From: Daphnia carinata
Lineage: Eukaryota
Length of the DNA stretch: 64,000 bases
Direction: 5' to 3'
Assembly (NCBI RefSeq): GCF_022539665.2
Contig: NC_081332.1
Span: 7,378,001-7,442,000 of the forward strand
The position numbers were made by a program, and so were the translations under genes. The notes under the pieces were generated by a model. The model saw only the letters and a list, made by a program, of their open reading frames with translations. It did not search any database and was not told the origin of the DNA. Position 1 is the stretch's first letter. The number at the start of each line of letters is the position of its first letter. This document shows positions 1-64,000 of this stretch, piece after piece.

Positions 1-3000
1 CCACCGAAAAGAGGAAAGAGGTTAATTTGAATATTTAATTTTTAAATTTAGTATTTCTTTAGCTTTCTATTTGATACAGCTGCAAATCGCTCGAACTGAA
101 TGCGCCGAAGTTGAAAAACAATCGCAAGAAATAGTTAGCCGCCAAAGAGAAGTATAATTTTTGGAAAGTCCGAATTTTTTCTAGCTTTCCTTTTCATTTG
201 TTTTCCTTACGAACTTACAGTTTCAGTGTGAACTTCGTCAACTGGTCGTTGATAAACAACGACTCACAAACGATAAGCAAGCGCTAATCAAGGAAATAGA
301 CAAATTAAAAAAAGCGTAAGGGTTCCCGATAAAGCATAATTTTCGTGTTACGTCCGAATTTTTTAAAATTTGCATTCCTGTTGCAGACACGGAGACGGCG
401 AATATGCCCAAAAAAAAGAAAGACGAGAGAATGAGTTGCTGAAATTAAAAGAAAGGGAAGAAACGTTGAATTCTTCACGGAAAGTTTCTGAACATTTGGT
501 CGAACAACTCAAAGGTGCCTTGGTCCAACTGAAACATGAGGCATCGGCTTCCCGGAACGAACTGTCACGCATTCAAAAAAGTTTGGGTAAATATTATATA
601 AAATTTTAGGAGAAGTTTTTTATTTTTTTTTTTTTTTTTTTTGCTCCTAAACCACGATTGAACTAAAGACACGAACATTAAAACGCTGGCGGAGCTAAAA
701 AAATCGGATTCAAATGCATATGCTGTGTTCGGCGAATGGATCCCTAAATTGCTCCAAAAAATTGAGAGAACATCGTTCAGAGGAACTAAGCCTAGAGGTC
801 CAATCGGTATTCGTTTTGATTACTACATTATTATTCTCATTAACTGTTAAGGTTATAAAGTCATTCCGTTTTACATATATAAGGTGCTTACATAAAACTT
901 CGAGATAAATCATGGGCGCCGGTGGTCGAGACGTTTTTGGGACAAAGACTTTCATGCTTTATCTGCTCTAATGATGAAGATGCAAAACTACTCAACAGAT
1001 TGATTGACGAAGAGATTCCGCGAAATAGACCAAAGCCAAACATTATAACTTCTTCCATTAGTGGTCGGGTATGCAACTTATTGTTTATTTATTTTGTTTA
1101 ATTTGTTGCTTCTGTCAGTTCTTGCTTTTACTACAATACCTATATCTTTAATTAAATTTTTTTTTGTTGAACACCATAAAGCTACATGATGTTAGCAATT
1201 ACAAAGTTCGATGCAGTCCTGAACTACGAAGGAAAGATATCCATTGCTTAATGGACATGTTAATTATTGATGATCCTGACATTGCCAACATCCTAATCGA
1301 CTTGAATGGTATTGAGCAAGTTCTTCTCATTTGTGAAGATCGAGATGCGCGTCATTTGTTGGCCGATGTCAAACGAGTACCCGAGAATTGTAAAAACGCC
1401 ATTACAAAAGAAGGCAATACTTATTATCCTGACCCGAACTATCGTTCTTATTGTGGTAAGGTAAAAAATTCTGCGCAATTATTACAAGCTTCAGTGGAAG
1501 ACGCCATTCGGTAAGACATTCTAAGTTAATTTTATTGTTGTTGCTTGTGTTAATTTTTTTTTTTCCAATTAAAAAGAAACGCTGATGAAGAAATTGGCAA
1601 TTTACATCGCGAACAAGATAGAATTCGTCAAAACTTAAATAACTTAAGTATGCAAATTCAGAATAACGAAGGGCAATTAAAACAGGAAGAGACTAAACTC
1701 GCCTCAACACGAAGAGAAATAACATTAATTCGTGATAAATCACGGGTACTGGAGAACGACAACGACGTCGCTGAGCCGACTGATATCCTTGCTCTGGTAC
1801 GGCTTCCTTTGTGCTTGTAGAATATATCAAGTTATATTGTCTGTTATATAAAAGCCCCATTTAACGAATAGGAAGAAGATTTACTCGATGTTCAAGCAAA
1901 GTTAGACAGAATTGATGGTGATTTGGAAAATAAGACTGCGACTCTCGAGGAACTGAAACGTGAATTGCATAAAGTTCGCCAGACTATTACACAGCACCAG
2001 ACTATCATTTCCTCGCTGATGACCGGGTGTGGACCGTTGCAGGTTTTCGCCATTATTAATCAGTTTGATTTTCATGAAGCAGAGAAATTTGCATATTAAA
2101 CTAGGATGCATTTAGAGACAACGAAATTCAACAAAGAAACATCAAGGAAAAAGTCGAAATGCTTGCGGCCTCATTAAATAGCATGCAGTCCAAGTTTAAT
2201 AATTTTGAATCGAATTACGAAGCCGCTAAGTCAAAAGCGGAATTTGAAGCAGAAAACGCAACACAGGTTTGCGCCCGTGTTCCAGTTACGAAGTTAGAGA
2301 AATATTGTTATCCCATATTTATGAAATTTATTGGTAGAATAAATTTTTTTTTTAGGTCGTTAAAGAACCTTAATTCTGAATTGCGGCAATTGAAAGAACA
2401 AATAGTAGCTCAAGAAAAGGAATATGGATCTCCAGAATACGTTTTGAATGAGTATCGACGACGCAAAGCAGACTACGAACGGGCTCTCTCAGAGATCACA
2501 TGTTCTCAGGGTTCATTGAAAGTATGTTAATAGCGGCCGATTAAAACCTTTATACAAATGCGTTTGATGTTTATAGAAAATGAAACAAATGAGCAAACAA
2601 CGCAAGGAGTTCATCTCCAGATTCCGGAACAGCATCGAATCTAGGACACACCATGTCTTTCAATCTCTTTTGAAAACTCGCAATTTTGAAGTAAGTTTCA
2701 GTCCGTAACTCAGTTTAGCATACAAAAATTAATGCAAGGTATTTATTTAATAAAATCTTTTCTTTTATTTTTCTGCCTTTAGGGAGAAATCCGTTTTGAT
2801 TCCATTGAGAAGACGTTAACGTTAATTGTTACTCCACCTGGCCGTGAGGAGTCATTGCAACCTACCTCAAAACGCGGTCGTGGTAACGAGACCACTGATA
2901 TTCGTTCCTTAAGCGGGGGGGAGCGATCTTTCGCCACTGTTTGTTTCATTTTATCGTTGTGGGATGCCATTGAAAGCCCATTCAGAATCCTCGATGAGTT

Positions 3001-3359
3001 TGACGTTTTCATGGTAAATAGCTGTTTTGCATTAGATTCGCCGCCGTAATTTTAAATTTGCCTAAGGAAGTAATGAATTCTTTTCTGCTTCTTTTTTTCC
3101 GATTTCTTTCTGTAGGATCATGTGAACCGGTCTATTAGTATGGATTTGTTGATAACCGAAGCCAGAGAAAATTCGGGTCGCCAATTCATTTTTCTTACAC
3201 CACTTGGTTTAGAGAAGCAACAGCTCACCAACATGGATGGCCTATCTATTTTCAAGTTTGTTATTATTTATTTTTAACCAAACGTTTATTTCAAATATTG
3301 CTTATTGCATCATTAATAGGATGGCGGATCCGAATCGTCGCGACGAAGAGGCAATTTAA
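1..3359 (+). CDS. SMC6: Structural maintenance of chromosomes protein 6, 3' part (multi-exon; 5' end lies outside the window)
   Basis: Coiled-coil and hinge exons are separated by short GT-AG introns. The C-terminal ABC signature and Walker B read [36 protein letters not shown] (~2910-3013), followed by RQFIFLTP. The last exon [12 protein letters not shown] ends with TAA at 3357-3359. Confidence 0.93.
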
Positions 3360-4121
3360 TTTTCAAGCGTTGCTCTCTTTTTTTTTCATTTTTTTTGGTT
3401 ATCTGGATACCTTTTCATGTAAAGCAAACAGTTACTGTGTTACGCGGACCGCATCCTTTTTATGCTAATTAATTGAAATTCTTGTTTTGCTTATCTTGTG
3501 TTTTAACCCCGAATTTTTGCAAAATATGCCGAAGTTAAGTATAACATTTCTACAGTAGATGTCACGAACCGCCATGGGCGATTCTCTCTAAGGACCAACG
3601 AAAACCCCAAAAAATTGAGGTCAAACATCACTAAATATGTATCGCCCGAAGTATACGGGCATTACTGTAGGGTTATAAATAAATTACTCTTCCGGTTTTT
3701 GTTCAATTCTTGTTCAGTTATTTAGTATCTAATGTTAAGAAGGGCATCAACAGCCCTTGATATTTAAAAAGTCAGTTGGATCTTTCTTAGCTTTCTGCGA
3801 AACGTATATTGTGATCACTGACATTCTAAACCAGCATATCATGGAGAACTACACTACTTCCAAACAAGTTAAGATGCATTTGCATCATCAAAGGGTTACT
3901 CATTAGCTACTGGTATAGCGTACTACCCGATGTTTTGACTCGCATGTCGATTGAATTCTCTGGAGAAATGTCAGTATGTGGCAGGTCGGCGATTACAACA
4001 GACGTCGATCTAGTCGCCTGAAACAATCGGTAGGCGCTGCTCGTGAACTAGTGGTATTGGCGAAACCGACCTAAACCTATTTACCTTGTAAATCTGCAGT
4101 TTCGGTTTTCACTTTCTTCGA

Positions 4122-7100
4122 ATGAGTCTTGAACGACCGCACAGTCGAGGTAGTGTTCGGCATTTTGTTCCTCAAATGTAAAGCTTTTAAATATTTTTTA
4201 CACCCAGTGTTTTGTAGGTATATTTTAGCTGTTTGTTTTTCTGTGTGGCGTTACACTAAGATTCAGAAACGCAAATTTTTTCAAAATATTATCTTGGGTG
4301 ACATTCACGATACATCATGATTGGGCGTCGTACTCGACTCCGTATCACATTTAAAAGCCAAATATTTGTTGGCGCGCAAATAAAAAAAACAAACTAAAAC
4401 ATTTAAATTTAATTATAACTAGTTGCAGCGTACATTATCCAGACTGGCTTGGATCAATCTTTTGGATAGCAGGCAACAAGTAAGAAGAGTAACTTAGCTT
4501 TAAGGGAGCTCAGCTGATGTTGCCAACTTTATTTTCGGACCGGCCCCCCACCTCCACCTTCCCAAGATGTTATTGGCTATGGCTGGTGAGCAACGTCTCA
4601 CGAGTTTTTGGCAAAGAAGTCGAATGTAGATTCCACCGCGTTAAAAGGCAGCAGAGTTAAAGAAAAAAAAACTCGTGTTTACGGGTATCGAATCTATATT
4701 TAGTTGTATGATTAGATTGGGATGAGATCAATGTAACAAATTTGGCTCAGCTTAAGCAGTCAGTGCAAACACTTGAACGCAAAATTTATTAGAAAAATTA
4801 TATATATGTATATATCTAGAAATACGTGTACTTATATTGAATTGTTTCAAGCGTGCAATTTCAACTCTGTTTCTTTGCGATGAAAGGAAAGGGGAAGGAG
4901 TAAAAAGGTGTCCACCTTGAGCCACAGATTTTCACCAGAAATAGACGAGCCGGGGCAAAGCTTAGGCGATCTTGGAATTAGTCAGTCCGTTTCTCACATC
5001 CTGTGCATTGTCATTCTGTGTCTGAACTGCAGTCAGGCCGAGAGGCCAGGCAACGTTCGCCGAATACTAAACGGGAATGTATTAACATTTATTTTACAAA
5101 TTCTACGATCGAACAAGTGATGACGTTATGTTTTTTTTTCAACAAATAATACTTAGTGAACGGTGGTTTTGATTTCTTCAATTATTTTCTTTTTCCTTCT
5201 TCGGTTTGATTGTTCGCTGCAGCATCATCTGGAACTAGGGGTCCACCACCTACGCCTCCACCGACCTACCTGTGGGAGGAAGTGCGACGGAGCAAATGTC
5301 GAGGAGGCTACCCTTGGACTATCCTGTATAAGCCTCCTCTTCCAGACTCTCTTGACATAGAATCACTTTTAAAAGGGTGAGTGTTTTCAAAGGGCAACCA
5401 ATGGTTGCGAATCCCACAGTAAAGTTAATATAATAGGCTGTCTTCTTATATAGAGAGGTGCCGAGTGACAGATTGGTGGATGAACAGTTCAAAGGCGATT
5501 CAGCATACGGCACTAGCAGAAGGACACATATCCGTAATCGACTAAGAGACCGAGAGCGGAATAGGAGAGCAAGAAGCGAGCCGACCCCTAGCTTACCGAG
5601 CAGCAATTCCGTTTCCTTGATAGACACCATGGATCAAGCCATGGCTGTTGATTCCTCAGAGCAACGAGAGGAGCTGGAAGACTTTCCACTACCCGATGAA
5701 GACATACCAGATTTTGTAATGGCTTACTTGCAATCTGATAAAGGAAACTTGGACGAAGATATTCCTGATCACATTCTGGAATACATCCAGAGCCGTGCGG
5801 CTATTTTGGAAAGAAATCAACTCCAGCCGAAACCAACCGATGACATTTTTTACACGCAAGATGAATTGCGGATAATTGACGAAGCACGGAAAAGACTTGA
5901 AGAACAAGGAGAGTTGGAAGTTGACCCTTCGGCAACAATTGACGACGACATGAATGCCTTTGACCACTTTTTCCAACGTACTACCGCGGCACAGGAAGCA
6001 TTACCACCTTCTCAAGAAGGATCAAATGGAATGGAATATAACGAAACGAGAGCACCCAGTTCAGCGGTGCCCGAATCAGAGAACAAGAAAACCAAGAAGG
6101 GGGGAAAATTCAACTTCTCAAATATAGGTATGCCGAATAAACCTAATATAAACATAAAGTTGCCTAAGTTTGGACCCGGCAGGAAGAAAGTCAAGGGAAC
6201 TAGCGATGCAGACATAGAAAATCAGGAACCTGAAGCGACAGCGGCAGAACCAAATAAAAAAAGCAAGCCTCGACGACCACATAGTTCCAGCCCAATGAGG
6301 CAAAAGATTAACCAACAATTGGAAAGCTGGAACAATAGTCTAAAAAAATTCAAAGCATCAAGAAGTGGTCGTGGCAACGCCGATGGTCAAATCAAAAGTT
6401 TTGTTGCTCTCTTACCGGGACGCTCGTCAAAACCAAATAAATCAAAACAGCCGGAGAATCAATACGAGGAAGTCGGACTACCACGCTCGGATCCTCCTGC
6501 ACCGAAAACCAGTGACGGTGACAATCCTGTCCCACCTACTGCACCTGTTATTTCCGGTTTGAAGGCCGCTGTTGATAGTGCTGAAGAAGCAGCAAGGCTT
6601 TCGCCTAGTCAAGAGAATAACGAAGCCGAAGAAACTATGGATGACATTGAAAACCTACCCGAATCGGAGGAAGCCGATTTGGCGAGGGATGGCATCATCG
6701 TGGACAGGGAGGTAGCTGACGTCATCGTGACCCGTGGAGAATTCGTTGATATAGACATCGACGAGGATTTTGAAGACGACGACGAAGGCGTGGATGGTCA
6801 AACCGAAATTGTGCAAGTCGCGCAAGATGATCAAAATGTATTGGCAGAGCCCACAGGCTTTGCAGCACGCAGCAGAAAAGCTTTCGAACTGACAAAGTCA
6901 AAGATTCAAACAAGCCTGTCTAAAGAGCAACTCCAGGCTACTCGGAATAAACTGCAATCTACTCTTTCAAAGCAGAACCTCCAAGCGACTCGCCAAAAAG
7001 TGCAATCAAGTTTATCAAAGCGCAACCTGCAAGCCACTCGCGAAAAACTGCAATCTACTCTTTCAAAGGAGAACTTCCAAGCGACTCGCAACAAACTTCA

Positions 7101-10100
7101 AACCTCACTCAATAGCACACTAAAGAGGAAAAAGAACAAGACCGTGGATTCAACAGCTCAACCGATCCCTCAAGAAAATATTTTCCCCACCTTTCCCCAG
7201 GAAGCAGAAAGAGAGTACGAAACTTCAACACCTGTTGAAAGGAAAACAAAGTATACGGTACGACGGAAAAGTATGCCTGACGAAGAACTCGTTCAAGACG
7301 ATAATCCCCCGATTGTTAAACAGAGAACTAAGAAAGCTACGCAGCCAGTTGAAAAGTCTTTTGTTCAGTCTAATCAAGCTAACGAGTGTGAAAACATTGA
7401 AGAAGAGACAGAAGAAGATCTGGAAGAAGAGTTGGAGCCGAAACTGGAGTTCTCGTTACATGGCTCAGATAGACCACAACCATCTTCCGTAAGCCAGTCG
7501 ACAGAAACGCTTCCTGAGGGTGAGTCGCTGATCAGTATCTGTTCTGAATTTCCTAAGTTTATGTGTTTTAACCATCGTTTTTACTCATGGCAGATGATGC
7601 GGAATCGGACAAGGAAAACGTCGTGGTTCGTCCAAAACGGCAACGCTATCGCAATCGACGTCATGGATTTCACGAAGAATTTGGGCGCCCCAAAAGTGCT
7701 CATGTCGAATTTAATACTAGGTCTTCCTGGGTAGAAAAAACGAATGCCTACCCTACCATTAGCCAAGAGATGCTATCCGCTTTTTGCGCTCCTGTCAACT
7801 CGTTGGAAGCGGTCGATAGTAGCTGGGGCTCCGGTCGCAAGCCGGACAGGCCTGCTCGATCACGGTCTAGGAAGGATGGTGACGTGGCATCAGATGAACA
7901 TATGTACTCGAATCTGCCTCCTCGGCGTAGTAAACGCGGTAAAAAAAAAAATTGCCTCGAGCCTTCCAACGAGGACGATTATGTGAAAACGTGGCCACGC
8001 AAGGCGTTGTCAACTGACCGCCCTGTCGTTCCGAAACGTGGCAAATCAAAAGTAACCAAAAAGCCACTTTTCCCGGTGTGCAGCAACTACCAGACGTGGC
8101 CAAGGCGCATGATGGTTCATAGTCCTCCCACGGCTCCTAAACGTACTCGTTCCAGGAAGCAAATAAACTGTGAAGACGTTTCTCGTATTCGAGATTTAGA
8201 AGAACAAATCGAACAGCCTACCCATCACATCCTTACTGACGCTGACACACTCTTTGGAGCCGAATCGCGTTTCATCGACGAAGAAGGGACAGAAACGGAA
8301 CGATCGGAAGCTGTCAACGAGCAGCAACCCTTACCCTCCGATGATAGCAAATTAAACTATGAAATCCCAAGTGAATCGCAATTAAATATTCCGCAAGTGA
8401 AAATTCTTAGCAGCAACAAGAGCCCCAAACCATCGGCTCCAAACAGGCGCAAAAATAATCAAACTGGCTCGTTGCGCAAAGCCAAACACGCCGGCGTAGC
8501 CAGTAACTACGGAGAAACTACATGGCCGAGAATGTCACGAACATCACAGCCATCAGCTCCACGACGCAGGAAGGAAAGTGTCAAGAAATCAGGCAAAGCG
8601 GAAACAACGCTTCATTTAGATCTCGAAGAAACATCGAAAAAATTACCCGCCGTTCCAGCGTCAACGCCGTCAGAAGATCACGAAACCAATGAACGCGGAG
8701 ACGTGGAGAGCGCTTCATCTGTTCAAGCAGATCTAGATCAAATATTGGAAATCTTAGCGACCACTTTCCCTCAGGAAGCAAGTCCAAAGGAAGACAATAA
8801 TGACAATGTTCAAGCGGATAAGCAAATTACAGAAGAGACGACCAATTCCGTCCATCTTAACGACTCAGATGACCTGCTTGATGAGAATCAGTATGCGGAA
8901 ATTAAACAGTTCCAAAAGAGGACTCCCCCGCCACGACCCCCTCCACCCATATACGCGCCCACTAGCGCTTCCTCGTACTCTTACATTTACACGGTTCCAC
9001 GTCGAAAGAAAGCCATTAGTACCAGTGTTTCCCCGGAAAGACCACCTCGGACATACTGCACTATTAGGCCCCATCGACCTCCAAGAAAACAAAGACCACG
9101 CACTCCAAACGAGCTCGCTTTCCAATCGGCAGATCACTCTGAACCGAACCTCGCTAGGAGACACTCATTTTCTGGAGTGGACGAAACTAAAGACGAAAGG
9201 AATCTGCAGTCGGCTCCGGTCGTCGAACGGATGCGAGCGCGACCCTTGCCAGCCCCACCAAGAATAAAGCGACACCGAAGTCGCAGTCCTCCAAACAAGC
9301 CACCTCGAAGTCGTACGTCGTCTTTGAAACGCCATACTCCACACCAAACAACCACTGCTTGCGCTACAAACGAGGAGTCTGCGCCTCTAGAAAGAGCAAC
9401 CGTCCAGCCAGTTAGCAACGCTGATGAATATGAGCCGATCGAAAATCCCGATCAAGTAGAGGAAATATCAATTGGCATCCAAACCGATCCACTACCCGAG
9501 TATGAAGAATCCGTCGTTATGGCTGAACCAAACGGAGTCCAGCCTGATGCGACGCTCTCATTCTCTGAAATAAACAATAACTTGTATGACCGTCAAGAAG
9601 TAGAGGTATCAGCTAATGAAAGGCTCGTCGATAGACAAGATGTAAATGCCACATCATCCACTGGCATACAGCCGACACCAAATGAGCATGACGAAGCATC
9701 ATGTCCGCAGATCATCTGGTCTGCCGCCACCTCGCCTGATCCCGATCCGGTTACGGTTCCCGTCTGCGAACCTGTCTTACCTGAAGAATCCATTCCTGAA
9801 TCAAAGACGGACTCCCAACAACAAGAAGAACGGGTTCCTCAGAATATAGACTCTATGCCGAGACTCGACTCCAGCACAAACAGGAAAACTTCAGTTCATG
9901 AGCGAGAAGATGAGAGGGATTGTTTCTCACAAGTTCCCCCATATTTTCATCGTTCACTTGCTCCATTGCCACCCGTACACATCGATTTCCCCAGACGACT
10001 GCAATTGGCAGACCTCGATGTCGAACGCTTGAACGTACGGGAAGTCATGGCAGACCGCCTTGTCGTTTCCTCTCTTGACACAAATTCGTTACAGGTGATC

Positions 10101-10933
10101 TTTAGCAGCATGTGGCACGCGACTAAAGCCTTTCAACGTGCAAATTTTACTTATGCTTAACGTAATTTTTAGGTGTGTCAGATGACAACATCGAACGCTA
10201 CAGGTCAGCTTATGTTCAATATTGGACCTGGGGTAACAATTCCTTTTCTGGGAAACCCGAGAGAGGTAGAGACCGTTACAACAGACAGGCAGTTGTCGCA
10301 ACCTCCAACATCGGTGATTCTTCCCGCTGAAGTCCCGTCGACTCGAGAGACCCAAGAAATTGTAGTACAAGAAGAAAAGGAGGCACCCATCCGACCAGTA
10401 CCCGGAGAACTGGAAGCACGGCCTTCAGCAGATATTATTTTACCTGAACAGCCTATTGCGGAAACCGCTGCACCTCCCTCAAGTAACCCGAGAATTGCAG
10501 CGGCTCCTTCGATACCGGAGGTGGACACTGCTAGCCGTACGCTCAGCCAGACGGAAAACATGGCAGATGCTTCGTTCAGTAACTTGGCCTTGCAACTTGT
10601 TAATGTATCGGCCAGAAACTTAGCAAGTGGTGTATGCATTGCTGCGACTGAAACCTACACAATGGCGCAAAGAGTAGCTGAGGTAAATAATTAGCATTTT
10701 GGAATTTGGTTTTACCTACAATTTGGATGACACCTGATTTGATGGCATTATAGATAGGACTGCAGCAGCTCAATGAGCAATTACATCGTCGAGGGATTCA
10801 TTTCGATGACAAAGAAAAGGATGATTTGAAAGCCGTGTTACTCATGTTGCTGATTGTTGTGTGCGCTATTTTCCTGCTCGGCATGGGAAAACAAAGGATA
10901 AGCACTCACTGGGACTTTTACTTCCCAAATTAA
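4122..10933 (+). CDS. Uncharacterised ~1812-aa low-complexity/disordered protein with one C-terminal transmembrane helix (tail-anchored)
   Basis: Phase-consistent exon chain: 4122-4149, 5223-5376, 5454-7519, 7594-10094, 10173-10682, 10754-10933 (5439 nt, all GT-AG). N-terminal motif PTYLWEEVRRSKCRGGYPW. C-terminus is LKAVLLMLLIVVCAIFLLGMGKQRISTHWDFYFPN*. Exon 1 is the least certain. Confidence 0.8.
6901..7110 (+). repeat. Coding tandem repeat, ~4 x 48 nt (16 aa, consensus KLQSTLSKENLQATRN)
   Basis: Translation reads KIQTSLSKEQLQATRN KLQSTLSKQNLQATRQ KVQSSLSKRNLQATRE KLQSTLSKENFQATRN KLQTSL. Confidence 0.9.
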
Positions 10934-11214
10934 ATCCTTTCATATGCTTTCGCTTCTCTGGTAATCGCAACTCGTGCCTTACCGAACATGCGGGCAATTC
11001 AGTAAATTTCGGGAAACCACGAAAACTGGCCTTTGCAATATATTAAATCTACCTTATCCGCAACATTAGATTTGAAATACTGTGTGAATCTGAGTGTTGG
11101 TTTTCATTCTAGCAAGTGTGTATCAATAATAAGCTTATGAATACAAACGTTAAAAGGCCAAGCGGTAACTGGACAGTGATCGTACATAAATCCTACTCCT
11201 ATTTTGGGCCAGCT

Positions 11215-13600
11215 TTACAAATTACTGGGAGAAATTTCCGTAAAATCCGAGACTTCCACATAATCAGCTTCGTATCCAATTTCCTGAGGCAAATGAAACA
11301 TTTCAGCAGGCAGTGGCGTACAGTGGGTACTGTCGTAATCTAACATGTATCGGCTGCCCTATATGTGACAAAAAACAAAAAGGAAAATTAGGGAACAGGA
11401 ATGTTTGTTTGTTTACTCATTAATGCTAACCAAAAATAAAGCCATTTGCGTTTTCTTTTTTTCATTCCAGCTCTGACCGACGCGCATCGGGAAAGAATTT
11501 TGTTTTCAATAGCATATTGCTTTAACTGTTTCATGCATGGATCATGGAGGACTTCCAGGTTTTTAATCATTTGTTCACGTTCTGCCGTGTCAGCGTTCAG
11601 AAATGCTCGTAAAGTAGGAATTGTAGTGTGATCGACAATATGCGGGAAGCGGAATTTTAGGAGTTTAATCAGGAGATCATTACCCCTATTTGACGACAAA
11701 GTACCAGGCCTAAATTTGGAAGATAAAAAATATGATACCTTACTATATTTATCTAATCTAAGCTTACTCCAGGGCAATGACTTCATCTCGTGTTCGACGG
11801 AAGAGTACGATTGGACCACTGTATTTAATAAGTTGATCCGCGACGTTAAGATTTAGGTTGTGTTTTACAGTTGTCGTCACAATTGATTTCCAAGAAGACG
11901 GCATAACATTTGCTGCCAACGGAAGAACATGATCGAAAGTGGCATCCAACATTACGCCTCTTATGTTTGGATAATTCATAGCAGCCCATGACGCTAATCA
12001 GTTTCGATTAGTGTAGAACAATAATAATACTAATATTTCAATAACGACAATCAAACTTATGGGCATTAAACTAGTACAAACCAGTGAAGCCACCAATACT
12101 CCAACCGTAAATAATTATATGTTCGGCCGGGAAATTGAGCTTGTTTAACGCAAACTGAACAACTATGTCAATTGCGTTTTGGTCCTGTCGCGGGAAAGGA
12201 GTCCCCTTAAAAGAATTGGGAAATAAGAAATACTAGTGACTATTCCCATTGATTTTTAGAATATGTGCACGACATACCGAACTGCCCCCAAATCCGGGGT
12301 GATTCCATCCAAGAACAGAGTATCCAGCTTCCAATGGAGTTCCAATCATTCCTACTTCATAAAAACCGGCGTTTCCCTCACAACAAATAACCAATAAATG
12401 TCCATTTGAGTATTGTGGCCTTCAATCGAGAACCTTAATTTAGCATCTTGAAAATGAAATACACGTTTTCTTGGAACATACTTGGCCCTCCTATCAACAG
12501 CGATACAATCAATGGCATTTTTATCGCGGCTCATCAACTTATACCTTTCTCCTTGAAGCTCTTCGATTAAACGAGATCTACCCTCAACCAAGTGAGTATC
12601 TAGAAGCAAACAGATAAAATAAAATTTACCTACAATACAAGTTTTAAAAAAGTCTACTGTACCAATGAAATGTTGGATTATAGTTCCTGGATAGAGGAGT
12701 CGAATACCAATAGTATGAGCAAACAGGTATCCAAGGATTCTGCAAGGTAGTACCCTGGCAACTTCAGTAATTGATCTATTGTTGCTGTCTTCATCAACAA
12801 ATATTCTTGGTTTATCAGAATCTTTCTGTATTTCTTTTGCATCATAATCCACTGGCCATGCTGAAAACTCAAAATCGTAGTGTGATAAGGGTTTCTGGAT
12901 GAAACAAATTGTTAAATGTAAAATTAAATTCTAGTGATAACTTATGTACAACCTTTGTAAGTGAATTATAATTAACTCTTGCCACTTCCAGGTGGTTAAT
13001 AAATTTGATATAATGTGGATTAGAGAATCTTCCAAGTGCTCTGGCTACCAGTGAGCTAGCACATAAAAACGAACAGATGGCTGAGAATCGCATTAAAGAT
13101 TGCCATCCATCATAGCCAAGGTAGTTTTTTTTATGTAAAACCCAAATTACAAATGGAGATGTATAAAATCCAAGTTGAAGGGACCAGTTAATCTAGAAAA
13201 AAATATGTTTAATATCACTAACTTGCAATCTAAAACTATACTGATCGGCCCTAAAATGGAAAAAACATTTCTGCAATTTGCAAAATTTATCCTTAAAACA
13301 AATTTCTTATGCCAATGCAAACAAAGAATGGTTACCCCCATCAAACTCTAAGACCTATGTTTTAAAAAGCACTTTCCATACATTGTTATACATACCAATT
13401 TTAAGAATCCATCTCCAAACTTTTCGGCTCCCGATGGTAAGTAATTGATGGCCTAATACCAATAATATCAAGATTAGTTACAACCAGATAACTACTTTCA
13501 AAAATATAGAAAACCGTAGAAATACATTTCTTTCTGACGAAGCATAAATTTTTATTAAGCGCGGACCCAGCAGGCATTTAATAAAAGAAACTGCAGCCAT
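11215..13600 (-). CDS. ABHD16A: Phosphatidylserine lipase ABHD16A (BAT5) homolog, multi-exon
   Basis: Starts MAAVSFIKCLLGPRL. Motifs: CEGNAGFYE, GYSVLGWNHPGF, YGWS nucleophile-elbow region, LDATFDHVLPLA, SNRGNDLL, and C-terminal DSTHCTPLP. Stop TAA is at 11215-11217. Confidence 0.9.
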
Positions 13601-13867
13601 TATTTTCGGCTTTAGGGTGGCTGACTGAATGACTTGCTGTCAACAGTCAGCTGTTTACTTAAAGGTAAAATCTACTCCACCTCACGCGTGACAACACAAA
13701 CTTCGACTATTAACGGATGGTGTTCCGATCTCGTTGTCTGTCTAGACCCGGTCATCTAGCGGCGAAAGTCGGACCTATGTTCAATGTTCTTTCACTAGAA
13801 GGCTCTAGTGATCGGACATAGATCCGTTCTTCAAAAATTCGAAATCATTATCTGTAGTATTAGTTCA

Positions 13868-14159
13868 GGGCGCATTTTGGCGTCTACTTTTAGTTCAACT
13901 TTTTTAGTGAACTTGTATTTTTGCGTCAACTGCCCGGTAGATGGTTCAACTAGGCGACCGTTTTGGCGACAACGCCAGTGGGTGGTTCAACTGAAACAGT
14001 TGAGCTTTTTCAACGGTGGTCCAGACCACCGTTGAGCCTTAGTTGAACTGCGACTCCTCCCCTTGCTCAACTTTTTCTCAACTCTTCCGTTTTGGCGTCA
14101 ACCTTGACGAAAAGTTGAACTAAAAAGGTTCAACAAAAGGTTGACGCCAAAATGCGCCC
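13868..14159. mobile_element. MITE, PIF/Harbinger (Tourist)-like, 292 bp
   Basis: Imperfect TIR of ~45 bp: GGGCGCATTTTGGCGTC... at the left and ...GACGCCAAAATGCGCCC at the right. 3-bp TSD TCA at 13865-67 and 14160-62. Internal GTTCAAC/GTTGAAC repeats. Confidence 0.88.
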
Positions 14160-14160
14160 T

Positions 14161-14800
14161 CAGTGCTGGTAACTTTGGGCCCGTCCAGAGCCAGGGGATA
14201 GGTGGCGCTAGCGTATTCTTACGCCATTTTTAAGAAAATCTGAAGTTGCCCGTCGATCCTCTCTCTGCCCGTCAAGCCACTCTTTGCTCGTCAAACCACT
14301 CTTTGCCCGCCTAACCACTTTCTGCCAATCAACCCACTGTCTGCCCGTCAACCCACACTCTTCCCGTCAACCCACATGCTGCCCGCAAAAATGCCTGTTG
14401 GGGGCACATCTGCCTTTTTTTGCATTTGCCCACCCTTTTGTCACAGTCTTCGCCCGTCAAAACGCCCGCTATAGTTGTCCGCCCACCCACATTTTGCTTC
14501 TGCTCGCTAAGAAGCCCGCTGTTATTCCCCGTCGACTATCTTGCTGCCCGTCGGCCCACTCGCTGGCTGCCAAAACGACTGATATAGTTGCCCATATACC
14601 TTTTGCTTGTTTTTGCCTGTCTTTCCCTCATAGTCTCAGCCCAGAAACCGTCTCAGTCCCTCTGCCCGTCTTGTCTCGAATAGTCTCTGCCCGTCAACCC
14701 CCTTTGCCCACCAAAAAACCCGCTGTAGTTGCCCGTCTTCCACAGTATAGTCTCTGCCCGTCGGCTTACGTACTGTCGCTAACCCGTTTTAAGCTAAGCC
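14161..14800. mobile_element. Probable DNA transposon end (hAT-like) with a subterminal repeat array
   Basis: Begins CAGTGCTGG. About 9 perfect and several degenerate GCCCGTC motifs follow over ~600 bp. No matching opposite TIR was found. Confidence 0.45.
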
Positions 14801-16969
14801 CATATAAGCTAAGACTGGAAAATTGCCTAAACCCACATTTACTCCCACATTTTAGTCTTCCAAATCCCCATCCCACCAATTCACTACAGCCGACAGCGGT
14901 TTTGACGTAGTCCCCTCGCCAGCCAATCACAGCAAATGCACAGCGTGACAGACTCCTCTCCCAATTTCTGTGTTGCTTTATAGAGTAGAGATGTGAATAA
15001 TTATGACATTTAATTTTTCTCATTTACCATAAATACACCTGTGTGTACAGAGGGAAGTAAAAAATTTCTGTGAAATTTATTATTTCACTGGGGTAATAAA
15101 AAAATTTCCTCAGTTCAAATTATCCCAGGGGTATTGCGATAGGCGGAGGCCTCTGTAATGAATTCAGTAATAAAACTGAAACAAAATTGTCCCAAGGAGA
15201 TCAGTGTATGCGCGATAAAACGAACATCGCGAAAAATTCAAAGTTTTTATGAAATAGCAGTTGCATAAGGCCGAACGAGAGCTTAAAAAATGATTTTTGA
15301 CGTCCCTCCTCCGCCAGAAATAGCCTGAAATTTTCAAAAAAGAAGCAATAAGAAAAAGAAAGAAAACCTCACCTCTGAAAAGAAGAAACAGCACCTCTGC
15401 AATTTTTACAGAAGTGCTCGTCGAGATCTATCGATTTATGTACAATTTACCTTGAGAAACATGGAAAGAAAAATTGTGAAAAGAATTCGTTAATCCCTCT
15501 TTTTAAGTTGGCCGCTGCCTCGCTGAGGTACAATCCTCACATTATCGTTATATGGAGCTAGTGATTTCTTTTCCTGGGAATTGCCTAGATGAGGTAACCG
15601 CCAATAAGCTTTATTTTTTTGAGGGAATGCCTGTTGTTAGAAGGAAGAGTGAAAAAACAACGTAAGAAATTTTACTACAGTATAGTCTTATTATAGAAGA
15701 GAATTGCTCTATATCAGTCAACGGGAAAAGGCAGATTTTTTATAGTCACTGTAGTAATTGTGTCCTAACTGCCTTACATTCTGGTTGAAACTGGTTGTAT
15801 TGGTTAGGCCCTACATTGGATGACAACTAAATGTAAACTGGCAATACAATATAACATTTTCCTTTTCGTAACCAAACAAAGAAGAAGAAGAAGAGTAAAA
15901 AAAAAGCAATCTCGATACGAACATCTGGTTACATGACAAAAGAAACACTGCATGTGGTGGATATTGCTACAAAAACACAGTCATCGTGAAATTGAATTAG
16001 CATAACGTGAACGTTGATCTAAAATAATACGATAGTGGGCTAGTCTAGGAGAAAAAAATGTAACGTGATCAGGACATAATGAATATTGTTGACGGCTAAC
16101 GATTATTTCCATATCAACAAGCGAGACGTGTCACTCTTTCTTCGCTGGAACACACCGAATGCGATTTGTCTGGCCGTTCTTGAGTTTGAAGAATCACCCT
16201 TGCTTTCGTTGAATGAGAGCGTCTCTGGCCTGCTGATTCAAATTCATGTAAGTTCCCAGTGTTGCAAGTGCTGTCATCTTTTGTCAAATTTTATTAGAGT
16301 GCTTGTTTTCCTCTTATTGTATACTTGCCTTTCTACCCCTCGAGGTCAGGTCGAACCTGAGTCGACCTCTGGTCTCTCTTTTAATTAGAGAGCGAGTCGG
16401 GATTTGGCCCGATGTCCGATAAGACCTTAAGAGGGGGCTCTGCTGTCAGCTGGGCACCCTCGCATAAGTCCTTAAGAAGGACCTTTGCGTGAGCTGGCTT
16501 CCCTTCGACGGGTGTCTGTAATAGTATCTTGTGTGCCATTTAGTATAATCCTTGTTGTAATTTCTGTGGCATTGTACATGCACATAAGAGAAACTGTAAC
16601 ACCAGTGTCACACCCCACAAACTCTAGCAGACCTCTCGCCTCCGAAAGACTGCCTGCAGCGCTTCTATACACCACACTATTTAACTTCCGAGGTGTATCC
16701 CATTTGTATCTATCCCGTTTTTCTACGTCTCTCACAGAAAAGGTTTTCAACCATTAATTAAAAATAAAAATATACAAAACATATATATTTAGAGATATTT
16801 TCTTTATTCTTCACCTGATATAACTTTACTTTTTTTATTTTTACGCATAGAAAAGTGTAGGCTGTGATTCTTCTTAAAGACGTTAACACTATAAGAAACC
16901 TTTACTAAATAGGAATTGTTAAAATAGACCTAAGTAAAAGAATATGATATTTATATTTACCTTATTGAT

Positions 16970-19000
16970 CTTATAATTGACGGAGAAGACAGCCTTTCTG
17001 TCACACTTCTCCTACGAATGGCGCAAACACCCGCGAATGTAGAACTCAATGTCATAGTTTTGATTCTCTTTCACCTGGAGACGGGAATCGCACGGACGGT
17101 ACCCATTTCAAAAAATTTTTTAATTAAAAGAACCAACAATGTACATATATAAAAGTATTGGTAGTAACTAAATATGGCAGTATTTTTATTCTACAGCTCG
17201 CTGAAGCAATATTCCCCCCCCCCCCTTTTTTTTTGGTTTTTGCGGCCAATGTGTAAGAAGCGCAAATTGGATCGGAAAAAAGTTTTTTCATCACGCGATA
17301 TACCGCAACATTGAGTGATCGTCCACCTCTTCGTGTAAACACATATTTTTTCGAAAAAAATCTTTCCAGATTATATAAACAAAATTTTTTGAACGTTTTT
17401 GATACATTTTCCGAGTGATAAGCTTTGGGAGCGTAGGAGGCACTCCCAAAAGGAATTGCTACTGTTAGGAAAGAAATCTTGTAAAAAATTGCTAATATTT
17501 GACTTAACAATACTACTAAATTTGTTATCATTCGTTTTTGTCACCAAACTTCTGAGGCCACTTTTGCAAGCCAAATATTGTTGCAGCATATCCAGTGTGT
17601 TGAAATGGCTGTAAGGTTGATGGCGAAACGGATCACCTAATGACGCTGTAGTTTCCTTACTTAAACTGGATCTGAAAATAATAGAATAGTAAGTACTGGT
17701 GAAGAAGATTTTGGAAAAATTTAACTTGTACGATTTTTGAACGTGTTGGAATTTTCTGTCTGCCTCGGATTTTCTTTACGGATTTTCTATCCGTCCATGG
17801 AGCCGGATGATCTAAATCCCATCATCAGCTATAACTTCATCAGTACCTCCTTTTGCAGCTCAAAATCTAATTTCCTGATATGCTATATATTTAAAATAAC
17901 CAAGAATTCGAGTGAAACTTATAGTCATAATTTACTCGCTTATCAATCACCTTGTTCTTAATTAAAAATTTCTGTATTCATGGCATAATCTCTTTCCAAA
18001 TAATCATTGCTTATAGACGTGTTTCCTATTTGCACATATTTTACTTAGTTTTCCTGTAATGCTTCTTCAGAAACAAGAAAATGGATGTAGGGAGATAAAT
18101 CTAAAAAGGTAGGCTACATTACCTTCAACTTACATAGTGGTCAGAGTTTTTGAACTAGGTACAGTGCGAGCTACTATTTCGAAATCCCAATAAAAAAAAT
18201 TCTTCGCGCTATGCTCACTTTGGGAAAGTTTACAGGCTGAGGCCATTGATGGTTGCAGGAGTTCACTGTTGTTGATTTTTAAGAGACGTATTGATGGAAA
18301 TGTTGTAACCCGAATTGTACAACCAAAAATTCCTTCTCGATCTGTAGGGTTCATATTTCTGCTGAATATCAGTCAGAGTTCTGGACGCAAATTCAAGCGG
18401 CTATTGCAGTTGCATAAAAAACGGACCGATTCCTATCGGCGCGGAAGAAAAAATCGAACAATTAAAAGATTAACAAACTAGACTCTGCCGTTTTTACACT
18501 TCCAAATCCATTGCCAGTATTACTGTCCCACTGCCGCTCCGTGTTTGCACTGAGTAACAATCGCAAGAAAGGCATTTTTGAAAAAAAGTATTACAGAACT
18601 TCGATCGTTGGCCATTCCCCAAAAATGGCTGAAATTTTTTTTCAGGTTGGTTGAAAGACGATATGGGCGCTATTATCTCGGGATCTGGGTTCGAAATTCG
18701 TCTCAAATGGCCGATAAGCTTGATTTCCGGTTGACACTTATACACTTATCCATGTTCAGTCTTACTGCCGGTTAACGTTTAAACAGTGACCCCAGTCAGG
18801 AAGTATGTTCTTCGAGTGTCACCCCAAATACAAAAAATTATCAAAGTATACCTCGACTACCGACAAGTTGCTAAATAACTCTACTGCCATTGGTTGATAT
18901 GCTTCAGTAAGAGATTATAATCCAAAAAGCAACACGAAAAACATACCTACCGAATAGGGTAGTTATGGTGGTTAAAAACCTTGACTCTTGCGTCGACTGC
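16970..19000 (-). pseudogene. Decayed, intron-containing DUF4806-like gene (probably a DNA-transposon accessory gene)
   Basis: RGGRSLNVAVYRVMKKLFSDPICASYTLAAKTKKK (~17230-17335) fits the GG...R.M..LF.D....Y....KK pattern of DUF4806. Upstream exon-like pieces contain stops. Boundaries are approximate. Confidence 0.5.
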
Positions 19001-19398
19001 ACTTAAATTAATCCTGAGGTCGCGTCTATTGTAGAGAAGTAACGGACTTTTCCTACCCTTCAAACAATTTCCTGGTCCGACGGAACTTAAATATGTTGAC
19101 GTTTTACTTCCTTGTTTCGATCATACGGGACAAGACTTCCCTATTCGAGTTCTGTGCTACCATCATTGGGCTTACCCAATTTGTTGGTTTACAAACTTTT
19201 ACGATTAACTTCAGATCCGCTATTCATTTGAGTTTGGCTAGTACTGAACTTCTGATTTTAAAAAGCATTCGTTGAACTGGACGAACTATTAGAACGACTA
19301 GTTGCTTGATTTGAGTGTGATGACTTGTTGGTAGTTTGCCGATTGCTCTAACCACTATTGCATACTTATTGAGAGTGGAGTTAAATGAGGCCTGATTA

Positions 19399-20129
19399 TG
19401 TAACGAATCGTCTAGCGAAGCCCCTTCTTACCTTCTTTCTCAATAGACTAGAACCTCATACCTGTAGCCCCTTGTTACTCAGAGCCTTCATTTACTAACC
19501 TAGTTGTAAACTCCCTTAAGAATATAAAAATAATGAAGACATGTCTGGGCACGCTGGCTAAAAATAGATTTATTTCGGTTGGTCCGAGATTGCCCGAAAT
19601 GGCCTAAAACCGCCCGACCGATTTCTAGCTATCGTCCAAATTCGTTCGATACCGCCCGAATTTGCCCGCCTATACCTCTTCATTGCGCCCAAAATCGCCC
19701 GATATCGCCGCCTATCCGTTAACACTGTCCCGTAGGACTCTCACGGTCGATGGCTAACATATAAGAAGCCATCGACAACTCACAGTAGTTAGTCGATCCT
19801 GGAAGAACTATCTCGTGTAGACCTTCAGCGCCCTTCCGAGCCGCTACCTCCTCCTCTCCAGCTGAAGCGTAAGTCTTCTCTTAATAATATTCGCTACTTG
19901 TCTTAGCTATCCATTGGTCGTGTAAGCCAAGTAACTTGATACGCCACTGGAGGCCCTTGCCTTCGATCTGTTCAATCTATTGACTACTTGTAATCTCTTA
20001 ATACACGTTATTCTATCGTACACGTATTGTCTTACGCTTATTTGTACACGACATTGTGAGTAGCAGCGCCGCGTTTAGTTGTATTTTCAGTATTGGAGGC
20101 AACATGACAACGTCGTGTCCTCCTCTACA
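19399..20129 (+). repeat. 5' LTR of provirus A (731 bp)
   Basis: TGTAACGAATCG...CCTCTACA. About 13 substitutions and one 10-bp tandem duplication versus the 3' LTR (counted by eye, ~98% identity). Confidence 0.96.
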
Positions 20130-20131
20130 TC

Positions 20132-20144
20132 TGGTGGCAGCGGT
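20132..20144 (+). promoter_or_regulatory. Primer binding site, tRNA-Leu
   Basis: TGGTGGCAGCGGT lies 2 nt after the 5' LTR and is complementary to the 3' end of tRNA-Leu (…ACCGCTGCCACCA). Confidence 0.85.
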
Positions 20145-20161
20145 TTTTGAACTCACTTACA

Positions 20162-23100
20162 ATGTCGTTGTATACAGGTGCTAAGCCTAAGACAAAACGT
20201 ACCTTTTTAAAAAAAACTAGCAAATCTGATGACACTTCTACAGAAATTTTTGATAACCCCAATTCCACAAACGAATTAACTCAGTCTGTCACTTATATGA
20301 CCTTCGACCCCTTACCCTTTCGGAAAAGATCTACCCGTTCTACACTCAATTACGCACCATTGAACCAAGTAGATAACCCAGAGGCTATTTTACGATCCAA
20401 GCGGATACGCGTTCAGGACACCGATAGCACAAACCTGTCTCTCGTAGAAAAGATTGCTAACTTCTTTTCACCAAAAAAATCGCCGACGAAACAGTCTAAT
20501 TTATCAATAAGTCGTGAAATTCTACACGGAGAGTACATGGAGATAGAGACCATAGCTACCGAATTAAGCCCTATTCTCCCGGCAACACAGACCGCCCTTA
20601 TTCCTGAATCACTTAGCATAAGCGAACCCCCCAAAATCTGTCTAGTAATTGGCGAAGAAGACCAAACACAACTCAACGTCCCGACAAATAATTCGGTTTT
20701 AGAAGAAACCGAACCGGTCAATAAGATCAGCATAGAAAATAACGAAACCATCATACCCCATCACGATTTGGTAGACAATCACACCACAGAAAAAACGAAC
20801 GAAACTATTAGTGAAAACCTAACAAAAAACACAATATCCGACACTCCAAACCCTTCCCCTACAGCTTCCGATTCATTCTTCGAGTTAGTCGATCGCCTCT
20901 CAGGTCACCTCCACATTGCACCACCAAATACCGACACCAACACCCCACCGACAGATATTCCATCACACACGCTCAACTCAACCATAGAAGTCATTAACAA
21001 CCCCATACCTTTTGTACCTTACGTCGGTATCGACGACATCCATGCGGCTCTAAGCCAACACAGCAACGCTATTGGCGGAGACGAAGAGAGCAACGATATC
21101 ATAGAATTCCCCCTAAAAACCGAACCAACGCATGGAAAAGTGGATAATCACCACAAGAATCGTGACATTACACAACCAATACGCCCATACACTTCGACAG
21201 GAATTACTACGTATACGGCCGGCATACCCGCAAGCCAGTGTAATAATCACCTATATAACAACGACACTAGAGGAAAAACCATCCGAACAACAAATTCACT
21301 CCCTGCGACAGGCCATTCGGCGTGCACACCTAGAGATTTGCGACCAACACTCCCACTTTCCACTTCCACCTCACTTTTTCGACCTAATACGCAAACTAGT
21401 CGAACTCGGAAGACGAAACTTACGGAAGTCCAACAAACCGCAAAACAGGCAGCGAACGATCTGACAGTCCTTTTGTGTGCATTTGTGACCGCTGCCTTAA
21501 CCGAAACCAAGTCTATCCTGCACTTCATCAAAACAACGGATCATTTCGTGCAAACAGCACAAGCATTCACAGAAGTGCTCCAGAAGCAAGCACAGCCCAA
21601 GCGCGCGACACACCAGGGAATTCACTCTCTTATACAGCCACTCAAAAACCTTGCAACGATTCTGAACACAAAGCAGCAGATAGCAATCACGCTATTCTGT
21701 ACCAGAATCAGCCAACTGATCAAACCACTGCTAGACCTCAGCCGCGTTACAGTTCTCTTGCCGTCATTGAAGGCCAAAGTTCAGCTTCTCGGAACCCAAA
21801 TACAAACCAACAAGTTTATTATCCTCCACAAGAAATACAAAACCCTTACACTCTCGGGATTGATACTAATCGAGCTCAGCCTCTAGTCCAAATCGACACA
21901 CATACGTCGTATCCGACAGGAACGGACTTCAAGACAACCGAAGGAAATACAAAAACCTGGGAGCTCCACGGCGATCGCTCACCCCCCCAATCGATCGAAC
22001 ACAAAGAGCATTCATTCAAGGGAAAAGAGACCTATAATTTCAATACCGAGAACAATCAAGAAATGGCATCGCCGCCCAATACCCACCGAAAAACCGAACA
22101 ACAAAAAGGCAGGGAAGCTATTACCATGCTGAATCAACTCCAAAATTTTTCGGGGAGTCCCGCCGTCCGCTTCGATCGTTGGATTAAACTTTTCGACAAC
22201 GTCGTCGACATGTCCAACTGGGACAATTCCGAAATAATTAGCATGCTGTCAACTAAAATGTCAGGCGAAGTTTATGACTTATTACAAAATATCTTGGAAT
22301 CTAGCGATACTTACGAGTACGAAGACATAAAAAAACTCTTCCAAGAAAATTACCACGGTTCCGAAGACATCGATTTCTACCAAATCCAGTTCGACGAAAT
22401 ACAACGAAAACCGAAAGAGAATATTTTAAATTACGCCTATAGACTAAAAACTCTCTATAAACGCGATTATCCCTCCAATTACCAAGAAACGCCCGAAGAA
22501 CAAACAACGCAACTAAGATTACTTAGGCAAAAATTCCTGCAAGGACTTGAAGCGGAACTACAAAACATCGTAAGACACAAAATGGTGTCCATTTTGAAGA
22601 GCTGGTGTCCATCACACAGAAATACGCAAAGCGCGTCCAGCCGGATATAATAGAAAAAGACAAACGGATATTTGTTAATGCAGTGACAAATACCCCAAAT
22701 GATACAGCAATATTAAACGCAATCGAAAAACAAAGTGACCATATCAACTCAATCGCCTCTTGCCTGAAAATAGCCACCACGGAACCTACTCGACAAGAAA
22801 CAAACATATCGCCCGAATTGGACAGCAAAATCGACCGCCTAACGGATGTCATTACGAATCTAGGCAACCTCATGCGCACGAACTTCCGACAAGAGAATGG
22901 AAACCATTACCCAATAAGAAACAACCCCAATTATCCCCCTAAACAGGTCAACTTCTCAGACTCCGCCCCAAGTAACACTTTCACTCGCCAAGGCCAAATG
23001 AATGGGTTCCGTCAGCCTTTCACAAATACTTTCGGTAAACACAACGAAAACACCCCAGGTCAACAACCCTCCCAGCAAAACAGGTCGGCGCAAAACGCCA

Positions 23101-23300
23101 CAGGGTGTTCCAACTGCGGACTCACAAACCATAGCATTGAATCTTGCTTCCGATTCCTAAGGCAACAGACAACCCCGGGAACGCCACCTACCTGTTATGT
23201 TTGCCAACAGTTGGGGCATATAGCGAAATTTTGCCCCAATAAGAAAAACTTAATAAGGTCCAATGAAATTAAGGATGCTACGAATCAGGGAAACGAATAA
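20162..23300 (+). pseudogene. gag: gag of provirus A (split over several frames)
   Basis: Capsid-like LQNFSGSPAVRFDRWIKLFD; zinc knuckles CSNCGLTNHSIESC and CYVCQQLGHIAKFC; long N-terminal extension. Confidence 0.85.
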
Positions 23301-26300
23301 GGGCCGGCCTTAGAATAGGGTCGACAGAGAATAGGTCAGTAAGCCCCGAACCATTATCATCAGTCGCAAAAATTACAGCATTCAGTAAATCAGCAGCCCC
23401 ACGACTTTCCGTAAAGATTCACAATACTCCGTTTAAAGCATTATTCGATACTGGCGCGGCTAGGAGCCTATTACATATAGATATTTTTAATCAAATAACG
23501 TCGGAACATCAACTAAGTTGCTCTGAGTCTGACGTAGAATTATACGACGTGCACAATAGGAAACTGTTCACATCAGGGATAGTCTCCCTACCTGTTGTTT
23601 ACGGCGCCAATATACTAGACCAAGAATTTATTGTCACGAATGGTATTTGTGAAGCATGTATATTGGGTTTGGACGCCGCAGACAAACACGAGTTTATTTT
23701 TGATGGCCGCTCTAAAACAATATTCCTCGCCCGTGACAGACCAGAAAGTAAACTAGAAGTAAAACAAGAGGGTTTATTACCGAAGGGCCAAGAGCCAATA
23801 GTTAAAACAACCATGACTTTAGTTAAAAGGGTCTTAATTGCCCCCAGATCTTCTCAAGTCGTGGAAGCCACATTTCAGGAGACTGGTAATATTATGGACA
23901 CCAGTCCTCTCTTTTTATTTTCCCAGAGTATGGATTTACCTGAAGGAATATTTATAGGCGATTTTGTAAATGCTAGGAACAGAAACGGAAGATATCAGAT
24001 CGTTGTGGAAAATAAATCTAATAGGGCACATAATCTGCCGAGGGATAGTCCCCTAGGAGAGGTAGAACTTTCTTGTCAACTGATAGGCAAAGTATCATCA
24101 GGTCAAGAGTCTGCTTCTCAGGCGAATCCTCCCAACGAGGAACACGTACCAGAACCGGATATCAACCCCCAATATAAAAAACCGTTAGCGGCACTTCTTA
24201 GTGAATTTACTGAACTATTTGCGACAAAAGACTCCGGATTAGGGAGTACAGGGTTGATTAAACACTTCATTGATACAGAAGGGAAAGGGCCTATTCGACT
24301 TCGACCTTACCGTACAGGCCAGGGCCAAAAAGAAGAATTAGAGAAACAAATAAAAGAAATGTTGCAAGCGAACGTAATAAGGCATTCAACATCCCCATGG
24401 GCAGCACCAGTAATCTTAGTAGTCAAGAAAACAGGGGAAATGCGTTTTTGTATCGACTATAGGAAACTAAATACCTTAACAAAAAAAGACTCTTACCCAC
24501 TTCCAAGAATTGATAGCACTCTCGATAGACTGTACGGAAAAAATTCTTTACAACCTTGGATCTGGCCTCAGGCTATCGGCAGATCGAACTAGAAGAATCA
24601 TCTAAAGAAAAAACTGCCTTTATCGTAGAAAATAACCTATACGAATTTGTTAGAATGCCTTTTGGATTATGTAATGCGCCGGCTACCTTCCAGCGATTAA
24701 TGAACCATATATTAAGAGATGTTGCAGGTCAGAAAGCCCTAGTTTATTTAGATGACGTAATTATTTTTTCCGACTCCTTCGAAAGCCATCTGAGCGACAT
24801 TCGGGAAGTCTTCTCTTTAATTAAAAACGCAAAAAAAATAAAACGCATAAAAATTAAAACTAAAGAAATGTCAATTCATGAAACAAGCAGTAAATTATCT
24901 GGGGCATATCATTTCCACCGACGGTATCGGCCCGGACCCAGACAAAATAGACAAAATAGCTAATTATAAAGTTCCAACGTCAGCCGAAGAAGTACGATCC
25001 TTTTTAGGATTAGCTGGGTATTATCGACGCTTTATCGAAAATTTCGGAGCTATTGCCCAACCCTTAACCGCAAAAACCCATAAAAATGCATTAAACAGAT
25101 CCTTCGTCTGGTCGGATGACGATCAAAAGGCTTTCGAAAAACTGCGTACATTTTTAATCACTCCCCCACTATTAGCATACCCTAACTTCGACCTCGAACT
25201 TTTATTGTTCACCGATGCCTGCGATTACGGAATCGGCTCTGTTCTTTCACAGATACAACACGGTGTAGAAAAACCCATAGCATGCGCGAGTCGACAACTA
25301 AAACCGGCTAAACAAAAATACGCTACAGTAGAAAAAGAGGCATTAGCAGTTGTATTCTCTATTAAGCATTTCCGACACTACTTGCTAGATAAACCATTTA
25401 CGGTGATTAGCGATCACCGCCCTCTTCAATGGTTGGAAGAACAGAAAGACAACAACGGCAGATTAGGCCGTTGGGCTATTTTATTAGCCGGTACCAACTA
25501 CAAAATTAAGTATCGGCCAGGACGCGTACACCAAAACGCCGATTGCCTGTCACGCCTTCGTCGCTCATATTCATATGGATAACGCAGAAATAGATATAGT
25601 AGCTAGCCAAACTACAGACCCATTATGTCAAGCAATAAGGAAATATCTAGACGCCGGAGTCCTCTCCGACGAGGATGAAAAGAATATGCCAATCTGGGCA
25701 AAAGAAATTAGTTTCTACCAAGTTACAAATAGTGTACTTTACAGAATAGAAACATCAACGGCAAAAAGCCGGAGAAATATTCTGAACCCCCAGGTTATCC
25801 TGCCCCTTACGTTACGACGGGCAGTATTAAAACAAATGCACGACGAACCTATTTCAGGCCACCTCGCTTTCCTTAGAACCTATCTAAAAGTCAAAAATAA
25901 TTACTACTGGCCCACAATGAGAAAAGACATAAAAGAATATTGCTCTGCTTGCGAAATCTGTATTGCAAACACTAATTCTACACTGAGAGCCTTCCTTTTT
26001 CCCCACGAATTAGCTAAATTTCCATTCCAGATTATAGGAATAGACTTTTTGGGTCCGATCCAACCAATATCCCCTAATGGAAATAACTGTATTTGCGTAA
26101 TCACCGATTACTTCACGAAGTACGTCATCGCCGTTGCCCTACCCGACCAAACTGCCCGCACCACGGCCGAATGCGTGTATAAAAATGTTGTATTGACCCA
26201 CGGGGCCCCCACTAGCTATCGTCTCTGATAGAGGACCGAATTTTACCTCCGGTCTATTTAAATACTTTTGTAAAAAACTTAACATCGAACAAAGATTCAC

Positions 26301-26810
26301 TACGGCATATAACCCAGCAAGCAATGGGGAAACGGAAAGATTTAACCGAACCCTCACCACGATGCTAAGAAAAGAACTCGTAGATGGGCAACATCATAAT
26401 TGGGAAGATGTATTGGGAGAAATCTGTTTCGCATACCGCGCCTCCGTTCACTCCTCCACCAACGAGTCACCTTACTATATGATGCACAGCCGTGACTGTA
26501 ACATGCCTATAAACACAATTCTGGGAGCAACTCCTGAAGCCATACCCTCATCATGTGGTTACGTCGATACACTGCTCGAAAGACTACGATATAGCTTTCA
26601 CCGGACACGGGAAGAAAATGAAAAAGCCAGGGAACGCCAAAAGGAACAATACAACAAAAGGGCCAAAATATTTAATTACAGACCGGGAGATCGAGTCTTA
26701 TTAGATGTCCGGGTGGTGCAAAAAGGAGACAACAGGAAATTTACATCGAAATTTCGAGGCCCTTATCGCGTCGTCAAAGTGTACTCAAATCGCCCAGTGG
26801 ACATAGTAGT
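23288..26810 (+). pseudogene. pol: pol of provirus A (PR-RT-RNaseH-IN), several frameshifts, IN C-terminus deleted
   Basis: LFDTGA protease (~23441), YLDD, FTDACDYGIG, HDEPISGH...CEIC, DF/SDRG/ETER and GPY motifs. Frame breaks near 24545, 24840, 25560 and 26210. Confidence 0.92.
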
Positions 26811-27528
26811 CTTCCAGACGACCACTCCCCGTCCGAGAAGATAGGCCAGGGCCTCTCGGATGAAGATTTAGACGCCTACTTCTCGAACCCCGGCAGCCTG
26901 AACCATCTGGTCGAGGACGAGGCAGGGAACACTGACTTGGGGGAAATTTCTCGCCCTAGACCGCTATGTGGCCTGTCTGAAGAACGGCACTAGCACAAGG
27001 AAATGGACGCCGTTCGGCCTCCCTACCATGGAATGGCCACCCTACGGCTTCATCACGATAGCGAAAAAAGCGACCGACGACAACAAACTACGGTCAACCG
27101 GCCAAGGTTGGCTGCCCACCAAAATGGAGACAATTTTACTGATGTTTTGTGCAATCCTCTTTATTTTTGTATTGTTTTTCTTTAAGTAATAACAAATAAA
27201 AAAAAAAAAAAAAGAACCCTTAAACTTCTTTTCTACCCTTGGATTTATCATATATATATATAAAAAAAGTAGTAACAATAAAGAAAGAAATGATTAAAAA
27301 AACAAACAAACAAACAAACAAAGTAAAAAAAAAAAATAAACGAAAAAAAAAAAAATAACTAAACAACAAAAAAAATATATAATAAACAAAACAAAATAAC
27401 ATAAAACAGTGCATATACGAACTCCTCCTACTTCATATGTATTCCTTTTTTTTCATGTGCCGAACATACGCCGCATGACGTATGACGCGCCACCTATAAT
27501 TTCCTCGCCACACGCCATCTTCCAAAAA

Positions 27529-27715
27529 CAGCATTGCCATGTCTCCCCAACCATTTTCTCGCATCCTTTACTTTCAAAAAAAAAAAAAAAGGCAGCATTG
27601 CCATGTCTCCCTGACCATTTCCGCGCACCCACCCTATTTTCCACAAACAGCATTGCCATGTCTCAACAAACGGTTCCTCGCCCAATATATTCCCTCAGCA
27701 ACATTGCCATGTCTC
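27529..27715 (+). repeat. Four spaced copies of the 17-mer CA(G/A)CATTGCCATGTCTC in the pol-env intergenic region
   Basis: Copies start at 27529, 27593, 27648 and 27699. Confidence 0.85.
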
Positions 27716-28326
27716 TTCAAGCCTATTGTGATCCTCCTTCCCTTCTGATTTACAACGTTACCGTTCCCTTGTTTTCCAATCCTAGTTTACGCCATTATTG
27801 GCCATTACTTAGCTACCTTTATTACCCTATTAGCGATCTTCAACAAAAAAAAAAAAAAAATTTTTCTTTTTTTATTTTAAGTGCAAAATACATAGAAATA
27901 AATTTTAATTCAAGCAAATATTACCCAAATACAACAACAAGAAAAAAACGCCTGAACAAACAGGGTTTCTTGTTTAAGGCCCAGTCGTCGGATACGGGGT
28001 TTGTGAGGTTTGAACCCACGTCCAGCCTGCAGCATTTGCATGGCAGTCCACTGCGATACCAGTGCGGCAAACTACGACTATAATTAGATTATGTTTAGTA
28101 TTCGCAAAATCCCACAACTACAATTTATTCTACATACTATTAATAATATTTTGTCCCCGTACGTTCCTCCTTATCATTCCCATACGAATATGTTAACCCC
28201 TTGATAATTATATTCCAAACAAACAAAAAAAAAAAGTGGAAAAGAAAAAGTACTGCCAGAAATATGGTAGTTATAAAAACATCAGGTAGTCATAAAAACA
28301 AAAATGTTTTTATGATTTCCCAGATC

Positions 28327-30060
28327 ATGCTGATCCCTATCGCGTTGACCCTCCTGCTCTCATCATCAAGAGCATTTCAAACCACAACATGCAACTGTAA
28401 TAGCCCGACTGGAGTTGGACTTCTTCAGTTCTCCGACGGTCTTTGCGAGCCTACCAAACGCGTCTCACACACTAAAGTGGACTACCGAGTAATGACCGAC
28501 AAAAAAGCAGCCTTTAACTTCCCAGGATATATCTGCGGCAGATGGAAATCAATCAAACACATCACGATCAATTTCGTGGGACAAGTCATAATCGTCCCGG
28601 AACGCATCGCCATGGAAACAACAGCCGTAGAGTGCGATATCATGAGGCAGTCAAAAAGGTGCAACGAGAGCCCAATGACCATATCAGAAAGCAAATGGGT
28701 ATTCAACCAAGAGCCAGACGACGTAGGATATTGGCTAAGGACCACTACCGTGGTCACCATCAACTGCATGTTGGAGGAAGTTGTCCTCTCCCGCATCGAT
28801 GAAGGGGACATAATCAATACGCCCTTAGGAAAAGCCAACGTGACGCATGGTTCCTTATCTCACAATCACCTCACCTTATTCTGGATCGACACATACGGAA
28901 AAGCAACCGACATCTCCCTCAGACAATTAGAAAAGGGTGTGGGATACTGGTACGAATCTTCAACAAACGGAACTCGGATTCTCCAAGATGACTCCAAACA
29001 ACTAGACTTCCATGTACGACTGATGTCACGTTGTCAGACTGTGAAGTGCGACAAAAAGACAGAAAGTTGGACCGTAGTTGGAGACAACCATTTATTCGTC
29101 ATCACATACCCGTTGGGCCCAACCGCAGTCACCATGCCTTCAATCTTCAAAAACACTACAACTAACATGAGCGACTCCCTAGACATCAACATCCGGCAAA
29201 ACGCCAGAATCCAATATCTAGAAGATGCTGCCATCCGCCACGAAAACGAACTCGTCCGAATCGTCCAGAGCATACAATGTGACCAGCAACGCACCAAACA
29301 CGCACAAACTGTATTAAATGCTCAATATAATGGATGGTTGGCAGCCACACAACTGGGCCTCCGTCAGTGCGTGAAACTGATCGCTACCGGAAACATCGTC
29401 TCAGCCATCCAGTGTACTCCTACGACGGTCAATTTCACAACAGACACCACCATTTGTGGACCAAAACCACGGTTCGGGAATTCTACCATCGGCCGATCCG
29501 GGTGGGAACTCACAGAGTTCACGTCATGCTACTGGGCTGGTGGAATCGTTAACTTTAACGATAAACCATATGCCTACCACAATAACACGTGGCAACTGGC
29601 CGAATCATCCGTCGTCGTACCGCAGCCGATCTAGCCGACGCTTTCCGTTACCAAGATGTCGATTTCTTCGAGTACCAGCATCAAACCAACCCCGCATATA
29701 CAGACACTCTGGTTAGCCCAATGGATGTGATGGCCGACATTACATTAGCTATGAACGAACATTCGGCGACTGGACCAAATCTAAACACAGGAGCTTCCGC
29801 AATCGTCATCTCATCAGCCGAAAAAGCCGGTCTCGGCACCTTTACCAATTGGTTCGAGAATTTTAAAGTCTACTCGTTTATCATTCTACTTATCGCCGCC
29901 TTCCTTCTACTCGCTCGCGGCTGCTATGCCCTCGGATTTTGTGGGTTAATATGGAGATGTTGTTGTAAACCCCCACGCCCCCCCCGACAGCAGTTTACCG
30001 ACCGCAGAACAACCGCCCGAGAGAGCCCTAAACTTCTTTTGGATTGCGGGACGCAATCTG
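28327..30060 (+). pseudogene. env: env glycoprotein of provirus A (class III fusogen-like), frameshift near 29620
   Basis: Signal peptide MLIPIALTLLLSSSRA, Cys-rich ectodomain with N-glycosylation sequons, TM helix (VYSFIILLIAAFLLLA) and Cys-rich tail. Clear homology to 46175-47893. The end coordinate is approximate. Confidence 0.88.
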
Positions 30061-30076
30061 GTATGACGGGGAGCGA

Positions 30077-30817
30077 TGTAACGAATCGTCTAGCGAAGCC
30101 CCTTCTTACCTTCTTTCTCAATAGACTAGAACCTCATACCTGTTGCCCCTTGTTACTCAGAGCCTTCATTTACTAACCTAGTTGTAAACTCACTTAAGAA
30201 TATAAAAATAATGAAGCCATGTCTGGGCACGCTGGCTAAAAATAGATTTATTTCGGTTGGTCCAAGATTGCCCAAAATGGCCTAAAACCGCCCGACCGAT
30301 TTCTAGCTATCGTCTAAATTCATTCGATACCGCCCGAATTTGCCCGCCTATACCTCTTCATTGCGCCCAAAATCGCCCGATATCGCCCGATATCGCCGCC
30401 TATCCGTTAACACTGTCCCGTAGGACTCTCACGGTCGATGGCTAACATATAAGAAGCCATCGACAACTCACAGTAGTTAGTCGATCCTGGAAGAACTATC
30501 TCGTGTAGACCTTCAGCGCCCTTCCGAGCCGCTACCTCCTCCTCTCCAGCTGAAGCGTAAGTCTTCTCTTAATAATATTCGCTACTTGTCTTAGCTATCC
30601 ATTGGTCGTGTAAGCCACGTAACTTGATATGCCACTGTAGGCCCTTGCCTTCGATCTGTTCAATCTATTGACTACTTGTGGTCTCTTAATACACGTTATT
30701 CTATCGTACACGTATTGTCTTACGCCTATTTGTACACGACATTGTGAGTAGCAGCGCCGCGTTTAGTTGTATTTTCAGTATTGGAGGCAACATGACAACG
30801 TCGTGTCCTCCTCTACA
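30077..30817 (+). repeat. 3' LTR of provirus A (741 bp), preceded by PPT GACGGGGAGCGA
   Basis: Direct repeat of 19399-20129. Confidence 0.96.
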
Positions 30818-30821
30818 ATTA

Positions 30822-33800
30822 CAGTCTGAACAGGAGCGACTTAATAAAGAAGTTGGGATTCGTTGAACCGTCTAAACTCATCAGCGTTGTCTCGTAGGAT
30901 GAGGCCACGTCGGCCGTTATGGCTTCCGTAGTAAATTTCGACCTCTCGTCTCGTGACAGCACAAGCAAGTTTGAAGTCAAGCACGCTTGCCCCGTTGACA
31001 ATTTAAAGGTTACGCCGAATTTGCCGATCGACCTTTTACAGTTGGAATCCTGGACACACCTACGGAGTATTGATGTCCCGACCGTTCAACGGGAGGACGT
31101 AACCGTGTTGATAGTCATCGAAGTCGCAGAGGCCCATGATCATAAACAGACAGTTGGAACGATTTGTCCCATCTCAAGACAACGTTTGGGTGGTGTTTGT
31201 ATAGTGAAACGGGTCCCGCCCCACGATGGACGCCCGTCCATCGCTTGTTTGGTAACCGAGGAACGTCGCGAAGACCTTAACGAGTTAGTCAAGCAATTCT
31301 GGCAACTTAACCCCAAGGACGTAGAAGTAGAGCACCCCGTTCTATCCGAAGACAATCTACGTGAAAATCGCATCCTGGAATCTTCTGTAAAAATTATTAA
31401 GTAAACGGTATCAAATCGGTTTAATGTGGAAAGCAGACTAAGTAAAGCTTCCGAACACTCTTTTTTCTGCATTGAAACGGCTTTTGAAAAACGTTTTCAT
31501 CGAGACGATGGCTTCGCCTGAAAATACGATACAGTGGTCAAAAAGTACATCGGCCTGAGACACGCCAGAATCCTCACGACTCAACAGGCACGGAAGGAGA
31601 AGAACAAGACGTGGTATTTTTCCGTACCATGGGGTCGTGAGCTCATCTAGCTCATCTACAAAAGTTCGAGCTATATTCAATTGAGCTTCGTGGCACGTCG
31701 ATAAATGAAAATTTGCTTCGGGGAGCTACTTACTCGTTAGCTTGCTCGGTGTACTCATACGTTTCCAGCGTAACCTCGTATTAGTTGGAATGGACATCGG
31801 AAATCATGATTCAACTCCGAAGATGAGACAGTCAAACGGCCTGCCAAATGAAGGCTCGTATTCAATTAGGCGGCTTCAACTTAACGAATTTGACATTATT
31901 GTCGACGACTATGATAACTGCTTTAAAGGAATTGATCGACTGTGATAACTTACTTCGCAAATCCTGGACCTCGATTTGGAAAGGCTTTTAATGCAACCAA
32001 CACTTGGGGTGATGCGGGATAATGAGAAAGGCCTGTTATCTTTCAGATTCGATTTAACATTCGAAAGTCGCCGGACAACGAAGTTCTCGCCAAAAGAGAC
32101 TTTTTCAGTATCATCTCCAATCCAACGAATCCCTTTCGTTTTACTTAGAATAGTCTTGCGCTTTCGCAAGAACCAAATTCCCATCAGTAATAACATTGAA
32201 AAAACGGGCCATCAAATTTTAGTTCCAGAAAAGGATCAAGATGCTTTTCGGTTTTTGTACCAGTCGCCTAGTAGTACGTCGCCACCCCTTACTTACAGAA
32301 TGTCAGTTCATGTCTTTGGAGCTGTCTCGTGACCGTCGACCTGCTTGTTCGCCTTGAACAAAACAGCTGAAGGCACCAAAATGAATTTTTCGAGAGGCTG
32401 CAGCTAGCTTAACAACAAGTTTCTACGACAACTATTTTGATTCGTTCAATACGGCATAAGAGGCAATCAAATGGGCCCGCCAGTTTAAGGAATTGCTGCA
32501 GCTGGGGGGAGGGGGTTAACCTCACTAAATGGTCTTCGTCATTAAGAAAGATTCTCGCTGCTCTTAAACCAGGAGGACTAGGACTAACCAACCCGAAGCT
32601 GGATTTAGACTTGGACACATTGCCTATGAATCGCTCCCTAGTTCGCTCCCTAATTCTTCAGGACAGGAAATCGATGCTTTCATTTCCAAGGTGGGAGAGA
32701 AAATTCAGTCGTACGCCACACCTACTAAGAGAAATCTTGTGGCAGCCACTGTTTACGATCCGCTTGGATTCGTTGCTTCGGTGATGCTCGCGAACGAAAC
32801 TTTTTCGAACTATTAAGTGCTAGCATCCTTTCCCTTCTGTGAACATGAACAAATATTGTGTCGGTGGTCTTAACCTGTGAGGATGGAAGAAATCACCGAT
32901 CGTCGTCGACAGAAACTCTTGCTTTAACTTAAAGTGTAGTGGAAAATTTTGATCGCGAAGAAAAGAAAGCTCGGGGATTGCTCAATGTCCTTTAGATGCC
33001 AGTAAAGTGAAAGACACGATCATAGCCTTGAGTTTCAGTCGAAATGAAATGGAGGAAACGCTGTGTAAAAAAATCATGGTGATGGGCCCACCACGTGATT
33101 CACTAAGGCAAGTTGAGTCACCCGACAACTCTTGCCAGCGCATAAAGGAGGGGCAGCAGGCGTCAGACGATCCATTTTCGATTTCCACGCTATCACCGTC
33201 AGCTGTAGTTAGCCCACGTTTTACTCCGTCGGTGCCATGTTTTGTTGACCATATCGAAGATTTGCCTCCACACACCATAGACCGGTGTCAAGCTTTCCTG
33301 GGAAAAATGACAGCCACCGAGCGGGCAAAGCTGATCATCCCACGTTCCTTATGCTTCCGCTGTTCGGAAAGGGGATCTTTTGCCGGAGACGTGAGGCACG
33401 TAGGAGCCAGCTGTCCTTACCCTCGACACTGTTCTCGCTGCAATAGCGCAAGCCACCACGAATTGCTTTGCCGGGCTGACTTTGTCGCTCGACGAAGCAA
33501 CCAATAATGTGACGTTTGTTTCTCGTTCTTTTGGTTCCTATCCTAGTCGACATCTCCATCCTTAATTTGTGAATCAGAAATTTCCTTTGTTACCTGCTGT
33601 CTCCTTCTCATTGAATGTGGTTCATTTCAGTACAAGGGCCCGCTGTCACCGATTTGAATGGGAATTGCTGGGAAACCAGAGGGCTCCCTTATCGGTCACA
33701 AAACTTGGTGGCGGATCTGGGCAGTCTATTTTTCCTTTTGTGTTCTTGTTCGAGTGGGTCGTCAATCCACGCTCAGATAGCTAAAAAACTTCAACGCAGA
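30822..33800 (+). mobile_element. Decayed BEL/Pao element (BEL-A): pol fragments, extra 3' ORF, PPT and start of 3' LTR at 33644
   Basis: Peptides are homologous to BEL-C pol (ASVVNFDLSSRD, LNELVKQFW, DQDAFRFLY, HVFGAVS, NLTKWSS). The RT segment occurs twice (~31800-32120 and ~32130-32790). AAGGGCCCGC|TGTCACCGATTTGA matches the start of the solo LTR at 63031. Confidence 0.8.
33007..33507 (+). CDS. BEL-A extra 3' ORF with zinc-knuckle cluster (possibly 5'-damaged)
   Basis: PCF...H...C...CFRC...H...CPYPRHCSRCNSASHHELL; homologous to 44017-44667. Confidence 0.65.
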   Translation: MKDTIIALSFSRNEMEETLCKKIMVMGPPRDSLRQVESPDNSCQRIKEGQQASDDPFSISTLSPSAVVSPRFTPSVPCFVDHIEDLPPHTIDRCQAFLGKMTATERAKLIIPRSLCFRCSERGSFAGDVRHVGASCPYPRHCSRCNSASHHELLCRADFVARRSNQ

Positions 33801-34265
33801 TAGTTGTCCAAACCGCTTCAAAAAGTGTTAGACTAAAGATCAAACGAAATGTGTTCCTCTGTTACAAACTAAATAAGTCTGTATCGTATAAACGAAAACG
33901 AACGAAAACGAAAATGAAAACGAATAGCGAACTAGTCACAAAATGACTGTATTAAACTTAGCAAAAAATGAGACAGCGTGGAAAAAATGGCGACCCGACA
34001 AGTAGCACGGTCGAAAAAGAACTGAGCGTCCTTCCACGTCATTAATTATCACGTCTATCAAAAAACAAATGACACATGCATTGCGAAACAATAGGCCGCT
34101 AAATTAAAGAAAAGGAAGGGTAAATGTTTGGCGCGCGAAACCCGAACTGAGTTGCCATGGCAACTCGGTAACACAGCCGGCCCTGCTGCGGCAAATATCA
34201 AGCAGCAATTAAAGGCTTCGATGCGACACAACATCGTAACTGGGCGGGATAAGTTTTGCCGAACT

Positions 34266-37200
34266 TCAGATGATAAGAAAATAAGTAATAAGATGATAAG
34301 GAATAACTTCAGCGCTGATCGGGACATGTTTGAGGCGGCCACTGACACGAATAATTCCGCCACTGTCCTGGTAAACGGCAAGCTTCGGTAATCGGGATTC
34401 AAGATGGGTCGTTTTCCCCTTCTTCAGCCGATGTAAGCCTTCGGAAAAGGGAACGCGTTGCGAGATGCGGCTCAACAAGAGACGATCGGACTTAAATTCG
34501 TCCGGACTTTGCTGCCGGCCCGTTTTCAGCTGCCCGATCGGTTTGGATGGAGGGTCTGCACGGCTGCCGTCTGGATTTATCTCTCGCTCGGCCTGTCTTC
34601 GATTAACGAGGATACACCTGTTGGCGATAAATCTCCCAATCCAGGCGACAAAAATGTTGTAGCGGCGATGATTGGCGTGGATCCAGCGAAGTATAATCAT
34701 TCCTTTAAGGCGGGCAGCGGCGTCGTCGATAAGTCGGACCTTGTTGGGCTTACTGGGATGCTGAACCGGGGGAAACGGGAGGTACCAAATCTTGGAATCG
34801 GGACCGGTGGAGATAACTTTTGTAGCGTGGCCGTTGCGGAAGACTTCCTGTATTTGTTCTAAGACTGCCTGGCGCAGATCGCTGTTCGAACGCAGTCTTC
34901 TCTCCGAAGCGAAAAACTTCCGTCGGGCAAACTCCTTGTTGTCCGGCAGCTTAGGGCAGTCGGGGCGAACGGGTAAACCGACTTCGTAAAGAACTCCAGT
35001 ATGGCGAGTGGTCGATTCCAGTTGGTCTATGGCGCAGTGGTCAAGCGCGGACATAAAGGTTTCGGGGTCCTCACGAACGGGCAGCGATTGGGTCCTCCTA
35101 AATCGCTCAACGGACTCCTCCAGCAGCTCGATCGAATCCAATTTGACGTAATTTACGCTCGCTGCTTCAGCAGCGGGCGCCGAAAAGGTTTTACCTACGA
35201 TGCACCAACCGAACGGGGTGCGAACTGCATTAGGTCCTTGGACTCCAGCTGGCGGGCGACGGACTTCGATATTCCGGTGGGCGTCCTGGACGTCCATGCC
35301 AATCAGGACTTTAACTTCTGTGGCATCATGAGCGGGAAAAGCAAGGCCTTGGAGATACTCGAACGAAGCAGCCGCGTTTTCCATTCTTCGATGCCCAACG
35401 TTAAGATGGGGTACCACGAAGGCGTCGGAAACCGGACAGCTTTCTTCTCCATCCAGCGATGAGACTGTAAAATCCACTAAACGAGTGTCGACGATTGGAT
35501 CTTTCCCGTGGAAAGTCCCAAAACGAATTTTGCGCGGCCGGCCCGTTAGACCGAGTGCCTGAGCCGCGTCTTCACGCAATTAAGTAGCTTGGCTACCGGT
35601 GTCCAGTAGAGCGAAGACGTCGAGGGTTCTATCACCAGCACGAAGACGGACTGGAACAACGGCCAAACGGACGTTTGAAGCTGAACGGGCGGCAATGGCG
35701 AAAGTCTGCGGACCTGGAACGACGCTCGAATCTTCGTTCGGAGGTGGAAAACGGTGGTGTCCACTCCTCTCAGGGAAAACTCTTTCCGCACCATGCAGCA
35801 ACGAGTGATGGCGAGCACGGCATCCGGACGATTCACAGGCCGGCTTCGAACGACAGTCGGCACTTCGATGTTTTCCTCCGAGGCAGTTGAAACATACACC
35901 TTTTTCCTTCGCCAACAACGCTCGATCGTTCGGCGACTTCCGTCGAAATTCCGCACAGCTGCTTAAGCGATGAGCCTCACCGCAGCTCGGACACTCGATG
36001 TCAGTTTCTCTAGTTGCCTGGGTAGACAAAACGGTCGGAGATGGACGGACGGGTGGTGGCTTTGGAAATGAAAGCTTGGGAGAAGGGTATCTCTCGAGGT
36101 TAGGATGGTCAAAGTTGGCACGCTTTCCACGGATCTCGATCCTGGGCGCTAGTTCGACAGACGCAAAGGCGATCCTCTCTTCTTCGACAACCTCCTCCAG
36201 AAACCGATCGAGATCGCCAAGATCTACAACTCTTGGCAAACGTTTTCGCACATAGCGGGCCCAGCGATGGCGAAAAAGAGGTGGCAGCTTTTGAACTGCT
36301 TGTTCTAAGTTGGCAGCACTCTTTAAATCATGCTTCAGCCCTCCCTGCTCCAATATTACGACTGCTCCATGTAGCTGATCGGAAAACAGCTCCAGCGCCT
36401 GACGATCACCTGGTTTGACGATAGGGAGGCTCAAAAGATCGTGAATTTGGCAGCGGGAGATCTGCTCACTCGAACCGTAGTGTTTCTTCAGGTAGGAAAG
36501 AACAGCCGGGTAACCTCGAGGCGCTCTCAAAAGCGGAGAGATGCGGCGCAGAACATTAGGGCCTACCCACTCGGTTAGAATGGCTAAGCGCTGGGCGTCA
36601 TTTGGAATGACATCATGAACGAGAGCCTGGAAGCGCGAGGAAAAGAGAAGCCAGTCACGCGGATCTCCGTCGAAAGGAGTTTTACACATAAACGGAGCCG
36701 ATCCTCCAAACATCCATGGAACAATGGTGTTTGCTGGTACAGCCGCTGGTTCCTTCTCCAGGTTATCGATCCAGCTGTCCAATTTTAAGACGGCCGACCG
36801 CGATTCAGGGACGTTCTTGGAGCGAGTCTTTAGCTTCGACGACGGCATAGGGCAAATTCCTCGTCGGATTCGCTGAGCGAGCTCAAAGAGATCGGCGAAG
36901 ACGAACGAATGGATCTTTTCGACAACTCCTCACTCATACGAAGCCGGGCAATTTCTTCCTCGATTTTTCGTTCCTGTCGTCTGGCTGAGACGAGCTCTTT
37001 CTCCTCCTGAAGTTTGCGAGCCAGCTCGCTGAGGCGTCGATCTTCGCCCTTCTCCTCTTCTCTCCTCTTCCGGATCAACTCGAGCTCGAGTTCGGCGGCA
37101 CGCCGTTCTCGCGTCAGGGTCGAAAGAGAGGAATTCCCTGACAAATAAGAGGAAATGCTACCAGCAAGGGAAGATCTTGGGTTTACCGAGGGCGATGGAT

Positions 37201-37795
37201 TACCCTCGGCTTGACGGCGAGTAGGATGTTCTTGGACGAAAAGTTCCCCGGGCCGGGAAATAATTTCTTCACGAGGCTTCAGCAAGGATCCGGAAGGGAC
37301 ATCCATCGGAGTAGATTGAGGTGGACGTGTCGGATCAGTCATATCACGGCGGACATGGACTCTCGAGCGTGTTTTTGCTGCATGCGATGACGGTTCATCA
37401 GGTTGCCCAGTACGACGTAGTACTTCGAACTCCTCATGTGCAGCTAGAAAATCATAGCGTAGATTTTCCAGCCAGGCATCGTCAGTGATACCCAATTTGG
37501 CGCAGTAGCGATGATGATAATACATGGACTGTTCGTAGTGGGTGTCAGCCTTCTTGATGAGATCAGCGGTGTAACTGCTGGCTCCAGTCTCCCCAATCAC
37601 CTTCTTCACCAGATTCAAGTTGCGAGTGAAGTTTCTTCGATGATGGGAACGTTTGTTGACCAAAGCGGAGGGATCCAAACGACCGGTAGAATTAGAGGCA
37701 CACGAACGAGTCGGCGAGGTAGCACGAACAGCCTCTTCTGGGACGCCGGCAATGAGGTCAGCTTCCCCATCAATGCCCTTTCTAGTCGCCATGTT
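34266..37795 (-). pseudogene. gag-pol of BEL-B (frameshift ~36840, in-frame TAA at 35580, large deletions)
   Basis: ORFs 36830-37894, 35580-36848 and 34266-35579 read as consecutive gag, PR and partial RT. Confidence 0.85.
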
Positions 37796-38032
37796 GTCTC
37801 CAACACGTGGTGGGAAGCTTCGAGAAACTCGACGAAGATTTAAAAAAAAAGAAAAACGGGGGACACGATTGCACGCAATGAAACCTTTTCTCAAATCCGG
37901 GAACTCCGACCGCTACCCCTCCTGGGCTGGCGGTTGATTCAGAGTCGGGATGTCTAGAGACAAAAGCACATGCGAGCACAAAACGAAAAAGCGACGAAAC
38001 GAATGCTACTAAAGGTTACCAGGGTCGATTAT

Positions 38033-38050
38033 TCCCGGGTTTCGGCACCA
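38033..38050 (-). promoter_or_regulatory. Primer binding site, tRNA-Phe
   Basis: Minus strand reads TGGTGCCGAAACCCGGGA, 3 nt inside the 5' LTR; 18-nt complement of the tRNA-Phe 3' end. Confidence 0.9.
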
Positions 38051-38372
38051 CTTTGTTACAAACTAAATAAGTCTGTATCGTATAAACGAAAACGAACGAA
38101 AACGAAAATGAAAACGAATAGCGAACTAGTCACAAAATGACTGTATTAAACTTAGCAAAAAATGAGACAGCGTGGGAAAAATGGCGACCCGACAAGTAGC
38201 ACGGTCGAAAAAGAACTGAGCGTCCTTCCACGTCATTAATTATCACGTCTATCAAAAAACAAATGACACATGCATTGCGAAACAATAGGCCGCTAAATTA
38301 AAGAAAAGGAAGGATAAATGTTTGGCGCGCGAAGCCCGAACTGAGTTGCCATGGCAACTCGGTAACACCCTC

Positions 38373-41300
38373 ATTCAGTTCCATACAGTTACTTCAAACC
38401 TTCTTTAGTTTTCATTATCTCGATTAAATTATGGGAACCAGAAGCTTTTAAGACTGTCGGTCTTAAAGCCATTACCGATCTTTCGAGATCTGTAACAAAG
38501 ATCGTGTGGTAAAGCTATATCTCTGTGATTTTTATATTAACAATTGCCTACTGTTGCCAAATAATTCCAAAATTGTCGTAGTTCGACGACACAAAAAATT
38601 TTCCTTATCTAATATTGAAATGTTTTTTTTACTTCATTTAACCTTCGAACGTTTTTTTTACATTTCTGTGGTATAATTTTGATTATTCAAATATCATAAA
38701 CTTAAAAACAAACAATTAACCAAATCATTGTGATAGAATATCTGTATGATTATGCTTCCATTAAAGAATCTATACTTGATCACTTTCCCGGAGATGAAAA
38801 TAATGACTTACATATAAATAAGCTTAACTTAAACCAGCTGAAAAATTGTAAACTATGCTCATCGTTTACGTGAACTTTTTAAAAGTAGCCTACCTATCCT
38901 GTAAGCTATACAGAAAATTCTTTTCAGTTATTCTTATGCAAAAATTTATCCAGGGACTAGATTGGAAACTGCAAGCTAAAGTACGATATAAAGAATAAAA
39001 AAATTTCAACGAACTTGTTGCATCGACACGAGTTAATGTCGTTTGCTTAGAAGCTTTAGAGGCAGACCGTGCAAACGAAAGTTTGTTAGGACAATAGACG
39101 AATCATACGACACCAAACGTGTTAAGTTAAAAGAGCTTAAACAAAGGTACTTGTTCAGAAGAAGATCGTAAATAATGCCGCTGCCAATTTTCGTAATAGA
39201 AATAAACATGCCGAGAATCCAAAATTAGAGAAAGAAGAAATTCAAGATGTTTGAAAGAATGTGATGTTTAAAAAAATTCGGTATCTTTGTGAGGATCGTC
39301 TGATTGACGTCGATATTTAAAAAAAGCTCAGCCTCCTATTTATTTTTTTGTGGTGAAATTGGCCATATATCTAATAATTGTAATAAGTTCTGAAATTCAC
39401 ATAGATCTAATATTCCACGTGCCCCTCAGCGGCAGATGATCCAATAGAAACCAACGTATCGGGAGATGGAACGTGTAAAATAACGACAGATAATAATTCA
39501 TTAAATAAGTCGAAATTTCCAAAAACACTATGTTAGGCATAATTGCAGTAATTAGTCAGGTCAACGGAAAAATTTATGTAAGTAAATCAGAAGACATGCC
39601 TAGCAAAGAACCTAAGCCAGTTTTAATTTCAAAAGGCGACTGAATTTCAAGCACCGTTCTGTAAACTATTAATTAGTTTTTTAATGAATTGTTGGCGCCC
39701 AAAAATTCAGAATTTAGGCTACAAAAAATGCATGATGCAAATGTAATTCAATATTAGCATTCTCCATGGCTTTACCCGAGGTTTTAGTAGAGAAAAAAAG
39801 GGGGAATTAAGATTTTGCGTCGATTTTCGAAAATTAGATAGTATTACGAAAAAAGACTCATTACCCATGCAAAGGATAGACTAAATATTAGACATTTTAT
39901 ATGGAAAGAAATTTTTTACAGCTCTCAACCTAGCCTCTTGCTATTAGCAGATTCAAGTAGATGATCCAGTTATCGAACAAAAACTGCGTTTGTAGTAGAA
40001 AACAATCTCCACTAATTTTAGCCTATTGGATTGGATTTGTGCAATTCACCTGCCACATTTCAACGACTAATGATTTGTGCACTGAAAGACGTTTAAAGAA
40101 GTAAGGCATTAGTTTATTTGGATGGTGCGGATGATTTACGCTATACTCGTGAAATCTTTGCTTCATTGAAAAATGCAGTTTAAAGTTAAAAAACTTAAGA
40201 AATGCCAGTTTAATAAGTGCTGGTAAATTATCAAGGGCCACGGGATCTCGACCGATGGAATTATTCCTGATCCGGGTACAATCGTTAAAATCGTGAATTA
40301 TAAACATTTGTTTCCCTGATAAAGTTATATCATTCCTCGGATTAGCTGGATATTACAGAAGATTTATAAATGATTTTAGATCAATTGCTAGACCGTTCAC
40401 TCACGAACCCCATTAGATTTCAACAGAGAACTTTTGCTTGGGGTACCAGGGAACAAATTTCTTTTGAGAAATTGCACACTCTTCTATTAACACCGCCAGT
40501 TCTCGTTTATCCCAATTTTAATTTAAAACATTTTACTTTTCACCGACATATGTGATTATCGAATGGGAGCTATTCTGTCTCAAATTTAAAATTGCCACTA
40601 GCATCCGATTACGTACTCCAGTAGACAATTAACAAAAGCTGAGGCAAAAATATGGTACCACAAAAAAAATCTCTAGTGGTCATAGATGCAATTATATATT
40701 TTCGACATTTCTTGGATTTTATTGAGTACACTTTTCAATGGCCTTACACCTTTACAATGACTTGAATATCACAAGGATAATAATGGAAGATTATGAATAT
40801 AGGCTATACTTTTAGCTACTACAAATTACGAATTCAAATGTAGGCCTGGACGTATTCACCAAAATACAGATTGTTTAACACGTTTAAAAGTAGCTTCTAT
40901 TCAACCAGGACAAAATAAAACATTGATTAGTGAAAAACAATTAGAAAAGTATGTTTGTTTTGCCATTCAAAACTATTTAGAGAAGGGAGAGCTCGAGGAA
41001 AGTTTACACTATCATTATCGACGTGAACTTCAGGAACTTTTTGGGCCACATTACGCCAGTTTAAGCTAACGGAAATAGTTATACTTTAGTGTTACAGATT
41101 ATTTTGGCCGATTGGTAGAAGCTGTTGCGTCAAAAGATCAGATTGCATAAACGACAGCAGAATGTGTCAGAATGAGCGGAAAACCGCTTTTGTTACACTT
41201 GAGGGTAGCATACTCTAGCCTTGAGGCCGGTACGACTCGTAGGTTGTATACTACGTTATCATACAAGGAATGGGAGCCGCTCTAAGTGTGCTTAGCGCTA

Positions 41301-41680
41301 CGTCTCTATGGCGCGGACCTAGGGATGGCACGTGGTGTTCAACCACTGCGCCACGCCCCTATCACGCTCCTGCTGGTTGGGCATGTTTCCTGTTTTCACC
41401 ATGACGGCATGACGTGCGCCACTGTATCTATCCTACTAATATATAAACCGTGTTTTTATTAGAAAAACGGAGTTTCCTTTGCTTGGTCTTATATTATACT
41501 TGTACCAGGACAATAATAAATAAACGGCTTTAACACTTACAATGGTATGCCAAAATCTATTCCTTCCGACCGTGAAACCAATTTCACGTCGAAATTATTT
41601 AGTAATTTTTGTGAAATTAAAAATCGATCAAGGTCTAACGACTGCTTAGAATCCAGCTAGTAATGAAGAAAGAGAAAGGT
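38373..41680 (+). mobile_element. Heavily decayed Ty3/Gypsy relic related to provirus B (gag-RT-RH-IN remnants)
   Basis: Nucleotide and peptide similarity to provirus B: KESILDHFPGDEN (~38765), FCVDFRKL (~39815), FLGLAGYYRRFI (~40335), RPGRIHQNTDCLTRLK (~40845), GMPKSIPSDRETNF (~41545). Many stops. Confidence 0.8.
41165..41535 (+). mobile_element. Candidate solo LTR inserted in the relic integrase
   Basis: TGTCAG...TTAACA, 371 bp, with TATATAAA and AATAAA. It interrupts the TTAEC...HGMPK segment of IN. No clean TSD. Confidence 0.5.
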
Positions 41681-42589
41681 TCTTATCCTTGTTCTGTCGA
41701 TTGGTTCTACTATTCGACCTTTTCTTAACGAGCAACTTTTTCCTTTTTGCTGTAAAACATATCATAACATAAGTATTTCTATGTAAAATGATGTAAACTT
41801 CCGCTATGGTTTTGTTATTTGCACCCAATAAACCTAAAAACAACAGTCGCCTATTTAAAAGGCTTGGTAGTAAAAAAAAGAAGGAAAACTGGTAAACGTT
41901 TGAAATATACTCATGAGACTCCGATTTCAGGCTAAACGCCGAGGCGCTAAAACGTCAAGCTATTATTATTGCAATTGGAAATTGCTTTTGGATGTATGTG
42001 TTTATTTTGTTGTTGCACAACTAGTAGGTTAAAAGTGAAATGTGGCGGAAGAGTAAGAACAACAAACCACATATTTCCTGTAGTTTGTTAAGAAAAAATA
42101 CGAAATTTCACGAATAAAATAGTTATGGACTTCTCTTAATCTTTACCATACGAAGGACAGGACTCCTTTCGCTTTATACGACGGCGAAGATCAGGCTCTC
42201 GAGGAAAAAAACAATTTTCCCAACGGATGTAAAAAAAATTTTTAATCTTGAATAAAAGTTTCACTAGCTAACGCCTACAATTTATTTCAACACTGTCGAT
42301 TTGCACTTTCATAGGCATACACAAAACTTAACGACAAAAACAGATTTGAAAATTTACTTAACGCTACGGACGGATTTGTGATGGTCGTACACTTCTACCC
42401 CAGTGAATAAGTGGACGAATTGCTTGTCGAGCCAACGATACTTAGCGTCTTACGGCCTGTGTAAGAGTAACAGTGTTACGAACTGCTGTCAGGGTAGAAC
42501 GCGTGGAGCATTTGAAACTGGTACCTATGCGTCCTGCAGTACGACGTTTACGGCCTTGTCCTGGGTAAACTTAAAATCTAACGATAGTG

Positions 42590-43550
42590 GTATGGAGAAT
42601 CGTTTACCGTCACTGTATTAAGCTTACGGTAATTCACGTAGAAAGGCCATGTTCCGTCTTTCTTTTTCACTAGGACCATAGGAGAAGACCACTGGCTGTC
42701 CGAGTGCTCGATTATTCCCTGGCGCAGCACTCTTTTTAACTTCAATCACACTCGTTCCTTCCACGCACTTTTATAGGGGAGCTGATGAATTAGAGGGCTA
42801 TTTCCCGTAGGCCTATTAATGTCGTGGTGCACCAAAGTAGAGTTTTCCACATCATCTTCGCTTAAAGCAAAGCAGCTAATGAATTTCTAGAGAATTTTCT
42901 TGGGTCTTCCTGCACGTTTTTCCCATGTTCCTCCTCCTCCAATTTTTCTAATGTTTCCATTGTTACGCTTTTCTCCAGCCATACAGGTTTCGGCTATAGG
43001 TTGGCTGCAAGAATTTTTTCTACATCAGTCTGAACGAGGGCATGGCACGTAGATAAGCTTGTAGCGACCAAAATGGAATGCGAAGGTTTCAGGATGCAGT
43101 CACCTTCCACATTGCTGGACACTTTTCCAGGAACAGATTTAATCCGGTACGCTGGAATTTCCTGGTGATCGCTGGTCACTAGCACTTTATCTTCTGAATT
43201 TTATACTGATGAAAGAGAAATTGCTGCGAACGATAGATCACCCATGGTGAGAGGAGATTTCTCCGTTTGTGGTTGATTTGTATAGATCCAAATTGCTTGG
43301 GAAAATTGTTTCCCGTCAGAAGTTCCATCCTTGACATAACCATAACTATCGCTTTTCCTTCACAGATCTGTTCTTGTGGGTCACCGTGATTTCGGCTGCT
43401 TCTTGGGGCATCACTTATATACCGTTTGCGAGAATAATCCGCAGAGCCATCCAATGACTGCTGCACGAAGGAATTTTCTTCAGCAGTTTGAAAAAGATGA
43501 CTGTAACTGCAGCACCGTATCAATCACTGCTGTGGCGAACACTTGCCCGC
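42590..43550 (-). mobile_element. Fragment of a different Ty3/Gypsy pol (protease to N-terminal RT)
   Basis: AVIDT(G)AAVTVI near 43520; GIIEHSDSQWSSPMVLVKKEDGTW...VNYRKLN at ~42615-42720. Abuts the BEL-C 3' LTR. Confidence 0.75.
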
Positions 43551-43903
43551 TGTTACTGATTTCCCGTGCTTGGAACGTAACAGAGACAGAGATGAGAGGG
43601 TTGATGTAGTAAGAGTGATTAGGTGAAAGAAAGATAAATAGAAAATGACTTAGGTGAGATAAATGACTGTGACTTTATTTCTCTGTTAAAGCGTAAAAGG
43701 GAAGGGAACGGGAAAACAGTTAGAAAAGTTAAATACTGGCTTAGAACAAAAATGAGATGACTGATCTGGGGGTATACTTCGAATACGACTGGCCCAATTC
43801 CCCCAAAAGGCAGAAAAAACGAAACCAAAAAATAAACCACACTAAATTGTGTAGGCTCGTGCCCCATACAGCACTGCCCGCGATGGCAGCACCGTAGGTG
43901 ACA
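43551..43903 (-). repeat. 3' LTR of BEL-C (353 bp)
   Basis: Minus strand TGTCACC...CAGTAACA directly after the PPT. Same terminus and similar size as the solo LTR at 62681-63031. Confidence 0.75.
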
Positions 43904-44016
43904 GCGGGACCCATCGTGACAACAGGTGAACTAAAGAACAAAGGTACTTGAAAAAAACAAAGTTTGAACATAATTTAATTTCCGTGCCTTGCGTTTCCGT
44001 AGTGAGAAGGCCGTCT

Positions 44017-44667
44017 TCAATGGTGGGGGAGATCTCTATAGGCCTTTTTGGGTCCAGACAGGATTTGGTGATGGTCCTGAGTGTTGCATAACGTGCAACG
44101 TCGAGGGTGAAGACAATCCACAATCTTGGTGTGGCCGGCGACGGCTGTCGGGACAAAACAACCGAAACAGCGTCGCTGGGGAAAGTGGAGTTCCAATCGA
44201 TCTTGATTAGTGAGGAGCATAAGGTCCTCACATTCAGGAATCATCCTTTTGCATGGGGTTGCTCCCGAGACGTGTGCCTTCAGGAAGCACGGGATGTTTG
44301 GAGTGTGCAGCGGGGCGATAAACGTGGGACGATCTGGAGTGGCGACCGACGTGGGTACCTGAGTGTCGGCGCCCTTTTCTGGAGCCTGGCGTAGGAGAGA
44401 CCCGATGTACCCACTCATCAGGGTCTCTCGCTTGGTCTTGAAGTGGATGTGCATTTTAACCAAGTCTTCGGAGAGGGTTGCAAGTTCTTCGTCGAAACTT
44501 AAGATGGCCCTTTGGTAAGCGTTAACTTGGTTGATAGCTTCCTTTTTTGCACGTGTTACGTTTGCTATCGTGTCGTTAATGTTGGCGACGCACTCTTGCT
44601 CCCGTTCCCTACTAACTTTAAGTTTTTCCTTCACGGATGCGGCTTATGGAGGTGGATATTCGGCCAT
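44017..44667 (-). CDS. BEL-C extra 3' ORF: coiled coil plus zinc-knuckle cluster (one in-frame TAA at codon 8)
   Basis: ATG at 44667 gives MAEYPPP*AASVKEKLK, then a heptad-rich N-half, then PCF..H...C....C...CFGC...H...CLHPRRCTLCNTQDHHQIL. Same strand as pol, between the IN stop and the PPT. Confidence 0.7.
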
Positions 44668-46174
44668 GACACTTACGTTGGACGTAGGTGTTCACAGGGG
44701 ACACGTTCACTAGACGAATTTAGGTCAACTGAATGTCGTCTGTTAGCAGGGTAGGCTAAACAGTTTCCAGCTTTGTATTACTAAACAGCAAGCGGCCTGA
44801 CTTTTGCTCTTTGCCCTATATTTGAACTTGAATATAGGTGGCGCTGAGCTTAGCGAACTCGCCACCAGAGTTTAAGTTGCGATTTTCTACGTTGTTGACA
44901 TTTTTGTGTCGTCTTTGCATGATTGTACTTGTCGCATTTCCAATTTTGAATTTGCGACTTCAGCTCTTGATTTGAACTCCATTACAAGCAGTAGTTACAT
45001 ATTTGCAATACTTAAGTTAGTTGCTTAAGTTAAGAACGTTTACGCTGTGGGAGATTCTCTTTTCTTTTCCTTTGCATAAACTTCTTGATCTTTTTCCGCA
45101 ACCCTAATACATAGTTTAGCCACAGGACGAATACATGGTCTTGGATGTTGGCTGAGCTTCACTTTCACTACTCGAACAACATTGTCCGTAGGGCTGGGAA
45201 TGACTTCAAGCACTTTACCAAACGGCCACTGACCACGCAAAGTATTTGGTTCAATTAGAAGCACCAGATCTCCCACGGTGACGTTAGGCCTATTTTCTTG
45301 CCATTTTCTTCTTTCTGTTAAGTGGGGGACGTATTCACGTACCATCTATTCAAAGAGTGTTGGAGGATGGCTTGGCTTTGTAGAAACTGCTTGGTAGTGT
45401 AAAGCATTCTTTTAGTAATAAAAGAACGTCTTTACGTGATTTAAAGACAAGTTGTAATAAGAAAATGAACTCGGGAAGGCGTTACCACAATGCCGAATAT
45501 ATTTTATTCTTATAGGCCGAAGATAATAAATGAATTACACAGATATAGAATATAAATGGGAAACGGAAATACAAATGGAGTCAGGTGAGTCTAGTCTTAC
45601 CGTCACCGCCGTGGCAAAGATGGAATAAAGATGTCAAACGTTGAAAGAGAAAAGATAAGACAGACGGAACTTGTCAGGCACACAAGAAGCGATGAAAGTA
45701 CTCACAATAATTATGGAATGAGTAACAAAATTGAACTACTATATTTGAAGAAATAGACAGCACTTGTAGCACTAAGAATGAGAACTGGAACTGGAAATAA
45801 CTGAAGGGCTGAAGAGAACTGTATGAGTATAGAACTAACTTTTGGGAACAAAAAGGGCATCCTTTTATACGTTTTACAGGCTTAAGGGAACATAGCATTT
45901 CCGACAAATGAGCTCCGGATGTCGTACGCAGGAACATTTCATATTCACGGAAATGCATGGCGCGACTTCCTACTCATGCAGATTCATCCAATCGGAAATA
46001 AGTAGAGCACAAGGTACAATATAAAAATAGAATTCAACGAAAGGGCAACAACACTTGAATTATGATATCTATAAGAAATAAAGACAACGGATATAATATA
46101 TAATCATATTAATAAAACAAACAATCAAAACACAATATAATTCAATAAAAATTTTATTTTATGACTTCGTTACA

Positions 46175-47893
46175 TCACTCCCGGCGGTGCGAGATTACGT
46201 CCCGTAATAAGACTTCATAAGCGAAATCCGGTTCTGGTTCTTGAATTGGGCGACAGCATAACTTGCTGATGAGTCCGAAAAATCCACAGCCATAACAGAT
46301 GCGTAGAAAAAGTAGACCAAGGAGGCAAAGTACACCAATAAAGAAATAATTTTTAATAGTTTCCCACCAGCTAGTATAAGAGTTCACTCCAGATGCTGAT
46401 AACAAAACGTTAGTTACACTTGGTCGATTATTGGCCGAAATTTCACTCGGCGAATGTTCATTCATAGCTGCGGCAATATCAGCCATAATACTCATATGAT
46501 CCATAATAGTTTCACCATACGCAGGGTTATTTTTATGTTCATAGTCAAAAAATTTCACATCTTCATAACGAAAAGAATGCGCAAGGTCTTGTACCGGTAA
46601 GACGATGCTTGCGTTCACGGGCTTCCAAGTGTTATTGCGAAACGCATAAGGTACGTCATTGAAGTTCACAAATCCATTAGTCCAATAACACGGCGAATAT
46701 TTAACAAGTTCCCAACCATCTAAATTAATGGTATAGTTTTTTAATTTTGGTTGCGGTCCACAAGACGTTATGACGGTCTCGAAGGTCACATTTAAAGGTT
46801 TGCACGATATGACAATGGCAGTTTTTCCAAATGCTTGTAATTTTGTGCATTTGGGTAGATCTAGATGCGAGGCAGCTAACCAGCCATTATACTGTGCTGC
46901 AATAATCGCTCTTACATGTTTGGCCTTTCTTGAATCACATTGTAAGATTTGAATTAATCGTGATAATTCATTTTCATGGTCCGTAAATTGATCACGAATA
47001 TATTGCAAGTTAGCGGGATGATCCAAATTTTGAGCGCTAGGTGGCGCGGGGTCCGCCAATGTTATTGTCAACAAATTTTCCATGATGGCCGCCGTTGTAA
47101 CGAAGAGTTTTGATTGGCCGACGATGTTAAAAGCATCAGATTTCTTTGAAGAAGAGTTTTGTATGGGAATACAACGCGGTTGAAAAGATAAATGAAAATC
47201 CAATTGTTTTTTATCACCTTGAAGGCGAAAAATTCTGTCCTTGCCCGTTTTTCGGATTAATTTCCCAATTCCAGATTCAATGAGATGAGCTTTGGGTTCA
47301 GTACGCTGAGTATAGGTTTTGTCCCAAACCAACGTTAAATGATTATGCGACAAATGACCTGTTGACGCGGAAGCAATACCAATAGGTGTGGAAAAATTAC
47401 CATCTTCAATATCTTGATAAAGACGAATTTTCTCGAGCGCACAATTGACAATTTCCACATCAATTGTTTGTAACCAACGACCGAAAATTTGAGGTTCACG
47501 ATCAAAAACATATTTATTTTCTGTAGCACTCATTTTTTGATCGTCGCACCGGAGACTGTTAATCATATCGTTGCACTCATTAGACGTAATGTCAAGCGGA
47601 ATTTTGTCAGGCACAATCACTAATTGTCCAAAAAAATTCATGGTGACATGGCGTATTTGTTTCCATTTAGCACAAATATGTCCAGGAAAATGAACAGCCG
47701 CACGCACTTCACTATATATAGAATATTGTACGTCAGCGGAATGTTTATCATTTATTTCCGGATGACAATCGGCATCCGAAAATTGAATTATTCCCATTTT
47801 CGACGACTCGGTACAATCACATACGGTCGCGTCAAAGGCTCGAACGTTAAGTCCGTAAAGACATAACAGTAACAAAATGGACAAAGACGACAT
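46175..47893 (-). CDS. env: env glycoprotein of provirus B, intact, 572 aa (class III fusogen-like)
   Basis: Signal peptide MSSLSILLLLCLYGLNVRA, FDATVCDC, GHIC..WK...TMNFFG, GRWLQT, ENEL...LQCD, TM helix YFFIGVLCLLGLLFL, Cys-rich tail and YEVL motif. Confidence 0.92.
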   Translation of the reverse strand: MSSLSILLLLCLYGLNVRAFDATVCDCTESSKMGIIQFSDADCHPEINDKHSADVQYSIYSEVRAAVHFPGHICAKWKQIRHVTMNFFGQLVIVPDKIPLDITSNECNDMINSLRCDDQKMSATENKYVFDREPQIFGRWLQTIDVEIVNCALEKIRLYQDIEDGNFSTPIGIASASTGHLSHNHLTLVWDKTYTQRTEPKAHLIESGIGKLIRKTGKDRIFRLQGDKKQLDFHLSFQPRCIPIQNSSSKKSDAFNIVGQSKLFVTTAAIMENLLTITLADPAPPSAQNLDHPANLQYIRDQFTDHENELSRLIQILQCDSRKAKHVRAIIAAQYNGWLAASHLDLPKCTKLQAFGKTAIVISCKPLNVTFETVITSCGPQPKLKNYTINLDGWELVKYSPCYWTNGFVNFNDVPYAFRNNTWKPVNASIVLPVQDLAHSFRYEDVKFFDYEHKNNPAYGETIMDHMSIMADIAAAMNEHSPSEISANNRPSVTNVLLSASGVNSYTSWWETIKNYFFIGVLCLLGLLFLRICYGCGFFGLISKLCCRPIQEPEPDFAYEVLLRDVISHRRE

Positions 47894-49510
47894 TTCTACA
47901 TACGCAAAAAAAACAATACATAAGAAAAATTTAAACCGAGCAGTGGCCAAAAATATTGTACATCGACATTGGAATCTTTTTTAATATATATATATATAGA
48001 TATTGAGAATAGAATAAAAGACAAGAGAAAAAAGAAAGTAAAAGTAATAAATTTTGCCGTCGACTCCCAAAAGGTCAACTATTTCCCGTCGGTTTTTCAG
48101 TAACTGCGCTACGGCAAAGGATAGGGAATAAAAGGGTGTCGCATTATAACTGTGTTAAAGAGGAAAAAACGCGCGTAATTATCAAAAAGAAATAATAGAA
48201 AAAGATTGATTCGTTTAATTATGCGGAGAAGAAAAGAAACGTTAAAAATTTCACGGCGGAAAAAGTCCGTGCGCGAAAGGTCAAACTCGGGTTTTCATTT
48301 TTTTCTAAGTCCAACGCAGGGAAAAGGGACTTGGCTAGGAACGAAGGGAAAAGAATGTGAAATACGAACGGGTGGGCGGAGCCAATGCGCCTTGAGGGGA
48401 AACAAGGAATTTTCCGAATACGAATGCAAGTGTATGGAAAGGCTTGTTAGTTGCCCTCCGGCAAAAAGAGGGAACAAAAATATTTTTCTCTACTTGGTTC
48501 AAAATGTCTGTACGCTTCAAAATTGAAGAAGAAGGAACGGAAGGAGGTGTGAAAGGGAGATGATAAAACTCAACGAAAGGAAATATATTTCTTAGCTCGC
48601 TGGGAAGTGTTGGGGCAGCTTCAGTGTGTAAGAAAAGGAAAGTGAAAAGAAGTAAGAAAAGGAGGTTGATAAAAGTAAACGAAAGAAAATATATCCCCTC
48701 ACTTGCTGCGAAGTGTTGGAATAGTTTTAGTGTTCAACGGAAAAGACAAGTGAAAAGAAGTGTATAGTGAGGGTCGCGTTGGGGAAAATCTGGGCGGTAG
48801 TTACATTCCATAAGAAGAAGTACAGAAAAAGTGGCTTTGGGGTGCTGTAAAAAGAAGAGTTGTGTGTGCGAAATAATTTTGTGCAACTATAACAGAAGTT
48901 TTTGTTTTCCTAGAGTGATTTTGTGCACTGCACGAAATATATATTGTGTTAGTGTTGTTATTTTATGAAATGCGAACCAATACACGAAAATTTTTTTTTT
49001 TTCAACTACCTTAAACGCTCTTTTACTATCTGGTTATAATTTTTTATATTTTTGTTTTCTCAAAAAAAAAAAATGTATATTATGTTAGTGTCGTTATTTT
49101 ATGAAATGTGAAACAATACGTAATTTTGAAACTTCCTTAGTACTCATTTTGACAATTCGAAAAAGAAATAGGTTGGTGAACAAAAGGGAAGGTAAAGTAT
49201 AAAACAAAATAAGTGCAAATACACAACAAAAATTTACGTATTCCCTTATTACTTTCATTTCATTATTTCCTCCTTTTTTTTTTTTTTTTTTTTTTTAACA
49301 GGTGATTTGTATATACGTCAGGTGATATAGGTATCATGACGTCAGAGCACCTTTATGTCTGTTTTTTACAAAGAGGAAAAACATTCAAATACAATATGAA
49401 ATCAAAATCTGTATATAATATTTAATAGATTACAACGGGGCACATAAGATACAAGTATAAAAGGGATGAATGTGGGTAAAACAATAACATAAAGACAATG
49501 TAACGAAAGG

Positions 49511-50017
49511 CTAATCACCGATGGTTATGACCACCGGGCCGCTGGGGCGCCTTCCGGCCCGTCCGCAGGTGGGGCATACGTCTTGTATCCACCATTGGGA
49601 TAACGCCCAATTGTGTGGTGAAGGCATACGGTTTTGCGGGTCAAGCTCCAGGATCTCCTGAAGTTTTTCTACTGATCGTTTCCATTGACCCTCGTTTAGA
49701 GCTTTGTGTAGCTCTAGTTTTAGAATTCCGGTTCGAAGGTTCAGGTAGTGCAGGTTGAGGTCGCGTTGGGTAGGCCAGTTAGGGGGAACGGCCAAGAGTT
49801 CCGAGAGTGGCCTGAGTCGGATCGGGTTGGGGTGCGCCGGTGTGGGGGGCGGGTTGCTGTGGTTCCGGGGCGGAATAGATGGTGGTGTAACACGGCCAGA
49901 TGGCCCCGCTTCCGGCTCCCCGAAATCAATTGGCCTCAGCCGCCAACCACTGTCGGAACTATGCCGACGAGTAGTGTATGATGGTAGCCGATGGCCTCTG
50001 TTGTTATCCTTTGGCAT
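49511..50017 (-). CDS. Provirus B accessory ORF-b, 168 aa (Pro-rich N-terminus; TPR-like hairpin + CxxC)
   Basis: Sense-strand ATG ORF forming a GC-rich island in an AT-rich spacer; C-terminal domain paralogous to 50938-51531. Confidence 0.7.
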   Translation of the reverse strand: MPKDNNRGHRLPSYTTRRHSSDSGWRLRPIDFGEPEAGPSGRVTPPSIPPRNHSNPPPTPAHPNPIRLRPLSELLAVPPNWPTQRDLNLHYLNLRTGILKLELHKALNEGQWKRSVEKLQEILELDPQNRMPSPHNWALSQWWIQDVCPTCGRAGRRPSGPVVITIGD

Positions 50018-50937
50018 TTTTCGGAAAGAAAAAAAACTTTTCTTGACAGAACGACGTTACGAGTTGCGATGAAGGATTGATTCCCGGCCATCCAACAGCG
50101 TCGAATATATTTTAAGATATTGTTGTCGTCAGCTGTGTTGAACAATTTCTCGGAATCGGGAACTAGTTCCCTTTGTTTTTCAAAAACGACACGTTTAATG
50201 CCTTATTTTAATTGCTTCTTCTTGATGTTGTAAGCAAATCTTCCGTTGCCGAATCCACTATTGATGCAAGCGAGAGCAGATGTAATCTTATAGGGGAACA
50301 TTCGGACAGTAGCGGACTACAAATTCCCCGAAACACAGAAACATATACAAAATTCATGTATATCAAACATTAATATATATATCAGGAGTAACAAGTGGTA
50401 CAATTAATCATAAATAGGAGAAATCACACAGCTCATCATCGAAATTCATATATATATACATATATACGTGTGTACATATATATATATATGCGTTTCCTGC
50501 ATTCGCACCTCTTGTCATCGTACCCTTGTCCGATTTGATTACAGTAGAGTAATACTATTCTTCAACTATTGATATTTGCATTCAATTTTTCCTACTCTTA
50601 TTGTTATATTTTTATTTGTTTTATGTTAAGTCCTCCTCAACCATGTATCATAGAAGAGAAAACTCTCCTATCATCACAGGGAAATAGTAAATAATAATGA
50701 AGTGAAAAAAAATTATACGAGATTCCGAACCTAAGCGTAAATATATTTGAACGTCGGACGAGCGAATATAAGAGATGCCATGCCATACAAGTCGGTTGAA
50801 AATACAAACATGAATATGAAAGAGAATAATTGTAAGAACTCATACACAAAAGGATAACATTACCCATACACAAAAGCACTACAACAAAGAGAATAAAAGA
50901 ATTTATTAAAGTGACGAAAATATCGGGTCATCTTCCT

Positions 50938-51531
50938 TCAATCCTTCTTACAAAATCTGCAACGGTAGGCCGGGTTCCAGTCTTCTGGAAACCAACCATA
51001 AAGGGGTGGACTTCGATTTTCGGGATCTAGATCCAGAATCTTCTTCAGCTTGAGCACTGCTTTTTTCCAGTTTTCTTGGCGGATATGGAGTTGTAGCTCC
51101 TCCGCCAACTCCCTTGTCCGTCGACGCATTTCTCTGTTGTAGCGGCGCTGCTCCCGACGCCAGTTAAATTCGTTTTCCGAGTCCTGTGAATGAGCACCTG
51201 GGCTTCGATAATTATCCCACATCTCATCCCACAGTTTTTCATCGTCGTCTCTTTTCCTTTTCTCGTCCTTAGTCAATATTGGCTGTAGAAATTCTTCCAC
51301 GGCCTTCTCCCGCCGTATCTCCTTTTCTTCGTCAGTTTCTAACTCTCCTTCTTCTTTTGTCCCGTGACGTTTGGTCGCCGGTTCCTCGTTACCGGTGAGT
51401 GGATTAGATGTCGTCGCCACTTCGATGGTTTGGGCGATGTCCCACTGGTTCAGTTCCACCGCGCTGCCGGAATCCATGTTGGAATCAAGATCACCAAACA
51501 CAACTGTTGAATATCTGTCACTGTATGTCAT
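50938..51531 (-). CDS. Provirus B accessory ORF-a, 197 aa (acidic/basic N-terminus; TPR-like hairpin + CxxC)
   Basis: Sense-strand ATG ORF just after pol; ends WKKAVLKLKKILDLDPENRSPPLYGWFPEDWNPAYRCRFC. Confidence 0.72.
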   Translation of the reverse strand: MTYSDRYSTVVFGDLDSNMDSGSAVELNQWDIAQTIEVATTSNPLTGNEEPATKRHGTKEEGELETDEEKEIRREKAVEEFLQPILTKDEKRKRDDDEKLWDEMWDNYRSPGAHSQDSENEFNWRREQRRYNREMRRRTRELAEELQLHIRQENWKKAVLKLKKILDLDPENRSPPLYGWFPEDWNPAYRCRFCKKD

Positions 51532-51583
51532 GGGCTTATATAGTCCCTTCTAACCGTAAGAGAGCAGCCAAGAGAGATTCATA

Positions 51584-54500
51584 TTAAAATCCATATCGAA
51601 TAGGCTTCCTGCGATTTCTTTGTGGGCGTCCGGTGTTCGCGACTGTTTCAGGTGCATCCTTTTCCAAATTTTCTTGCAAATTTTCAGATTGTATCTCATT
51701 TGGTGGACACTTTTCCGGCGTGTCTTTCGCACAATTTTCAGAATCGTGTGAATCCAGATGAATGACCTCCATCTTCGTCGATTGTTCAGTCGAATTCGTA
51801 TTTTTTTTTCGTCGCGAGAGTTCTCGCCTCTTTTCCGGTGTGTATTTTCAAGTCGTCGCCAAGAAGTGTAGTGTTTACATCAGGAGAAGGGTTTACAATT
51901 TCTTGGATAACATACAAATCATCAACTTCATCTATAGGCTTATCCAGATTTTCTGATTCATCAATTGTTTGAGTTGAAATTGTTTTACGAAATCGATTCT
52001 CAAACTCAGAAGACGATTCAAATGGAGGACAATGCTCGGTCTTCCAAAGCATTGTTTCATATAACGGTTTTAATCTGTTAACGTGAGTACGTTGACAGAT
52101 ATAGGAATTATCTGCTATATCTACTGTATTATTAGAATATACCTTAACTATCCTATACGGCCCTTTATATTTAGAAGTGAATTTCTTACAGTCCCCATCT
52201 TTAACTACACGAATATCAAATAACACTCTATCGCCCACAGCGTACCGCTTTTCCTTTGCACGTTTGTTATATTGTTCCCTCTGGCGCTCCCTAGCTTTTC
52301 CGCTTTCTTCCCTAACCCTTTGGAAACTATATCGCAAACGTTCCGCTAAATTACCCACATAATCAGAAGAAGATTTAAAAGTTTTTGGGGACGCATCCAG
52401 AAATTCATTAATTGGAATATTCGGGTCCCTACCATGCAGCAAATAATAAGGGGTGTCAAGTGTTGACGCGTGCACTGAACTACGATATGCAAATAATACG
52501 TCGTCTAACATATCCTCCCAATTGGAATGTTCCCCATCCCTTAATTCTTTCCTTAACATTGTTGTTAATGTTCTATTAAATCTTTCGGTCTCCCTATTAC
52601 TGGCTGGATTATATGCAGTCGTTAATCTTTGATCGATCTTTAATTTTTTGCAAAAATATCGAAATAATTTTGACGTGAAATTTGTTCCACGATCAGATAA
52701 AATAGCTTTCGGCATCCCATGACGGACAATAATGGTTTTATATATACACTCAGCTGTTGTTAACGCAGTTTGATCTTTTAAAGCGACAGCTTCTACCCAT
52801 CGGCTGAAATAATCAGTAATAACTAAAATATAATTATTTCCGTTAGGCGAAATCGGAGTGATAGGCCCTAAAAAGTCCATTCCAATTACTTGAAAAGGAG
52901 CTTTGGCGACTTCATGAGGGTGCAAAACTGCTCTATATGTAGAGGAAGTGTTAGCTATACATATTTCGCAAGCTTGGCAATACTCTTTAATATTGCCCCT
53001 CATGTTAGGCCAATAATAATGGTTTTTTACTTTTAAATACGTCTTATAAAATGCTAAATGCCCTCCCATCGGTGCGTCATGTAATTCCTTGAGCACTAGA
53101 TGGCGGAGCTCTACAGGTAACACTAATTGATAATTTACGTCGCTGCGCTTGCTATTTGACAAAGGCAACTCATGCCGATAAAGAGTACCTTCGATGACTT
53201 CAAAATATTCAATTTCTTTTACCCAATCTGGCCTAGCTTGTTGAAAAATTTCATCCAATTCTCCTTTCTCCAAATAATTCCTAATAGCTATACAAAGTTC
53301 ATCTTCTAATTGTTTCTCACAAGTAAACTTAATATTTTTCCCAGTTTGAATACTCGCCACCTTTAAACGTGACAAACAGTCAGCATTTTGGTGAATACGA
53401 CCAGGCCTATACTTTAACTCATAATTGGTCGCAGCTAACAATATAGCCCATCGTCCTAATCTCCCATTGTTATCTTTTTGATCCTTAAGCCACTGTAGTG
53501 GACGATGATTACTAATAATCTCGAATGGCTTATCCAAAAGATAATGTCGAAAATGTTTAATTGCATCAATCACTGCTAAAGCTTCTTTCTCTGTAGTGGC
53601 ATATTTCATCTCAGCTTTTGTTAATTGTCTACTAGAATACGCTATCGGATGTTCGTGGCCATTTTGTATCTGCGAAAGTACCGCTCCTATTCCATAATCA
53701 CATGCGTCTGTGAAAAGTAAAAATTTTTCATTGAAATTGGGGTAAACTAATACTGGGGGCGTAACGAGAGAAGTTCGTAATTTTTCAAAGGCATTTTGCT
53801 CCTCAGTACCCCAAACAAAAGGTATTTTGCTAAGGTCTTTATGAGTTAATCGGGTCAATGGCTTAGCTATTGATCCAAAATTTTGAATGAATCTCCTATA
53901 ATATCCGGCTAATCCCAAAAATGATCTTACTTCGTCTACAGAAGAAGGTGTTTTATAATTCACTATTTTATCGATTTTCCCTGGATCTGGCTTAATTCCC
54001 TCAGTCGAAATGACATGGCCTAAATAATTTACCGATCGTTTAATAAACTGGCATTTTTTAAGTTTTAATTTTAAATTTGCATCCTGTAGTAGTTGAAAAA
54101 TTTCCCGAATATCCCTCAAATGGTCCTCGAAATTATCCGAAAAGATTATTACATCATCCAAATAAACTAATGCCTTACTTCCCAAAACGTCTTTCAGTAC
54201 ATAATTCATTAGTCTTTGAAATGTGGCAGGTGCATTGCACAAGCCAAATGCCATACGCTTAAATTCGTATAGATTATTTTCTACAACAAATGCTGTTTTT
54301 TCTATAGCTGGCTCATCTACCTGAATTTGCCAATATCCCGCAGCTAAGTCGAGAGTAGTAAAAAATTTCTTCCCATACAATTTATCCAATGTTTCATCTA
54401 TCCTTGGCATAGGAAACGAATCTTTCTTTGTGATACTATTTAATTTCCAATAATCGACGCAAAACCTGACTTCTCCACCTTTTTTCTCAACTAAAACCAC

Positions 54501-55574
54501 AGGTGAAGCCCATGGCGAATGCGAGTATTGAATTACATTCGCATCAAGCATTTCCTGTACCTTATCCTCCAATAATTTTCTTTGATTATTTGTAACTCTA
54601 TATGGGCGTTGTCGGATAGGGCCTCGTCCCTGTGTATCAATTGTATGTTTTATAAGATCTGTGTTGCCTAATTCTGAATCTTTTGCAGCGAACAAGTCGT
54701 GAAAGTCATTTAATAATTTAGCGAGCTGTGTTTGAAATTCGGGGTCGACCTCCGGAATTACAATAGGCTCTTTTACTACGTTAGGCCTGTCCTCAACTTT
54801 ATTTAAAGAAATTTTTCCGATCGTTCGAGTAGTAGCTTCGATGCCACCTAACTTCGTACCCCTGGGGATTTTGACTTGATTTAACGAATGATTTTCAACT
54901 AGAATATTATATTTTCCATCTCTCGATACTTTTCCTACGAACTCCTCAATAAAAACGCCGGCCGGCAAATCTTCTGCTGGGGTAAATATAAAAGCTGTAT
55001 TCGGCGGAACAAACGGAAATGACCCTTTCATTTGCGCGGCAATTACTAGCGACGTCTGACGAGATAACGTCGTCTTTTTGACCGAAGTAACTGCCATGTC
55101 CGGAATGCTAGAAATAGCTGATCCCTGCTTATCTCTTGCTAAATAAATGCTCTTGGCTTCTCCATCAAGCCGAAATCCGTGTTTCTGGATTGCGTCCCAT
55201 CCAAGGATACAGTCCTCAGAAACACCATTTGTAACAATAAACTCTTGTTCCAAAACTGACTCTCCGTATCGCACGGGCAAAGTAACGCTCCCCAGCGTAT
55301 GTAATTTTTTCTCCCCTACATCGTATAAATCAAAATCAAGTTGACTGCAGATCACTTGACCTCTTTGGGGTAATTTCTTAAATAATTTCTCATGAATAAT
55401 ACTCTTAGACGCTCCTGTATCGAATAATGCTTGAAGTGGGATCTGATGAATTTTCAATGGAATTCTCGGTGTCGATTCATTCGTTATGGTTGTTAATTTT
55501 GCGACTTGTCGGGATTTACACGGAGGCTCCCTATCAACTGACCCGAAGTTACAGTTGATACCTATTGGTTTCCC
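51584..55574 (-). CDS. pol: pol of provirus B (PR-RT-RNaseH-IN), open for >1200 codons; IN tail shifted at a homopolymer ~51805
   Basis: LFDTGAS, YLDD, FTDACDYGIG, HDAPMGGH...CEIC, MDF/SDRG/ETER and GPY motifs. The tail RPQRNRRKPIRYGF* lies in 51584-51772. Confidence 0.95.
55532..55574 (-). promoter_or_regulatory. -1 programmed ribosomal frameshift signal (G GGA AAC + stem-loop)
   Basis: GGGAAAC, a 7-nt spacer, then a TATCAACTG-(11 nt)-CAGTTGATA hairpin. The -1 frame is open into pol. Confidence 0.85.
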
Positions 55575-58356
55575 TGGTTCGGAGGCGGACTTGGAATGTT
55601 AGGCCTACTCTGGTTTTTTGCCTTTGTACAGTTGTTTGATTTATGGCCAATTTCCCGACATGAATAGCATATTGGTGGCTGAGCTTGTTCTAAACTTTGC
55701 CGTTGATATTTGTAACAATTTGTCTGCGAATGACCCTTATATCCACAAAAATTGCAAATCAGCTGTGGCTGTGTAGGCTTGTGGTGAGAATCACCAGCTG
55801 GTTTTGAAACAGGGGTTTTATGAGCTGTAGGCCTATCCGGGAATTTATTGAAAGATTGTGCGCCATTATTATTGTTATTCTGCTGCGGAGGTCTCCAATT
55901 CCTATCCTGGTTACTGTCACTAGTTTGGAACGAAACTTGCTTCTTATACGGTGCGCTTGATACGTTTTTATCAAATTGCAATTGCCTTACCGCTTGCGTT
56001 AGCTCAAGAAGTGCGCCCTTAATTTCCTCCTTTTCAGTTTTTGGGTCATCGACTTGTTTGCTTCCCTGTCTGATATTTGCTACGGCATTTTTGACGAATT
56101 CTTTTTGCTCCAATATTATTTCCTTTAGTTCTTTTAATTCTGCATCTTTGGTGTCAGGAGGCTCAGTCACTGCCCTAATAAAATCATGTTTTTCCCTATC
56201 CGTTTCCATGGCCTCCAGTCGCAATGCATACATTCGTGTCGCCGAAATAAGATCATTAAAATTTTTAAATTCTTTATATTTAACTTTCGATTGTAATTTG
56301 GAATCCAACCCCTCTATAAATTTTTGCATAAGAATTATAGCAAAAGATGCTTCTGAATAGCCTACAGGATATGCGCGTTTGAAAATTTCCTGCAAACGAT
56401 GAGCATATTCTATAATCTTTTCCCCTGGCTTACGCTTAGCTTTATTAAACTTCTTTTGATAAAAGTCAGCATTTTCGTCACCATGAAAATGATCAAGAAG
56501 AGATTCTTTAATTAAAGCATAGTTGTGAGGATGACCCTTCAAGGTTGCCTGAATAATCGAGAAAGCTTTATCAGCCAATTTTGCCCTTAACATCTGAATA
56601 ATTTTCCCCTCAGACCAACCTGATCCTTCTACTATACTTTCAAAAGATTCTAACCAGGAGTCAAAACGCACAAGGGGATTTCCAGAAAAAGAAGGAAGTA
56701 GCTGTAAACGGGAAAAAGTGTGTTGATTATTTTGGAAATCGTTCAAATCATCGACTATGGCCGCTCTTGATCGAGAACAAGATTCCGCCATGTTTGGATT
56801 AAATTTTAAAAAATTCAAAGCTCTTCCCTGGGAATTCTGAGGGTGTTCTGAAATGTCGTTCATAATTGCCTTAAATTCCCCTGCGTTGTATCCGACTGGC
56901 TGGGTGGGTGGGCTCGAGGACAGGGTAGAGGGTACGTAGGACAGTGTAGGGTTTGTGACTGATTGAAATGATAGTTTCTTCTGCGCGACCGTTTCCTCTT
57001 TGGAATGCTTCCCGACAGCGGCGATGTTTGTTGGATTGGCGTGCTTTGTTGCTGCGTTGGTCTCGTTTGTATGAACGTCAGCGATTGTCTCAACTTTTGT
57101 TCCGTTTGCGTGATTATTGGCTTGATGTCGCTCGCCTGCTGTGCGAAGAACGGGTTGTTGGCTTCCGGAAAATTGTTCAGTTTGTCCAAAAGGAATATGA
57201 TTTCCGGCTGTAGTACCTCCAAATTGTTGATGAGTTGTAGTTTCTTTAGGTATGCCGCTAGGTTGGCTACTTCCTTTAGGAACGTTCGTTGGGACGCCAG
57301 CAAGATCTCTTCCAGATGAAGGGATGTGTCGCTCACTTTGGTGATGATTTCCACGTATCTCCCTTCCTCGTCTCTGTCGGTGATGTCCCGTCTTGGAACG
57401 AAGCCGAATAGTTCTCGCTTTGTTGTTGGTGTGACCACTTGAAGGTCTATTATGTTGTAAATTTGTCCGTGTAGGCAAGTCAGAACCTGTCTCGCGTGTC
57501 GTGTGAAAATTTTCTTGAGCTCCGTCACAATTTCCTCCGTCTGCTTCTTCGTCTTCTTCGTGATCGGTACACTGGCTTTCACCTCCAGAATGGATGTCAG
57601 ATACTTCAGAAGTGTCTTCGGTTGTTTCCAATCCGTTAGTGTTGTTTGGCGTCGTAATTCCTCTGAATGTTGCGCATCAACACGACAAGATGATCCCAGA
57701 TTTTTGGGTCGCTCGATTGGAAGTCCTTCTCCCTCTCCTTGAGGCTCTTGATGGCTAGCAGTAGGAACGGTAGCTGGCTGTTCGGTAGTTGGAAGATGCT
57801 GTCCCCTTTCTTCTTGATCTCTTGGAACAGGTGCTGAAGGTTGACGTTGAGCTGGTCTTCCATTGGTTGTCTTCTTTTTTGCAAACAAACCCGAGACTTG
57901 TTCAAAAAAAGCGTTTGTTGGGGAAGTGTTTGTGGAAACGGTTTTCTTGGGTGAAAGACGGTTTACTAGTTGGGCTATGAAGGAAGGAGAATTTTTTACG
58001 GTCGAGGTATCAGCTTTACTTTGAGCTCGTGGTTTGCGAACGTTTGAAAGGTCTACTGGCTTTACTAACTCATACGCAGAGTTCGATCTTAACTTTCTTA
58101 GCTGGGGATTATTCGGAATTGCACTAGGCTTCAAAACAGGAGAGGCAGATTTCCTGATAGTTTCTGTTGCTTTTCTCGAGGTTTTATTACCCGTAAACTT
58201 ATCAGATCCAGCAAGATTTGAAGTGGAAGTTTTATCAAAATTAAGGGTTCTGGCTACACCTTCATCAATTTGAATAACTGGCTCAATAGGACTTTTAATA
58301 GTGGATACAGGTGTGCGAGAAAGTTTATGCTTACTAGAAAAAATATTATCCGTCAT
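55562..58356 (-). CDS. gag: gag of provirus B (one frame break near 57000)
   Basis: ATG at 58356; LPSFSGNPLVRFDSWLESFE capsid region; zinc knuckles CNFCGYKGHSQTNC and CYSCREIGHKSNNC. Confidence 0.85.
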
Positions 58357-61300
58357 TGTGAGTGAGTTCGATAGATCGCTAAAAATATTCCCATAAATAA
58401 ATGGGAAACGGAAATACAAATGGAGTCAGGTGAGTCTAGTCTTACCGTCACCGCCGTGGCAAAGATGGAATAAAGATGTCAAACGTTGAAAGAGAAAAGA
58501 TAAGACAGACGGAACTTGTCAGGCACACAAGAAGCGATGAAAGTACTCACAATAATTATGGAATGAGTAACAAAATTGAACTCACTATATTTGAAGAAAT
58601 AGACAGCACTTGTAGCACTAAGAATGAGAACTGGAACTGGAAATAACTGAAGGGCTGAAGAGAACTGTAGGAGTATAGAACTAACTTTTGGGAACAAAAA
58701 GGGCATCCTTTTATACGTTTTACAGGCTTAAGGGAACATAGCATTTCCGACAAATGAGCTCCGGATGTCGTACGCAGGAACATTTCATATTCACGGAAAT
58801 GCATGGCGCGACTTCCTACTCATGCAGATTCATCCAATCGGAAATAAGTAGAGCACAAGGTACAATATAAAAATAGAATTCAACGAAAGGGCAACAACAC
58901 TTGAATTATGATATCTATAAGAAATAAAGACAACGGATATAATATATAATCATATTAATAAAACAAACAATCAAAACACAATATAATTCAATAAAAATTG
59001 TATTTTATGACTTCGTTACAGTAATGACGTTCATGTTTTCCACGTCGGCCAGCTGGAGGGGCAAGTACGGCCGAGCGCCATCGTATAGAAAGTGATTTGG
59101 CGTAAAATGATCAGGATCTTCGGGATCCATGCTTAAGTGCGTTAACGGCCGGCCATTTAGCAGAGCTGCCACTTCAACAACGACGGTCCGTAGTACTTGG
59201 TCTGTGACTAGGCAATTACCTATGCTGGTTTTCATTGCCCGCTTACAGGATTGTACAATCCTTTGCCGAGTGGGAACATCACTCAACATCACCGAAGTGG
59301 GACCTTCGTGAAGCGAAGTGCCATTCTACTTTTTGACAGGCCATCATCGTCTGAAGCTCTTCGTATTTAGTAACAAGTTCTTCCAAAGCCTGTCGCAACT
59401 CCTGCTCGGCAGCAACAAAGTTTGTTCCATTGTCACTGTAAAAAACCCTCGGTTTTCCGTGCAGGCTGACAAAACGAGAAAAACAGAGTAGGAACTCCTC
59501 CATACTGAGCCCGTTGGCTATTTCCAAGTGGATTGCTCGTGTCATCAAGCACGTGAATAGGCTAACCCAACGTATTTCAATGTCGTCTTCCTCCTCCATC
59601 GTCTCGTACAGTTAAAGGTCCAAAGTAATCGACCCGGTGTACGTGAACGCGGGCAGATGAGTTGTTAAACGGTGGACTGGTAGTGAAGCCATCAACGGAG
59701 GGCTAGGCTTCGACGACGTGCATTTGCAAAGCCAGCAATTGTTGATTACGGATTTTACCACCTTGCGTCCAGAAAGTATCCAATAGCGTGAACGGAGGTC
59801 AGTCAATAATCTCTCTGTTTTGACGTGCAGATGTCTTATGTGATAATCCCAAACTATTCTCCGTGTTAAAAGTTGCGTCGCTGGTAGGAGTATGGGGTGC
59901 TTAGCTGCATAATCTATTGGCGCGTGAAGTATAGGTCCGCCTATTCGCAACTCTCCGACTTCATCCAAGAAGGGCTTGAAGGTGCGAAGCTTTGATCTGA
60001 GTGGCAATTCTAGATTCTTGCGTAGGGGCGTAGAATTCTCCAGCAAAGGCCGATTCCTGTGCACGTATGATGCATACTGTCAGCGTTGTTACTATTTCTT
60101 CTAACGTTAACTCTCCGACAATGGGTTTTTCTCCACATAATTTGGCTCGAGCGTTGTTGGAAAATCTTTGATTCCAGGCCAACACTCGTTGAAGTTTCAA
60201 CAAGTTGGAAAAACGTACAACACATCGATTGATGACGTGGTTTTCATCTTCCGTTTTGACTGCCAAGATAGGAATCACGTTTACATCCCGTTCTTCTGGC
60301 TCCGTATTTTCTTCCCAAATGTGCCACTCTGAGGGGTCTAGGTTCAGGAACAGAGGTCCTCTGTGAAAGTTGACCAACTCGTTGACATCCTTTGGGCCGA
60401 TACTTCTACTGCAGAGGTCCGAAGGGTTTAAGCCTCCAGCAACATGATGCCATTGTCGGTGACCTATGTTCCGGAGTATTTTACCGATGCGGTTGTTGAC
60501 GAAGACTTCAAATCGTCAGGTTTTTGTAATGGATCCACCGTAGCACCGTTCGTGAGTCCGTGTGGAAAGTCACTTGTCGCAAGTCGATTTCTAGTTCACG
60601 ACAAATCGTGAGGTCGATGCTGAGACCTTCTATTGCATTCATCAGCGTGACGTATGTTTTTGACATAACGAACTACACGTTGATGGACTGATTCTCGAAT
60701 ACGGTACGGAAATAGGCTACTGCTCGGTAACCTTTGGAGCTTGCATCCGTGAAGACGTGGAAGTGCTGTGGAGTCCAATGTCCGCGTTTGAAACGGAAGC
60801 ATCTCGGAACCGAAAAAGACTCTAAATTTTTCAGATGGTCGTACCAGCAATAGAAACGTTGCCTCAATGTTTCAGGTAAGACGTCGTCCCAACCAATCCG
60901 TTCTTCGTTTGTCCAGATGTCTTGGAGCAAAGACTTCATTATGAAGACAACAGGTGCAACCATTCTCAGCGGGTCGTAGACACTAGAGATGATGCTTAGG
61001 AAGGCTCGCTTGGTGAGGGTTTCGTTGTTCGACGGCTTCCGAATCTAGAACGTCAGCATATCTCTCTCTCTGTCCCACATTACTCCAAGCGTTCTTTCAA
61101 CGGGGAGTTTCTCCAAGTCCAGATCCAGGGTTGGTGAAGCGAGGCCGCATTCTCGTAACGCTGCTATCACCGTTCTCGTTGACGACGTCCATTTTGTCAA
61201 GTTGAACCCGCCTAACTGAAGAAGAGATTTCATCTGGCGGGACCGTTTGACTGCCTCGTCTTCAGAGTCGAAGAAGTCGGAGTAATTGTCGACGTAAAAC

Positions 61301-62680
61301 TTCCGTCGAACACTATCAACTACTTCTGGAAACTGGTCGCGGTGGTCATCGGCCGTTCGGTTGAGCCGAAGATGCAGGTCATCCGAGAGCATATCGCTCC
61401 AAATACGTGAACAGTTATCTGATACGTTAACGGGGCTGGAGAACTGCCGGGCGTCCGGTAGATAAATCGGAAAGCCGTTTGGTCTTCTTCGGGAACTTTC
61501 ACTTGGTGAAACATTTTCTCGTTGACCGCTCCGACTGGTATGAGGTTACGGCGGAAGCAAACGAGTAGGTTAGGTCCTCGAAGCAAATTTTGGCTTATCG
61601 ATGTGCCACCGAACTCAGCAGCTCCATCGAATACAACACGGACTTTGGTCGATGAACTGGATGGGCTCACGACCCCGTGGTGTAGTAGATACCACGTCTT
61701 GCTCGTCTCCGTCCGTGCTTCTTGGGTCGTGAGAAGTCGGGCATGTTTCAAGTCGATGTACTCCTTGACTACTGCATCGTACTTTCGAGCAAACTCCATG
61801 TCTCAATGAAAGCGTCGCTCGAGAGCGTAGAGCCTCTTCAAGGCAGACGACCGATTGTTCGGGAGGTTTACGTCGTTGGTCTTCCACATTAAGCCGACTT
61901 GATACCGATTACCAATACTCTTTACTGAAGATTCGAGGATACGTTTTCCTCGTAGATCATCTTCGGATAAAATGGGCTGATCTACTTCCACTTCTTTTGC
62001 CTCAAGTTTCCAGAATTTCATGACCAACTCGTTTAGGCCTTCGGGACGTTCCTCGGTGGTCACATGAGTGATGAACGGAAGTCCGTCTTGTGTCGAGCCC
62101 GTTTGTCCACCCAGACACCAGCCAAACGGCGTCTTAAAGCCGATGGGCCCAGTCGTTCCAGCCAGCGGCTTGATGGAAGCTACATGATCATGGGCCTCTG
62201 CGACGTCGATTCCTATCAGCACGGTCACGTCCTCTTTTGAACGGTCGGGACGTCAATACCACGTAGGTGTGTCCATGACTCCCACTGTCGAGGGTCGATC
62301 GGCGAATTCGGCGTCACCTTCAAGTTGTCGACGAGTTAAGCGTTCTTGACTTCAAACTGGTTTTTACCATCACGAGATGCTAGGGCGAAGTTTACTACGG
62401 AAGCCGCGACGATAGACGTGGCTCCGTTATACGAGACAACGGTGATGCGTTTAGACGGCCCAACAAGTCCCAACTTCTTTACCAAGTCGCTCCTAATCAG
62501 CGTGGTGTCACTTCCGGTATCCAGGAAACCGAAGTGTCGACCCATGTTTTACCAGCTCTAACACGAACCGGTACGATCTTGAAACGTACACGTCGGTTTA
62601 CTGTTTCTAAATGGGTTAAAGTCCCAAGGGATGCAGTCGATGGTGGCACTGGTGGAGCAGCTAACCTCCTCAATGGGATG

Positions 62681-63031
62681 TGTTGCGTATCTCAACTGAG
62701 AGAGTAGCAATAGCTTAACAGCCAGTCTTTGAGCCCTGACTTTCCTGGTTTCACAATTAGAAAACTGAACTAAGATTTGGAATTCTTTATTGAACAAACC
62801 AAGGGGGGGTTTCGACGTGAATGTCAACTGGCAAAGGGCAAAAAGAAGACTTCAAAGTTACTAATCAACAGCCCTGAAAGGAACTGTAATGGCAACTCAA
62901 ACTTAAAACACAATCTGATTCAGTCGAATTATATGTGCTTCCAAGAAGACACAGACGGGGAACCAAAAGAAAATCGAACGAGTACGGGAGCCCTCTAGGG
63001 AGTCTTGCCTCCACCGATCAAATCGGTGACA
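62681..63031 (-). mobile_element. Solo LTR (BEL-type, 351 bp) inserted between gag and protease of BEL-C
   Basis: Minus strand TGTCACCGATTTGA...GATACGCAACA with internal AATAAA; perfect 5-bp TSD GGATG at 62676-80 and 63032-36. Confidence 0.88.
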
Positions 63032-64000
63032 GGATGAATTCAGATCCATGAAGCAAGGTGTGCTGTCGGGATCCAGTGCACCCAGCAATAGTACAGCTGA
63101 TATCCTTGGGGCATTCCTTGCGTTCATGGTTTCCCGTAAGACGTAATAAACATCTTCCGGACTTGAATACTTTCTCAGCCCTTTTCGTCGGCGTGAGCGA
63201 CATGAAAATAGTACAGGTTGAAAGATTGTGGACACTGCCGTTACATATAAGGTATTTCCACCGTTCTGTCTTCTCGGCTTGTATCTTCCCCGATGTTGAT
63301 CGGCTAGTTGGAGGCTTGGTTGCTGAAAATGATGACGCCGCTACCTTCGAGCCTTCCATCGTCGATATTTGTCCGATGGTCGCCGTATATGGGAGGCTGA
63401 GTCGTTTGACGTGCTTCCTTTCGTCGAACTTAACACCTTTGGACGTCGACGTGGGTAAAGACTCGAATTCGTTTTTCCCATGTTGTTTGCTCATGAATTT
63501 TAACGTTACCCAGTCGTCTAGAACGGTCGGTTCTACGCCGGCCTTTTTTCGTTTTTCAATCCACTTATCCTTGAGGTAAGGCGTCAATTTCGCTTCAAGG
63601 GTCATCAAGGTGGTATGGCTGTACATCTCATGGTTTGTACTTCGATTTTGAGAGCGTGCTCCTCCAACATAAAAAGAAGAACCGGAGAGTCCTCATACTC
63701 TTCATACAAAGCCTGGAATTTGGCCTGGAATCGTGAGTAATTCTTCGGGTTACCATCAAACGGCTGGATCTTGAAGTTTGGAGGTTGTAGACAACTACAA
63801 CAGCTGCTGTGAGGACGATTGACTTGACTGTGGTTATGGAACGTTCAGAGCGCTCATCTTCATCATGCTTCGCTGACTAGCGTGTTGTTTGCCGCAATGT
63901 CTCTGGACGTGACTCTTGAGCTCTCAATGAGTTTACTTAACTGTTCACACATGCTCCTTAAAGCCTTATTAAGGATTTCTGTTATGGAAGTTTGTTTGCC

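Follow-up and report, generated by a model that had tools for sequence, protein, structure and literature searches.

A 64,000-nucleotide stretch of Daphnia carinata DNA (contig NC_081332.1, positions 7,378,001 to 7,442,000; hereafter the window, to whose first letter all positions refer) holds two proviruses with an env gene, and one of them, provirus B, raises the question of what kind of envelope protein it encodes, where this protein comes from and whether it still serves cell entry. A preliminary description had placed an intact 572-aa membrane protein in the env position of provirus B, and this proved right, the strand, which had not been given, being minus. The frame of env B (46175..47893, minus strand) runs from 47893 to 46175 with no internal stop in 572 codons by ORF reading, and its product, a predicted class III fusogen, opens with a hydrophobic stretch, taken from model and sequence as a predicted signal peptide, carries six N-glycosylation sequons and a single transmembrane-like segment at residues ~512-543, and is predicted to end in a Cys-rich tail. 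The gene follows pol at a distance of 3.9 kb and precedes the 3' LTR, its stop codon lying directly against the LTR. A chance ORF was ruled out by 53 homologs at E<=1e-3 and, in a profile search, 1035 cluster representatives at E<=1e-3; identity as a cellular protein was likewise rejected. We consider it probable that env B is an intact errantivirus-type Ty3/gypsy env, homologous to the branchiopod envelopes published as 'HSV/gB-type', and that it is a class III fusogen as its predicted structure indicates.

The element that carries this gene is ordered on the minus strand as 5' LTR, ORF1, gag, pol, two small ORFs, env and 3' LTR. Taking an errantivirus operationally as an env-carrying Ty3/gypsy element, we found gag, pol and env between LTRs and the protease, RT, RNase H and integrase of pol in Ty3/gypsy order. 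The 3' LTR (45398..46174, minus strand; ~777 bp, TG...CA, its far end inferred) terminates in CA; the next 4-mer agrees with the upstream flank in 3 of its 4 bases, and beyond it a BEL/Pao integrase-like frame resumes. It seems ~150 bp longer than the portion common with the 5' LTR (58397..59020, minus strand), of which the first ~624 bp are present and the last ~150 bp, together with the primer-binding site, are gone. The provirus B insertion is young, because its LTRs match at 621 of 623 aligned bases. A tRNA primer-binding site sought at the end of the 5' LTR gave no match, and we infer that a deletion took the end of this LTR along with the primer site; the cut end (58355-58410) carries a short filler in inverted repeat, as templated repair typically leaves. 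A primer-binding site was found in provirus A and in the related loci L004, L011 and L018, and its loss in provirus B is a lesion of this copy. ORF1 (56860..58356, minus strand; 498 aa) had no Pfam match above cut-off, and its stop overlaps the gag ATG, with ~270 codons overlapping the open gag frame. This overlap of stop and start suggests a frameshift or stop-restart coupling. Gag (55562..56863, minus strand; 433 aa from its ATG) matched a PNMA-like capsid and zf-CCHC in Pfam. Pol (51786..55598, minus strand; 1270 open codons) was compared with seven relatives at the 242 columns where five or more of them agree, and departs from these at 15; one of the deviations lies in a conserved RNase H motif, and the integrase tail is probably frameshifted. 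Since the primer site is lost and pol deviates in this way, provirus B is likely not autonomous, though its env is open, and its own reverse transcription likely cannot be primed.

The flanks of provirus B (45040-45397 and 59021-59611, minus strand), once translated, were read by eye as the two parts of one BEL/Pao-like integrase end; it looks as if provirus B interrupted a BEL/Pao element in its integrase end, and the window is a nest of LTR elements. A third LTR element lies at 33857-38368, with 318-bp repeats 98.7% identical and minus-strand ORFs, one of them with DUF1759 (BEL/Pao gag-like), and at 38700-42900 tblastn picked up a degenerate Ty3/gypsy gag-pol remnant resembling provirus B. 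On the plus strand, 5629-10694 holds long low-complexity ORFs of 701, 857 and 170 aa and a 48-nt tandem repeat at 6900-7091; the 701- and 857-aa ORFs gave no Pfam match above cut-off, and these ORFs probably belong to a host gene as large exons. Provirus A (19399..30817, plus strand; LTRs 19399-20129 and 30077-30817, identical at 719 of 732 bases) shows a target duplication of 4 bp; its tRNA primer site, at 20132, is the one given for Dpul_3 and Cdub_6 in PMC13524379 and recurs in L004, L011 and L018, and gag and pol are split over several frames. In both proviruses a long ORF stands upstream of gag (56860-58356, minus strand, in B; 20162-21886, plus strand, in A); the one in A overlaps the open gag frame by ~160 codons, and tblastn found no similarity between the two. 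The divergent env homolog that had been claimed for provirus A (28327..30060, plus strand) is present, with 41% identity to env B over 435 columns, but it is not intact: with a frameshift near 29620-29634, the frame ends at 29634, and the membrane anchor is encoded in a different one. Synonymous sites between env A and env B are saturated (pS 0.82), and dN/dS for this pair is therefore uncomputable.

We argued that the predicted fold should tell whether env B belongs to class III, as had been proposed, or to the baculovirus F type of the classical insect errantiviruses. The AlphaFold model of the full protein had pLDDT 72.6 and pTM 0.37, with residues 436-507 unmodelled, while that of domains I-II reached pLDDT 92.3 and pTM 0.76. 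In these models the domain architecture of class III is seen, namely a PH-like domain II carrying an inserted fusion domain I (predicted, residues ~45-272), a central helix (predicted, 291-335) and a beta-rich crown (predicted, 350-430), with a stem of low confidence ahead of the transmembrane segment. With Foldseek against the PDB, every row listed to rank 50 for the full model was herpes gB (best E 3e-15). VIA with the full model gave gB at Z 10.5 (368 residues, rmsd 11.8), VSV G at Z 9.4 (122 residues, rmsd 2.8 A, env residues 65-198), Mokola and Chandipura G at Z 9.1 and Dhori at Z 8.0, and with domains I-II gB at Z 11.2 (214 of 228 residues, rmsd 5.2) and VSV G at Z 9.3 (187 residues, rmsd 7.1). 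When the domain I-II model was compared with 48,161 PDB representatives the first 10 rows were all class III fusogens (Z 10.9 for gB, 8.8 for Chandipura G, 7.7 for Bourbon, 7.0 for Thogoto and 6.1 for gp64), followed by PH-like folds at Z <=6.0. Single-sequence and family-profile searches of PDB sequences with env returned nothing relevant. The product of env B is thus predicted to be a class III fusogen, folded as the fusion proteins of herpesviruses and rhabdoviruses are, and the choice of class III over the baculovirus F fold was upheld in these predicted models. A baculovirus F-type env was rejected, as the fold matches class III and no R-x-[KR]-R furin motif occurs in the env B sequence; the earlier remark that the furin site of the classical insect errantivirus env is not evident here was likewise confirmed.

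The preliminary description had further read two motifs shared by env A and env B as fusion loops lying together at the tip of the fusion domain. The first, G[YH]IC..WK...[IV]T[IM]NF[VF]G, is present in both proviruses, with one residue more between WK and [IV]T than the pattern as written allows; the spacing of 17 aa to the following Cys and the second motif, P...G[YR]WL[RQ]T, were correct in both copies. By DSSP of the models, predicted loop 1 (47624..47638, minus strand; residues 86-90) is the turn between strands 68-85 and 91-100, and predicted loop 2 (47465..47482, minus strand; residues 138-143) comes just ahead of strand 143-159. Position 87 is hydrophobic in 66 of 67 relatives and 88 in 62 of 67, as are position 140 in 66 and 141 in 64 of 68. 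The Asn in NF[VF]G, by contrast, is retained in only 21 of 68. The two hydrophobic loops, which may lie together at the tip, both stand at strand ends, and the fusion domain superposes on that of VSV G; the condition under which the class III reading was to be given up did not arise in these models.

Whether this env belongs to a known group was decided by comparison with the env-bearing Ty3/gypsy elements described across metazoans by Chary & Hayashi (eLife 2026, PMC13524379), where Daphnia and Ceriodaphnia elements are listed with 'ENV_HSV' and 15 Branchiopoda_C2 sequences of domains I-II are given. One env relative, P0214, matches domains I-II of Cdub_errantivirus_5 when compared by eye, and it shares 32% identity with env B over 527 columns (E 7e-90); through P0214, full-length homology to published C2 members was found. 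The SHNH/HNHLT signature of the env A/B subclade occurs in 0 of the 15 published Branchiopoda_C2 sequences. Three domain I-II cysteines of Cdub_5 are missing from env B, so that the C2c bridge pattern may not hold there; several published members likewise lack the CxxC pair. A midpoint-rooted tree of domains I-II, with 69 rows drawn from the family alone, placed env A and env B inside a clade of 37 rows (support 99/97), which adjoins the clade with the Cdub_5-matching proteins, the join having support 86/86. By sequence comparison, then, env A and env B are an unsampled subclade of a published group, and the kind itself is already known. The suggestion of a new lineage was not supported, branchiopod class III errantiviruses being published in PMC13524379. 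A literature search found nothing else on this env.

We further asked, from relatives, whether the gene is maintained. The 53 homologs of env B came from 6204 candidates, at 30-69% identity, and all named ones are from Daphnia, many of them partial (coverage 21-78%). No RNA source was listed for the env region, which is no evidence either way on its expression. The profile that yielded the 1035 representatives was built from 33 sequences and these are clusters at 50% identity, 150 of them listed, and a wider env profile, in a search limited by shared words, found 57 proteins, with no named virus and every named one from Daphnia; a scan of viral contigs confirmed no env relative among 22 candidate stretches. 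Among 30 metagenome loci, at least 8 (L001, L003, L013, L014, L017, L018, L021 and L023) have Ty3/gypsy pol directly upstream of env, most of the others being too short to show pol beside env. Another gag-pol occurs downstream of env at 1462-11380 of L011, with a primer site at 3999, and at 501-9951 of L024, which suggests tandem or adjacent elements. Of the 14 pairs of env B with relatives 11 were saturated and the other three gave dN/dS of 0.15-0.37, and four close unsaturated env pairs gave 0.125, 0.22, 0.079 and 0.084, which established purifying selection on env in these relatives at the sequence level. These data bear on whether env could be a vestigial passenger, a former fusogen with no present use in cell entry, in an element that moves only intracellularly. 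The frameshift of env A, the truncation of many named Daphnia homologs and the lost primer site of provirus B are in keeping with such decay, but full-length frames are open in env B and in 13 translated metagenome loci, dN/dS is as low as 0.08-0.22 in the close pairs and 13 Cys positions are near-invariant among 36 diverse members, and we regard a vestigial env as very improbable. The protein of env B likely lets particles enter cells.

The preliminary description had gone further, and named a negative-strand virus G protein as the captured ancestor of env. That a branchiopod Ty3/gypsy lineage took up a rhabdo-, nyami-, xinmo- or chu-like G independently of other errantivirus envs draws on several observations. 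With ESM features the top five family sets were Negarnaviricota G at 0.97 against 0.92 for herpes gB, the recognition value being under the tool's strong-evidence line. Among 68 family members, at E<=0.05, Pfam found Rhabdo_glycop_FD in 15, Monjiviricetes_fusion in 11 and Glycoprotein_B in none, and one relative, P0123, passes the PF24664 cut-off of Monjiviricetes_fusion (31.8 bits). The env family profile finds loop 1 of rabies G at E 0.11-0.19; the compact fusion domain superposes on VSV G over residues 65-198, and domains I-II, with 228 residues, are closer in length to G (~210) than to gB (~320). The top BFVD Foldseek matches were xinmo-, invertebrate rhabdo-like, chu-like and nyami G, and PMC13524379 cites a paper whose title concerns capture of an RNA-virus glycoprotein by a nematode metavirus.

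At the level of env B itself the resemblance to rhabdovirus G is real but weak. Rhabdo_glycop_FD (PF00974) reaches E 0.015, below cut-off (16.5-18.1 bits against 22), and no PF24833 or PF24834 match, for the central and PH profiles, accompanies it; with PF24664 env B had no match and env A 19 bits against 27. Speaking against capture, no single donor emerges: viral structural matches share 9-14% of residues with the full model and 10-17% with domains I-II, the best BFVD TM-scores are nearly equal (nyavirus 0.65, chu-like 0.64, herpes gB 0.63), and gB and entomopoxvirus proteins are interspersed among the BFVD matches. Solved structures slightly favour gB over rhabdovirus G (Z 11.2 versus 9.3 for domains I-II). 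The published Cdub_5-like protein matches the same Rhabdo profile, and the motif is found in other errantivirus envs, since in the supplement of PMC13524379 NFFG is seen in three envs from nematodes and one from a ctenophore, and NFVG in a single nematode env and in rabies G. The Discussion of PMC13524379 argues for an ancient association or acquisition of env with pol, and a global phylogeny of class III was not inferred in that paper. Since the identities form a flat continuum of 9-17%, solved structures point to gB and NF[VF]G occurs elsewhere, no donor or direction is shown, and capture of a negative-strand G specifically by this lineage is unsupported and, in our judgement, improbable. 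Env seems to have resided in this retrotransposon lineage for a long time. By sequence features it is nonetheless nearer to Monjiviricetes or other negative-strand virus G than to herpes gB, and because these searches favour negative-strand virus G over gB, the 'gB-type' label fits the branchiopod envs only loosely. Searches for literature joining Monjiviricetes, retrotransposon and class III found none, and 'glycoprotein' does not occur in the main text of PMC4573495.

Two further features set relatives of the element apart. Ricin_B_lectin was detected at E<=0.01 in 19 of 48 longer or full-length relatives by Pfam scan, at or above cut-off in 11 of the 19, and the lectin-bearing relatives include P0080, P0090, P0093, P0102, P0105, P0107, P0131, P0158, P0167 and P0174. 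In P0090 the beta-trefoil lectin follows domain II and precedes the central helix, a place taken in env B by a short low-confidence linker; the lectin domain is absent from env A and env B. The lectin is likely a glycan-binding attachment module, pol adjacency not having been seen for these long envs. For Cdub_3 and Dcar_7 the supplement of PMC13524379 records no more than 'extra domain(s)', and neither 'lectin' nor 'trefoil' appears in its main text and seven text supplements, figures apart; literature combining errantivirus, lectin and glycoprotein B was not found. Between pol and env, provirus B has two putative accessory genes, small ORF 1 (50938..51531, minus strand; 197 aa) and its paralog small ORF 2 (49511..50017, minus strand; 168 aa), which share 35% identity over 63 aa (E 1e-11) and each end in CxxC. 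A common helical motif links both to an ORF at the same place in the element in L001 (2647-3255, plus strand). The small ORFs had no Pfam match above cut-off and a weak TPR-like hint below it, and a profile of the three sequences found 9 proteins, mostly near the L001 ORF, one of them from D. pulex, where its contig equals in length the one that bears a D. pulex env homolog. They are possibly an accessory gene family, duplicated in provirus B.

Gene order, the open frame, homology to the published group, conservation of loops and cysteines and purifying selection in relatives were directly observed for env; how the protein would act is drawn by analogy from class III biology. The product would be secreted and glycosylated and would likely trimerise on budding particles, without need of furin priming or cleavage. 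Endosomal low pH would probably be the trigger, upon which the two hydrophobic loops would insert, the protein would fold back onto its central helix and the membranes would fuse. By analogy with Drosophila gypsy, the element might spread from soma to germline. Cell entry of gB-type errantiviruses is called unknown in PMC13524379, and the lectin of the relatives bears on this entry, as with it a class III fusogen of one chain would have an attachment function of its own. The provirus B copy itself is ordinary, since its kind is already published. The wider family adds something: the 'HSV/gB-type' label hides the nearness of branchiopod envs to Monjiviricetes G that is seen with profiles and language-model features, and the 1035 clusters are material to test which way genes passed between retrotransposons and negative-strand viruses. 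A more ambitious reading, to which we would give only a small chance, is that water fleas carry a complex infectious retrovirus-like lineage whose env groups with negative-strand G and not with herpes gB, exchanged in either direction, with entry by one protein, a swappable glycan-binding lectin module set between domains II and III in many relatives and accessory genes between pol and env.

Compared with known systems, the env of Drosophila gypsy and ZAM holds the same genomic position and presumably the same role as env B, but it is a class I F protein with a furin site and fusion peptide, of a fold unrelated to env B (described in PMC13524379). Herpes gB is the top solved-structure match over the whole ectodomain as well as over domains I-II, and differs in that identity is 10-16%, the fusion domain of env is smaller, Pfam gives no gB match and the provirus B element has no gH/gL partners. 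The G proteins of VSV, rabies, Mokola and Chandipura viruses superpose in the fusion domain (2.8 A over 122 residues) and are weakly alike in the loop-1 region; solved structures of rhabdovirus G align mostly to the N-terminal half of the env B model, whereas gB aligns over 22-431. Among exogenous viruses the nearest proteins by ESM and BFVD are the Monjiviricetes G (PF24664), similar in length and with a compact fusion domain, and unlike env B in that identity is only 9-17% and env is a gene of a reverse-transcribing element. From published Branchiopoda_C2, env B differs in that its subclade is absent from the 15 listed, it has three fewer domain I-II cysteines than Cdub_5 and provirus B is without an extra env domain; the main text of PMC13524379 is silent on the additional ORF before gag and on the pair of small ORFs that separate pol from env. 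With that group it nevertheless shares the Ty3/gypsy gag-pol-env organization with LTRs, a homologous env, the class III fold and a furin site that is not conserved.

What the first reader, a model, noticed from the sequence alone, without database searches (positions are those of the whole stretch)
49511..51531. Two paralogous accessory genes (TPR-like hairpin + W..W..CxxC) between pol and env: a 'complex' Gypsy retrovirus
Seen: two sense-strand ATG ORFs whose N-termini are unrelated low-complexity sequence but whose ~55-aa C-termini align. ORF-a: LAEELQLHIRQENWKKAVLKLKKILDLDPENRSPPLYGWFPEDWNPAYRCRFC. ORF-b: LKLELHKALNEGQWKRSVEKLQEILELDPQNRMPSPHNWALSQWWIQDVCPTC. Conservation at the protein level despite divergent DNA argues for selection. 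Established: W..A...L..IL.LDP.N matches the TPR helix-B consensus, and accessory genes between pol and env are typical of complex retroviruses but rare in Metaviridae. Inference: each protein has only one CxxC, so they may homo- or heterodimerise through a shared zinc and act as host-protein adaptors (e.g. anti-silencing, RNA export, transactivation).
Basis: partly seen in the sequence, partly recalled or inferred. Interest (0 to 1): 0.88.

Follow-up and report, generated by a model that had tools for sequence, protein, structure and literature searches.

The report
Duplicated accessory gene in water-flea retrovirus
A young, envelope-carrying jumping element, likely from a water flea, carries two related small extra genes of an apparently undescribed family that also sits beside the envelope gene in other Daphnia elements; the proteins likely act as adaptors that recruit host WW-domain proteins rather than as the proposed zinc-linked pair.

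Summary
Observation confirmed. Both ORFs (197 and 168 aa) lie sense between pol and a class III-type env of a 13.5-kb Gypsy element with 99.5% identical LTRs. They share an ungapped 74-aa domain (E 2e-9) with a coding-constraint pattern. Thirteen short homologs were found; all named ones are Daphnia. Four of 9 named genes neighbour an env homolog, and one D. magna locus also holds two diverged copies, so this is a real accessory family. The family's conserved loop is a PY motif (PPLY); 2 of 3 lineages that lost its Tyr carry PPPY or LPSY elsewhere. Best reading (0.35): soluble adaptors for host WW/Nedd4-family proteins. Main rival (0.25): CERV/Rev-like nuclear regulator. No expression data, no dN/dS. 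The element class is published (PMC13524379); my searches did not find this gene family described. The scan has noted other accessory-gene-rich Gypsy elements on other DNA, not this family.

The parts
58397..59020 (-). 5' LTR (624 nt, starts TG)
   Evidence: 621 identities, 2 mismatches, 1 gap to the 3' LTR
56860..58356 (-). ORF0, 498 aa, upstream of and overlapping the long gag frame; one PSAP
   Evidence: (no Pfam family near cut-off)
55562..56863 (-). gag (open frame reaches back to 57676)
   Evidence: PNMA-like capsid E 1.1e-5, zf-CCHC E 6e-4
51786..55598 (-). pol, order PR-RT-RH-IN (Gypsy type)
51535..51570 (-). candidate expression signals for ORF-a: pyrimidine-rich TAG acceptor ending 51550 and a TATATAAG box at 51542 (untested alternatives)
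   Evidence: no initiator matched my pattern downstream of the TATA box
50938..51531 (-). ORF-a, 197 aa: acidic disordered arm with KRKR (res. 91), SP..DS cluster, then the shared domain
50944..51165 (-). shared domain in ORF-a (res. 123-196): long helix + short helix hairpin, LDLDP, PPLY loop, W..W, CxxC
50998..51009 (-). PPLY (PY motif) of ORF-a, res. 175-178
50950..50961 (-). CxxC of ORF-a (optional in the family)
50902..50907 (-). AATAAA about 30 nt after the ORF-a stop, followed by a T/GT-rich stretch (candidate poly(A) site; 1 of 9 sense AATAAA in the element)
49511..50017 (-). ORF-b, 168 aa: Pro-rich arm, diverged copy of the shared domain
   Evidence: 25-34% to other members
49976..49987 (-). 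LPSY (PY-type motif) of ORF-b, res. 11-14; its core loop reads PSPH
49559..49780 (-). shared domain in ORF-b (res. 80-153), CxxC at 49565-49576
46175..47893 (-). env, 572 aa, class III-type fusion glycoprotein; TAG acceptor candidate at 47896 just before its ATG
   Evidence: Rhabdo_glycop_FD 16.5 bits, cut-off 22; 61%-identical relative P0256 passes at 24.9
45552..46174 (-). 3' LTR

Best explanation
ORF-a and ORF-b are two diverged copies of a small accessory gene of a young env-carrying Gypsy element, likely of a Daphnia-type host, and their proteins likely act as soluble, non-enzymatic adaptors whose PY motif would recruit host WW-domain proteins, most likely Nedd4-family ubiquitin ligases. 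Shown: the ORFs, their paralogy, the coding-constraint pattern, the family, and its position beside env in other elements. Predicted: a long-helix/short-helix hairpin followed by a loosely ordered loop that carries PPLY. Inferred: expression from subgenomic RNA (acceptor or internal promoter before ORF-a); the PY loop binds a WW domain; the hairpin or the variable N-terminal arm holds the client (a host restriction factor to be ubiquitinated, or Gag/Env at the budding site, since ORF0, gag, pol and env hold no PY motif); duplication lets two arms serve two clients. The CxxC would be an optional cap. Step odds: real accessory family about 0.9; non-enzymatic adaptor about 0.75; PY-WW recruitment about 0.35.
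For: Family and context: 13 single-domain homologs of 90-264 aa among the 150 listed hits; best single-domain score 52-116 bits for members against at most 25 for others; 4 of 9 named genes have an env homolog as neighbour by locus tag; gene model P0256 joins the domain to env and lies next to a second, different copy P0075; P0052 joins it to Integrase_H2C2, E 3.4e-10. Constraint: 45% DNA identity, codon positions 32/42/26 of 74, BLOSUM 108 in frame against at most 15 in the other five frames, 14 of 24 identical residues use different codons. Motif: core PPLY in 13 of 19 rows (near-duplicates included), [LP]PxY somewhere in 17 of 19, against 14 of 684 unrelated 170-aa segments; P0028/P0156/P0144 have PPLF in the core but end in PPPY, ORF-b has LPSY; chance that 2 of 3 Tyr-less lineages carry one is about 0.006, post hoc. 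The loop lies just past the confident hairpin (pLDDT 85-94, then 57-64). No hydrophobic segment (19-aa hydropathy at most 1.17). LPSY and PPCY are the Nedd4-binding motifs of Drosophila Commissureless (PMC12101832, passages); viral PY adaptors for Nedd4-family ligases are known (PMC5849660 and PMC6874086, abstracts).
Against: The core Tyr is replaced by Phe in two lineages (9 Y, 2 F, 1 H of 12), which fits a packing role, and R173, W180, W185 around it are as conserved, so PPLY may be structural. P0020 has no PY motif at all. The core column is inherited, not independent evidence, and the compensation test was devised after seeing the data. Known viral PY adaptors are membrane-anchored or matrix proteins; these have no anchor. 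K[KR]x[KR] in 7 of 12 members points to the nucleus rather than a budding site. The second env-bearing element in the window lacks the domain, so it is not needed by all such elements. No dN/dS over sister copies could be computed and the codon test is biased by choosing the frame on protein similarity. Context rests on locus tags and predicted gene models, not on DNA I could read.
Confidence: 0.35

Rival explanations
1. Nuclear regulator of the element's own RNA, working like CERV of Cer1 or Rev: made from a subgenomic RNA, imported to the nucleus, switched by proline-directed phosphorylation, and licensing export or transcription of unspliced genomic RNA.
For: The element has a candidate env acceptor, so it likely faces the unspliced-RNA export problem. 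K[KR]x[KR] in 7 of 12 members, shuffle mean 1.3. TPxSPDS directly before the long helix in 4 of 14 rows, a looser SP..DS.....W in 5 including ORF-a. ORF-a's long helix has 10 Arg. CERV is nuclear, needs a phospho-Ser and has a Cys loop and a helical hairpin (PMC10309623 sections 9, 15).
Against: Arg richness of the helix is not conserved (1 to 10 Arg, net charge negative in several members). ORF-b lacks both the basic motif and the SP cluster. CERV is 517 aa with three domains; no sequence link was tested or seen. The one stable hairpin near the ORF-b start (z -3.05) is not exceptional: 5 of 223 windows of the element scored below -3.
Confidence: 0.25
2. Silencing suppressor that hooks Argonaute/Piwi proteins through GW/WG and acidic-Trp motifs.
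For: GW/WG 19 times in 12 members against a shuffle mean of 6.8; 7 in the N-terminal arms of 5 of 12 (mean 1.8). That such motifs bind Argonaute is recalled, not from a call.
Against: Much of the count is one conserved column and related sequences; ORF-a and ORF-b have one GW each; P0022 and P0028 have none.
Confidence: 0.1
3. One reading: TPR-derived adaptors that homo- or heterodimerise through one zinc shared between two CxxC half-sites.
For: Both window ORFs keep CxxC at the same place; 4 homologs do too; weak TPR_2 hits in 3 of 12 domain rows; the best-fitting short structural match is a McsA hairpin (39 aa, rmsd 0.6, 31% id, E 2.8), recalled as a UVR-type dimerising hairpin.
Against: CxxC absent in 8 of 13 homologs; in the D. 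magna two-copy locus P0075 has none. Positions matching TPR 8 and 27 are Leu and Ile in both ORFs and most members; only one unit is present.
Confidence: 0.1
4. ORF-a and ORF-b are exons of one spliced mRNA giving a two-domain protein whose two CxxC form an internal C4 zinc site.
For: A GTAAG donor lies at 50951 inside the last Cys codon of ORF-a, and one acceptor of the same phase early in ORF-b would keep the frame and the Cys.
Against: That acceptor is a GAG with 6 pyrimidines in 19, with better AGs of other phases upstream; ORF-a has a stop and a candidate poly(A) signal; ORF-b has its own ATG with A at -3; no fused two-domain homolog among the proteins held (fused lengths were not searched separately).
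Confidence: 0.05
5. A passenger: a fragment of a host or other-TE gene that sits in this copy only and has no function for the element.
For: GC of the ORFs (49%, 57%) differs from pol and env (38-39%); several database homologs look frameshifted or truncated (P0025, P0047, P0075, P0144); absent from the sister element in the window.
Against: Homologs at 25-56% identity keep the same motif and sit beside env relatives 55-67% identical to this env; no host gene family with the whole motif appeared among the 150 listed hits; frame-specific similarity.
Confidence: 0.05

Closest known systems
Branchiopoda errantiviruses with HSV/gB-type ENV (Chary and Hayashi, PMC13524379)
   Same: Ty3/gypsy gag-pol-env order, class III-type env, Daphnia relatives; 13 of the 30 Branchiopoda supplement rows I saw are ENV_HSV, 9.8-11.6 kb LTR to LTR where LTRs are given.
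   Different: This element is 13.5 kb with ORF0 and two spacer ORFs. The passages and sections I read do not describe spacer ORFs, and the motifs are not in its 7 supplements. Its sequences and figures were not visible to me, so identity with a named element is untested.
CERV of C. elegans Cer1 (PMC10309623)
   Same: Accessory, non-structural protein of an env-bearing Gypsy-type element; basic NLS-like motif, proline-directed phospho-site, Cys motif, helical hairpin.
   Different: CERV is 517 aa, spliced from the gag region, three folded domains, invariant cysteines; here 170-200 aa, encoded between pol and env, one small domain, optional cysteines.
Viral and cellular PY adaptors of Nedd4-family ligases (HSV UL56, HCMV UL42, HHV-6 U24, arenavirus Z, Drosophila Commissureless)
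   Same: Small proteins with low mutual similarity whose shared feature is an [L/P]PxY motif (PMC5849660, PMC6874086 abstracts; PMC12101832 passages).
   Different: Those are membrane or matrix proteins with tested binding; these are predicted soluble and untested. No such adaptor in a retrotransposon turned up.
Additional ORFs of LTR retrotransposons (plant aORFs, PMC7264820; bdelloid ORF3s, PMC5408684; insect sORF2, PMC11952523)
   Same: Conserved extra ORFs downstream of pol.
   Different: Those replace env or encode enzymes or membrane proteins; here a duplicated soluble orphan lies between pol and an open env frame. Abstracts or listing only were seen.
TPR repeat (PF07719) and UVR-type hairpins (McsA, ClpB middle domain)
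   Same: Two-helix hairpin ending in L-x-L-D-P; close local fits.
   Different: Single unit, below Pfam cut-off, unusually long first helix (33 residues), followed by a conserved PPLY-W-W tail that neither has.

Membership tests
Ty3/Gypsy (Metaviridae) | LTRs flanking gag and pol with PR-RT-RH-IN order | tested here: met
Ty3/Gypsy (Metaviridae) | tRNA primer-binding site, TG...CA ends and target-site duplication | tested here: inconclusive
   LTRs start TG; no clear CA end, TSD or PBS by eye
HSV/gB-type errantivirus (Chary and Hayashi) | open env frame of class III type downstream of pol | tested here: met
   572-aa ORF with N-terminal and C-terminal hydrophobic stretches; Rhabdo_glycop_FD weak here, above cut-off in a 61%-identical relative
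HSV/gB-type errantivirus (Chary and Hayashi) | C2c cysteine-bridge architecture and placement in their POL tree | not tested
   their sequences are not in the supplements read; env was not folded
TPR protein | Pfam TPR score above gathering cut-off | tested here: not met
   best 16.8 bits against 27; 3 of 12 rows hit at all
TPR protein | small residues at repeat positions 8, 20, 27 (consensus recalled) | tested here: not met
   position 20 is small, but 8 is Leu in 12 of 15 and 27 is Ile in 14 of 15 rows
TPR protein | tandem array of repeats | tested here: not met
   one matched stretch per member
UVR-type hairpin (McsA/UvrB/ClpC) | sequence or fold match above background | tested here: inconclusive
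   McsA top Foldseek row, E 2.8, rmsd 0.6 over 39 aa; Z 6.4, tied with many helical hairpins; UVR not listed by Pfam for 12 rows
Zinc-bridged CxxC dimer (zinc hook/clasp type) | invariant CxxC half-site | tested here: not met
   6 of 15 rows, 4 of 13 homologs
PY-motif adaptor of WW-domain proteins | [L/P]PxY present and retained across the family | tested here: met
   17 of 19 rows, near-duplicates included; absent in P0020 and truncated P0052
PY-motif adaptor of WW-domain proteins | motif exposed in a flexible segment | tested here: inconclusive
   pLDDT 57-64 in the loop, but flanking Trp residues are conserved
PY-motif adaptor of WW-domain proteins | PY-dependent binding to a WW domain | not testable with these tools
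   needs a binding assay
Rev/CERV-like export factor | conserved Arg-rich RNA-binding helix | tested here: not met
   1-10 Arg, variable net charge; CERV itself has no such motif, so this lowers 'Rev-like' more than 'CERV-like'
Rev/CERV-like export factor | nuclear localisation and requirement for genomic RNA export | not testable with these tools
   only an NLS-like pattern, 7 of 12

The most novel reading that the evidence does not exclude
A clade of water-flea errantiviruses is a 'complex' retrovirus lineage with its own duplicated accessory family that supplies, in trans, PY motifs missing from Gag and Env and so hijacks host Nedd4-family ligases (or Yorkie) to remove a restriction factor or drive budding: the first WW-adaptor accessory proteins of any LTR retrotransposon, with motif loss in one place compensated in another.
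Probability: 0.3. Interest if true: 0.78.

Novelty: new variant of a known kind. Interest (0 to 1): 0.52.

Why it matters
Vertebrate complex retroviruses use accessory genes between pol and env to steer host machinery; in invertebrate Gypsy elements only a few accessory proteins have a known job. A small, conserved, duplicated family in a genetically tractable crustacean, with one short testable motif, gives a direct handle on which host pathway these elements must subvert, and on whether 'complex' genome plans evolved independently in Metaviridae. If the PY reading fails, it remains an undescribed orphan accessory family of a published element class.

Tried and rejected
No whole genome is held, so sister copies and dN/dS were out of reach. 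Sequencing runs: none was listed, no RNA holder listed; this says nothing on expression. DNA context searches found no locus in viral contigs or metagenome contigs. A single-sequence word search found nothing; a second-round profile gave 9 proteins, all already known; fused or longer forms were not searched separately. ESM Atlas gave no usable hit. Fold searches: no match at E 0.001 in PDB or BFVD; VIA-align best Z 7.6 (Vta1 C-terminal hairpin) among many tied helical hairpins, and the tail 57-80 was barely tested: the fold is not diagnostic, and an ESCRT link from it was rejected. PDB sequence search gave only summed 3-5-bit matches to TPR arrays. Two copies of the ORF-a domain with Zn: no verdict, score 0.12, mark 0.32, alignment not used. 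PHROGs, NCBIfam and Rfam: nothing notable. A domain tree of 10 rows (P0075 and P0047 left out as truncated) was unresolved, 0 starred branches, so the order of duplication is unknown. Spacer ORF pieces P0230/P0241 looked similar by eye but did not score against the profile. An RRE-like RNA element was not supported. ORF0 of the two elements show no BLASTP similarity. A nuclear-export pattern in the second helix was dismissed by reasoning as common to amphipathic helices (not computed). Literature searches for the motif strings found nothing relevant.

Full report
Observation. The window holds a 13.5-kb LTR element on the minus strand, LTRs 58397-59020 and 45552-46174, with 621 identities, 2 mismatches and 1 gap, so the insertion is young. 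Gene order: ORF0 (498 aa), gag, pol (PR-RT-RH-IN), ORF-a (50938-51531), ORF-b (49511-50017), env (46175-47893). ORF-a and ORF-b align without gaps over 74 aa, 24 identical, E 2e-9; 0 of 5000 shuffles matched the score. Their N-termini are unrelated.

Are they genes? In the aligned 74 codons DNA identity is 45%, with 32, 42 and 26 matches at codon positions 1, 2, 3 (position 2 vs 3, p 0.013); BLOSUM score is 108 in frame and at most 15 in the other five frames, which all contain stops; 14 of 24 identical residues use different codons; two such ORFs arose in 0 of 1000 shuffles of the spacer. The frame was chosen on protein similarity, so this test leans in favour. True dN/dS could not be computed for want of sister copies.

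The family. A two-sequence profile against 1.84 billion representatives gave 158 hits at E 0.001, 150 listed. Thirteen are short single-domain proteins (90-264 aa) with the whole motif; two others that I read were unrelated repeats; the remaining 135 match in several weak stretches and were not annotated one by one (inferred to be TPR arrays; best single stretch 25 bits against 52-116 for members). Nine member genes carry names: 8 Daphnia magna, 1 D. sinensis; the rest are unnamed assemblies. Pol pieces of D. magna and D. sinensis gene models are up to 89-90% identical to this pol and the best env hits are D. magna, so the host is likely a Daphnia-type cladoceran (inference).

Context elsewhere. 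I could not read DNA around the homologs, but locus tags give neighbours: GHT06_007135/007136, OUZ56_010700/010702 (consecutive protein accessions), 016302/016301 and 000266/000267 each pair a domain gene with an env homolog: 4 of 9 named genes. I saw 66 env representatives and up to 15 members of 10 clusters, so the other 5 are untested, not negative. Gene model P0256 (016301) itself carries the domain in front of env, next to the different copy P0075, so a two-copy arrangement recurs, if these models reflect one element. P0052 joins the domain to a Gypsy integrase zinc domain. The neighbouring envs are 55-67% identical to this env, whereas the second env-bearing element in the window (19398-30673) is 41-45% from all of them and has no domain in its 1.5-kb spacer. 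The gene thus marks one sub-clade.

Anatomy. AlphaFold2 gives a 33-residue helix, a 14-residue helix (pLDDT 85-94) and a loosely predicted tail (57-64); most of the ORF-a arm is low-confidence. Conserved columns are W124, T139, L142, L146, I150, W155, A158, LKxILDLDP, R173, P175, P176, L177, Y178, W180, W185. CxxC is in 4 of 13 homologs, absent in 8, one truncated, so it cannot be the core of the family. The TPR likeness is a single unit at 13-17 bits against a cut-off of 27, with Leu and Ile at positions 8 and 27, small in TPRs (consensus recalled). The closest short structural fit is a McsA hairpin (E 2.8), tied with many helical hairpins. No member has a membrane segment.

Mechanism. The loop after the hairpin reads PPLY, a PY motif, in 13 of 19 rows; 17 of 19 have [LP]PxY somewhere, against 14 of 684 unrelated segments. 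Three lineages lack the core Tyr: the P0028 group ends in PPPY, ORF-b has LPSY at residue 11, P0020 has none; by composition 2 of 3 would happen with p about 0.006, a post-hoc figure. LPSY is one of the two Nedd4-binding motifs of Drosophila Commissureless (PMC12101832, passages); herpesvirus UL56-type proteins and arenavirus Z recruit Nedd4-family ligases by PPxY (PMC5849660, PMC6874086, abstracts). ORF0, gag, pol and env of this element have no PY motif; ORF0 has one PSAP. I therefore read the proteins as soluble adaptors: PY for a host WW protein, hairpin or arm for a client (0.35). Against: Tyr-to-Phe in two lineages and the conserved flanking Trp residues suggest packing; there is no membrane anchor; an earlier scan note (e1-7557305) reports a PPxY idea failing in another retroelement family. 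The main rival is a CERV/Rev-like nuclear regulator (0.25): NLS-like K[KR]x[KR] in 7 of 12 members, TPxSPDS before the helix in 4 of 14 rows, and CERV's nuclear, phospho-dependent role (PMC10309623, abstract and sections 6, 9, 15); but Arg richness is not conserved. The two can overlap if the WW partner is nuclear. Argonaute hook (0.1), zinc-bridged dimer (0.1), spliced a-b fusion (0.05) and passenger (0.05) follow; the remainder is unassigned.

Expression signals (all untested). ORF-a has a pyrimidine-rich TAG at 51550 and a TATATAAG box 11 nt before its first ATG, which would favour Met20 as start if it is a promoter; AATAAA follows the stop at 50907, one of 9 in the element; ORF-b has A at -3 but no YAG within 70 nt upstream; env has a TAG two bases before its ATG.

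What is known. The element class matches the Branchiopoda HSV/gB-type errantiviruses of PMC13524379 (abstract, passages, section 6 part 2, section 8, 30 Branchiopoda rows of supplement 1, motif search of 7 supplements); I found no spacer ORFs described there, but its figures and GitHub sequences were not visible. PMC2996953 (parts 1-2 of 6) lists D. pulex Gypsy elements up to about 13 kb without accessory genes in the parts read. Extra ORFs as such are known (PMC7264820 and PMC5408684, abstracts; PMC11952523, listing). Searches found no description of this family or of a PY adaptor in a retrotransposon; the library lacks most subscription papers and Repbase.

Verdict. Real, conserved, duplicated accessory gene family of a published element class: new variant of a known kind, interest 0.52; 0.78 if PY-WW recruitment is shown.

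Noticed in passing
window 55562-58425 (-) and 20108-22650 (+): Both env-bearing elements have a long ORF0 that overlaps an N-terminally extended gag frame by several hundred bases; the two ORF0 show no BLASTP similarity though the gag cores align at 37%. Possible dual-coding or spliced gag region, reminiscent of Cer1 cerv/gag.
   Followed up: partly
window 19398-30673 (+): Second env-bearing Gypsy element, LTRs about 98% identical, several frame breaks in gag, pol and env; lacks the domain; its spacer holds a 105-aa and a 227-aa open frame.
   Followed up: partly
window 51584-51847 (-): An 87-aa open frame overlaps the end of pol in another frame and ends in a basic RPxRxRxxPxRY-like stretch, recalled as typical of Gypsy integrase tails; no Pfam hit.
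   Followed up: no
window 47894-49510: The 1.6-kb ORF-b to env spacer has a 106-nt tandem repeat (48561-48761), a 23-nt A run on the sense strand (49274-49296), three strong sense acceptor candidates (48335, 48150, 48109), a 132-aa ATG-less sense frame with a hydrophobic stretch (48335-48733) and a basic 101-aa antisense ORF (48221-48526, no Pfam hit). More accessory exons may hide here.
   Followed up: no
window 58385-58410 (-): No obvious tRNA primer site after the 5' LTR; TTCCCAT...ATGGGAA forms a short inverted repeat across the LTR end.
   Followed up: no
window 45040-45345 and 59005-59600 (-): The element is flanked by BEL/Pao-type integrase sequence (DUF5641, E 3e-20), so it likely sits in a nest of elements; no clean target-site duplication.
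   Followed up: partly
window 49931-49996 and 54101-54280 (-): Stable predicted RNA hairpins at the ORF-b start (z -3.05) and within RT (z -5.1 with 20 shuffles).
   Followed up: partly
P0188, P0230, P0234, P0241: Daphnia gene models join other, unrelated short ORF pieces to env, hinting at further spacer genes in sister elements.
   Followed up: partly
window 33857-38350 and 38751-41664: A further 4.5-kb LTR-bounded BEL-like element and a fragment of a third related Gypsy pol.
   Followed up: no
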